Of a stretch of DNA of 64,000 bases, positions 1 to 64,000 are shown piece by piece. Source of the stretch: Takakia lepidozioides (taxonomy: Eukaryota > Plantae > Bryophyta); NCBI GenBank assembly GCA_030704615.1, contig CM060733.1, forward strand, positions 20,212,001 through 20,276,000, given 5' to 3'. The position numbers were made by a program, and so were the translations under genes. Position 1 is the stretch's first letter; the number at the start of each line of letters is the position of its first letter. The notes under the pieces were generated by a model. It had not been told where the DNA came from. It ran no database searches and saw only the letters and a list, made by a program, of their open reading frames with translations.

Positions 1-40
1 TGCTGGCAATCCCCACCTGCACCTTCCTGTTCCTCTCCAC

Positions 41-3000
41 ATGAGCCCCCTACCAGAGAGTTTGCTCTCTCCTGTTGACCCGGGTTTCTTAGAAGGTGCA
101 TCATCTTTGGCTCGATTTGGCCTCGACATAGGAGGCACCCTTTGCAAAGTTGTGTTCTTCGAGCCAATAACACCAGTCGACGGTAATAATCTGTCCAAAA
201 GGATGCTCAAGAGTAAACTTTCTCAAGTGAGCGCAGTTGGAGCAAATAGAGATGGAGGAGAAGTCAAGGGTCCTGGCAGGTTCTCTTCAGTGGAGTGCAA
301 CTGTGGTGTACGAGGGAAGGCTTGCAGTGGAGACTGCAGTGGGAGAGAAGCATTTCCACGCTTTGAATCAGACATCCCTTCAAGAAATAATCATAGAATG
401 GTCAATGAAACACAGGCAGATTCTCACAGGGGCTCAGCAATTTTCGGAGAGACATCCAAGAAACAAGAGGAAAACCTTCAATTCGGGAAGGCTGTAGTCG
501 ACCCTCCTCATTGCAATGGGGAAACCAAAGTTTCAGGACATGAAGATATCTTTTCTGTAGGGAGGAAACCTGATAGCCCACCCCAGCTGCAAAAGGGGAT
601 ACAAAGTGACAGTGAGAAGGGGAACCATGTGAGAAGTGGTGTGGCGGACTTGGTCGCATGCGAATGCAGCCGATCTTCCCCAAAGGCAAGGGATTTTATT
701 ATGCTTCCTGCTAATCACAAAAAAGATGGGATCACAGGAGAGGGTGGCGGAGGAGAGGAAGTTCGTAGCAAGAAAGAGAGCTCTCAACGGCAGGCACAGA
801 AGATATGGGTTTCAAGCCATGACCCAGTCTGCCTTCCCGGTCGTGGCACACTCTACTTCAAATGTTTTGGTTTGTCCAAACCTGCCATTGATATTACCTA
901 TCCTTCCATCCTAGAAGACACCTTCGGGGACAATCTAAAAATCTCAGATGGAGGATAGAATTGCACAAGTGAGTTTTTTTGCTACACTACATGTCCGTTC
1001 TGTCTCTCCTGTAGTTTTAGTTTAGCTTCTAGCAACCTGGAGAAGAAGATGAAGAAGACTCCGACCCGAAGCCGGCGTAATTAAGAGCCACTTCGCCTGG
1101 CGGCTACTGTCACCTTTAGGGGTGGGTGAGCTCTATAAAGTGAATTTGACTACACCTAATTGGTTGGTTGGCTATTTGCTATCTTGTAGTTGTTGGTAAT
1201 AATTGCTTGTGAGGGAGCGGGTGGCTGTGTAGTTTGAAGTTGTTGGGTGAGGAGTCAACCAACCTGAACACGTAAGTGACCATGTTACTTAGTTCTACAT
1301 TGCACTTGCCACTGTTGCTGCCTAGATCTGTGTAGTCATCATTTTCTGATCTGGTAGTTGGTGGGCTGGTTTAGAAACTTGGAGGATGGAGGAGTTTCTC
1401 TCTTTAACGAAGGAGCATTCCCTGGTCACGAAAGGCAGAGCCCTTGGAGCCACTGGGTAAGTTTTGGTCTTATCCTTAGAGGTGCATCGCTCATGGTCCT
1501 CTGAAAGTTGGAAGCCAGTGGATCACACTCCTCAAAATTCAAGCTTGGCCCCACTTTTTTATCTTACACTATCACCCATGGATTTGAATAGTCTTGGCGC
1601 CTGCTCATCTCACCTCAAGAAGGAGGCTGGGGGATGATTGCATGGAGGCTGGCAGGGGTGGAGCTCGGAAGTTTGGAGATCAGTTCGTCCAGATTGCCGG
1701 CCTGCAGCTTCAACATGCTGATGAACTAAAAAGGTAGTCACTTCTCATGCAATAGCCTCCCTTTGTGGAAATTTCAGGGTGTCAGTCTCTTCATATTTCG
1801 CATGTAGCATTCAACCGCCAGCTTGGATATGGTGGTATATGGGGCGAGTAAGTGGAATTTGGGACAGGGACGATAGTCCTCGTTGAGAAGTTTTCGTTTG
1901 GCACTGAGCCTGTGATGGCTCCTCTTTTGTTGGAATGTGAAGTTTGGTGCGAGGCATTGATTTTCTTGCTAGGCATGCCTATCAAGAGAGCTTTGAATAC
2001 CCCTTAGGTATGTGAACTTACTGGTCTCCTCCTTTCTCTCTATGCTTCTTTGTGTGACTGCCTGTCTCTATCACAGCCACATGTGTTGAATTTATTTGAA
2101 GGTGGATCTCTTCCTCCATGTGGGCCACAAGATTACCACAAGCCGGTGCCTTCCTGCTTGGACCATCTTTCTGGTCTCATAGTCCTGTCCTTTGTCTATG
2201 ATTGGGTTATCCATTGCAGGTGCCTACAAAGGAGGGGTTATCCAACGGCCCTGGCTATCCCCAGAGAATAGCAGCGACGATGGGGATAGTGATTGCTCGG
2301 GAGATGAAAGCCCTTCAAGATCTCCCAACACCAAGGAAACGTCTGACTCATTGGCACCTGTCCTGTCCACTTCTGCTACTTGTCAGCCAGATGACGATTC
2401 ACTAGAGCAGCGAAAAGCTGGCAAGAAGGAAAAGGGAAGCCTCCTTAGGGGTCCGGTTCTTGCAACACCCAGGAATGGCTGGTTGGGAGGAAGCGAGGCC
2501 TTGTATCCCTATCTTGTTGTAGGTGGCAAAACTGTCCCCGGATGTGCTAGGTGCTTTTGGAAAGTTCGTGAAGAGAGGAAACAAATGAAGTTGGTGGTAT
2601 TGCCCAAGCTACTCCATTACTGGCAGAAAATTACCTCTTTAAACAGCTGATAAAGTTCCCCTAGGCAAGCACTCATAGCAGTCGAAGCGAAATAGAAGGG
2701 ACAAGTATACTAAGTAACAGTACATAATCCTCGCTTCCAGGGATTATCATCAGTGTTGGTTTGGTGCCCAGGTGAATATAGGGTCAGGTGTAAGCATTTT
2801 GCGTGTCGACTCTGCTGACAAGTTTGAGCGTGTTGGTGGAACCAGTCTTGGCGGAAGGTCTTAACCTCTTCCTAGCCTTCTCCTCCAATCTTTACTGTTG
2901 GTCTCTTCAGTGACATGTAGGCAAATCCACAAGCGATTTTAAAGACATTCCTATTAGTAGAAAGTCAACCGGTTCTGTAGCCTCCTCAAACATGTATGTG

Positions 3001-6000
3001 CTCAATATCCAGCATCATAGAGGCCTCTGTGTCAGTGGGGTCCACCTAGCAGCTCACTTTATGAAGGCCTAGTTTTAAATGCTACTAAGAGAAACATTCT
3101 GGTTACTTGTGTGCTGCAGCACTTTCCTTGGGCTGGCATCAGCTCTCACAGGCTGCACCAGGTGAGTTGTACCAAAGAGCCTATTGGCAAGAATTTATGC
3201 TGTGCATCCTCAATTTAATGTGGTTTGTAGGAAAGTGTTTGTGTTACCCCTTCTATTGTTGCATGCCTAGGGCAGAAGGTTTTAGGGCCAGTCTTGTCTG
3301 GATCTGTGAACAACTTTTTTTGCAATCAAGACGGCATTACTAAATGGTTCTCTTTGTCCTGCTGCAGTTTTGAGGAGGCAATTGGATTGGCAATACAGGG
3401 AGATTCCACCCAGATTGATATGCTTGTTGGGGATATCTATGGTAACTAAAGCAACCTTTACCCTACTTATAGGTTTGAAGATGCTGCAACAGAGGTCTGA
3501 CTGAAGATTTTGAGTTTGACATCATCATAAGCACTCCTGCTACACCTAGAGGCCCGCTTGGTTGAATACTGGAACAGTTAAGAGATGGTACAATTTGTAG
3601 CAAACACAAATGAGGGGATATAATCAGATACTGTGACTAGGCGCTCATGGAAAAATCGACTGCCCACCAGAAGACCTCAGCCTTCATTGTAAGCTGCATC
3701 ACATGCAGCACTGCAAGGTTATTGATTATCTAAGTGATCATGAGAGCTATTCTGACAACCACACCCAAAATTTATGTTGGTACTGGTAGGTGCCTGGGTA
3801 CTTTGTTCCAGAGAAACCTATGTGACAAGTGCCTTACAAAGTATTTGTGTGGGGATGAGGTATCCAGGGGGTGATTACACGGAGATGGGCCTTGCTGCAA
3901 CGACAGTTGCCAGTTCTTTTGGCAAGGTAGTTTCTGAACCCTTTCTGCCAGAGGAGATTTGGCATCAATACACAAAACATCAAGACCCTCTTGTGGTGGA
4001 ACGATCACATTCCCTTGTGCTTGAATTATGTATAGCAATCACTCTGCTCTCTGCAGTTGGGCAGAATTATTTTTTTGGTCTCTCGCTGTTTGTCTATCTC
4101 TCTCCCTGCCCTCTAGGAAGCCTATCGACATTGGGTGGACTTGAAATGGGAGTAGATAAATGTCTCTGTGACTAAATGCCGGCCTTGCGACCTCGTGTCT
4201 TGGTTTGTTTTGACCTGAAGCACTCTGCTTTGGGTAAGGTAGTACATTGGATTTAGTTGGAGAGTCTGGGGCCTCTCCCTCTTTAGAACATGTCTACGCG
4301 GGCCATTCCCTGCAGCTCCTTTGGAGTGGTGATCTCTGAATGGTAACAAGCGGACCCCTACCGCTTGGGGGCAGCCCCTCCGCCCAAAATGGGCAGTTGC
4401 ATGCTCTGTCTAGCATGCTCGGCACTTGGGCTAGGGTTGGTGCTTGTGCTTAAACTTACAGCCTGCAAATACAGAAAAATTATTTGGCCACTCCGATAAT
4501 AACACTACTCAGGGTGATTCCTGGGAAATGGTTACTTATGCCAAATCTAGAGCTTCATGTGTAGTTTTTGGGGTGAATCCCAGGATGGACGATGTGTCCT
4601 TTAAAACTACCTGCTCCAGCTTAGGCTTGGATTATGTGGCTAATGGCACCATCTCAAGATTGGATAACAGAGGTACTTTGAAGGTTTCATTTCCTAAATC
4701 TGCTACAAATAGAATTCCACATCAAATCAGCTTCAAAGAAATTCGCCACTTGACTGGTTGGAGGGCGGTCTTAGACATTGGTGATCCAATGAGGCGCTCC
4801 AGGAAGACAGTCAAGTGTGGGGACTTCAACTTGAAAGTTTCTAACCGGTTTGAAGCCCTGGAAGAGATTGATACCAAGCAGCCAGACAGGTTAGTTGGCC
4901 CTATGTGTGCTGAGGCTGAGCGTCAGGAACCTGAAGGATTTGGCACTCTGAATGGATTGCCAATCCTTAAGGCTTACTCTAGAAGAATTAAATCTTCGCC
5001 TGAAGGATTTGGCACTCTGAATGGTTTGCCAATCCTTAAGGTTTACTCTAGAAGAATTAAATATTCGCCTGAAGGATTTGGCACCCTGCATGGTTTGCCA
5101 ATCCTTAAGGTTTACTCTAGACGCCCAAAATCTACACATGGGGCAACTGATCCCCCTTTGCAGAGTGGTTGGTCATCCAGGAGCAATCATAGGCTCCCTA
5201 GACGGCAAACAATCCATATGCAAAAGGCTGGCTTGCGGCTGGGCACTTTCAACTTCTCGGGGTTGACTAACCAAAGGAAACAATTTGAAGTGGGACAAGT
5301 TCTTCAGTCAAATGGTATTCATATTTGTGCTGGGCAAGAGACATGGGAAACTTCGGACAAACTGGTTAGAGATGTCAACGGCTACCGTTGGTTTGGCAAG
5401 ATGTGTGCGCTTAAGGTGACCTCTGCCAAGCGTGGGCAAAAAGGCGTTGGCTTCTTTGTCCGAGATTTCTTGTGTGACAATTGTGAAATTATCAACAAGG
5501 ATTTGCGGTATGAGCACAGTATCTGGCTGAAACTGAAATTGAAGGGCAGCGTGAGTAGGAAGGACCTCTTTGTGGGATGAGTTTACATGCCCACAGAGGG
5601 GACCCTTAGTGCTGACGCAGATAAAGCCTTCGAAGACGTAAAGCTGGACTGTGCTAAGTTCCTTGCCAAGGGTCAGGTGGTCTTATTGGGTGACTTCAAT
5701 GCCCGGGTGGGTAAAGGTCTTCACCAGGATGATATCATCGGACCTTTTGGTGAGGACGAGCTGAACTCTAATGGAAGACGGTTAATTAACTGTCTGGAAG
5801 AGCTTCAGCTTTCGACCCTGAACAATAGGTCAAAAGGTGACCCGATGCAGTGGACCCGTGAGAAAGCCCAAACTGGGGAACGATCCATTGTGGATTATAT
5901 CATAGTGGACAAGAATCTGTTTCCCCAGTGTGCCAATGTGTTAATTGACAGAACTGATATTGGTACCTCTGACCACTTTCTGGTTTGGACTGAGATCAAA

Positions 6001-9000
6001 AGGTGTTTCCCCAACACCAAGAGATCTGTGAAACGTTCGATCCAGAAGTGGCGCATTGAAAAATTCCGAAATGAAGAGGTCAAGGCTGAGTATGTCCAGG
6101 CCTTGCAAGAGGCTCTGCCCAACTTTGTCCATTCGCTCCAAGACCTTCAATCTCGCGCTGGCAATGCAAGAAAGGAAGTCGAAAGAGCGGTGGACTCTTG
6201 GGAGAGTTTCGTCTCTTCTGTGGCTGAAAAGATCATTGGGAGGAAACTAATTGTCTGTGGTAGAGCTGTTAATTGGTTGACCAATGAGATCAAACTCAAG
6301 ATTGCCGAGAGACGAGCCCTCTATAAAGAATGCTGCAGAATGAAAGCCAATAATGACCTTTGGGTTAGGTACTACCAGCTCCGCAAAGATATCAATCAGC
6401 TTGTAAGGTCTCAGAAGAAACTATATTGGGATAAGTTTTACGGGGAAATAAACTCAAACCACCATGGTGGTAATGACAAGAAATTCTGGTTGGCCCTTCA
6501 ACGTCTGTACAAGCTGAAAAATTGTCAGCAAGTACAAGCGCTGAGGACCCCTAAGGGTGCAGTGGTGACTTCAACGGCTGACATTGTCAACACCTTTGAA
6601 ACCCACTACAGTACACTTGGTAGAAATTCTAGTTCTAGCAGAGAGGGGTTTTCTGAAGCATGGAATGACATAGAAAGAACTGTGTCTATGATTCAAGATA
6701 GCCTTGATGAACTGGAGTATATTTCAGAGGGTTATAACGCTCCCATTAGTTCCTCTGAGATTGCGGAAGCAATTGAGCATCTAAACGGATACAAAGCTGG
6801 TGGCCCTGATGGCATTGTCAATGAGCTTATCAAGCATGGTGGTGACCCTATGATAGAGGCCCTTGTTCTTCTCTTTAACCTTATATGGAGGACTGAAATT
6901 ACCCCCTTTCGCTGGCGGCAGGGGGTCATTGTCAATTTATATAAGAAAGGTGACAGAGAAGAGCCGGGTAACTATCGGGGCATCATGCTTCTTAATGCAG
7001 TTGGCAAGATATTCTGCAGAGTTATAAGTACTCGTCTCGAGGTTGATCTGGAGTCCAGAGGTTGTTTCCATGAAGGCCAAGCTGGCTTTCGGCGAAACAG
7101 GGGCTGCGTGGATCATATCTTCACACTCAGCCAGATTATCCAGGGAAGGAAAAAAGAAGGAAAACCTACCTTTGTCTTTTTCTTGGATGTCAAAAAGGCC
7201 TATGACACTGTGTGGAGAGACGGTCTATGGCTCCGACTCTGGTCTTCCGGGATCAAGGGAAAGATGTGGAGAGTGGTCCATAACTTGTATGCTCACACTA
7301 AAAGCTGTGTCACTGTAAATGGACAGAAGTCTAATTTCTTTGACATAGACCAAGGTGTAGCTCAAGGATGTACCCTCTCCCCTCTGCTCTTCAATGTTTT
7401 CATCAATCAACTACTGGAGGATGTGGAAAGTGAGGGATTTGGGTTAAGGGTGGGTGATGCCACCATACCAGCCCTTATGTTTGCGGATGACTTCGCAGGC
7501 ATAGGGGAGACTCCTTCCAACCTCCAGGGGCTGATAGATTGCGCGAAGAGATACTTTGATCTTTGGGGGCTAGAGGCCAATGTCAGTAAATGCGCAGTGG
7601 TGGCATTCAACGACCGGGGGGAAGGAGGAGGCGATCTCAAGTGGCAGTGGGGAAGCCAAGAGATCCCTGTTCTCCCCTCCTACACCTATCTTGGCGTTGA
7701 GTTTTCCTCCAACTGTAATTGGGAAGCACATATTCAAAGAGTGGTTCAATCTGGCAAACGCAAAGCGCTGGGTCTCACTAAATTTTTCCACTGCAGAGGG
7801 ATCAACTCTGACGTCAAAAAAACCATGCTTTGCCGCGTTATCAGGCCGGCCTTGGAGTATGCATCTGCTGTATGGGTTGATAACTCCAACCAGGCTAAGT
7901 CTCTTGAATCCATCCAAGTCGGGGTGCTCAAGGAGTGCATGTCAGCATGCTCCAAAACAGCTAATGTGGCTGTTCGGGGTGGGTTTGGCATTCCTCCCTT
8001 AAGCTCCTGACGCGATGAATTCAAAATCAGATGGTGGGGTCAGCTGCAACGTATGGCTAATACCAGATATCCTAAGTTAATCGACTCTATATCTTGGAAG
8101 CAGGACCGCCCTGTCAAACAGGCTAAATCCTGGCGGAAAAGGGTAGAAGAGATTTTCAAGGATCTGAATCTTAGTCCACTAGCCATGACCCTGCTGGATA
8201 AATCTGGCTTAGAAGCTGAAGTTTCCGAAGCCATGTCTATTGCCAGGAAATTGTCTGAAGAAAATGAAGTTAGGCAGAAAACTTCCCTCAACCTGTTTCC
8301 AGTCTGTGACATGGGTGAGGCCATCATGGATGACCTCAAGGGTCTACCCACCCTCGGCACTAAATTCAAACTCAGGGCGGGTAGCCTACCTTTGAAGAAC
8401 AAACAGTGACAGAGAGGAAAGGGGGATTGTAAGTGCCCGTTGTGTGGGCAACCTGAAGACAATATTCACTTCCTGATTCATTGTCCTGGGTACTCTCACC
8501 AACGGGACACCCTCTTCCATTCCATCAAGGAAATTGTGCCTGTACCTCTGTTTAACAACTTTGAAAATCTTGAGGCTGAGCCAAAAGCCCAGGCCCTTTT
8601 GGGGTCTAGCTATTGGGCAAATCACACACATCAGATTGATGCTTGTGTGAAGGGATTTCTGGAGGATATATGGAAATCTCGGATCAACTGTTTATTCCAA
8701 GGTAAATCATACTACCGGCGTCAGCCCCTGACAAAGGTAGTTTCTGTCCCTTTATGTTCCGTTCAAACTGGGCGCGGGGTCAATGGCCACAAGGCTACGG
8801 CAAACAATGTCTTATGAGTACAATCTCTCCACTGCAGGGAGGAGGGGATCTGAAATGGAAATGGGGTAATGAAGAGATCTCTGTACTCCCTTCCTACACA
8901 TACCTTGGTGTTGAAATTTCCTCCTGCTGTAACTGGGATGCGCATATACAAAAAGTGATTCAATCAGCTAAACGCAGAGCTTTGGGTCCCACCACATTTA

Positions 9001-10274
9001 ATATTGGAGTTAAAAGGACCATGCTATGCACCGTTATTAGGCCTGCCTTGGAGTACGTACATGGCACTAGACTGAAATTTAAACTCAGGGCGGGAAGCCT
9101 ACCTTTGAACAATACAGAGAGGGAAAGGAGATTGCAATTGCACCAGGTGCGGGCAGCCTGAGGACAATATCCAGTTCTGATACACCGTCCGGACCCGAGG
9201 GTGACCCTCTTCAGGAACATCGAGAACATTGTTCCTGCACCTCTGTTCACCAACTTTGGACTGAGCCTAATGCCCTGGCCCTGTTGGGGTCTAATTGCTG
9301 GGCACCTGCCACACAGCAGGTGGATGCTTGTGTGAAGGGCTTTGTAGAGGATATCCGAAAAGCCCAAACTAATTGTCCTTATCTTGGTAAGTACCACTAC
9401 CGGAGTGAGCCCCTCACAAAGGTAGCGTCTGTTCCCTCTTGTTCCACCCAAACTGGGCGCGGGGTTTATGGCCACAAGGCTACAAACGTCAATCTCTCCC
9501 TCATGTCACACTTGCTAGGAGTCTTAGAAGATCTCTTATTCTGAGTCCTTGTGAGAGGGTGTCTATGTGGAACAGCTGGTGGAACCAAAAAGGAGAGATG
9601 CAGCGATGCAGGCACCACAGAATTTGGCCAAGGCAGTGCTGCTGATGGTGACCAACAATATTGGCTCCATTGCTATGCTCCATGCACGGGCGGCTGGGGT
9701 CCGCCAAATCATGTTCACTGGCAGCTTCCTCCATGAAAATAAGGTTCCCAAACTTGTGATAAATCTTTGTCTGCAATAGCTACCTTGCCACTTCACAGTG
9801 TGTCTAGCACTTTGGGTATCAAAATGGGTGAGTATAACCAGCAGAAATGCCCCAATTTTTAGAACTCTGTGTGTTTACATTATTCTACATTGGTGGTAAC
9901 TGTGTTGATTTAGAAAGGGTAGCGCGATTTCTGTATTTCAGATTCCAACACTTTTCTGTTGTGCAGTTAGCAATGCGGCTGCTGTCTGTGGCGATGGAGT
10001 TCTGGTCCAAGGGAAATATCAAGGTCATCCTCCATGCTGTCATGTTTGGCACTGCTTTGGACCGTTAGGAAACCCCTTGATGAGGATCAAGTGTGGGTTT
10101 TGTGTGGTTGTCCTGCATTGAATGGAACATGCTCAATAATGTTGTCACTCTCTGGCTTTGGTTTGGCAGGCAATCTTTCTACGACATGAAGGCCATGCCG
10201 GAGCTGTGGGAGCCCTGTTCAGTACTCTCGAGCAATCAAACCCAATTGATGCACTCCTGCTTAACTCAAGTTGA
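41..10274 (+). CDS. PANK: Type II (fumble-family) pantothenate kinase, 12 predicted exons: 41-869, 1375-1456, 1656-1733, 1943-2007, 2220-2518, 2772-2857, 3120-3161, 3368-3441, 3868-3926, 9576-9743, 9967-10023, 10170-10274
   Basis: Manual splicing at GT-AG sites gives an in-frame protein with the PanK-II motifs FGLDIGGTLCKVVFFEP, GATGGGARKF, DELKSLVRGIDFL, YPYLVVNIGSGVSIL, ERVGGTSLGGSTFLGL, IDMLVGDIYGGDY, VASSFGK, MVTNNIGSIAML and FWSKGNIKAIFLRHEGHAGAVGAL. A small extra exon near 2102-2175 cannot be excluded. Confidence 0.93.
4528..8817 (+). pseudogene. LINE APE-RT ORF with three in-frame TGA stops (5578, 8008, 8407) and no frameshift
   Basis: ORFs 4444-5580, 5587-8010, 8053-8409 and 8440-8817 are all in the same frame. 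Stop contexts are FVG*VYMP, LSS*RDE and NKQ*QRG. Confidence 0.88.
4930..5122 (+). repeat. 69-bp in-frame tandem repeat (~2.8 copies) in the LINE N-terminal region
   Basis: PEGFGTLNGLPILK(A/V)YSRRIK(S/Y)S repeated; near-identical DNA units begin cctgaaggatttggcac. Confidence 0.95.
8835..9492 (+). mobile_element. Internally deleted, diverged copy of the LINE 3' region
   Basis: Mosaic of segments matching ~7625-7860 (GGGDLKW...RPALEY), ~8360-8470 (KFKLRAGSLPL) and ~8500-8800, ending in the same ggccacaaggctac 3' end. Confidence 0.88.
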
Positions 10275-10705
10275 GCCATCGAATCCAGTAATTTTCATGG
10301 GCTATTGATACACACTGGGCTTTTAATTCATCCCAAAACATCTTGTTTGTGGGCCATTGACCATGGCACTTCTGTTTCCCTCGATTACAAGTGGCGATGA
10401 GCTCTGCTGCAGCAAAGTACTCCCAAGTCTGAATCTTCATGAATTTCCAGCTCCAATTGTCCCTGCCACACCTGCTCAAGCCACTCTCATTGTTCTCCAC
10501 CTTTCTGAACCTGTTCAAGACTTGGAGGGTGATATGCTTCTTGGTTATCTTGACCAAGTCTTGCTGTCTTGTACCATAACGCCAAAGGGCTCCATGGCAG
10601 ATCAGTACATTTTGAAGTGTAGAGAATTTCAACACTCGAAATGATGAGGCAGCAATATCGGCTGTAGAATGTCATGGATGTTATTTATTCTTTTTGTTAT
10701 GGTCG

Positions 10706-10930
10706 CTGACTCCTCTATCTTTGGAGTTGACATCCTTCTCCTATCAAGCTATGTGTAATCCACTCCTTGTGCGGAGCTTCCCTGTCGCATTTGTGGGTGA
10801 CAGCTGACATACAGCTATGTAACATTGTGGGTGACTCCTCTGTCTTTGGAGTTGGCATCCTAGCCATTTTATCAAGCTATGTGTAATCCATTCCTTGTGC
10901 AGGGCTTCCTTGTCGCATTTGTGGGTGACA
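10706..10930. repeat. Two direct copies of a ~95-bp unit (period ~125 bp) downstream of PanK
   Basis: tgactcctct(a/g)tctttggagttg...tatcaagctatgtgtaatcca...gtcgcatttgtgggtgaca occurs at ~10706-10801 and ~10832-10930. Confidence 0.85.
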
Positions 10931-11446
10931 CTGGTAGATAGTTGCTAGGGGCAGGAGTTTACAACATGTAATTGGATCCAAGTAAGGAGCGAAGAGCACA
11001 ATCACATTCGTGTAGTTCTCTTCTCAGATGTGGTGGGGTCCATTTCTTCTCTACTCGATAAGGAAGAACAGCCTGATGCACGACTCTCCAACATACGATG
11101 TTACAGATATCCACCCGCCCGAATTTACAGATCATCGGATTCACAGTTCCCTCGGCTGCCTTGGGTTTGATGTCTGGGTGGCGGGTGGTCCAATTGTTAT
11201 ACTTAAAAGAGAGCAGATTTGGGTAGTAAAGAGTCTCACAAGTTTGTGAAAGTCAACTTTCCATCCTTTGTACAGTTACCTCATGTCAGTTTGTAAAGGT
11301 TTCATGAGTTTGTCAAAGTTTTGACATCCGTTGTATTCTCACACTGTTACGGCTCATCCATCCCATTTCCTTCGGAGTGAGGCCACAAGGGGAGAGACGA
11401 AGTGGGGAGACGAAGTGGGCAACGCAAGGCGCAACAGCAGGCAGCT

Positions 11447-11893
11447 ATGGCGTCGGGGTTTGGCATTCACGGTAAGAAAGGCCGCTGCTACGACGTGTGG
11501 ATGGACTTCAGTGACTGCATGTCCCACTGCACCATGCCCGCTGACTGTGCAGCATTGCGTGACGACTACTTTGAATGCCTGCATCATCGCAAAGAGGCTC
11601 GTCTCTCTCCCTCTCTCTATTCGTGTGATTATTTTAGGGTTAGTTGAACGTAATTCTATGGGGGATTCAAGCTGAAAGGTTTTTTTATGGGGATTTCACG
11701 TTTTCATTATCTGGGTTGTGTCCCTGTCTGGCCTCTCTCTCCAATGGAACCAGCAATGAGTCGTATCCAAGGCATTCGTTTGTCTTTCCATATTTTTTAA
11801 GCTCTCAATCCCGGAACAATCGTCCGCCAAAAGAGATCTCAGCTGTATTGATCATGGATCACTATGGATAGGCTTGCTCCTGTCTGTCAAGCG

Positions 11894-11931
<38 letters not shown>

Positions 11932-12606
11932 AGTTTGATTATTTAGGTTTTTTTTGCCAGCAAGGAGTCTTATCGAAGGTAGTCCTTTTATCTCTCCATA
12001 TTTGTTAAACTCTCTGCATACAAACCGCTATATTTATCAGGGATCACTGTGAAGGTAGGCTTGAAGGGAACTTGATATAATGGAATTGGATGTGGTAGAA
12101 CTGAAAGCATAACTTGAAGGGAATTGATATAATGCTTTAGGTCCTGTCCGTCACAAGGACTGTACTGAGTAGTAGTGGTGGATTGTCTAGGAGTTGTTAA
12201 GAGGGCTCTGATGAGGAGTTCCCAAGTACTCAGGGATTTTCATTGATCCCTCTCCCTCTTTTTCTCCTTGTTCGACACCCATAAAATGTAGGGTTCAAGT
12301 GATCAACCTTATTGGCATTAGATCCTTCTGCATATGGCTGCTGCCGACACTGCTAGTGACAACTGGTTTGGATACATAATCTTTTCTAGGTAATTCTGTC
12401 TAAATATTCCGTATTTGTAAAGGGTAGCACAGGGGTCCTACTTCAGTGAGAGCTTGATTTGGTTTAGTTCAATGCCCTACAGTTCTTGACAGATCATATT
12501 GCATGTTGTGATGCAGTATTCACGACTGAATGCCATTAACAAGGAGAAAGAGAAACAAATGTTTGGCAACAAGAGTGATAAATCTGATGACCATGGGCAC
12601 CAGTGA
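11447..12606 (+). CDS. NDUFS5: Mitochondrial complex I 15 kDa subunit (NDUFS5 family), exons 11447-11596 and 12517-12606, 79 aa
   Basis: MASGFGIHGKKGRCYDVWMDFSDCMSHCTMPADCAALRDDYFECLHHRKE|YSRLNAINKEKEKQ...* has the twin CX9C pattern and closely resembles plant NDUFS5 (MASGWG...GRCYDFW...EDYLECLHHSKEF). Confidence 0.95.
11897..11929. repeat. (CT)n microsatellite in the NDUFS5 intron
   Basis: Uninterrupted ctctct run. Confidence 0.95.
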
Positions 12607-13488
12607 GGCTGTTTTGTGGCTGTCGGACAAATTTTCTGCGAGCTATATGCTGCTACATCCTTCCATGCCGATTTATCTGTTCTTTGTAACTTCAACAATT
12701 TAAACGGTGGACCATGAGGAGCATAACTGTGTACCAGGGCAGGGTGTAAGTTGCCTTGGCATTCGCAACATAGATATTGAAGAGATGTTGATGCAAGGTT
12801 TTGGAAGTTCTAGACTAGTTAGTTCAATTTCGGGAAAGTGAGATTTGATTCCTGTAATGTGGATAGTGATGCCATTGATCTCTTCACTTACATGCCCCTT
12901 TCTGAATTCTTTGAATGTATGATGGGGAAATATGTTGGTATCATGTCATCGGTGGTCCCATTGGTTCCGTCTCTAAGGGCAGCAGCAGGACAGTTTGAGA
13001 TGGAAGCTACTTATGAGCATCTCATTATGAGGGTTGCTGGTTTGCAGAATTGCACACATATTCTCTCCCTCTGTTCCATTCTGTCTTCAATGAAACAAGG
13101 CTTAAACTTCCCTGAACTTGTTTTCAGTTTGTGACATGTGTGAGGATTACTTCATTGTAATTAAAAGTATATGGCGAAGTTTCAACATTCTCCATAATAG
13201 CCTACTCATACATTCCTAATGATCCTAAGCCTCGCTGCTTTTAGGTTTGATTGGGCCGTTCTTCGAGCCCAGCTGTCATGCGAAACCTATGAGTTCAAAC
13301 ACCCGTCAAAAACTTCGAGTGACCAACATCAAAGACTGCGTGTTCATAGTTGGGGGCGTATACTGACTCCTGAGCTCACATCTACTTCTCCATGGGACAG
13401 GTCAGCAGGTTTGATCGAACCCGAACCCACATTCAAGGCCATATCAGTAGAGTTACGGATCTCAAGGCCTCTCCTTCTCTTGTATAAG

Positions 13489-16236
13489 CTAGTTTGGGTA
13501 TATGCAAGTGCCGTAACCTGCACAATAGCAAGAGCAGCGAGTTATAACAGGGTTGGATTAAAGGGACAACAACATCGCACAAAGTCTGCAGAGGTGATAT
13601 AAATTAAGTTATAAGTTGGCTCACATGCCATAGAATACCTTAGAGGCCACTCTATTTCGACCAGCCATTCGAATAATCGCCAGATTTCGACCTCAAAAAA
13701 TAAAATCGAATATTCTGTCGCAAATCCACTGTTTTTTCATGGATGAAATCGCCAAATTTCTCCAAATAAAAAATAAATTATGGATGAATTCGCCAGATAT
13801 GGATGATATATATGGATGATGGCACATAGGTGGATGAACAGAATAAATGGCTATTTCCTGCAAAACTCTGTAGCCACTTGCCAAATTTCTTAAAAAAAAC
13901 ACTAATTTCTACAGACCCCTCCCGGAATCATTAAATACATGCAGATCGCCAGGTTCGGCAAGCTTACTGACAATATTAATTTTTTCATTCAGGCTTCATC
14001 CGACTTTCCAGGAATTGGGCACTCGTAGGTGCTTCTCATTAAATTAGGTGGGCCATGTCAAGATTCATATACAGTTGACATTCTCTATCGCACATTCTCT
14101 TAGCCATAATTGTATGGCAACACATTCTCTTAGCCATAATTGTATGGCAAGCCATACTCATGGTTAGTGATAAAAATGTTTAATAAGTCTCAAACTTTAT
14201 ATATATTTTTTTCTTTCAAACTTACGTTTTCACTGTCATATTGTAGCCTTGTGTTTTCAAACTTCATCTTTTTAACGAAGATTATTCGCATATTTCGTCT
14301 ATTCCCATGGCAAAATTTTAAAATATTCGTTTTCTCTTAAAGTGAATTAATTAATGTCAAAATAGAGCGACCTCTAGGGTAGTTTGAAAGCACGTTTCTA
14401 TGTTTAGAACCATTCATTGGGACTCTCCAAGATTATGGTTCTCTCAAAGACATAGAAATGCAAGAGAGAACTTGAGAGCAAGCAAACAAAGACACGTAGA
14501 GACAGCGAGAGAAATAGAACACGAACTCACTTGGATCTTGCTGTGTGAGGGTTGCAGTACCACCAAAGTTGCAACTTGCACCAATTGTCTTGTGTAATTG
14601 CCAGTAACTGTTGAAAGCATATGAGGCATGACTGGCAACCGTGTTGGGCTGGTAGCAGGATTGCCCAGACTGAATGGGAACACAGTTTGCCGCCCCGGCA
14701 CCGCAAGCATAGTTGAGAGCTACCAGTATAGAGTCGTTGTCTGCAGCCGCATTGGCCACACACCAGGTGCCATTTACAACCGACACCGTCGTAGCGGGGC
14801 TGGTTGGGCCAGCTGCAGTGGAACCAGTTTGATTACCTGAAAGAGTTGCTGGCGGAGGCGCAGTGCCCACCACAACTGGTGTGTTAGCCGACGGACTATA
14901 TTGGCCATCAGCCAGCTTCCCTGTCATATCAATAGGATACACCTGCGATCCATTGGGATACAGAATTCCCCAGTTGCGTTCTGTTGTGGCCCCTGTCTTT
15001 AGATCCTCATTGAAAAGAGCAAAAATGAAAGTGGGAATGAAAACCCCAGGCTTGAGGGGCGTGCCCATTGTGGTCATGGTAGACAAGATTTTGCGAACAA
15101 GCCTGCGATTGAAGTTTGCAGCATTATCAATGTTGGCTCCAACTTCATTAGCATCACCCAGTGTGGGCCAGCCCGTTTCACTGATTGCAAGCCTCACGTT
15201 GCCATACCCGAGCTTGGCCATGGCTGCAGAGACAGCATCTAATTGCGCATCCAGTAGATTGGTGTACTGGAGATTTCCATCGACGACCGTGGCAGTCGAG
15301 CTCCCAAAGAGAGCATAACTCAGCGATATTTGTGAGGAGCTGCTGGACCAGGCAAAGTATGGGTAAGCATTGACGAACAAGTATGAGTGTGTTCCATTGA
15401 GGTATTGTAGGAGAGGCTGTAGGACTGAATCTGCAATATCCGCACGAAAAATTCCAGCTGAAGGAGGGTAAGAGGTGGACAGGACATCCAGAGCCACAGC
15501 TGTAGAAACTTTAATTGCCGCTGACAAGTTACGATTTTGTAAGCCCTGGTGAATGTTTTCGATAGCGGGCACCAGCTGGGTCCAAGTGGACTGAAGGCTA
15601 GTGTCTGAAAAGATCTCATTACCGACTATTATAGATACGATATTCGTGGCCGGGTAATACGTAGCAACATTCTGCTCGACCCATTGATCACCTGCCGCAG
15701 CGCTTGCAGCGATCTGTGCGATGCCATCGTTTGCCAAGCCAACGACAACCTCCAATCCACTATTTGCAAGAGCAGTTAGAACACTTGCATCTGTATCGAA
15801 GATTTTAACTCTTCCTATACTCAAGTTTTTAATCAATTCGACAGCTTGAGCTGGCGCTGGGAGATTGTCAGCAACGCGTCCAAAGTTGATACCTATTGTG
15901 TTTGCCTCTGCAGCATAAGTACCTGAGAATACACACACATAAAGTTTAGCATTTCTAAGTGTACGATAAACTGTGTGGACGCGCTGTACCAAGCTTGAAT
16001 GTGTCTTCTCTCACCCCGCCCAGACCCCCCTTTCGCCTTCTATGTGTACTCACCCCTCTCCAGATCTCTGTGACTCAACCACTTCTCAAGGTTTGCCACT
16101 ATAAACAGCCTGATGAACAGATGAGAAGAAGAGACACTCTCAATAGGAGGGCATCGGATTCTCGACAGCAAGGGTAATAATAACCAAATTCCTGTTTTGC
16201 AAACTCGCATCACTACCCAAGTTGCCTAGTCCAGAG

Positions 16237-16284
<48 letters not shown>

Positions 16285-16482
16285 AACACACACACACAAA
16301 CTTTGATCTATCGCAGAGCTCTCGTGAAACAAAATGAGGTGGAAGATTGTTCAACAATCCAACCCCTCAACTGTATATTTCCCCCGAAGATTGTCACTCG
16401 CAGTGCAAGGGTGGTGGAATGGATGATAGGGCTTCTATGTTGATCTCTGCATCAGATGAGTCCTCCTGAAGCCTCTTTTCAC

Positions 16483-16517
<35 letters not shown>

Positions 16518-16790
16518 GCACCATTTCATTTCATTTCTCTCTCAAGGGATTACTACCCTATGTGGATGGAAACAGAGGATGAAACCAAAATCCAACACGT
16601 GGGATGATTTATAAATTCAAAAGACCTGTTTCAGGAACACTGTACCAGGATCAGATTGAGAGTTGATTTGGCAAACCGAGGGCGCGACCCACATACTGAG
16701 AACTATGAAAAGCCCCAGGATTCTCAATCTCGAGCCGCATTCTAGCCCTTGCCTTCTATCCCCTGCTTGTCGTTGTCTTTGTCCCTCCAT
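13489..16790 (-). CDS. GH17 endo-beta-1,3-glucanase with X8 (CBM43) domain, exons 16790-16646, 15922-14531, 13517-13489
   Basis: Hydrophobic signal-peptide exon; IGINFGRVADNLP; catalytic IIVGNE and ISETGWP; FIFALFNE; Pro/Thr/Ser linker; X8 WCVA...ALNYACG...C..I..GQSCYQPNT...HASYAFNSYW...CNF; last exon SYGTCIYPN*. All GT-AG junctions are phase-compatible. No GPI signal follows X8. Confidence 0.95.
13727..13904. mobile_element. Probable MITE in the last glucanase intron
   Basis: Imperfect terminal inverted repeat CACTGTTTTTT...AAAAAAAACACTA with internal ggatga and cgcca motifs. No TSD confirmed. Confidence 0.45.
14091..14150. repeat. Perfect 30-bp tandem duplication
   Basis: cacattctcttagccataattgtatggcaa x2. 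Confidence 0.95.
16238..16297. repeat. Compound (TG)n(AG)n(AC)n microsatellite in glucanase intron 1; a (CT)n run follows at ~16487-16514
   Basis: Directly visible dinucleotide runs. Confidence 0.95.
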
Positions 16791-18049
16791 AGCTCGTAGT
16801 CGATGACGACCAAGGCGATGCAAACACATAGAATCAACTCAGAAGCTCTCTATATATCCTGATGTTATCCACCGTGGGTCTGGGTGATGGGCGAAAACTG
16901 TCTGAGGTCCATGCAGCTTCCGAAGGGAGCAATCAAACAATGTTCACCTTCGGCTGTTATGGAGAGATGCTGACATTTACACAATCACCCACACAGCTCC
17001 GAGAGCCACCGTATAATGGAGGTTTTCCCTTATATATGCGTTGGCTTGGCCGGTGCGAAGAGTCGGAGATTGTACCTGTGATGCCCCAAGCGGTGGGAAG
17101 TGGGTGGATACGGGCAAGCAGGGGATAGTGGGCTACATCTCATGCACATGGGTTGATCGGGTAGCCGCTTGAAGACAGAGAGACGACTAATTAAAGACAC
17201 GAATTTTAGTGCAGCCTCTGTTAAAACAAGCTGATTCTCTCGCTAATCAGTAGAATCCAACTGTCATCAAGTTCAAGAAAGTCACAGCGAAGTGAACCAC
17301 CTCTCGAATATAAGTGAAATTTGAAATTGATCATCGTGCAAGTGAACAGCAAATGTTATTACACGTCTGCCAAAAGCAACCAATACTACACCAAGAACTG
17401 CTTTCGCCAAGAATTCTATAAGCGCGTAAAAAGTGAAGCAGTCACTACTATACCATCTACTATAGATTAGTACGCTGCGACACAACCGCAGATCGTGTGC
17501 GAACTGGTGTGAACGCCCCCCTCCGCAACAAGGCGGTGTGGCCCGCGTTGTCGCCACCATCTCAGACAGTCGCCGGCAACTTGCGCGTGCAATATCACGG
17601 CGCCCGGGGCCCGCCTGCTTATGACCCGGTCCACTTGCTGCTGTGAGAATCGAGGTGCTTGTGTTTATCTCGCATTTAAAATTTGTATTTTATGTGGACG
17701 TACTAAAAAGATCAGCCCTAGTTTTTCCTATGTATTTATCGGGACGTAACAACCGCGGCGGTGAGCCACTCCTATGGGTCTGGGGTTCAAACCATGGACT
17801 GGTATAAAATACTGGTATAAAGTACTGGTATATGCATTGGTATTAGATAGCAGACCAGTCTAGAATCATTAGGATGCCAGCTAGTGCCAAGTTTCTCAGC
17901 AATAGTGACGGCCACGTCGACAAGTTCTGGCTAAACCCTAATATATTTTAGCCAAAAGGTCACTTTTTTTAGCCAAATAACTATATTGTTAATAGTGGAA
18001 TTGTTGAAGGGGAAAAAGAGTTAAATCCCAAGGGTGCCATACGGCCTCA

Positions 18050-18892
18050 AGAGTCAACCGTGACCAAGAAAAAAAATCCTTATATATTTTTTACATTTAT
18101 TCTAATGATCCCTTAGAGCTCATTGTGAGGATCTCTTAGATTGGGAAAATGAAAAAAGATAAATTGCTATTTACGTTCGTTCTAAGTATCCCTTAAGCCG
18201 TTCTAAGCCGCTTTAAGGATTTGGAAAACAAAACGGTCAACCATGACCAAGAAGATAAACCTTAACATATTTTTTACATTTATTTTAATGATCCCTTATC
18301 CTTAGAGCCAATGCAAGGATTTGTTAGATTGGGAAAATAGAACAAGCTAAATTGCTATTTACGTTCGGTCTAAGGATCCCTTAGAGCCGCTCTAAGCCAC
18401 TCTAAGGATTTCATACAGCAGGAAAAGAAAAAAAGCTAAATTTCTATTTATATTCGCTCTAAGAATCCTTTAGAGCCGCTCTAGGATTTTTTAGAGCGAA
18501 AAAACAGAAAAAAACTAAATTGCTATTTACATTCGATCTAAGAATTACTTAGAGTAAGAAAATAAAAATAGATAAATTGCTATTTACATTCGCTCTAAGG
18601 ATTTCTTAGAGCGGGGAAACAGAAAAAGCTAAATTGCTATTTGTATTTGCTCTAAGGATCCTTTAGAGCCGCTTATGGATTTATTAGAGCGGAAAAACAA
18701 AAAATAATTAAATGGCTATTCACATTTGATCTAAGCATTACTTAGAGCAAGAAAACAGAATAAACTATATTGCTATTTGCATTCGCTCTAAGGATCCCTT
18801 AGAGCCGCTCGAAGCGGCTCTAAGGATTATTTTAGAGTGATTAAAAAAAACAGACATTCACTGTAAGAGTTTCTTAGAATCACTCTAAGGAT
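18050..18892. repeat. Minisatellite-like array of 57-90 bp units with palindromic CTCTAAG-N5-CTTAGAG cores
   Basis: About eight units of aaattgctattt(a)cattcgctctaaggat...cttagagc...aaaaacagaaaa with modular extra gccgctctaag blocks. A longer ~185-bp unit is duplicated at the start. Confidence 0.9.
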
Positions 18893-19491
18893 TGCATATG
18901 GAGCATGAAGTCCCTTATACTTCGAATGGGTCCCAGCTGGACACATTCTCCTTATGTTTTTTATGTGTTCTATTCATGGCTGATTGTGTATGTATTTCAC
19001 CTATACATAGGTCAAATGATAATATGTGTTTATATTATGTGTGTAATCAGAGGTTCCTGAGTCATGTTCTTTATGTGTTCTACTCAAGCTCACAATGCCA
19101 TTTTTTTCATTGCCAAAAAGGCAGGTTCATTGTCTCTGTTTACTGCTCTCAGGTATCTCCTACACGCCCCATGTGTCTAGGCCTCATGGCAGCCTCCAGG
19201 CTTGTCGGGGTTTAATTTTTTCCCTTCAATAATTATAAAGAAAATTTACAAGGACTCTGTCCCTTGTTGCCTAGAAGGAAAAAAAGAAAAGAAAAAAAAG
19301 GCAGGCGATGAATGAGGACATAATATAATATGAAGATATATATGTAATATGCTGTAATAAATAATACATATATTTTAGTATTTTTATTTTATTTTAATGA
19401 TTTTTATTTTTTGCTTTAAAAAAAAATAGAGACCAGTGTTGTATTGGTATATAGGTGAAAGACTTGATATGTGCACGGCATATGCACTGCT

Positions 19492-20290
19492 ATTTGCAAT
19501 GCTTGTGCAAGCCTGACAGCCCTGGAGAAGGGCAAGAGGTGCATGGGGATATCATCAAAGCTGGAATTGTGCCAAATGTCAATCTGAACACTGCCTTGGC
19601 AGCTTTGGAAATGGGGAAAGAGGTCCATGGCGTCATCTTTAGAGCTGGAATTGTATCGGATGTCATTCTGAACAATACCCTGGTGAACATGTTTGCAAAA
19701 TGTGGGTGCATCTAGGATGCAAAGGGAGTGTTCGACACTATGGCTGAACGACATGTGGTGTCGTGGAGTGCGATATGATGTGCTTGCAGGGTATGCACAG
19801 CAGGGATGTGGAATGGAGGCTTTGGAGAGTTATGAGCAAATGATGGAGTGTTTCCCCCATCATCTACTCATAGCTCTCCAAAGCCTCTATCCCACGTCCC
19901 TGCTGTGCATACCCTGCAAGCATCGCACTCCATGACACCACATCTCGTTCAACCATAGTGTCAAACGCTCCCTTTGCATCCTAGATGCACCTACATTTTG
20001 CAAACGTGTTCACCAGGGTATTGTTCAGAATGACATCTGATACAATTCCAGCTCTGAAGATGACGACATGGACCTCTTTCCCCTTTTCCAAAGCTGCCAG
20101 GGCAGTGTTCAGATTGACATTTGGCACAATTCCAGCTTTGATGATATCCCCATGCACCTCTTGCCCTTCTCCAGGGCTGTCAGGCTTGCACAAGCATTGC
20201 AAATGCACACAAACACGATGTGCTTCCCCCATCATTTGCTCATAGGTCTCCAAAGCCTCCATCCCACGTCCCTGCCGTGCATACCCTGGA
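19492..20290. pseudogene. PLS-class PPR gene fragment duplicated as a long inverted repeat (arms ~19492-19846 and ~19857-20205)
   Basis: Translates to ACASLTALEKGQEVHGDIIKAGIVPNV, NTLVNMFAKCGCI*DAKGVFDTMAERHVVSWSA and LAGYAQQGCGMEALESYEQM. The second arm is its reverse complement. Confidence 0.92.
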
Positions 20291-21010
20291 CCAAGCTGAC
20301 TCTCCCAAGAACCTAGTAAACATCAGCGAGGACTTAAATGCGCAGCGGCAATAGGGCTTAGTGGGGCTTAGTGCTTGAGGGAAAAAAAAACATCGCATTG
20401 GTCCATGAGAACCACCATGGTACAGCTAAGCGAGCAGAGATTGAAACACGACCTGCTAAGACCAAGCTGACTCTCCCAAGAACCTTGTAAACATCATGAA
20501 GAATACCAAATCATGGTACTAACAGGAGCCAAAAGCCCACATTTGCAGGATGGACAAACTTCTTCACATCCTACATTAAGAAAAAGCCACACCTTGCAAT
20601 TACGATTGTCCCACCATCATGAAGGATCTGTAAAAAACTCATGCGAGCTCTGCTCCGTGCTGCAAATGCACGGCCGAGTCTGATGAGAAGGCAAAACAAG
20701 CTGAAATAGGTCGAAGAAGAAGGTGCCCTAACCACATTGTCGTCGACCTTGTGTCATGACCCATGGAGGATTTGACAGACCATGAACCCAAACGGACCTC
20801 TTGTGTGTGCTGCTTGTGTCTGTAGTTAGGTAATGTCGGATTGTCCATGAGAACCACCACGGTGCAGCTGAGCAAGCAGAGATTGAAACGCGACCTGCTA
20901 AGACCAATCTGCACGAGGACTTAGTGTGCACAGCAACGATAGGGATTAGTGGGGCTTAGTGCATGTGGGGAAAACAAACAACGAGGAGTTTGAACCCGCG
21001 ACACGCAGCG
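20289..21010 (-). repeat. Mosaic repeat with rearranged internal duplications and a tRNA B-box-like head (possible SINE remnants)
   Basis: Blocks 20289-20314=20460-20485, 20328-20390~20914-20975 and 20404-20463~20846-20906. GGGTTCAAACTCC lies on the minus strand at ~20985-20997. Confidence 0.45.
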
Positions 21011-21331
21011 ATACCAACTTGTTTATGACGATCAGATGTGGGTAACATGTTTCTACCTGGTTTTGATTATAGTTTAGGCATGTAAATAGTAGTGGTGATG
21101 AAGGAAGGGGCGGAAAGGACTGGTAGTGTGGTGATCCGTGCTACTGATCGTGGAAATTAGGGCCTGTCGAGTTGTTGAATTTATGACGGGCTGCTGAGGC
21201 GGTTGTGAAAGATTTTAGCACCATAGAGTAATGTATGATGTCTTTCTGGGTCCGCCAGTATGGCAGTGACAACGGCAGATGAGATCAAGCTGGCAGCAGA
21301 AGCGGGGAAGGGGACGAACCGACAGATACTT

Positions 21332-22024
21332 ACTAGTGTGGTAAGTAGGGTTGGGGTGTTTGCTTGAACAATTCTAGGCTGTTATTGTCAGCTGCTAGCA
21401 GCAAGGCAAGGATGTATGCATGATTTGTGCAGAGGTATGGATAGCTGAAGGGGCAGGGATAGAGCGTGGGTCCAGATTCATCCAAGAGGGCTGGATTTCA
21501 AGCTCCAGATTACCTATGATTCCATATAAAATCAGGCACTGGTAATCAAGGCACCTTCTTCAACACAATTCACCTTGTTTTTCTCTCTAATCAGAAATCG
21601 GTCCTAAATTCTCATGTTGAATTATGCAAGTTAGCTGCTTGCATTGAACCTTTGATAGTTTGGAGTGACTTTGACATGGTACTGCCAATGTGACAAAAGG
21701 AAAGTGTCCAGAAACAGGTAACAGAGACGAGGAGAAGAATACTTTCTGACTCCAGTCAATGGTGGGACAATCGAGGCAAAAAGGTGAATGCCTGCTGGAT
21801 TATAGAGAGTAGCAGATGCCATTGAGCATATGAACTAGTGTGATAAGTTGAGTTGGGTGTTTCCTAGAACAAATCTAGGTTGTCATTGTCAACTGCTAGC
21901 AGCAAAGCAAAGATGTATGCATGATTTGTGTAGAAGCATGGAGAACTGAAGGAGCAGGGATAGAGTGTGGGTCCAGATTCATCCAAGAAGGTTGGATTTC
22001 AAGCTCCAGATTACCTATGATTCC
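21332..22024. repeat. ~190-bp diverged direct duplication (21332-21523 and 21835-22024) within degenerate, possibly retroelement-derived sequence
   Basis: actagtgtg...ctaggctgttattgtc...gatgtatgcatgatttgtg...gtccagattcatccaaga...ttcaagctccagattacctatgattcc is present twice. Confidence 0.8.
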
Positions 22025-25000
22025 CTGTGGAAGGATAGCTACAAGAATCCTGCGTAGATGGTCAATTTCTTGTTGCGGTAGTGCTTAGCAACATCGTGCT
22101 TGAAGAATGAAGTATATTTTGGGAATATATATAGGCAAACTGGTTGAAACACCATGTCAGTGTCTGATGTATTAACATCCAATATCGTTCGAAGGTGGAA
22201 TGTCCTCTGAGGTTGTGTTGTGGTGTTTCTATGGATGACATGTTTGATTGTAGTTGTGTCTTTCATATTGTATCATGTTATTGCTTCTGCCAGTCTATGC
22301 AACAAGGTTGGTGGTAGAATCTTCCTTTGCCACTCTTTGCAACTGCCAACAGGGTTGGGGGTTGATTTGTTGGTCATTGAAAGATTAATGCATGCTCTCT
22401 TTCCCTGCATAGGGGTTGTGTCTTGGTATAGATGGCCTTTCCTTTTTGCCAATTGTTGTGCTTATGAGAGCTCCACAAAGTTAAATTTCATATTAATTTA
22501 ATTTAATATCTAAATTAGTCATTTAAAATTAAATAACATTTAATAAATTGTAAAATCTACATGATCAACACGTGTCCGTCACACCTGCTCCAACGAGACC
22601 ACGTGCCATCTGTATTGTTGTAGTGATATAGTCATATCCATAGTCGTGTAGTCATAAAGAAATGACTACTCCACTGCACCATTAGGTGATGCTTATATAT
22701 GTCAATGCCCAAGGATCCCACGTATCACGCAGAGGCCTCTCCATGTAGGCGCAATGTTGTAGTGATTTAGTCGTAACCTCAGTCATAACTTTCAGTCGTG
22801 TAGTCATATTTGTTATGACTACATTACCAAACCCTGCATCATTATCCCATGCCACATCCTCAGTGACGACCATGACTTCGCACTTATCACTCCGTAGTCA
22901 TAGTAGAACTGACTTCGTGTTTGTCACTGCAGAGTGATGTAGTCATAACAACACTTATCACTGCAAATACAGTGATATCCATAGTCATAAAAACGTTAAT
23001 CTGTACTAGTGGAATATGAAGCAGGAATGAAGCAAACAACGAAGCAGACAATGAAACAAAAACCTAATGTGCACCAAAGCACGGACTGAAGCACTGAAGT
23101 GGAGATGAGAGTGCACTGAAGACAGTGCAGTGCAACATAGAATGAAGCAGGATCCAAACGAATTGAATTAAGAACAGGCCACATGAATCAAGAGCAAGCC
23201 ATATGAATTGAGAACAGGCCAACACAAAACATGAAACATAAGACAAAAAGAGGGAGTTTTCAATGTTGTACCTGCTTGTGCCGGCCATTTTGGTGCCCCA
23301 GCAACCACAGTCCTTCGTTTGATACTCTCTTCCGCACCTCCGCCTGCCGGTAATTGCACTGTGCTCTCGCCTCTGCACTCGTCAATCTCCACTCGCCACT
23401 ATCCTGTCTCTCCTCCCCGCTCTTCAAATTTCACCTATTTCACTCTCTCACCTTTCACCCTCTGCTCTCTCCGCACTCGGCCAAATCTGCTTTCTTTCTC
23501 TCCACGCTCCAGTGTACAGTCGCTGCAAAACGTGCTCCAAAACTCTTCCCTTCCATGCTCTCCTCTCTCAACAGTCAAGCTCTCACTCGCGCAGCGCTTA
23601 CGCATATAAAATAGGAAGCCCAAAGGCCGGGCTCAAAGAGCGCACCCCTTATAAGCGAGCTTCAAGAATGATCTGAACCATCGCCTCCGTCCGAAATCGA
23701 ACGGTCGCGCGGCCCAAATGGATGTTTTGCCACATCCACGCAAACTAACATTAATACTGTCCATCCACACAGATGAAATTAGCTCAACTTTTGTTCCAAA
23801 TTGAATGACGAATGCACACACGTTTGGACAGACGACCGGACATACGAATGAAAAAAGAACGAAATGACTGTAATGACGCCATTGGTCAGACTCTGCAACC
23901 CTCACGCTTACAAAAATCTTAAAATAGATTCGAAGCCGCCAAACCTTAACCCACGCCCCAAACGCCCATGTGATCACCCACGTGACACGCCTAGGCAGTC
24001 GTTTCGAACTCAATCTGCCAGAGGACACAGCGCTAAACCTATGGATTCCTCACACTCTATAATCATTGTCTCGTTATGAGCCGTCCACAATCACTTTTGA
24101 CTGTTAGCCGCCAGACGTACATATTCCCTGACAACACCCGCAAGTGTCATGTGACATATGGCTTTAAGGATATTAGATGGCCCCTCATGTCGGGCATTCC
24201 TCGATTTAAGGTCCAGAGCCACCATAGGGACTGCCCATTTATCGAGGGATACCCGACACGAGGGGTCCATCCCTACATTAAACATGTGTAAGCAAGCAAG
24301 GCACGGCAGAGCATTCCGCACATTTGTAATGCACCGCCCTCGCTGTCCAATGAAATGCGCCGGCATGTAATGCCCCGCCCTGCCCAAGTGTTTTGTTCAC
24401 TATAACAGCACGATAAATATAGACAGAACAATCTCAAAGTGCTTTATGGTTCACCTCCGGATTCCTCCCAGCTAATTATAATGATCGATTGTTAATGTGC
24501 AGTCCAAAATTAGTTGTGGCGATTAGCCGTCTGACTTCATTTCTCCAGGCCACTTGTCAGAATCGACATCCTTCACGCTTATTCCAGAGTCTGCTGTCAG
24601 AGCCGCACGATAATGATGCCAGACATGTAGTCCTACTAACGTACAAGTACAATAGAATTCAGTCTGATCGCGGCCGTTATCGTTTGTTCCATAATTAATG
24701 TGACAATGGCTGCTGTCAATAAATGGAAAATTGTGCACACTTTCAATGAAGCCGTGATTTCGCGAGTTGAAATAAGCCGTTTGATCCGGGAGAGAAAGCA
24801 TACCACACTGCCATTGGAGCGATTCAAAGATGAAAGTTACATGTCACCTCTATATAACGTCCGACTCCACACAGCACCAACTTCCCACTGTGAACCTCTC
24901 ACTTGCTTCTTTTCTCTCACGCACCTCTCAGGACAACGTGTACCTCTTGGCCTGTCCTGCACCACTCTGCCCATAGGGTACTTCTGAAGCAGCCTCTGGG

Positions 25001-25557
25001 TCTCTCCCCGCTTCCTTAGTCTCAGGTGTCAACTGCACATTTCTCACGTAGGATAGTATGATACTCATGTTTTTGTGTACTCTCCATGTGCACCAGCTAA
25101 ACTTGCTTTTGTTTGTCTAAAGTTATTCCCAAACCTCCACTGGGCAGTCGCCACATTAATATTCATCCATCCATAGAATCCATTTTTCATATATAGAGGG
25201 TTTCTTCATTATCCATTGTTCATGCATGTGGTTGATTTTATCAACGGATATCATCCAACCTCCATTGTCTAGTGGAGGTTGGCATTTGTGACTTCATCTG
25301 ACAGTTCAGATAGATGTAGTCTATACTCCGCCCTCATACTCCAATTTAATTCCAATTGTTTTTCATCAGTCCCAGTGTACATCCAAACATTGACTTTACT
25401 TTCTCAAACCATATTGTTTTTCTCATTCAAAACCGCCGAAAAAGTTATACTTAAAGTTTCTCCTTTCGGTGGCACGACGTTCTTTCCTTCAGTTAATCTT
25501 CCGTCCTGTAATAGGATTTTACTGAACCTCCACTACCCAGTGGAGGTTACTAACTTC

Positions 25558-28500
25558 ATGGGGTTCCAAGTAGGCCAAAGGGTGTTTCTGTCGCTTCCTG
25601 GATCTCCTTCAGTTGTTGCCTCAGGAGATTGCCTGAATGTTTCTGGGGAAGGAACTTGCCACGGACACCACTTGTGTTCGTCCACCATTTCAGTTACCCT
25701 GATCTTTTGTGATGACGCATTCGGCTCCTGTCCTCTGCCTTATTGGCACATGGATGCTAACACATTGATGGAGGTGATTGGGACTCCAGTTGTGTGGGAC
25801 GTGTCCTGTGTTCGCATGCATGAAACTGTGGATTCAGCATCCCAGAGAAACCCAGGATGTCATTCCATCACAAAAGATAGTAATTATGAAAGACAAAGCT
25901 CTAAAAGCAATAAAATTCCGTCAAACGGTGAGACTGAAGGGAATCTGCCTGTAGGTCTGGGGAGAGATTGTTGGAGAAACTTGCAATGTCTTCTTCTTGG
26001 GGAGGACGGAAACGCCCTGTTCGAAGGCCAAATTCAGGCATGCATTCCTAACGAGATCATTTTGAATGACAAACTCGGAGAGAACGATGTTGGGGTTCTG
26101 GTCACCAGAACAATCTCTGGAGAATTCGGTTCACTGATGTTGATTGTGAAATGGCCGTTAACAAAAACAAGACTTCTTGAAAATGGCCGGATACTCTCCG
26201 TTGATCTCGAAAATTTCCTACGATCATGCAGTGACATGGAGAATGACGACCATGGTACAGGCGTAAAGAAAGCAGCATACAGGCATTTTACTAGGAAGAA
26301 GAAACCATCCAATATGGAGGACTCCAAAAAGTGTAAGAAAAATCTTACTTTGGATGAAGTGAGGTCGATGAGCAGCAAACGTTGCTGCAAGCTTCAGTGC
26401 TGCCAGTATTTTGATTGGAGAAAAACCTTGGCAATTCGTACTTCATTTTGGGGTTCGTCATTCGATGAGAGGAGAGAACTTGGATTGAATGTTTCAAAAC
26501 GACTTCACATTATGGATGGGTCATCGCGCAGGTCGTATGTTACAATAGAAGGTGTTGATATTTATGAGAAAGCATGGTGGATAATACACGGAATTGGAAG
26601 GTCAACGTACATGGGGTACAAAAAGCTCAGTAAAGAGGGTTGTTTGTCATCTTTCCACGGAAATCGTGGCGTCAAGCGGCCTCGACCAGGGACACTCAAG
26701 GCAGAGGGGAACATCATGTCCATCATCAATGCCAATACTGACCTTATGCCTCACAAAACACGTTGCATTGGAGAGGGACGTCGGGATACTTTGAGAATTT
26801 TGCCACCCGAAATGAACTGGAAGAGAATTCGAGAGGAGTCCAACGAGGTGACTTTTATTCGTTGTCCCCTTTTGCTTTTTCAAAATACTGTGGCTGATTT
26901 TATTATTTTTGATGCCATCATGCTTTCTTGTTCTTCCACTTTGTAGAACCTCCACTGCCTAGTGGACGTTGACATTATTGGGGAGTTGGGGTGCAGACGA
27001 ACAGACTGCTCGGTTTGAAATGAGTCTCGCAGCCAGCTATGCGAGATGTTGAAGGACTTGATCAAGAAGTCAATTAAAAGGAGTTCTGAACAGGTCGCCC
27101 ATAAGCGGACGCTTGATTTGCACTTGAGGCATCAAGAATCATGTAGAAGATTGTACCATAGCTGGAGGAATGAGTCCATTATGATTCTGGAGGAGTTCTT
27201 GTGTATTATTCATGAAAAGATGGATCATAGGAAAACGGCTATTCCGAGGCTACAGACGACAAACAAGATGGTCTCGGGATTGGGTCAGTTGCATGTCTCA
27301 TTGACATGAATGGTTACGCACGGACACGGTGATGGAACTTACGCTCAATTTTCCCTTGAGTTCTAGAAAGGCAATTCAAACTTCACAGTTGGGTCGCTGG
27401 CTCGGTGCCTGCGCCAACTGGAAAAATGCACATGCCGGGAATCCAGGAACATTTTCGACACTGAAGTTCAAAATGATTTTTTTGAAACGCTCATGAGAGG
27501 TAAATCGAGATGTTTGGAGAAACCCTATAGGCCGCACGATAAACGTGGTGCTCGACCACTTCCTAGACGACTTTATTTGCAGATGGACAACTCCTCCAAG
27601 GACAATAAAAACAGATGGATGCTTGCTTTCATATCCCTCCTCACTGCCAAAGATATATTTGAAGAGATCCAGCTTGGTTTTCTCATGGTCGGGCATACCC
27701 ATGAGGATATTGACGGATTCTTTAGCTATCTCTCGAAGAAGCTAAAGGAACGCAACACCTACATTCTTCCGGATTTGATGAGGTCATTCATGATCTCCCA
27801 AGATATGCAATTCATTCCTCAAATCATTCAGGAGGTTCCCGACTTCAAGAAGTTTGTTAAGGGTTGTATTCATGATGGAAAGGAGATTTTGGTCAAGATC
27901 TCAGAGATGCACGTCTTTCGGTTTTTTAAGGATGCGGATGGCTGGCCTGTTATGAAGTATATGCAGTATATGCCGTCTTTGCCTTTGCAGGTCCTCACCT
28001 TTGTCGCTGTCGAGAGACAAACACGATCTGTCCAGTCCGGCTGGCGCGTAAAGTGAGTACAAGAAGTCAGCTACTGATTCGGAGTGGCTTCCTACAAACT
28101 CCAGCGTTAAGATGTGGAAGTCCAACCCTGATGGGATTCCAAATCTCCCTGAAGGAGACCCAGATGCCGTTCCAAGAAGACCGATATGGGGAGTCGGGGA
28201 TGACTCCTCAGAAAAACAGTCATAAAAAATGGTATTAAGAAATACAGAGATTTTTGGACCAAATGAATGTTGCTTGACGATCATTATCGGGGTGTGATGG
28301 AACAATATGACCAATACTAGGGAAATATTCTCGCCGAACTTGATAAGCCAATGCAGGACATTCCGGATCGTATTCAGCTTCTTGAGGGATTTTGGCCGAA
28401 AACAAATTGGTCCTCAAACCATCGGAGGGATGGCATCTAGCCACAGATACTAGAAGATATAGAAGATGAGGATGAAGTTCCAGAACCTTACTGTGGCCCT

Positions 28501-28910
28501 AGGTGCGAGCGTCCAAGGATACCCTTGAATCCGTTCAAGGATATTGAGAAAGGGTTTTTTGTGCTCGTTTGCCCTCATGACCCAACGACGTGCCCGGTTT
28601 GGATGGGAATGGCAATTTCAGATGTCATCCGAGAAAGGGAAGATCCTAATTTTAAGAAAGTGAAGGTGGAGTAGTAGAGACCGAAGAAAGGAGGTAACCC
28701 CTCAAACTTTGAGAGGTACAGGGACTGTTGGTCAAAAGTTTGGGAGTACAACCCGTCAGATCCTTCTCAATGGATCCACACGAACAATGTCATGTGGACA
28801 ATGCCGCCAGGAAAAAATACGACAAGAAATAGCACCAAGAGAATTACAGCGGTGGAAGCAGTGAAGGTGCGCGCGAATTTGGAGGTGGCTAACCTTCAGC
28901 CAGATACCTG
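25558..28910 (+). pseudogene. DDE transposase of the Sola-like/DUF7869 group, intron-containing, with stop codons
   Basis: Motifs CCKLQCCQ, HGNRG, LCIIHEKMD, LYLQMDNSSKDNKN and GFLMVGHTHEDIDGFFS. Probable intron 26848-26947. In-frame stops at ~27307 and ~27364. Confidence 0.8.
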
Positions 28911-29314
28911 AAGGTTTCCTTCTTACGAACCACTTTCCATCCATGGACTAAATGTTGAGGTCATTTCCGGTCTTTCGTTTTAAGATTTTAAAAAAAAATT
29001 ACGTTTTTTTCCCTTCGTGTTTGCGTTGGGTGATCCTTCCTGTCTTCTTTTTTTGTCGCACTGAACCTCGAGTGGGTAGTGGATGTTCCTCTATTTTCTT
29101 TTTGCCGTGTTGGACTCTGCACTGCTGTACATTTTGTTCATCTACATATATTCGTAACATAGGGGGTTGTGGCTTACAAAACAGACAGTGCACCCAAAAG
29201 AAAAAAAAATGCTAGCACAACCCCTGGATTCTTTCTTTTCTAATCCGGTCTAAATGTTTTTTTGCAATGTCTCGTTCTAGTGAGTGCGAGTCTTCTATAT
29301 TTATTTGTCCATTT

Positions 29315-30270
29315 ATACCCTTACCATCACCTCTAAATCCTTACCCTTCGTTTTACCCTTCGTTTTACCCTTCCCTTAACCCTTCCATAGGCTTAAGCCG
29401 GACACTCTTTACTCTTACCAAACACCAAAAACGTTTGTGTACTCCCATAAATCCAAACCCTAAACCCTTACCCTGGCCTTAATCCTTACCCTAAGCTTAA
29501 GCCTGACACTTACTACCTTAAACCATTACTCTTACCATATACCAAAAACCAGGTTAGTGTACTTAGACCCTACTTACACTTCAAACCAAGTTATTGTACT
29601 ACCATGTGTGAGTCTTCTATATTTGTTTGTCCCTTTGAACTACCCTAAATCCAAACCCTAAATCCTTACCCATTCCTTTACCTTGGCCTTAATCCTTACC
29701 CTAAGCTTAAGCCTGACACTTACTACCTTAAACCATTACTCTTACCATATACCAAAAACCAGGTTAGTGTACTACCTTACTTACACTCCAAACCAAGTTA
29801 TTGTACTATCAAGTGTGAGTCTTCCATATTTGTTTCTCCCTTTCTACCCTAAATCTAAACCCTTACCCTTCCCTTTACCCTTCCCTTAATAATCCTTACC
29901 CCAAGCTTAAGCGTGACCCTTAGCATCTTAAACCATTACTTTTACCATATACCAAAAACCTTAGTGTAGTACCATACTTATAATAAACTCCAAACCTTAT
30001 TGTACTACCATGTTACCTCTTGTAAAATTTGTATCATTCTCTTAATGTTTTCTTTAATTTTGTTGGATAACGTATGATAGAATGATTACATGGATATCAA
30101 ATTCCCCTTACATTTTTACATTCTACAGAGGTTCAGAGTCGTCCATATTTGTTTTTCTCTTTCTATCCTAAACCCTTTAAAACCCTAAACCCTTCTCCGA
30201 GTCACCACAAACTTGGACCTTATTGCACTTAATATATCTAATTACACCCCAAACCTTATTTTACTACCCT
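29315..30270. repeat. ~200-bp tandem units (3-4 degenerate copies) rich in telomere-like CCCTAAA/CCCTTAC/TAACCCT motifs
   Basis: ccttaatccttaccctaagcttaagcctgacacttactaccttaaaccattactcttaccatataccaaaaacc at ~29478, ~29688 and ~29890. Confidence 0.9.
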
Positions 30271-30724
30271 AGTAGGTCATCTTCCTAATGTTTCAATACT
30301 TGATATAAGTTGATAGTAATTTTGATTGAATCTTCATGTTGACAAGCACAATATTCATAGACATTGCCATTGGAATGATGTTTTGGGTGTGAGAAGGGCA
30401 GTAAAATATTAAAATAGCTTGATAGAGTACTATGAGTCTATCCCATGTTTGATTCGACACATTTGTTTATCGTGATTACATAATGTAATATTACATCATT
30501 CGACTTCCCAGTGGACGTTCAATGAATTGTTCAGTTACACTGCAACTTCACAAGTACTTCAATGTCAAATGGACATCTTATATGTTATATTTTGAAGCAA
30601 GTATGATATCACTTGTAATTTCACAAAGTTCAATCACACATTACTATCCAAGATATTATTAATATTTGAATTAATTTGAATTAAAATGTATATTAAGTTT
30701 GGTCCGGATTTAAGCCAAAAGTCC

Positions 30725-31780
30725 AGAATTAGTTAAAATAGGGTTTTGCACTCCTATCGCCACTCCAGCGGACCCTAACATTCGGTTTGATGACACCTCA
30801 GATATTCTTGAGGACTCAGACCTATCTTTCCCCTATGCAGAAGCAGTTGGGAGCTTGCAATTTGCTCAAATGGGTAGCCGTCTGGACATTACTTATGCAG
30901 TTAACACAGTGGCCAAGTTCTCTTCCAAACCACGAAGGTCCCTACCTTACAGTCAAACGGATTTTCAGATATCTGTCTGGCACTATTAAGTTGGCTTTAT
31001 GCTATGATGGGAACACTGGCACAAATCTCATACAGGCTTATGCGGATGCTGATTACGCGGGGGATGTTACAGATCGCAAATCAAGAAGTGGCTGTGTCAT
31101 ACTTCTGAACCAAGGTCCTGTCATTTGGTGTAGTCGCAAACAAGCCTGTGTTGCTAGCTCCACTATGGAGGCTGAATATGTGGCTGTGAGCATGGCAACG
31201 AAGGAAGTAGTTTGGTTTCGTTGCTTACTGACCAACCTTGGATTTCATCAGCCGCAACCAACCAAACTCTTCAGCGACAATCAAAGTTCCATCCGGCTCG
31301 TGCATAATCCTGAATTCCACATGAGGACAAAGCATATTGACGTCTAGTACCATTTCATCATAGAGCATCAGCTTCTTGGTACCATCAATGTTCTTTACGT
31401 TGCTACTATAGAGCAACTCGCAGATTTATTCACTAAAGCGTTCCCTGCTGATCGATTTCAGAAACTTTGCATGTTACTTGGCCTGACTATCTTGCCCACA
31501 GCGGAAGCAGTGGGAGGTTGATCACTTTCCATCTAGACTTTACAGCTCGTTTTGTCTGCAGACAATACTCACTCAGTGGGAGTGTAGAAAATATCTAGTT
31601 ACCGTGGCTAGTGTGCACGTAGGACAGTAGGATATGTACTTCAAAATACTGCAGATCGGCCTTACTCATTAGTTAGCACTCTCTCCCACGATCTCCAGTT
31701 ACTCATCAGATAACTGAAAGAGTCGTCACATAGTTTGAACCAACGGAGCGTCGGCTGGGTGGACTCCATTATGTCTCTCT
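30725..31780 (+). mobile_element. Ty1/Copia 3' fragment: end of RT, RNase H, PPT and start of 3' LTR
   Basis: VKRIFRYLSGT, AYADADYAGDVTDRKSRSG, WCSRKQACVASSTMEAEY, SDNQSSIRLVHNPEFHMRTKHIDV, EQLADLFTK. PPT-like agtgggag is followed by TGTAG at 31583. Confidence 0.92.
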
Positions 31781-31869
31781 TGCAGGAGTGTCTTTCAAGA
31801 GGAAGGACCAGCTAGCTGGAAAGAAGAACACCCACATTATTGAAACTGAACTCAAGCCAAACATCTGTC

Positions 31870-32545
31870 TAGTGAACATCCGCGTCAATATGTGAAAAGT
31901 GGGGGAATGTGGCATATGCACGTCGAGTGTTTGACAAACTGCGTGAATGAAATTTCTCTACATGGAATATTATGGTAGGACATCATCAAAAGCCGGGATT
32001 CTCCCAGATCTTATTCTGGAGACTGCCCTTGTTGGCATGCTGGCAGCACGAATGATGCGCAACAAGTGTTCGACAGCATGGCCCAACGAAATGGGGTCAT
32101 GAGGAATGTCATGATTGCAGATGATTGCTACAAATGTTTGCAGTCGGGAGAAGTAGCTAGGAAGCAAACAGGGTTTTGTCCAACACATTCTTCCACTGCT
32201 TCTGCCAGCCTAGGAGCCCTGGAAAATGTCAAAGAGCAAAGTGTTTGACGATTATCGTTCAACAAAATGTGGTCTCAAGGACTGGTACGATTGGAGGATA
32301 TGCCCCTGAGATTGGGCTTGGTAGGGAGGCTTTGGATTTGTATGAACAGATATGCAACAATTGTGAGACTCAATTTAGGGTAACGTATATTTGTAGTTCG
32401 CAGTCCTAGAAGGGGAATGATGTCCATGCCAAAATCATTAAAGCTCGAATTGCTTCAAATCAATTTGGACAACACTCTTGTTGGATGTGCGACAAATGTG
32501 GGAGCATGAAGGGTGTCAAGCATTTGACAGTACGCTTGAACGAGC
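31870..32545 (+). pseudogene. Highly degenerate PLS-class PPR fragment
   Basis: Remnants ARRVFDKL, KAGILPDLILETALVGM, AQQVFDSMAQRNGV, ASASLGALE and GLGREALDLYEQ across several frames. Confidence 0.7.
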
Positions 32546-32557
32546 ACGGAATAAATC

Positions 32558-32760
32558 AGGCCACGTACACACTACAGCTCTGAAACGTGGCAGCGGCAGC
32601 GCGCCATGTCAGGGACGCTAACGGCCGCGACCTGTGATAACCGGTTACCATAGCCCACACTTGCCGATATATGGAAGCCCACATGTGTGAACCGGCTGTG
32701 ACCAGTGGAGGAGTGACACACAGCTGCCCTGCTCCCTGCTGCTGGAGGGTATATAACGGC
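32558..32760 (+). promoter_or_regulatory. ABA-responsive-type promoter of the + strand Em copy
   Basis: GCCACGTA (~32560), ACGTGGC ABRE (~32585), CACATGTG (~32680) and TATATAA (~32750), followed by a 5' UTR intron ending ...gtgcag at ~33393. ABREs are typical of Em promoters. Confidence 0.65.
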
Positions 32761-33417
32761 TAGAGCCGCCATCAACTGCAGCACACCACACTCTTCCTGT
32801 ACTAGTGCTTTCTGTCTGTAGAGAGTGTATCTGTGTTGTACAGGTGCGGGCCTCTTGATCGAGTTTGGTGTTAAGTTTGAGGTGAGGACTGCATTTGTGC
32901 ATGTCAGCTACTTGACCTCTCAGAGTGCTTCGAATGTCTTGGCCAGACGTAAAGTAGGTAGGTGTCAGCAGTTTTAGTTGTGAGCCAAACGAGCTGTAAC
33001 AGTTAATATGGGTCGGGTACATTATGTATGCGAGAACTGAGAGCCAGGAAGAGGGTAGCTTGAAGCGACCTTCACATTTGCAAACTTTAGTTTATGAAAA
33101 TTGGATATCTTGTGCCGGCCATACTTTTCGTGGATTGATAGAGAAAAAACCTGATGGGTATTTCCAATCCGGAAAAGATGGTTCAAACAGATGAGTGGTA
33201 GTGTTCAAGTGTCTGTATATGCGTTTAAAAGTGTACTTCCAAAAATGGTTGTTAATTCCTGGCTGCTGTTGATCGAAGATCAACAGCTACATTGTTCGTC
33301 CACGCCTGTTTTCTCGCATTGACTCACTACATTAAATGATTGTATCGTCTTTTTTTATTATACGTTTGATCGCCAGACGAATTTCATGTGCAGGGAAAGA
33401 GCAGCTAAGTGAAGACA

Positions 33418-33927
33418 ATGTCGTCTAAATCGGAGAGGAGCGAGCTCGATGCCAGAGCTCACGCCGGCGAAACTGTGGTGGAGGGAGGTACCGGTGGTCT
33501 GAGTATGTACGCCCAAGAGCGCTTGGCTGAGGGTATGAGCATTTCGTATAGGATTTATGGGCGATGAATTTGTTAACTGTAGTAGGGTCGGTTGGACTTA
33601 GTCTCATCCGCCGCTTGAAAGAATGTGATCGCGGAAGAGAGGAAATTGGAGCAAGTTTGTTCTGTGGTTTTCTTCTAGTGAACAGTATTCGTACTTTACT
33701 GTCGAGTGTTTGACATGCCATAGCACATTGCGTCTTGACGCTGTCTGTAAAAGCCTCAAAGATTTTATAATCTAATATTATCGTCTGAAGTGGAAGTGTT
33801 TACGCTTATTTGTTGGATATTGAATCTCTTAAATATGCAGGTCGTAGCAAGGGAGCAGTCTGGAGGAGAAGCTGCTGCAGAAAAGGGAATCGAAATCGAT
33901 GAATCGAAATTCAAGAACAATATGTGA
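33418..33927 (+). pseudogene. Em / LEA group 1 paralogue with a 77-nt frameshifting deletion in exon 2 (exons 33418-33532, 33841-33927)
   Basis: [39 protein letters not shown]|RSKG then jumps to gagcagtctgga. It lacks the 77 nt present in the copy at 46376-46930. Confidence 0.88.
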
Positions 33928-35122
33928 AGCTGACATCATGCCATTGATGCCAGTGTTCACAAATTCCTATGGGTAGTTCGCCCATGGGTTGGACTTGTAC
34001 AGAATTGCAAATATATCGTGTAGTAGTTTTTGAAATCCGTGCAGTTCTCTGAACTACAGAACTTGCAAAATGCGTAGTCGTTACATGTTCGCTGGGGATG
34101 GTGGCTATTGCACTTACACGGAGCCTGTACCCTGCACTCTGCAGGAAGAATATGCTTGAATGGTTTTGATGTCGAAAGTATTATGTGTTCATAGCACTGA
34201 ATCTATCTACATCATTTGAAATGGCTGTTAATTTCTCAAATTGTGCGTGGTGGTAATTCAGATTGTATACCCATAATACATGATTGTTATGATTAAAAAA
34301 AAATGAACCTGCTTAAGTGCACGCGTGTAAAAACGATTTTCATGTGTATGGAATACTCCGCATCTGAAGTGAAAAAGTAGTCACATAAGTATATACAATT
34401 ATATGTAAGTAGACACAAATTAATCGCAAATACACTTGATTGTTACACTGATTTGGCAACTTTGTTACATAATTGAGTTACAACAATCTGTTGGCGATCT
34501 CCTGTGACTGTATGAAATTCTTTTCTTCCCCTAACTAATTGAAGAGGAATCCATGACACTGAATCTGACTCGTCCACTATCTCACGAGTCTAAAATATTC
34601 GATGAGTTTCTTCTTACTCGGATTCTAGGGATCCATCTATCGAGAGCACTACTGCGGTTTATACTGGCACCAATACTGAATTAGAACTCTTGGCACTCTT
34701 GTCAAGTGATATATTATGACTCGTGGGCGCATATTTATCCTGCGAACGACATGTTGGGACGCTGTGGTGAGGATTGCAACAACCCTGCAAACAGTCACCA
34801 CAAAAATGTTACAATGATAGTTGATATATGTAGGTTGATCTCTTCATCCTTTTCCTAGTTATATGCTATATTTCTATAACTCGATGAAAATAGATGTCTC
34901 CATAATAGCATGCTCGTAGAGTATAGCTTTACCTACTGCACTAAACGTAGCGTTAGCTATTTCAGGAATAGCGAGTCCCGGTATAAGAGGAGAGGCAAGC
35001 TTCAAGCTTCTTCAATCTTCCTGCGTGGTTGGGAGGAGAGCTCTTAAAGACCCCAATACTTGTTTAGTTTCGCATCCTGCTTATTTCAGAAGTATAAGAT
35101 TGTGTTCGTGGGTTTTTATTAC

Positions 35123-36413
35123 AACATGGTACCAGAGTTCAACTACAACTACAATATGGTACTAGAGTTCAACCGCCGCGCCGATCAGTTTGAGCAAGCC
35201 TCGACGGTGGCTCGATTGGCGAACCAAGTTAGTTCAGTTGAAGCCTCATTGGCGGCGATGCAGCGAGAAACTCAACTCGGTTTATTTTCAATTAAAGCAA
35301 GCCAAACCCAGATGCAAGCGTCTTTGGCGGCGATGCAGCAAGAAATTCGACTCGGTTTATGTTCAATTAAAGCATGCCAAGCCCAGATGCAAGACTCTAA
35401 TTTGGCGGCGATGCAGCGAGAATCTCAAGTCCACGGCTTACAGACAAACCGAGTCAGTTCAATTAATGAAGCAAACCAAGCCCAGAAGCAAGCCACTTTG
35501 GCGGCGATGCAGCAAGAAATTCAACAAGGTTTACCGGCAAATCGAATTAGTTCAATTGAAGCAAGCCAAGCCCTGATGCAAGCCTCCAATTTGACGGCGA
35601 CGCAGCGAGAATCTCAACGCCAAGGTTTACTGACAAAAATTGAAGAAGCAAACCAAGCCCAGAAGCAAGTCTCTTTGGCGTCGATGCAGCAAGAACGTCT
35701 ACAAGGTTTACCGGCAAATCGAATTAGTTCAATTGAAGCAAGCCAACCCCAGATGCAAACCTCCAATTTGCTGGCGACGCAGCGAGAATCTCAACTCCAA
35801 TACAGACAAACCAAGTTAGTTCTATTAAATAAGCAAACCAAGCCCAGAAGCAAGCCTCTTTGGCGGGAATGCAGCAAGTCGAACTTCCACAAGGTTTACC
35901 GGCAAACCGAACTAGTTCAACTCATGAAGCAAGCCAAGCCCAGACGCAAGCCTCTTTGGTGGTGATGCAGCAAGAATTTCAACAAGGTCTACAGGAGAAC
36001 CGAGTTAGCTCAATTGAAGCAAGCCAATCCCAGCTTGCCTCTTTGGCGATGCAGCGAGACATTGCGACTGTCGTTGCCAATATGAACTCTCGAGACATGC
36101 AGGAGCGGGCCACATATAGTCGGCCTGTGCTGAATCAGCCAAAAACCAAGACCGCCCACAGGAATATAGCTGAAGAGGCAACTGAACCATCTGCGGCTCG
36201 AACCTACATGAGGATCCGCGTCCTCGAGGTCAATCAAAGGCTGTAGTTCATGTCACTGTCGTCGAGCCCGGATGCTTCAGCTTTACTTGACGACATCAAG
36301 GATGTTGTCCGCGGCACTCGTGTGGAAGCCCAAGTAGCAGCATTCACTCATGCGTCTCTGCTGCTCCCATATTTCAGGAACCGATTGATTGAGGATTTGA
36401 GAACTCTAGAGTG
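35123..36413 (+). pseudogene. Gln/Ala-rich tandem-repeat (predicted coiled-coil) ORF of unknown function, frameshifted near 35800 and with a stop at ~36244
   Basis: About ten copies of a 22-30 aa unit SSIEASQAQ(M/K)QASLAAMQQE..QGL.ANR. TATA-like GTATAAG at 34981. No recognisable domain. Confidence 0.55.
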
Positions 36414-36455
36414 AGCGTTTCGCAGGTCTGATCATTTGGTATCAACGAAGCCTAC

Positions 36456-37215
36456 TGTTGAATGGGATGTTTTCTGCAACTCCAACGCACTAGATCAGCT
36501 CTCTAGATCAGTGCCAGCTTTGTAGGATGTCACCGCTGCACCACCGCACCTTCTAGCGGTGACTTAACTAGGGCTCCTACAAATTAGCAATACTATCATG
36601 CCCCACTGCAGCTCTATATATAACTCAGCTAGTATGGAGCGAACTCTCTCTCCAGATTGTTATATGTAATTAGCCTCGTGATGCTTTTTGGCAAAAAGAC
36701 ACTCCAAGGTTAATCTAGCTTTGTCTGCAAAGTGTGTAGTGGTGTGTAGTACTGGTTCTTGATTGCACTAATTATTCACTGTTTGCTATGTAGAGTTTGT
36801 GTCATGTATGTCTCTTTTTTAGTGAACTTACAACCACTACATTTAACAGGTTATGGGCCCACGCTTCTAGCTGGGTGCTTTGTTTTGTTCTATTGTATTC
36901 TTTCTTTACATTCTCTTTCATAGTTTTTGCCTTTTGCTTTCCTGTTGAGATGAGTCTTCAAGCACAGAATGATAGAGCAGTCTCATAGTGCAGTAGGTGA
37001 ATTGCTTAAGATATTTATTAAAAAAAATAAAAATCTGAGAGAGCAGCGCCATGGAGGTGGCAAAAGAGTTAAGTAATCAATGGTGAGGGTTTTGCCATGT
37101 CGAAGTATCAGATGAAAGCAATTTTTAGAGGAAAAGAGCTTATGTCCGTTGTTGATGGGACTGAGCCAAAGCCAGCCAAAGTGCATGGAGTCAATGGAGC
37201 ACCGGACGTAGATCC
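36456..37215 (+). mobile_element. Ty1/Copia 5' fragment: LTR (~36456-36848), PBS and gag N-terminus
   Basis: LTR ends ...AACA followed by GGTTATGGGCCCA (36849-36861), the copia-type internal tRNAiMet-fragment PBS. Gag motif NGEGFAMSKYQMKAIFRGKELMSVVDGTEPKP. LTR start is inferred. Confidence 0.82.
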
Positions 37216-37229
37216 TGACCTAGTAGCAA

Positions 37230-40200
37230 TGATAATATTGTCTTTCTTGGATACCTTAGAAGAGTTCTTTGAGGACGATTAAGGAAGCCAAGATACAGAC
37301 AGCTGCTCTACAGCTCCGTGATGCCGCCAAGCTATGGTGGTCGCGTCAGAAGCAGGAACGCCGTGAACACAAGAAACCATCCGTGGATAGTTGGGCTATG
37401 TTTAAGACACTGTTCTTAGCCCATTACCTACCTGGCGACTATGCACACAAGATGAAAGTTGAATTGTTCAGACTGAGACAGGAGACTATGAGCTTGGGAG
37501 AGTTTAAGACGAGATTTGAAACCCATGCCAGTTATTTCCCCTCGTTGAGTGAAGAGGACAGAGTTGATTTTTTTGTCGATGGCCTCAGTGATTCTCTCAA
37601 ATTTAAGGTCAAAGCCCACAACCCTCGTACAGAGGCAGAAGCATATCGTTTGGCCTGCAATTTTGAGAATGAAGTAAGGGCACAACGTTCTTCGAACTTT
37701 GCCCGTGGCACGGCCGAGTTCAAGCCTAGATCATCTGGTCCTTGGCAGTCACCAGCGAAGAGAGGGAATTGGAAGAGATTTAAACCGTTTAAGAAGGCGG
37801 GGGATCAAACTATACGGAGACCGCCAATGAGGGCTCCCCCAAGGCTCAGTTTCAAAGAACAAGAAGAACACAGGCGTAAGGGTTTGTGTTTCTTGTGCCA
37901 TGAACCTGGACACAGAGCGGCTGAGTGTATGAAGTACCCAAATTCTCGTCAGGCTCGACAGACAGCCGCCTTAACAGTTGAAGGACCTACAGAACCTTAT
38001 GTGGTTGTTGAAACTGGAGAGAAATCAGGACAAGAAAATGGGAGAGGTCCTAATGTGCGGGTTTCTGCAGCTATCATTGGAGACCAAATAGAGCATGACC
38101 CCAGTGTGATACGGGTTCATGGGAGAGTGGCTGGAATTCCCACTCAAGTGCTGATTGATACTGGCAGCACTCACAACCTGTTGTCAAAGGATTTTGCCCG
38201 ACAAATTGGGACTAGTTCAAGAAGACATGCAACCCTGTCAAATCTTGTTACCAGATGGTGGCGTGGATTCTACGCACAAACACATCCCAATGGTACCAAT
38301 GGACATGCAAGGAGTACGGACTATGGCTGACTTCGAGGTCTCGGAGGGAGCTCGGTACGACTGCATCCTTGGCATGCGGTGGCTGGATCCGGTTGATGCT
38401 GTGGTGGCTTGCAAATCCGGACTGGTTAGTGGTACCTTGCCCAACGGGAAGGGATTCAATATCAAAGGTATTAGAGCTCTTCCCAATATACCTGTTTTGT
38501 CAGCTATTCAAATGAAGAGATGTATCCGGAAGGGAAATGCTCAGCTTTTTGCTGTTAGCTTGCATGAGATCTTGGAAACAAATCAGGGAGAAGGGAAGTC
38601 ACATCCCAGACTTAGCCTGGTCCTGAATGAATATAAAGATATGTTTCCTGATGAGCTCCCTGGGATGCCCCCTGAACGGGAGATTGATCATGCAATCGAG
38701 TTGATGTCAGATGCTGTACCAGTTGCAAGGGCACCATACAAGCATTCAATTGCAGAAAATGAAGAATTAGAAAGGCAGTTGAATGACTTGTTGGAAAAGG
38801 GGTATATACGTCCAAGTAAATCCCCTTGGGGTGCCCCTGTAATGTTTAAGAAGAAGAAAGACGGAACTTTGAGATTGTGTGTGGACTATAGATGGTTGAA
38901 TAAGGTCACCATCAAGAATAAGTTCCCTTTACCTCGTGTGGACGATTTGTTTGACTATCTATATGGGAGTCAAGTTTTTTCAAAACTTGATCTTCGGTCT
39001 GGATATCATCAGATACGGATCAAGAATTCTGATATACCAAAGACAGGATTTCGATCTCGTTTTGGTCATTATGAATTCTTGGTGATGCCATTTGGGCTCA
39101 CAAATGCTCCAGCAACATTTACTTATCTGATGAACTCTCTGTTCCAGAAATATTTGGGGAAGATGGTTTTAGTCTACATGGATGATATACTAATATACTC
39201 GAAGTCTGAGGAAGAACATGAACTGCATTTACGCTTGGTTTTAGACATACTAAGAGAGAACCACCTGTTTGCTAAGAGAAGCAAGTGTGAGTTCTTTGTA
39301 GACCACATGGATTACTTGGGATTTTGTATTTCCAAAGATGGAATTTCAATTGATCCTAAGAAAGTCCAGACAGTGGTTGAATGGCCTAAACCAAGTGATA
39401 AGACCGAGGTCAGGAGTTTTATTGGGTTTGCTAGCTTCCTACGGAAGTTTGTTAAATCTTTTTCACAGATTGCAACCCCATTGACTGACCTGCTTAAGGA
39501 CTCGAGTCATGTAAGCTTGAAGGATGTTTGGACAAGAGATTGTGATGACAGTTTCGAGAAGTTGAAGTATGCCTTAACACATGCTCCTGTACTGAAATTG
39601 CTCGATCCTACGAAGGGAGCAATAGTACTGTGTACTGATGCAAGTGATCTTGCTATTGGAGCTGTGCTGATGCAAGATGGGCAAGTGATTGCCTATGAAT
39701 CTCGAAAGATCAGTCCAGCAGAAAAGAATTATCCCACTCATGAAAAGGAACTATTGGCAATAGTTCATGCTCTGAAGATATGGAGGCATTACCTGCTTCC
39801 AGTTGATTTTGTGATAGAGACTGACCATCAGAGTTTAAAATATTTGACCACGCAACCTCATTTGAGTCAGAGGCAGATCAGGTGGTCAGAACTGCTTCAG
39901 CAGTTCCATTATGACCTAAAGTATGTCAAAGGGAGAGAAAATGTGATTGCTGATGCACTTTCTAGGAGACCATTACACGTTAATGTTGTCTCATGCGTCA
40001 GTAGCACTATATTTCAAGATATTAAAGGTCAGTATGAGGTCGATGAATTCTTCAAAGAGCCATTAAAGAGTTTGTCTTGTGATCAGAGAACTTCTATTGA
40101 GAAAGAGAAGTACCGGCCATACCTCTTGAGAGATGGGGTGTTATTTTATAATGGTCGGCTTTGTGTTCCCCTGATTCCAGACTTGAGATTGCGCATTATT

Positions 40201-42192
40201 CATGACAGTCACAATCTTCCAATCTCTGTACACCCGGGCTTTTAGAGAACCTATTGGTCAATACGGAAGCATTATTTTTGGCCAGGTATGAAGAGAGAAA
40301 TTAAAGAATATGTGCAGAAATGTTTCCCATGTCAGGTTTCGAAGTCAGAGAGAGTCAGACCTCCTGGATTATTACAACCATTATCTGTTCCTGGATGGAA
40401 TTGGGAGTCCATTAGTATGGATTTCATTGTGGCATTGCCCAGGACCAGAAGTGGCCATGACAGTATCATGGTGGTTGTAGATAGGCTGTCTAAGATAGCC
40501 CACTTGATACCTACAAGGATGAGTGCTACGGCATCTGATGTTGCATCCTTGTACATGAAAGAGATATTCAGGATCCATGGTCTGCCTCGGGAGATTATTT
40601 GTGACAGGGACTCAAAGTTCACAAGTCATTTTTTGATCGACTTGTTTAAGAAATTGGGAACCAAGGTGAATTTGAGTACGGCCTTTCACCCAGAAACAGA
40701 TGCCCAAACAGAAAGGACCAACCGTACAATTGAAGATAAGTTGAGAATGTACGTTGGGGAAAGACAGTCCTCTTGGGAACAATATCTGTATATGGTGGAA
40801 TTTGCTTATAACAAGCATTTCCACAGTGCCATTGGCATGAGCCCATTTGAGGCTTTATATGGACGAGATTGCTTAGCTCCTGCTTCGCTTATTACACCAC
40901 CATCAAATGTGCAAAGCGTGAATGACAGAATCAAGGAGATCCACTCTGTCCTAGATCTGGTGAAGCGTAGTATGCAGGCTGCACAAGAACGGGCCAAGTT
41001 CTTTGCTGATAAGCGTAGGACTTTTCGTGAATTTGCCATTGGTGATATGGTGTTTTTGAAAGTTACACCTAAAAGAAGCAATCTAACACTAGGCAAGTGT
41101 TATAAGTTGTCACCAAGATTTTGTGGTCCGTTTAAAATCCTAGAACACCATGGCACAGTGGCCTATGAGTTGGATCTGCCTCCAACATGGAAGATCCATA
41201 AAACTTTCCATGTCAGTCTTCTTCGGAGGTATATGTCGGACTCATCACACATCTTGCCGACGTTGCCTCAAGCCATGAATGATGGTCAGCTCATGGCTGA
41301 ACCCAAAAAGATTCTAGAAACGCGAGTAAAGCACCTGTGCAACCGTTCTTGGAAAGAACATTTGATTAAGTGGTTGCATTACCCAGAGACAGAAGCTACT
41401 TGGGAGAAGGAAAATGAATTGACATTGAGTTACCCCTCATTTTCTGTCATTGAGGACAATGACCTGTCTTTGGGAGGGGGAGTTTGTTAGGTGCCTTGAA
41501 CAAAGATCGAGACCTGTCGACCAGTTTGGTGAAGCAAGTGACTGCTAGAAGACCGCCGAACTGACAGTTGCAGGTCGAATGGAGCAGGCTCGCGTTCACC
41601 AACAGATCCACGATTAGGGATTTAAAAAGTGGGCTTGGAGATGGTAAGAGTGGAGAAGAGAAAAGAATGATGGTGTACAGGCATCTAGGGCAGATCTGTA
41701 TTGACAGGAAACTAATGTAGCATGGCGTGGTGGCTGGGCGGACCGGACGTAGCCGGTGCTGTGCTTTTTGGTGAGCAGAAAAAAGGTCGTGAGAAGAAGA
41801 AAAAGGATCGATCTGCACTGGTCTAGGGGGATAGAATGTGTTGATGCACGGTGTGGTGGAGGGGCGGACTGGACATCGTAGTCTAGTACTGTGCATAGAT
41901 AGAATGGCATGAGATGAGTACATAGGTTGACAGGGAGATCTTTTGAACAAGGAATCAGGCCAGGGTAGGAGTGACGATCACTTGATCGATCTGTGAATTT
42001 GTAAATGAGGGAAGTGGAATAAGAATAGGGCCTTGGCTGGAATTCAGATATAGATGAGAGTCCGGTCGAAACAAAATCCCGAGCAATCAGTTTTCCTTGG
42101 AGTTTTGGTAAATTCCCTGTGAACAGCAAACCAAGCAAAGCGCCTGAAATTTTATCATAGTTGGACAAAGAAAAGAGAGTCAGATCCTTACA
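37230..42192 (+). mobile_element. 5'-truncated chromodomain-bearing Ty3/Gypsy element (gag-PR-RT-RH-INT-chromo, PPT, 3' LTR 41486-42192)
   Basis: Gag CFLCHEPGHRAAEC; PR LIDTGST; [10 protein letters not shown] and YMDDILI; [14 protein letters not shown]; INT with GPF motif; chromodomain LIKWLHYPETEATWE. PPT gggagggggag, then LTR TGTTAGG...CTTACA. One +1 frameshift at ~38200 and one TAG at 40243. Confidence 0.95.
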
Positions 42193-44051
42193 AGTCCGTA
42201 GTGCTATGACTTGTCCAAAGTGGTGGGGTCCTGCCCATTTGGAAGAGACCAGTCAAAGCTCTGAAGAAGGCGAGCAAGCATTAACGGAACCATGATAAGT
42301 GCCAGCAGTGTTCCTGGGCATCCCCTTCTCCCGGTTCCAAAAGGCAAAAGCTCGAAGTGCTGGCCTTTAACATCAATCTCAGGATGCTCCATGAATCTTT
42401 CTGGATTAAACTCAAGAGGTTTCTCCCAGGTAAGAGGATCCCGGCCTATTGCCCATATACTCACGATGAGACGGGTGTTGGCTGGCAGAATATAACCAGC
42501 AACTTCACATTGCTCACGAGACACATGGGGAAGCAGGAATGGACCCGGGGGGTGAAGGCGGAAGTTCTCTTTTATTACAGCTTGTAGGTACTTGAGGTTT
42601 GGGAGGTCTGATTCCTGGACAAGCCGAGTGGTTCCAACAACAGCATCTAGTTCAGCTTGTACGCGTTTCATCATATGAGGGTTGTGTAAGAGCTCGGCCA
42701 TTGCCCATTCTGCTGTGACCGACGATGTGTCTGTTCCAGCAGCCAACATGCCCTGCATCACGTGAACACAAGAATTTTGACCTCAAACCTAGCTCGAAAC
42801 CGGAAGCCACATGTTTAGGAATCTTGCATTTAACATAGAACTTCACTACTATGTACAACTTATTCCGAGCTGTCGATTTTGATAGCTCAAGTGACCAAAT
42901 GCTAGCAATTTAGCATGAAAACTTACCAGGGTCACAGCTTCTATGGTTTCATCGGAGAGCTGACCAGTTCCATCTTCTGTAGGCATGTTGAGCATCACGT
43001 CAACAAAGTCTTTTGGTGTATCTCTATTCCCTGTTTGCACTGATACAGCCTTTCTGTGTCGTCAATCCACTGCCGAAGAATACTGCACAGTACGACCTGC
43101 GTCTCCCTCATACGCGCCTCGATACCTTGCAGCTTTGACACCCACGATAAATACGGGACGTAAGTCACCAAATAGGAACATCCCACTAAAGTGAAACTGT
43201 TTGTCGATAAGTTCTTTAAACTGTTGCGCTTCTGCAGACTGACTTTCCGCATCAACTCCGCAGTACCTGAGATAGGCGAAGATGGCAATTGAATTCTAAG
43301 TGTCGATGACAGTCCTGAAGGATGCAGTCTTATTCAAGTTGCCTAAGTTGCAAGTCTATGATAGCTTATACGTACCAGGTTTCCATGGATGTCACAACAT
43401 GTACAACAAAGAACGTTATATGTTCTGATAATCTCCATTCAATAAAAAATCAAACGGCTTAGCTCATACCTTTTGTTGATCAGCATGCGAGTCGTGATGT
43501 TAGTAGCCAGCGACGACAGCTTAAGGTTGAGGTCTACCACCTTTTCCTTCTGTGACTCGTCAAGGATGGCCTTCAATATGGCATTTACCTCCTCTGTCCT
43601 TGCAGATCTTAGCCATTCCAGGCGTTTCTGACTGAAGAGCTCAACCAGGGAGATCTTGCGTAAATGACGCCAATAAGGACCTGAAGAATTCCCAATGCTT
43701 TTGCCATTTAAAGAAAATATAGTCGAAGCCAAAGACTTTGGACGATAGGCAAACGCTTCATCATGGGTCCGGAGAAACTGTTTCGCCATCTCTGCATTCG
43801 ACACTACAACAGTATCAAAAGATCCAAGGCGCAGGTACATCAGAGGCCCATATTTCTCGGCCAAAGACAGGCCATGGGCGTGGCCCTGGAGGCAAGCGAG
43901 TAGGTTTTCTTATGTAGAGATAACCGTACACTGCAATGGTGACAAGGACGCATATCGATAGAGGTAGCCCACGTTGTTCCTGAGCCCACCGAGCGATTTC
44001 TTGCAGCAGGCCTGGTGTTTTCATATTTTCTACCACCCCACTCAAGTTCAT
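42193..44051 (-). pseudogene. Cytochrome P450 (CYP71 clan) pseudogene, three exons, 3' end cut by the Gypsy LTR
   Basis: TM anchor + LPPGPRPWP, KYGPLMYLRLGS, WRHLRKI, AGTDTS, ENFRLHPP, FNPERF and heme motif FELLPFGTGRRGCPG. A deletion/frameshift follows PWPVF, exon 2 has frameshifts, and a stop reads LDKS*HYGL directly against the LTR. Confidence 0.92.
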
Positions 44052-45081
44052 CGGAGATCCAAGTTTGCTTGCAGGTGCTGGCTCTATTCTTTGAACTGCG
44101 TTTTGCCGATCCAGAAAGTGAGAACACCCTTCCTGGGGGCTTAGCTACCTTCCACTCCGACCTCAATATCCTTCTGCCTGCCCCTCTGCCTCACATTTAT
44201 ACGCAGACCCCGCCATTCGAAGCAACACACGAAACTTTCTCGGATGCGACTCTCTAGAGCTGAGTAGGAGTGGTGTGAGAGGAGTAGCCCGATCGTAGGA
44301 CTGGAATACCAAGATTGCGAACTTCCTCAGTGTAGGGAGCGGGAATTTTTTGTGCACGGCTGATGTACATGGCTCCGGGGCTAATCGACGGCTACGATTA
44401 GATGAGATAAGAAAAATCCTTTCCCGAAAAGGAAAAGAAATTGAGGTTGTAAGTTGTAACCCCGGGAGATCGGTTACAGGAATTCCTGTTCTTTGTATTT
44501 TTCCGGGCATTTTTGACGCAGACTTCCCAAGCATTGGAAGGAACACGTGGTTCCAGTTCTGGAAATCTATAGGGAGACTTAACTTAGTGGCACACATTCC
44601 TCTCCCTTCCGTGGAGCCACATGAGCAGATTTTTTGCACGGAAAGCGGAAAGGCATTGGGCAAGGACCTCGAAGCAACACACGAACTTTCCGAGATCGCG
44701 CTCGACCAGTTGCTCGACATGCAACATGCAACGATTTAACACGAGCTCAACACTCCAAGGCAAACAGGACTTGCCCATTATTGCCGTGGCAACCAGTCTT
44801 CTGATCTTGGGTTCAATGCCTTGTATTCCCATATCATTTCTCTACTGGTATCCTTATATGAGTATATATACTAGGACAACAATCACAAGTTTTTTTTACG
44901 TATGTCGGTCATTTCCAACGCCTCGTTAGAAGAAGGGCCCACGTATGGAGTAGGGGTCATGGAGGGTGGCAGGCTTCCGACCTCCGCTGCAGGGGAGTCC
45001 ACAGTGGCTCATAGGAGGCAAGGGGGCCCAAGACCAGCCTCTAGCCAGATAAAAAATTAGAAATGACATGACTCTGTAGGT

Positions 45082-47410
45082 GCGCAATAGTTAGAGCTGA
45101 GAGTGCTTCCTAAGATATAGATCTTGGGTACACTTCGTTGAAAGATGAAGAAGGGTTGGTGTGGGCTTCACACTGATCTCGAGTCTTAATTCTGTGTGTG
45201 GGAGAGATAGAAACAGGCCGATATCAGTTTTGACAAGTAATTTAAGGAATTCAAACCTGTTAATTACAAGGTTCTTTATCCTCAATCACGTAAATATCTA
45301 ATCTCCCAGTTTCTAGATAATCCAAAGAAAGGGCATGTCTTATTTGCTAAAGGGGGATAGACAGACTTTTTAGGATAAAGTTTTTGACCGCTGAATCATC
45401 ATTCAAATCATACCCGTTCTTTCTTTGATCACGAGCTAGATTGTTCACATCGATATGAGAACTCACCATCATCAGGTCGTTGTATCATGGCAGCAAGCTC
45501 TGATGTCTCGCAAGGTTGCGTGTTTCGACCAATAAAGAATCGAATAAGAGCTTCTTTGCGCGTTTAACTGAAGTGAAGGTAGGACGCTTCGACTTCTCTG
45601 TTGCAAGTGCGGCCGCAACATCGTCGTCACTCTTCCTTGTCCAATTGCCTGTCATGGCAGTGTACCATCAACCTGTTTATTACCTTTCTCCCTCGGCCTT
45701 TCCCTTTTTTCTCCTTTCTCCGGCTAGGGAAGTGTCCCTTGTGCTTTCGCCTTCACGGCCCCCTGCTGGTTATTTTTTCCACCCACTGAACCAGTGTTGA
45801 ACTTACATGTCCATTTTTTAATACCGGTCCGGTATGAAGGGTCCAACCTGGCATAGGTATATATACAGGTATGAGGAATTTGGGTATGAATCTGGTTTGA
45901 GTAAATGTATTTTAGGTTGTATGAGTACAGTACTCGTATTTTATTTTTTTCAGTGATGGGGGGGTTGTATGAGCTTTGGTATGATATTTGTACTAATTTC
46001 TATTGTTCACCATACACAGAAATAAATGTCATTAAGCACACAGCTAATCGTAGTTTAAATTCTGATACACTAGGCAAAGGCAGCCCATGAAGTTTGAATT
46101 ACAGAAGGGAGCTTTAAACTAACAAAAGTGTAGTACTTTTCAGTACTACGAAATCCAAAAATTTGCACAGAATAAGTTTAGTGCATGAGCAATAACATGT
46201 CCAAACGACTAGGCTATGCATTTAGCAAACTCTCTACTGCAGAGAACAGCTCTTGCACGATTTTAGATCAACTATTTTTGATGATGGGTTATTTGCATCT
46301 ATGTACAAATCCAACCATAGGTCGAACTATCCATAGGAATTTGTGACCACTGGCAGCAATGGCATAATGCCAGCTTCACATATTGTTCTTGAATTTCGAT
46401 TCATCGATATCAATTCCTTTCTCTGCGGCAACTTCCCCTCCAGACTGCTCATTCGTTGCAAGCCCACCCTTACGACCCATTTCCTGATAACCTTCCTTCC
46501 CCAGCTGCTCAGATCGAATCTTTCCTCCCTTGCTACGACCTGCGCATACGCAGCGACTCAATATCCAGCAAATTGTGCGTAAACATTCTACTTCGGACAA
46601 TACTGTTCACTAGTCACTTTAAATAAGATGGCATGTGCAATACTAGTACAGTGCGAATCCTGCTCACGAATGAAAATCATAGAATCAACTAATTGTCTTT
46701 ACTTCCCCGATCACATTTTTTCAAGCGGCGGCCAGTAACCGTTCCGAATTGTAGTTAAACAATTGCATGGAATTATATATATATATATATATATCTCTAT
46801 ACGAAATGCTTATACCCTCAGCCAAGCGCTCCTGGGCGTCGACACTCAAACCACCGGTACCTCCCTCCACCACAGTTTCGCCGGCGTGAGCCCTGGCATC
46901 GAGCTCGCTCCTCTCCGCCTTAGACGACATTGTCTTTCCGCTTAGCTTCTCTTTCCCTGCGCACAGTATGCACTGGAGATTTAATGTCCAACCAAGTCGA
47001 TAGAGAACAAAATCATATAATATGGTGACACCCGCGCGCGGGTGATCGCCAGAGGGTAACTCAGGTTTTAACCTTCGACCACAGCAGCGAGAAGTATCCG
47101 GCAGCTACAAGATCACCGAATCTCATAGATTACAAATCGAATACCGCCAAACTTTCTTCCAATTCACCCTCACTCTCAAGTACCTCATACAATCTACCCA
47201 ACCACTTTCAACTGGTACAGCTCGTTAAACGTGCTGACACTGAAGTACATTAGGTCGTAGCCGAGACAATCCAGACACTCTGAGAGCTCTCAAGTAGTCA
47301 ACGACAATGCAGTCTGAAATTAAGAGTGACATGGCTATGACGGTAGCGCAATAGCTAGAGCTGAGAGTGCTTCCTAAGATATCTTGGGTACACTTCGTTG
47401 AAGGGTTGGT
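45082..47410. repeat. ~65-80 bp direct repeats (45082-45161 and 47346-47411) flanking the - strand Em gene
   Basis: gcgcaatag(t/c)tagagctgagagtgcttcctaagata...tcttgggtacacttcgttgaa...agggttggtg appears twice; the second copy has two short deletions. Confidence 0.85.
46376..46930 (-). CDS. Em protein / LEA group 1 (small hydrophilic seed protein family), exons 46930-46816 and 46539-46376
   Basis: [39 protein letters not shown]|[53 protein letters not shown], with the hallmark GETVVxGGT and the 20-mer. Confidence 0.95.
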
Positions 47411-47642
47411 GAATCTGGATTAAAAATGCTATGGTAAATGGTCCAAATAATGCTCACTTTCAGCATGCACCTGTCACATTTTACTTAACCTAATGGAATT
47501 TCAGTTTTTCTCTTACATGGGTCTTTTTTTTTTACAGTTGGCAACCCATACAAATTTTTCATTATGTGAAATCATAAAATTGAGAATAACCCATCAGGTT
47601 TTCATGCAATGGGTATGGGATCTCTAGAAACATAGAAAAATC

Positions 47643-47692
47643 CCTAATATTGCGCACTTGATTGCGCGCGCAATCAAATGCGCAATATTAGG
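47643..47692. repeat. 50-bp loopless palindrome
   Basis: cctaatattgcgcacttgattgcgc|gcgcaatcaaatgcgcaatattagg; 24 of 25 positions pair. Confidence 0.95.
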
Positions 47693-48174
47693 ACCAAACA
47701 CATTTTCTTTTCTTCAATTTATGATCATTGATCCCCCAGTGAGATACATTGCTACAACCAACAATGTATGAAATCTCTTGACTTGGAACCAAACATCCAA
47801 AGGCCAATAAGTATTTGTACTTCATAAGACACTGGGTTCATTGGACTATACCCTCATGGTAAAAGTCACAACTAAAATTGCAGGAGAGCCAATGGCTGCA
47901 CTCTCACTGTAGCTGATAGGAGAAATAAGGGAGCACCGCAGATACAACCTATCTCGTTATGCCTTAAATCTTATTTTTGGAAAGAAGTTGAAAGTGTAAG
48001 AAAATCCCCAGAATATCCAGTTCATGTTGTCTGTCCAACTTCACAACTCAGGTTTGGAGACATAATCAAACCCCCTCAAAATCCACTTTTTGGAACAAAG
48101 GCTATTGTTTTCACACTGACTTCATTTGCAATGTGAGGACTCTCATACAACTTTACTTTTGCACATGAAACGGC

Positions 48175-49127
48175 TTACACATAAACAACAAGGAAGGTGA
48201 GAATAATCAATAAGACAACCAGAAAGACAATCATCATCACGTCCCTTCCATCCAGCCTTCTTCATCACGATAGCCAACCTTTTCTGCGCACCAACCCGCA
48301 GAGACATTCCCATTTCCCTGTTACCTCAAGACGAGTCACAATGCTTAATGCATAACATGTATGCAAAGTAGTCTTTCAAAGAAATCTTTCTCTGACACAC
48401 ACCGTCATGTACACAAACGAAATGCTCACTCACTAGGCAAACTGAGCTCTTTGATTGTCTTGGATAGGAAGGGAGGGTAGCTGTGACAGATGACCTACCT
48501 GAACAAACTCAAGCCTGGTAGATGTGATGTTCATGTCATGAGCCAAGTCATCAATAATTCTCTCCTGCCAACACCATTGCATCCCACACATATTGGTCCA
48601 CCTATTGCTGTTGCCTCATCCAAGCTGTGAATGACATGCCATGAACGATAGTTTTGACCATCAGAAAAAAAATTCTTTATACCACTCATGGGACCCCCAA
48701 CGAGCTTACGGCACAATAGTGTGGAACACACAACCAACCAAAGGAAAACAACCTTCTATCCCCTGTCTTAACAACAGAGACAAACGAGCTAAGGGAGGGG
48801 GGGAGTCTGTGAGTGGATCACAAGTAGGTCCAATCAACTCCCAGTTCACAAACAAGAGAGACAACCATGACCATATCACATGGAGACAACATCCTACTCT
48901 GCTGGTCAGGGGAGAGGACGGATGGAAGAAAGAGAGAGACCCATAACTACGTGAGTTTGAGTGTCCAATGTGTTATGATTGTCTACTAGGCTGACAACCC
49001 AATCAAACAACCGAGTAGGAAATGGTGAGAAAGCACCTGTCCAGACAACTCCTCGTGAATGGTGAGTCCAACACCACCCAAGCGCTCCACGCTAGCACTC
49101 AGCTCATCCAGATCCTCATCTTGTTCC
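48175..49127 (-). pseudogene. SYP61: 3' exons of a syntaxin-6-type Qc-SNARE (SYP61-like): 49127-49037, 48564-48499, 48283-48175; frameshift before the TM helix
   Basis: EQDEDLDELSASVERLGGVGLTIHEELSGQ|ERIIDDLAHDMNITSTRLEFVQ|KRLAIVMKKAGWKG-(frameshift)-VMMIVFLVVLLIILTFLVVYV*, with canonical GT-AG introns. Upstream exons are not recognisable. Confidence 0.88.
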
Positions 49128-49724
49128 CTGCAACCACACATGCAAGCTTTAACACAAAAGTAATCATTCCCACAAAAAAAACTTAGGTTTCAGGAGCAGA
49201 AATTGTTGTCGGAAGAAACTCAGTAAATCCTCAAAAAATCAATGGATTGTGCAAATTATATCTGAAGAGCAGGCATTCGAAAGTTTGCCTTAAGATGGAA
49301 ATGGGTGAGCATGAATTGGGTCGAGAGGTGAGTGTTAGACAAAGATACAAACACAAGCACAAGATATACGTAGTCATGCAAGCAAAACCATCACATCATG
49401 TCTCTGTAAGATAAGTCTTCTATCCTCATGTACAATAGTGCCATCCATTTCTCCAGAACACGTGTTCAAACCACCTTGTCTAGTTCAGCACTTCTCTATA
49501 GCTTGCTTCCTAGTTCCAAGTTGAGTTTTTAGCTAGAGCTTGCTACAATGAGCTAGATTTGGATCCTCTTCCGCCTCAAGGGGCCATGGGGTGAAGTGTA
49601 TCAAATCTGCAGCCAAGGCGAGTGTGTAAACAACCAACTCACCTAATTATAAGTGCATGTCGATCAAATTCATTGGCCAAGAAACTATCATGCACAGTTT
49701 GAGTGGTCTTTGATTCAGAGAGGT

Positions 49725-49840
49725 TAGCTCACCACCTGCAATCGGTGGGTGTTCAAAGAAGCTGGCTCACCACCTGCAATCAATGGGTGTTCACAGAAGC
49801 CGGCTCACCACCTGCAACATACCTGTGCCACCACCTGCCA
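49725..49840. repeat. ~38-bp tandem repeat (~3 copies)
   Basis: gctcaccacctgcaatc..tgggtgttca.agaagc repeated. Confidence 0.85.
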
Positions 49841-49981
49841 CATATCAGGCCCAACCTTAGAACATGTGGAATATCTTTCAAGCATATATTTATATACTGT
49901 AACCCTAAAAAGAGCCTTAAGTGAAGCTAACACATTTCTGAGGTACGTGATGTTCAATAACACCATTGTAACATGAACTCC

Positions 49982-50800
49982 TTAGGTACCCGGAGGCAGC
50001 AAAGGTGGAGGTAAACCTTGTTCCACCGATTCCTTCACTGCTTGCCTATATCTTCTGTTGATGGAGTCTTCGTCACAGTCACTGTCTTGAGGAGCACTTA
50101 CCTCCTTACCTTTGCGTCGAGTCCGCCTAGACGATGAAGCAGCTTTGCTCTTCCGTGCTGCTTCTTTCTCCGCCCTTACCCTCTCATGAATTGCTTTGGC
50201 AATCTCTTTCTGTTGCTCCAGTTCTTCTTGCCTTTTAAGACATTCAGCTTGCTTTTGTTCTTTGTCTTTGGCCCTCTGGAGGCGGCCAGCTTCCAATTTC
50301 TCAAGCCTTTTTTTCTTCCTTTCCTCTATATCAAGTTTGCGTTGTTGGCCAGCGAAGACCTTTGCTTCCTTCTGCAAACCGTTGCTCTCTCAAATACTCC
50401 ATAATCCGGGCCAGTGATGCCGCTTACGATGCAATAGTCTGCCCTCGATCTTCTATAATACGAGGTGGCGGGAGCCTTGGTAATGTAAGAAGATCCACAA
50501 GTGTCGGCCTAGGCTCATCAATGCTAAGTTGTGACACACGTTGTGATAACTCTTCTTCTTCACTAAAGACCATCATGTCCAAGAGAGACTCTGGTGGATT
50601 TTCAATGTTGTCATTGAGAGGGCTCTCATGGGTTGATTCTTCGTCAGACCCTGAGTCTTCATGATGCCCTGAACTTGAGGTCGAACCCCTGTCAAGGTCA
50701 TTGGAGTCAAATATTGTACTTGGGCCTATATGAGAGTCAAGAGCATGTGGATCTAATGGAAATATCCCTGTTTTGCGGAACCCTGCTTTAACGTTTTCCA
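49982..50800 (-). mobile_element. C-terminal fragment of a pogo/Fot1-like (DDE_1) transposase
   Basis: ENVKAGFRKTGIFPLDPHALD, typical of the end of DDE_1 domains, followed by acidic and Lys/Glu-rich coiled segments. The catalytic core is absent. Confidence 0.6.
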
Positions 50801-51008
50801 CAAGGACCTGCCACATGCGGCCTAAATCATAGGCTTTCCAAGCTTGGGACCCTTGTTGGCCTCCACACCAATTTTTCTGTCCTTAGATCTTTGCCGCGAC
50901 CCTTCACCTATAGCAATCCTGACAGTTCATTGGGAAGCAGCTGTGCCACTGCCTTCCAGTATGCCTTGTCTGTACTTTTGTGGAAGTTCTCTTGATTTGC
51001 TGGAAAAA
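50800..51008 (-). pseudogene. Clathrin light chain exon fragment
   Basis: After a cag acceptor: VFPANQENFHKSTDKAYWKAVAQLLPNEL...KGRGKD...NKGPKLGKP.DLGRMWQVL, matching the plant CLC pattern (ANQEKFH...YWKAIAELIP...GPKPGKPTDLxRMRQIL). Contains a stop and frameshifts. Confidence 0.8.
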
Positions 51009-52482
51009 CCTGCCCAATAGACAACATGGCCCTTATGTTCAGTGCATGTATGTGCATTGTACTTAGATATGTAAATCTCTACGTAAAATATAGACCCACA
51101 TATGTAATAGTTTGTACATGTGTGTCAATGAATTTGACCACATTCCTACACTCAACGATCTTGATCTTCCGTTGCAAACTTATTGAATGAATGCATGGGC
51201 ACTTCAAACCTTCAGATAACCTCCAATGCCAAGGCAGGGCAGAGGACACTCAAGCGCATATACAACTCACATGAGGCAGCTAAAAGGGATAAATGTTTCT
51301 CTCGATGTCCAGATTGCACGGTTCCCTTCTGCATCTGCATCTCATTATTCATGGATCATTATTGTATGGCAATATGACAAAATGATGAGTCGGACACCAG
51401 TGCAACCTGTCAAGTTATTTTACCACTGGTGTGAAGTTAGCTAGGAAATAGCTAGCTTTTATATATTGACATTTGGGATTGACCCAAGTGTCAATCCAGG
51501 GGCCAATACATGTTTGGGGCACCTGGCGTTGTTATCTTCACGGCAGATCGCGGTGGGCTCATCTTTCTCGAGTTGAGCCTCACCGTGTCTAGCTATGGCG
51601 CCGTAGTGTGGATTCCCCATGGCGTGGGATGCACTTGGCTGGACTTAATATATGAGTGATGTTTTCATGTGCAAGTGTGTGAGTTTGAGAGAGCTTGAAT
51701 GCTTGTATCATTCGTTTCATTATCACTTGAGAAAGATCAGCTCGAGTCTGTGAGTGCCAGGTTCGAGTTAGTTGTAGCACTTGTGTTTTCAGATCATGAG
51801 AAGCGGTTCAGCCTAGAGTGTATGGAGCCGTGCATAAGCCTATCCAAAGCGGATAGAGTGCAAAGGCGAACAGGTTGCAGGTTTGCCATGGATAGAGAGG
51901 CGGGTAGCCTATGTTGAAGAGCGGCGTTGCATAGCTCAACGCTATGGCAACCAAGTTTGGGCTTCTAGTGTGAAGCGAAGGAAATGCTGGCCACGAGTGG
52001 GCGAACTGGTGGTCGTCTTCTTCAGCTGCAGGCCGAGTTAAGGAGCTGCTGAAATGTGGGCAGCGCATGGGAAGTTAGCATGTTGCAGGTTGGAGATGAT
52101 ATGATCGGCTCCAGGTATCTGCCCGAAACGAGTTGTTGCGGGTAGATGAGGAGCAGCCAAATGGCGGAGCTGCGAGGGGATGCATCGCAGCCTTGTGGGA
52201 GCTGCAGCTCCAAGCTCATGAAGAGGTATGAGTGAAGAGATGGGGCTGGTCCCTCTTGTATGCAAATCAGTGCACTTGTGAAGTATTGCTTGAGTTGGAA
52301 GTTTCAATCTGAAACTCTAGCACGGCGAGGGCTCTTGGAGTGACAAGAGCAGGGCTGGAAGGGCAGTAGTGAGGCGTCCTAGAGCCAGGGAATGTGCTGT
52401 CGTGCACCTAAGCATCGTGCCACAACATACATCGCTGTCCACCCACAATCTAAGCACACAATCCTAGAAAGCTATACCACAA

Positions 52483-52989
52483 TGATAAGAGATGAGAAAT
52501 GAGAGAAGTAGAAGACAATGAAAGCTCTCAAAGCATGAAGCAATCAATGAAGAACACAAGCCTAGTCCTCCAATGAAATCCACTCTATCACATAAACTAA
52601 GTCAAGCCAAGGGCACCTTTGCTAAAGGAATCCACCCTACAAAGCCCTCAACACACTCCCTCTCAATACCTAGAGCTATGGAGGTGAGAGAGCTCATGGA
52701 GGCTCAACTACAAGAAGATGAGCCTCCTCAACACTCACAAGGGGAAAACCTATCTCCATGTCTCAAGTGAGGCTCGACACCTCACTTGCATGTGAGACCA
52801 AATGAAGTCCCACAACACACAAATATAAATATAAATATCTAAAATGTCCTAGTTAACTAGAAGTAGGTAATTCTAGATAAACATGAATAAAACCATGACA
52901 GGGGCGTCGTGCACCTAAGCATCGTGCCACAACATACATCGTTTGTCCACCACACAATCTAAGACACAATCCTAGAAAGCTATACCACA
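52483..52989 (-). repeat. Complete 3' LTR (A + CCCC + B) of the MTase-Gypsy element
   Basis: On the - strand it starts TGTGG right after the PPT AGGGGGCGA(T) and ends TTATCA. Its B part matches 62828-63248. Confidence 0.85.
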
Positions 52990-53242
52990 ATCGCCCCCTA
53001 GCTGGTGGTTAGGTCCCTCTAACTCCAGATAGCTACAGATGTAATAGCCACAGCGTACTAAGTCCTCTATCACTGTCCCTATTGTACTCAAACTCTATAG
53101 ACCAAGAGGCCGGGTACAAGAGCAAACCCCATCGTTAGTTGCCGTCTTGCAATCTGTGAACTTGAGTCAGGGATCGTGTGTGGTCTCCTAGTAGCTTGGC
53201 CTTGCATTTCTTGTTAGCCTTCCATGGTTGTATCCACTCCCA

Positions 53243-53390
53243 CTATCCAATGCAATGCGGACATAACGATCCCCATCAGGAACCATCTCAAGAGGTGGAG
53301 TCAAGCATCCATATGCCAACCTCTAGAGCATTGATCACACACCAGCATGGTGGCTGCCCCTCTAACAGACCCACACAACATGCACCTCAA
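53243..53390 (-). pseudogene. PHD finger (C4HC3) at the integrase C-terminus
   Basis: LRCMLCGSVRGAATMLVCDQCSRGWHM-(fs)-CLTPPLEMVPDGD-(fs)-LCPHCIG*. Confidence 0.9.
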
Positions 53391-56300
53391 ACTTGCAGGC
53401 ACCACTGCCAGGTTTGGGTCACCCCTTCCATCAACATTGGAAGGTGACATGGCGCGCAATTACGCACATGGTCCTTCCAAATCATGCCATCCCGACCCTC
53501 CAAGATCAGGACTCCTGAGGGCAACACCTCTCGAACCCTCAAAATAGTACGTCCTGCAATCACATCCAAGGTCGTAGGAGCAGTCTGCTGCAGATAAACA
53601 CAGTCACTAGAGGGTTGAATCTCCGAACCCCAGGACGATAGCCCCCACCACGTATGGTAGCATACCTCAACGTATCACGATGTTGTGCAATGCAAGGTTC
53701 TCGAAAGCCATGGGCAAGACTTTCCTGAACAACTATAAACGCTGCTCATATGCACGTGCCCACACGTCCGGATCGTCAAGGTTAAGAACTGTAGCAGCTA
53801 GCTCTCACAAATGGATGTAGGCAAATCCGGCTCTCGGCCAAAGAGAAGAAAGTATGGTGAGAAGGAGGCAGTGATGCTTGCTTGCTTGAACCTGTAGCCC
53901 ATGGCTAACCAGGGTAACTGAAGGTCGCAATATCCTAGGTGTCCCTTCTGCAAGCCATACTTGCGCAAACCCCTCTTTACTGTCTGAACAACTCTCTTGC
54001 CAAGCCATCGGCCTCAGGATGATCCCGAGAAGTGGTGCGGTGGTCTATCAAGGCCTTGTCACACAAATCCTTGAAACTCCCCCAAGAACTCTCTCCTTGT
54101 GTCCGTGAGTACTCAGCTGGAGCACCGAATCGGCTAAGCACACAATCAAAGAATGCACGCAGCTCCCTCACTAGCCTTATCAGGCAATGGAACCAATTCA
54201 ATCCATTGGAGAAGTGCTCCACCATCACCAACACGCGTACTTGTTGTGGCGCATGGTCAGTGGCAACGGCCCTACGAAGTCAAGACCCACCTGTAGCCCA
54301 ATCCCCATGATCGGAAGAGGGGTGCAATTGTGGAGAGTAGGGCGTTTGAATGAAGCACGCACCGTGTCACCACCATGCACACTAGCTACAAATTGTTGCA
54401 CTTTGTGTGCATACCACGCCACCAATACTGCCCCTGCAGAGGAACTGTGAGTGCGTCACACCCCAAAAGGCCCAACTCCTCATGGGCATGCGGACTAACC
54501 GTGCCCGCTGTGTTGGGGGAGGCACAATCCTCACTCGACCATCCTCCACACTCGGAGCAGGTGTGTCCCCTCCCACTTGAACCTCTTGGCTCGTTGTAGG
54601 ATCCGATCCCTCTCCTTGGCAGTCATAGTGGCTTGCAGTGTCTCCAGTGCGGAGGTAGTCCAACACAACTGAATCCTCATGTATATCTTTGGCGCCACCT
54701 TGCTCATGCTGGCCTCAGGGTCCTCAGACACTTGATCTACAGTCATCCAGTTGTTGCAGGTCAACTTCGGCCTTCCGCCTGCCAAGTTGATAACAAAAAT
54801 GCATATGCATGCCATCCGTGCACCATCTCCTCGTCCGTCTCACCATGCACCGAGCTCCAGTGTCATCCTGCTGGCTCGTGCATGGATCACTAGGATAGCA
54901 CATGTGGCATTGGTTTCCCTTTTCTGAACTCGCAAAAGGTTCCGTTACCCTGGTACTGAATGGCGACTCAACCCATCTGCATTGCGAAACCCGGTCGAAT
55001 GCACCACCTGAAAGTCCTACTCTTGAAGGATGAGTGCCCACCGTTGCAAGCTTCCCCGTAAGCTTGTATAACTCCATCAACCACTTGAGTGGTTGGTGAT
55101 CCGTGACAAGGGTGAAGAGATTGCCGTATATAGATAGCACCGAAGAGTGCCACGGCCCCCACTGCAGCTAAGCATTCTCCCTCATATGAGCTATAACTTA
55201 GACTCTTGCAACGTGTTCGAGGGGCTAGCATAAGCCACTATGAACTCTCTTCCCTCATCATCCACCTGTGTGAGCACCGCTCCAAGCCCCAGCATGCTCC
55301 AATCTGTATGCAGCTGAAAAGGACGCCTCCTGATAGGTCGTCTCAAGATGGGCGCCGAGGTCAACCTACCTACTGAGCTCTTGAAAAGCTTGTTCTTGCC
55401 TCATCTTCCCACTGCCACTCCTGGTCCACCTTGGTCAGCTGGTTTAGAGCCTTTGCAATGGGCACTAAATCCCTTAACAAACCGTCTTAATAGTTTGCTA
55501 ACCCCATGAAAGCTTCAAATTGGCTCCACATCCGTGGGGCGTGGAAACTGTGCAATGGACTCTACCTTAGTCTACTGTACCCCCAAATCTCCAGGATAGA
55601 TCATGTGACCCAGATACTCAATCTGGTTGTGGAAAAACTTGGCACTTTCCCGGATGTAACTTCAATTCCGTGCGCCCTCAAGCGCTCAAATACCCCTGAA
55701 GGTGTCTCTCATGCTCTTCCACCGTTAGCACTAAAGATGATGATGTCATCTATGTAGCACGAGCAAACTCCACCCCTGCTAGAATCCTATCCATGACTCT
55801 CTGAAACTCTGCCGGAGCGTTCTTAAGCCAGAATGGTAAGAACCGCCACTGGTATAGGCAATCCTCCCGGCTCATTGATCCCCCAGAATGCCGTCTTTTG
55901 CTTATCCGCCTCCTTGATCGGCAACTGGTGATATCCGGATCATAATTCCATGTGCTAAAGACCTTGGCATGCCCAATGGCTCAAAGATCTCCTCTGGTAT
56001 TGGCATGGCATTACCTATCGGACTTGGTCTGACGATTTACAGGCCGGGTCATCACCGCACATACGTTTCCGTCCAATTGCCAAAGACATCCTCCTTGGCT
56101 AGCATCATTGTGGCTGAAGCATACTCTCCCCCAGATAGCTCCACCAACTAGCCTCCCAAGGTCCTGAGTTCTCATCTGAATCAAGGACCTCTCCATGTCA
56201 CTATATCTATAGGGTCTCCGAAAAGTTGGCATGTCAGAGTAGCCAATTCAATACGAAAATCGCTTGACCCTTCAGTGCTCTAAGTCCTTCAAACGGAAGG

Positions 56301-56739
56301 CAAAGGAGTTCCTGTAAGCCCTCAAGAACCGCCCGCGTATACGCCGTCTCTCTCCTCGGTGATATAGGTCCAACTCAGGTCCCACTGTCCTCCGTGACTG
56401 CAACCTTGAGTCTAGCAGGCTTAGAGGTAGAAGACGCGTCTGTGGTTGCTATGCTGCAACTCTTGAGCAGTGAACACGCCTCCTCTGTCAGTGACAATGT
56501 TCATCTACCCCATCATCCCATCTTTGAGGACCTCTAATCGAGAAAAAATCCCCAACTGATCCTCAACGCCGCTTGGCTTGCAACTCATTCTGAAACTCGA
56601 GCACCCTGCCCCACTGTGTGCCATGGATGCGGCTGCACTCGGGTCCTCACCTGCTCGCCCCCACTCGCTGCCTGTACGTCTCGGTAGGCAGGGAGACATG
56701 AAGGGAAGTGTACTCCGTACTCTGCGCTGTCAGCCATAG

Positions 56740-57690
56740 CCAAAATGATAATCCAGGTCAAGCAATTGAGATCTATTGCTTGCCCCAACACTTGACGACG
56801 TGATGCCTCAGAAAGAGATGGGCACCGCCGTGGTACCTGTGGTAAAACTCATCCGCCCGTCGCGCTCGTCAGCATTGGGCTCCACTAATTGTTGCAAATG
56901 GCTATCCCACAAGAGGCAGGTCCACCATCCCGAAAAACATGGGATCCTGGGAAGCTGAGCAGTGTAGGTGAATGTGTCGTGGTTGACCCACCTTGTTGAC
57001 CCACGGCCAAGACGAACGTCTCATCGTGTCTCACACGTTGAGACTGCCTCCCGTGTCCAAAATGCTATCCACTGTGAGGTGTGCCGGCCGCTGCACCACA
57101 TCAATGCACGCTTGAGTAGTGCGGGTGTGCATCAAGTTAGTCCACCAAGCGGTGGACGATGAGCCATGACCCATGAGCAGTGCATCCAGCAACCACTGAT
57201 GACCCAAGCCACGACCGGACTTGATGCACACTGGCCATCACCTGGTGCACGAGAATCACCCATCAGTGGCACATTCTCCAAGATGTATGCTGGAGATACA
57301 GTTTGATGAAGCTGCAAGTGACGCAAAATACCGCCCACCTCTCCCAAAACAGACCCGTCCTTGAGTCTCGCATCCATTGCCATGCCCGGCTGATGAATGC
57401 CTTGGTAGGGCCAACCTGCCACCAAGATCAATGGAGCCAACCCGCTCAAATCCTGCGCCCCCAGCAACGAAATGTCTGTTGGCCAAGGTTGTTGGTATCC
57501 ACGAAGTGCAGACACTGGCAACAAATCAGGGGTACTGCTGTAACAACTGAGCAACATGGCGCAGTGAGATGCGTCGTGCAGTCTCATCCTTCTCATATAC
57601 AGGTAACGTCAAAACTCGTACACCTGCCTGCAGTACTGCAGCCAATCCAGTGCTGATCCGCCAAACAAGTACAGAAGAAAGATAGGCCTT
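56740..57690 (-). pseudogene. Dnmt3-like DNA (cytosine-5) methyltransferase domain within pol
   Basis: Motifs in canonical order across frameshifts: I LFG(G)ISTG, II YEKD, III DI, IV IDL.AGWPYQG, VI AYILENVP, VIII LDA....AHRP..WWTNL, IX EPNADER...M.F.TGTT, X RRQVLGQAIDLNCL. Confidence 0.88.
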
Positions 57691-60600
57691 CATCCGGGCA
57701 CTGCACACAAGAGGTTGTGGTGCCAATGGCGACAACTGAGGTGGTTCCTGGTGCAATTAACGCACTTCCTCTTCTCCTGACAGTACGAAGGCTCTACCCA
57801 GGCTTGTTGTACCCATCCATCAGCAGCTGTGCTGTGCCCATAGTGGGTGTGAGCAACCATGGCAGGCAACTCCGCCGTACATGCATTGTCATCCCTGTTT
57901 ATGCTGGAGGTGACACACCTCTGCATGGGCATTGCCTTCAGCAACTCTCCAGGCAGCTAAAGGCGGCTGTGTTGGCAGCTTGCCCCGCTGGGCAACCGCA
58001 ATACCCCCAATGAATGTCACAGGGAGCTGTGCACGACGACCATCCCCTGACTGCCATCCAGGCCTGTAGGATGCTGACTCCTCCCAAAAGTCCAGGGTGA
58101 AGCCCATGGGATATAACACTGCCCCACCAACAAGGACATCGTAAGAGACCGCGTCTGTCACAATGGCCTTGGCGCATCACTGAGCCATCTACAGGATGAT
58201 TGGTTGGCCAACTCACGCCGTGTCATGCCCCGAGCCTACTCTGATCCTCCCAGAGATGTCTGTATCTGGAAAGGACAAGGCTCCATATCCGCCTCCATGA
58301 GGCCCAAACCTGTTAATAGCAGCTCTGCCCAACATCAGTGGCTGAGCTCCTGAGTCCAACAAGACCCGCAGTGGCCGGTACTTTGCCTGCCGGTCCACTC
58401 AAAGTGAAAATGCCTCCCTGGTTGTCTAACAAGACAACTCCAGGTGTCACCATGCCGCGCTCAAAGGCTGGCCTAGCTGGCAGCTCCGTCAAACTGGCAG
58501 CTACAGCTTGCCATGGCGCAGCCGTGGCAGTCTTGACCCTCAAATCTGAGGATCCCTCTGCCACTACACCTTCCAGTAACTCCGCAGAAGATAAGTGACC
58601 TCCCACTCTCGCAGAGTGTGTTGCTGCTAGTTGAACACTGCAACTGGTCTTACCCCGGCGTCGCAATCATGGTTGCCGAGAACAGTGGGGCTTGACACAC
58701 AGAGGTGGCTGCCCCCAATAACACAACGGTGCACTAGCCTTGGTAGCAGGTGTCAGTGTGCTGCACGTGTAGCTCTCCCCAATGGCATAGTAACCTCCGC
58801 CTCGGTAACAGTCAGGGCGAGAACTAGGTGCCATGGATGGCGTCGACACTGTCTCCGCCAATGTGAATGACTGAGGAAGCCTCGCCTGACGGCTTGCCTC
58901 CCCACGCTGTGGATCAATTCCACCTCTGCAACCTCGTGGCTCAGGAACTCGTGCTACTCCTCGAGTCACGGCTGCAGCAGACTCCACCTGCACTAGTGGT
59001 AGTGCTACCCGCACATGAATCCCATGCCTCCCATATCTCCTTCCTTAGGAGCAGGAGGTGGACCATCCCCTGGGAGCCGTACCACCTGAGCTGTAGCCAT
59101 GGCAGCGGACCTCTGCTCTAGGTGCTGATGAAGCCGGTTGGCCATGTCTTGGTCAACACCCTGACCTCCGCGTCTTGGCCATGTTGAGCTTGCCCTTGGC
59201 TGCATCTCGTGCCCGACCACCATCGTCCTCTCTTGGCTGGTCCCCTCGCCCCGGCCACATTGTTCCCTTGGAATGGCCTGGGCGCAACTCAGGGTGCAAG
59301 TCATAACACTGGGCATCTCCATGCCCATTGCCACAATGCCCCACACTGCAACTGTGCAGGCTGTGCTTGTGCCGGCCTTCTGCCACTCTCTGGGCAATCT
59401 CTCTTGACATGGGGTCCTCCACATGTCCAATATATCACCCCTGGTTGCTATTGGCCTGCAAAAGATGCCACGGGCCTCTGCACCTGAGGTCCCCTGTAAG
59501 CTCCATGGAACTTGGGTTGGGCAACCTTGCCCCCTGACCACGCTGTTGGGCAGTCCCTTGTACCTGTGGCTGCAGCTGCACCTCATGCAGGCATGTCCTT
59601 GCCAAATCCAATGGTAACAACTCGCTCCTCCACCATGTTGAGCTCAATCCGCTCAGCCAGCAGAAACACATCCGCTAATGTGGGTTGGGCGCTTGTAACA
59701 GGGTTGCATCCCGCACCCTTCTCTTGAGCTCCTTGTCCAAAATTCCATACCAGAACTGGACTGCCTGAGCTTCAGTAACCCTTGGGTCACACTTATCAAG
59801 CGCCTCATACGAGTGTAGGCCTCTCGCAAGCTCTCACTGGATTTGCGCTGGAAGTCTTGCGAACTTCGCAGCTTCTCTGTCCGTACACCTTGGTAGTTCC
59901 TCCGCAACTCCTGGAAGAACTCCACCACCGGGTGGAATCTAGGCACATGTGTTGTAATTGTGGCAGGAGGAGAAGTAGCACCTTTTGAACTGGTACCACT
60001 TGCAGAAGTGCCGACACTACTTGTTCCACTACTAGTGCTTGTAGTTGGAGATGTTTGTGTAGCTGCTGGTGTCACTGCTGCCCTTGTGCCTCTAGTGATT
60101 GAGACATAGTTAGGTGACCAATACTCTCGCCACTCCTCAATCTCCACCGCATGTCCCCGCCTAAATTCATGGTAATCATCCATGGACGGCCCCTCAAGGT
60201 GCTGGAATAACCCATTCCACGCCATAAACGGCATAAATAGTTGTGGATTGCGCATTTGCTGCAAATCACACCAACTGTCAAATTCTTGTATAAAGTCATC
60301 AAGCTCGATGGTGCCCACAGCTCCAGAGTACCTACGTGGCCCCTTGGTAGCTCCATACATCTCCTCCATCGTGTCCCACAACAATGGCACGGAAATGACT
60401 TGCACCCTCGGCGAGAATCCTCCTGACTCCGAGCTTCCTCAGAAGACACTGAAGGTGAAAGTGGCCTAAACCGCACACCTTGTCTTGTGTACCCACTAGT
60501 ATCGCTGGTGCTTCTACCGGCACTCCCCTCAGCAGCTGGTGGCACCTCCGTGATGAAAACTCACAACCCAACTGGTTGTCAACCTGTCTCTAATCCCCAC

Positions 60601-61204
60601 TTTCTACAAGGTAACCGGATAAGAACCTGTTGCGGCTACTGGTTCAAGCAGGAATATTAGGTTTCTAACGTAGACCTGTACCTGCACCTGCATCCACTGC
60701 AAGCACTCCTATGGTCTGCTGGTCATCAACCCAGCCTCACCATAGAAGAAACACTGGTGGTCTTGCTGGTCATCACTCCAGCCTCACCACCGACAACATA
60801 CTCTAGGATTGGCCGGTGATCAAATCCGGACCAACCTCCTATGAAAACAAGCGCCCACACAAAGCTAACATGGTGCACAGTCAAGCATGCAGTGTGGAGG
60901 GGATCCAAACACAAGAAAATCAAGACAACAACTCCCCCACACCAAAAACACTCCACAGTGTCGCTCCTGCAAGGACACCCCAGCCCAAACCCGGACTGAC
61001 TCTTGCCTCCACCTACGGAAAGGTTTTGGCCTACAGAGAGGGTGAAAGACTATGGAGAAGAGAAACTAAAGCAATTCCTAACCCAGAATGCTCTTATCCC
61101 ACCACTCTCCCTCCTGTCTCTATCCACTCGCTTGTATGGCCGTGGCAAGTATCCTTCAATATCCCTCAATCAATCCTTCAAGAGCTCTTCAACATTGTCC
61201 ACCA

Positions 61205-61330
61205 AAGCTCCTCGAAGGGTCCTCCAAGGACCCCAAAGATCTCCAAACACTCCTCCAAGGACCCCAAAGATCCTCCAAATACTCCTCCAAGGGCCCTCAA
61301 ATATCTTCCAAACAATCCTCCAAAGGCCCT
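61205..61330. repeat. Degenerate ~33-bp tandem repeat in the element leader
   Basis: ctcctccaaggaccccaaagatc(c)tccaaa repeated ~4 times. Confidence 0.85.
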
Positions 61331-61357
61331 TAAATTTCACTAAGTCCTTTCACTGTT

Positions 61358-61562
61358 GATACCTTAACAGAGGTATAGTCTGAGGTTGCTAGGGTCCCTT
61401 ATGTTGATGATACCTTTACAGAGGTATAGTCTGAAAATAAGGGTTCTGTTTGGTATACTAACAGAGGTATAGTCTGAGCTGATTAGGGTCCACATATGGT
61501 GATACCTCAACAGAGGTATAGTCAAAGGGACAAGCTCATGTTTGGTATACTAACAGAGGTAA
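61358..61562. repeat. Five short repeats (three forming clear hairpins) separated by 18-25 nt linkers in the element leader
   Basis: GATACCTnAACAGAGGTATAGTC core (stem ATACCT/AGGTAT). Confidence 0.9.
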
Positions 61563-62815
61563 TGCAAGTCCTTGACTTCTATGCTTCTACTCAAGCAAAA
61601 ATATGGTCTCTAGGTGGTCATAAGAGGCATCTTCTTGCTCTTTTCCACCCCAATGTGCAACCAAGAGTGGTCCAACTCAACTTGCAAGTCATTGTCCACC
61701 AAATCAATCCCCCTTCTAGTCCTTGGGATTTGATTGCAAACTATCATATCTCCATTGCCGAGCAATCATGCATTTGTCTCCTCATCACTTGACAATTGCT
61801 CCAAATCAACACAAATTATCTCAATGTGTAGGAGCAATGCTTGTCACTTACAATAATGCTCCCAAGCAATCCGCCTTGGATCCCACTCTCACGCCATATG
61901 CCTCATTTGGGGTCTTGCACCAATCCATCATCCATGTGCTCCCCGTGGTCATGTTTCATGACCTCTTGGCCTATGTGTTGCTCTCCTTCATCATAACATG
62001 AATCAACACCTCTCCACTTCACACACAAATGGATCTCAAAGGCCTTCACCTCTTGCTAGTTCAAGAGCTCCCCTTCTCAAACTTGAACTTACAAACTCAA
62101 GCGAGCATGCTCCACACATGCACCACTTGCTTGGTCAACTATCCACCACAAAGCTCGCACTACCAAGAGCATGAATAGCCAAGTATTGCCTCCCCCTCTT
62201 GTCACATTACATAGTTAGGGTGAAGCTTTGCATACATTGAATGATGATTTCCCTTCAAAGATTTCCCACCACATGTTCTCCAAGCCCTTCCAATGGCACC
62301 CTAAGCTTGGCTCCACACCACCATGATTGGAAGATTTCTTCACATGCTCCCTTTCAAAACCTCTTGAGCTTCTTAGTGCTCTCCAAGTGCTTGCCCTTGT
62401 TGTCTTCAAGCCCAAGCATATATAGCTCATTGGCTTTTCTTCCACAACATCCACACTTTGAACTTGCTTAACCCTAGCTTGATAGTGAAATGAGCACTAA
62501 CAAGCCTTTAGTCACTCTCCACAAGCCATGGCGCACACCATCGACTCCATAATGCATACAAAGGATTCTCAAACCCTAGAATCTATGCTTCCACACACAC
62601 AAGACTTCCTCCTTACAATCCTTGCAAAATCTTGTGACTCAAGAGCTTTCTTCTCAAGCTCTCCAACTCCTTGGTGCATGCAATACTCGAGCACCTTTCC
62701 TTGCAACCCCTTGCAAGCCTTGTGATACAAGAGCTAAAATTCTCCTAGCTCTCAACCTCTTTAAAATACAAGTGCAAAACTAATCCTTACACTCCGCACT
62801 CACAAGCATAAGGTG

Positions 62816-62827
62816 ATCTTCTTGTAG
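62816..62827 (-). promoter_or_regulatory. Self-priming primer-binding site
   Basis: CTACAAGAAGAT directly follows the 5' LTR end on the - strand and is 12/12 complementary to ATCTTCTTGTAG inside the LTR (63067-63056). There is no TGG tRNA-type PBS. Confidence 0.75.
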
Positions 62828-63439
62828 TGATAAGAGATGAGAAATGAGAGAAGTAGAAGACAATGAAAGCTCTCAAAGCATGAAGCAATCACATGAAGAA
62901 CAAGCCCTAGTCCTTCCAAGTGAAATCCACTCTATCACATAAACTAAGTCAAGCCAAGGGCACCTGTGCTAAAGGAATCCACCCTACAAAGCCCTTAACA
63001 CGCTCCCTCTCAATACCTAGAGCTATGGAGGTGAGAGAAGCTCATGGAGGCTCAACTACAAGAAGATGAGCCTCCTCAACACTCACAAGGGGAAAACCTA
63101 TCTCCATGTCTCAAGTGAGGCTCGACACCTCACTTGGCATATGAGACCAAATGAAGTCCCAACACACAAAATATAAATATAAATATCTAAAATGTCCTAG
63201 TTAACTAGAAGTAGGTAATTCTAGATAACCATGACTAAAACCATGACAGTGCAGTAGAACTGCAGGTACACCAAGTTTATCAAGTTGTGTATTTTCAGAT
63301 TGTTTTTGTGAGCTTCATGAAGAAAAGGGAGCTTGTTGGGCAGCATATAGCTTGTTTGTTGAGTTGGAGGCACTTCTAGTGGGCCGTGAGAGCTCAGGAG
63401 TGCAGGGCGACGGGGCTGATGGCTCCGCAAAAGCCATAG

Positions 63440-63800
63440 CTCGTCGGCAGCAGGTGTTGGAGCAAACCCCAGCTCGGGAACGCGTGGGAACGCCCCGGGA
63501 ACTCATGGGAACTCGTTGGGAGTTCCAGGGAACGCAAGAAATAGTGGTCGTGATGGGCCGTTGGGGCGGTATCACGAGATACCACGAGCCCAGACCGTGA
63601 CCATTGACCGTGACCGTTGGCCGTGACCATTGGAAGTCGTGGTGTGGACACAACGGGTGGGCACGGTGACCAGATCGTGGGGATGGCAGGCCGTGAAGGC
63701 TCGTGGGAGTGGTACCACGGGGTATCACTTGGCAGCCCGTGGCCAACGAGCGCCTAGGGCGGGCCGTGGGGAGTAGTGGCGGTTGGAGCCACGGAAGGCC
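63440..63800. repeat. GC-rich array of short gggaac / ccgtg(a/g) motifs, probable DNA-transposon subterminal region
   Basis: Repeated gggaac and ccgtgacc motifs, followed by an A-run at ~63817-63833. Confidence 0.5.
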
Positions 63801-64000
63801 TCGAACAGTTAGAGTGAAAAAAAAAAAAAAAAATCTTTTTCACTCGTTTCGTGGGACCTTGATGGGGAGGCTGGGCTCTGAAGAACAACGGTTTTGAGCT
63901 AGCTGATCCGGCAGAAAAGTCGGAATTGCCTCCCTGTTGCGTTTTAACAAAATGGATTACTTCCCTGCAAGTAATCTTTTTTGGGTTTTCAGCCCAATTC

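Follow-up and report, generated by a model that had tools for sequence, protein, structure and literature searches.

A Gypsy-type retroelement of 10.85 kb lies at positions 63248-52398, on the minus strand, of the window, by which we mean the whole 64-kb stretch of Takakia lepidozioides DNA analysed here. The copy is broken, and its domains follow the Gypsy order of protease, reverse transcriptase (RT), RNase H and integrase (PR-RT-RH-IN). A Dnmt3-like cytosine methyltransferase domain is located between the protease (58380-58012, upstream) and the RT (56358-55602, downstream), co-oriented with both, as a preliminary description of this DNA had claimed; the PHD finger, self-priming site and permuted repeats named there are likewise all present. 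The parts of the element, from its 5' end, were as follows.

63249-63252, minus: 4-bp target-site duplication GCAC, left copy, identical to the bases after the right end
62828-63248, minus: repeat B, 5' copy, about 420 bp, with the element start 5'-TGTCATG; 96% identical to 52483-52900
63055-63067, minus: predicted self-primer; 13 nt that can pair with the primer-binding site
62816-62828, minus: primer-binding site of the self-priming type, directly after repeat B, recognised by complementarity
60370-62815, minus: long 5' leader; contains short tandem repeats (61356-61561)
59276-60369, minus: gag, broken, ATG at 60369; 61% identity over 215 aa to Marchantia P0073, also matched by tblastn
58012-58380, minus: aspartic protease (LDSG), broken; 64% identity to relative P0009
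56712-57706, minus: Dnmt3-like C5 methyltransferase domain, with 19 frameshifts and Tyr for the catalytic Cys; from alignment, PDB and fold matches
56443-56451, minus: conserved TAG, then CAA CCA; predicted leaky stop ending the Gag-protease-methyltransferase ORF, from relatives
55602-56358, minus: reverse transcriptase, broken, YIDD at 55756-55745; 75% identity to P0009
54999-55392, minus: RNase H, broken; 81% identity to P0009
53438-54520, minus: DDE integrase (H2C2 and core), broken, upstream limit approximate; from relatives
53250-53384, minus: C-terminal PHD finger, broken, downstream limit approximate; PF00628 in relatives
52991-53002, minus: polypurine tract, at a position common to relatives
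52906-52990, minus: repeat A, internal copy, 85 bp; 95% identical to 52399-52482
52894-52912, minus: internal A/B junction, decayed, CACGACA-NN-TGTCATG in relatives; predicted integrase substrate
52483-52900, minus: repeat B, 3' copy; 96% identical to the 5' copy
52398-52482, minus: repeat A, terminal copy, with the element end CACGACA-3'; from repeat comparison
52394-52397, minus: 4-bp target-site duplication GCAC, right copy, matching the left one

The 5' leader gave no match to the fetched relatives, and Rfam and ARAGORN returned no matches on the 64-kb window.

Elsewhere in the window, plant-type genes were represented by pantothenate kinase pieces (2-4175), a GH17 glucanase with X8 (14433-16010), a P450 nearest to those of plants (42204-43909), LEA_5 and a PPR-like fragment. 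Mobile sequences included a LINE with endonuclease and RT (4435-9544, plus strand, 809-aa frame), the 3' part of which is partially duplicated and whose region holds a 69-nt tandem repeat (4930-5136), a chromodomain-bearing Gypsy element with long open frames split by in-frame stops (37260-41490, plus), transposon-like frames with DUF7869 (25273-28056, plus) and a probable Copia RNase H fragment (30742-31347). Further repeats comprised inverted duplicates 12-13 kb apart (33412-34013 and 46290-46936), the right one overlapping an LEA_5 (Em-like) exon, a long inverted repeat with 283-nt arms (96%), composed of PPR-like fragments, that could form hairpin RNA (19492-20288), repeats of ~177 nt encoding a Gln/Ala-rich repeat protein with no Pfam match (35048-36246, plus), and two short tandem arrays (18053-18828 and 29245-29973) whose units recur roughly every 190 and 200 nt.

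Identity, relatives and decay of the methyltransferase domain

The domain was delimited (57706-56712, minus strand) by frameshift-aware alignment with Calypogeia fissa protein P0003, residues 306-641 of which were covered at 333 of 336 positions with 203/314 identities (65%); the alignment score was 831, compared with 32-50 for five shuffles. Motif order was kept, with motif I at 57668, IV (AGWPY) at 57419, VI (ENV) at 57278, VIII at 57164, IX at 56867 and X (RRQVLGQA) at 56800, so that the motif series of the preliminary description stood for these, while II and III fall inside the aligned span and were not separately located. The position of the catalytic Cys is occupied by Tyr (codon 57407-57405), as had been read before. 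A Pfam scan of the window's open pieces gave no PF00145 match, because these pieces are too short and mutated, and the search proposed for this profile succeeded only with relatives (46 and 37 bits against a cut-off of 22). The largest open piece (57530-57240, 97 aa) did find relative P0001 (54% identity, E 6e-19), which combines a retroviral protease with a PF00145 domain above cut-off and has a motif IV reading AGWPCQG. The best PDB sequence matches of P0003 were DNMT3A/B (E 8e-11), ahead of DRM2 (E 2e-4, chains named DRM2) and HhaI (E 3e-3), and DNMT3A was also the top Foldseek match (E 3e-14) of a predicted model of relative P0005 (mean pLDDT 55.5). The Dnmt3-like identity proposed for the element-borne domain is near certain.

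Searches with the methyltransferase region returned 71 relatives of about the same length and 44 that were longer, from Marchantia polymorpha, Calypogeia fissa, three Sphagnum species, Closterium, Scenedesmus and unnamed hosts, and a profile that included flanking sequence collected 527 clusters at E values up to 1e-30. The same layout with an intact Pro-Cys was seen in relatives from Marchantia, Calypogeia, Sphagnum and metagenomes. Across 256 proteins, the domain stood before the RT, as in the window, in 83 and between RNase H and integrase in 102, the rest having the domain alone (70) or in an ambiguous position (1). Scenedesmus (P0095) was the only named host of the RNase H-methyltransferase-integrase form (P0090-P0113). 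Metagenome loci were obtained with an alignment query, which found 405, 80 of them kept; a single-protein query found none. PHD (PF00628), and no chromodomain, was detected in 25 scanned relative proteins.

Both trees, computed as quick searches with SH-aLRT support only, grouped the window copy with bryophyte-type elements: those of Marchantia, Sphagnum type and Calypogeia in the methyltransferase tree (support 99), and those of Marchantia and Sphagnum type in the RT-RNase H tree (support 100). The RNase H-methyltransferase-integrase form made up one side of a branch in each (97 and 93). The methyltransferase tree had 144 rows, made up of the window, Closterium, six outgroup rows and what a similarity filter left of 163 near-complete domains; since its only host DNMT3 was a single long-branch one, with no plant DNMT3 or DRM, the phylogeny called for earlier speaks to the affiliation and not to donor or root. 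One old acquisition followed by a later move of the domain would fit these sequences. The heavily broken state of the window copy, with 77 indel against 78 substitution sites, might suggest that this copy alone had received the domain, by nested insertion, by capture of part of a host gene or by chimeric assembly. This is refuted by the identical position of the domain in Marchantia, Calypogeia, Sphagnum and dozens of loci and by the concordance of the two trees, which leave such an origin a vanishingly small probability; the domain is native to the family.

Several loci stood apart. Those numbered L063-L086 (for instance L067:5673-14987) constitute a second, distant subfamily from the same peat-type metagenomes, with split repeats and self-priming in common. 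One of them, L074, has a direct repeat of ~4 kb (82%) containing protease, methyltransferase and one B, possibly a tandem or nested copy. Six weak prokaryote-virus methyltransferase matches on IMG/VR contigs (L001-L006) were 34-40% identical to the family over 42-72 residues and shared the motif IV IAGWPCQG.

The window domain carries 19 frameshifts and the RT 14, with zero in-frame stops in either. The indel and substitution sites given above were counted within 1.2 kb against other copies in sequencing runs of the host species, in which 1280-4650 contigs per run aligned to this 1.2 kb, pointing to a high copy number; a run presumed to be RNA gave 2 contigs, which carry no weight on expression. 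Because the nearby LINE and chromodomain-bearing Gypsy element retain ORFs of 809 and 696 aa, many indels of the window copy may have arisen as assembly errors left uncorrected in a high-copy repeat. The exchange of Cys for Tyr goes back to a C-to-T transition in CHG context, of a type typical for methylation decay, and Tyr recurs at this position in two other proteins. Retention of the catalytic Cys in other copies, on which the preliminary description had made its claim depend, was confirmed: motif IV had Cys in 204 of the 256 retrieved proteins (Tyr or Leu in 3, unmatched in 49; hence 204/207 of those matched) and in 33/33 matched metagenome loci (of 80), and the Cys codon at 57406 accounted for 98%, 76% and 95% of contig depth in three host-species runs from one sample. 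The key catalytic residues are thus kept at family level, while the window copy itself has Tyr, and motifs IV, VI and VIII were conserved across at least 200 relatives.

Between distant copies, dN/dS was 0.16 for the methyltransferase (78 pairs), like the 0.23 of RT and the 0.15 of RNase H, and below 1, the check asked for earlier, although dS was near-saturated, the column filter favours conserved columns and close pairs gave 0.4-0.8. A comparison restricted to fully open domains covered three methyltransferase loci only. With these caveats, sequence comparison indicates that the methyltransferase domain is under purifying selection between distant copies. Divergence of the window element from peat-type copies was about 2 in dS. 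The observed/expected CG ratio was 0.49 in the element and 0.46 and 0.42 in two neighbouring elements without the enzyme; since the depletion matches that of enzyme-less neighbours, composition gives no sign of extra self-methylation, and neither CG nor CHG depletion separated this element from neighbouring ones.

Stop codon and repeat architecture

About 85 codons past the methyltransferase domain, and in frame with it, the window reads TAG CAA CCA (56451-56449 being the TAG). The enzyme had been described as lying within pol; strand and frame agree with this, but the conserved stop separates the domain from the RT. The junction pattern was matched in 25 of the 80 metagenome loci, some of them duplicates, with TAG in 20, TAA in 4 and TAC in 1; CAA came next in all 25, and the stop position was in frame with the RT where the copy was unbroken. 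The divergent locus L044 has TAG CAA CCA, like the window, and Sphagnum-type copies have CAA CCC after the stop, one base off CARYYA. A stop followed by CARYYA is given as the plant readthrough consensus in the available text of two papers (PMC5397192, PMC2194720).

A complete domain before the RT was present in 63 proteins, 42 of which end within 200 residues of it. Full-length products are represented by six metagenome proteins (1280-1332 aa, four clusters), which run from gag/CCHC through protease to a methyltransferase with an intact PCQ motif IV and end shortly after it. Another 20 of the 63 continue into RT, RNase H or integrase, five of these being gene models from Marchantia or Sphagnum in which splicing may remove the stop. 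By virtue of the conserved stop, the methyltransferase ends a Gag-protease-methyltransferase ORF, with RT-RNase H-integrase-PHD likely produced by readthrough. As the stop is upstream of the RT, the enzyme would then probably be made at Gag level, not RT level, in the window clade. Readthrough appears likelier than reinitiation, given that an ATG after the stop was limited to Sphagnum-type copies; no conserved RNA structure was found downstream of the stop. In the L067 subfamily methyltransferase and RT share one ORF, with no conserved stop intervening; together with the 20 run-on proteins, this argues that capsid-level expression is not required family-wide.

The earlier claims of permuted LTRs and of self-priming both held. 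The repeat layout of the window element is B-internal-A-B-A, with a TGTCATG start, a CACGACA end and GCAC flanks, and 3' ends of the form A-B-A were found in eight loci (about seven insertions) from two subfamilies. Among seven elements with both ends, the target duplication was an exact 4 bp in four, one transition off in two and absent in one. Single-A 3' ends (B-internal-A) occurred in five loci (L020:2507-11241, L023, L036, L064 and L080), the first with an exact 4-bp duplication, and may stem from recombination, collapse or one-repeat circles. As for priming, none of 1000 random internal sites reached the 13 nt of complementarity seen in the window, and pairing at the same position was found in 12/17 distinct 5' ends, the sequences involved differing between three lineages. 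The pairing was present in both the MFE and the centroid fold of the window element, the overall fold having a z of only -0.76.

With a polypurine tract preceding the internal A and a primer site after B, reverse transcription should define a repeat A+B; the inserted ends sit at the A/B boundary instead. In relatives this boundary reads CACGACA-NN-TGTCATG, a head-to-head CA-NN-TG, whereas at B/A the two RT-defined ends meet bluntly; in the L067 subfamily these ends are without TG..CA. Private changes were common to both A copies (A1 and A2) of one element, as expected if both had been recopied from one template. From these junctions we infer, as the simplest reading, a two-repeat cDNA circle opened by integrase at the A/B junction. 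Cleavage of palindromic 2-LTR junctions by foamy-virus integrase is described in the accessible part of PMC1180852. A symmetric circle should also yield the mirror product B-A-B-internal-A, which was seen in 0/16 distinct 5' ends among the loci; for the circle model to hold, one product must be favoured, for reasons as yet unexplained.

Comparison with described elements

The element is a variant of the KnitGypsy-Dnmt3 type reported from Klebsormidium nitens (de Mendoza et al. 2018), a kinship judged by description, as no protein named K. nitens was among the retrieved relatives. According to the available text of that paper (PMC5890265), KnitGypsy-Dnmt3 was acquired in the K. nitens lineage and has DIRS-like repeats and Ka/Ks <0.2; a Gypsy domain set, an intronless, non-rearranged Dnmt3-like domain, such repeats and purifying selection are thus common to both. 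Its methyltransferase shares one ORF with RT and RNase H, whereas in the window clade a conserved stop stands between them in the same frame. Its host is an alga; here the host is a land plant, with repeat junctions, self-priming site and target duplications resolved. The Klebsormidium domain, the only Gypsy-borne one tested in print, showed no methylation in yeast, a result graded inconclusive by its authors.

Split direct repeats and a Dnmt3-like domain are also found in SymbioDIRS-Dnmt3, the domain of which methylates CG in yeast, and the former in split-direct-repeat DIRS elements generally (the same paper, as far as its accessible text goes). DIRS elements use a tyrosine recombinase, unlike the window element with its DDE integrase, polypurine tract and 4-bp duplications, and the DIRS order (PAT/Ngaro, SymbioDIRS) was rejected on account of the integrase core and 4-bp duplication. 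Self-priming, in which the primer site pairs with the 5' region of the element itself and not with a tRNA, is known from Tf1/Sushi and Tcn1 Gypsy elements (PMC6317226). These are chromoviruses with ordinary LTRs, in contrast to the PHD finger, split repeats and methyltransferase seen here, and the word PHD does not occur in the available text of that paper. A chromovirus assignment (Tcn1, Chlamyvir) was ruled out by the PHD finger and lack of a chromodomain in the scanned relatives; the RT-RNase H was at most 39% identical to that of the window's chromodomain-bearing element.

In-frame stops between ORFs, in a CAA-CC context, are described for MuLV gag-pol, Tca2, SIRE1 pol-env and TMV (UAG-CAR-YYA) in the accessible portions of PMC2194720 and PMC5397192. 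The retroelement stops covered there come after gag or after pol, whereas the window-type stop follows protease and methyltransferase and precedes RT. EpiLTRs of Cymbomonas and Euglena likewise join LTR elements to a cytosine methyltransferase and a chromatin reader; as presented in the available text (bioRxiv 10.64898/2026.05.21.726589), their DNMT has DNMT4 as its sister and is accompanied by a DAM domain and a chromodomain, and the authors set it apart from Gypsy-DNMT3. Troyka, an unusual LTR lineage with the Gypsy domain order in common, was discarded, being animal-only with CG..CG ends and 3-bp duplications in the accessible text of PMC12440569, versus TG..CA and 4 bp here.

On occurrence, one 2019 review states, in its available text, that land-plant genomes lack DNA methylases encoded by transposons, with tracheophytes as the group named (PMC6338049), and two later papers speak of 'streptophytes' with reference to PMC5890265 (PMC12344493 and the EpiLTR preprint, likewise in their accessible text). 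The species table of de Mendoza et al., as available, includes Physcomitrella and Selaginella; Marchantia and Sphagnum are absent from it. Judged from the retrieved sequences, Gypsy-DNMT3 elements are present in land plants, at least bryophytes, and, with the domain behind RNase H, in chlorophytes. The preliminary description had called such enzymes no standard feature of land-plant Gypsy lineages and the whole an unusual system; its presence in bryophytes is evident from the Marchantia, Calypogeia and Sphagnum relatives plus the window, and the system is a variant of a published one. Beyond PMC5890265 we found no published land-plant or chlorophyte Gypsy-DNMT3 in a search whose scope excluded later supplementary trees, subscription journals and Repbase, and the searchable literature held no description of this stop or of a mechanism for split-repeat Gypsy elements. 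New with respect to searchable print are thus the land-plant and chlorophyte occurrence, the conserved TAG-CAA-CC stop and the resolved B-internal-A-B-A layout.

A possible replication route and its implications

We propose, with moderate confidence, that a Dnmt3-like enzyme, made at Gag level and set free in the particle by the protease, methylates cDNA of the element itself, which then integrates via a circle. The transcript would start inside repeat B and prime itself, and occasional ribosomal readthrough of UAG-CAA-CC would supply RT-RNase H-integrase-PHD. Ordinary reverse transcription would give A-B-internal-A-B, the ends of which would be joined into a two-repeat circle. Integrase would then cut the CA-NN-TG junction between A and B, leaving two recessed CA ends with 2-nt overhangs, and would insert B-internal-A-B-A. 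The methyltransferase, produced at capsid level and freed inside the particle, would mark this long-lived extrachromosomal DNA, and new copies would arrive already methylated. In a broader and decidedly tentative version, an ancient green-plant DDE-integrase lineage would have moved its integration sites to the internal junction and made the circle obligate, with a Gag-level DNMT3 methylating that circle, possibly at the junction CpG, thereby controlling which junction is cut and delivering pre-silenced copies.

Other roles for the enzyme were weighed against this. It might serve as an integration-junction switch, CpG methylation of CACGACA selecting the junction to be cut or protecting the internal one, a purely inferential reading that we hold to be unlikely; it would account for the CpG-containing end being kept in the window and both subfamilies despite CpG depletion elsewhere, for only one of two possible permutations being seen and for the split repeats of published DNMT3-bearing DIRS and Gypsy elements (available text of PMC5890265), but the CpG may persist simply as part of the integrase binding site. 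Somewhat less probable still is that the enzyme works in trans, on the chromatin of the host or on copies already integrated and not on cDNA in the particle, and thereby restrains the family's own copy number. Gag-level expression would indeed exceed the enzyme need of cDNA by far, and a host benefit is among the options of De Mendoza et al. (same text), yet the fusion to Gag and protease points to the particle, and the family reached the high copy number noted above.

A non-catalytic or RNA-directed role in the particle, such as nucleic-acid binding or RNA methylation, would suit both a stoichiometry like that of a structural protein and the negative yeast assay of the Klebsormidium domain, in the text available. 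We regard it as the least probable of these roles, as motifs IV, VI and VIII are conserved in so many relatives and fold and sequence are nearest DNMT3, not DNMT2. Methylation of particle cDNA by the element's own enzyme remains our preferred account.

The Marchantia, Calypogeia and Sphagnum relatives, together with the window, show that element-borne DNA methylases, stated to be absent from land plants, occur at least in bryophytes. Such domains can inflate DNMT3 gene counts in bryophyte annotations, and several Marchantia gene models are in fact these elements. Marchantia polymorpha being a transformable model, the role of a retrotransposon-borne DNMT, open since 2018, becomes testable with natural proteins that have all motifs; the conserved stop predicts the amount of enzyme, and the junction sequences predict a circle integration route that can be checked in extrachromosomal DNA. 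If the proposed route is true, these elements would replicate by a strategy of their own, intermediate between those of Gypsy and DIRS elements, and bryophytes would have a second, element-borne source of de novo methylation.
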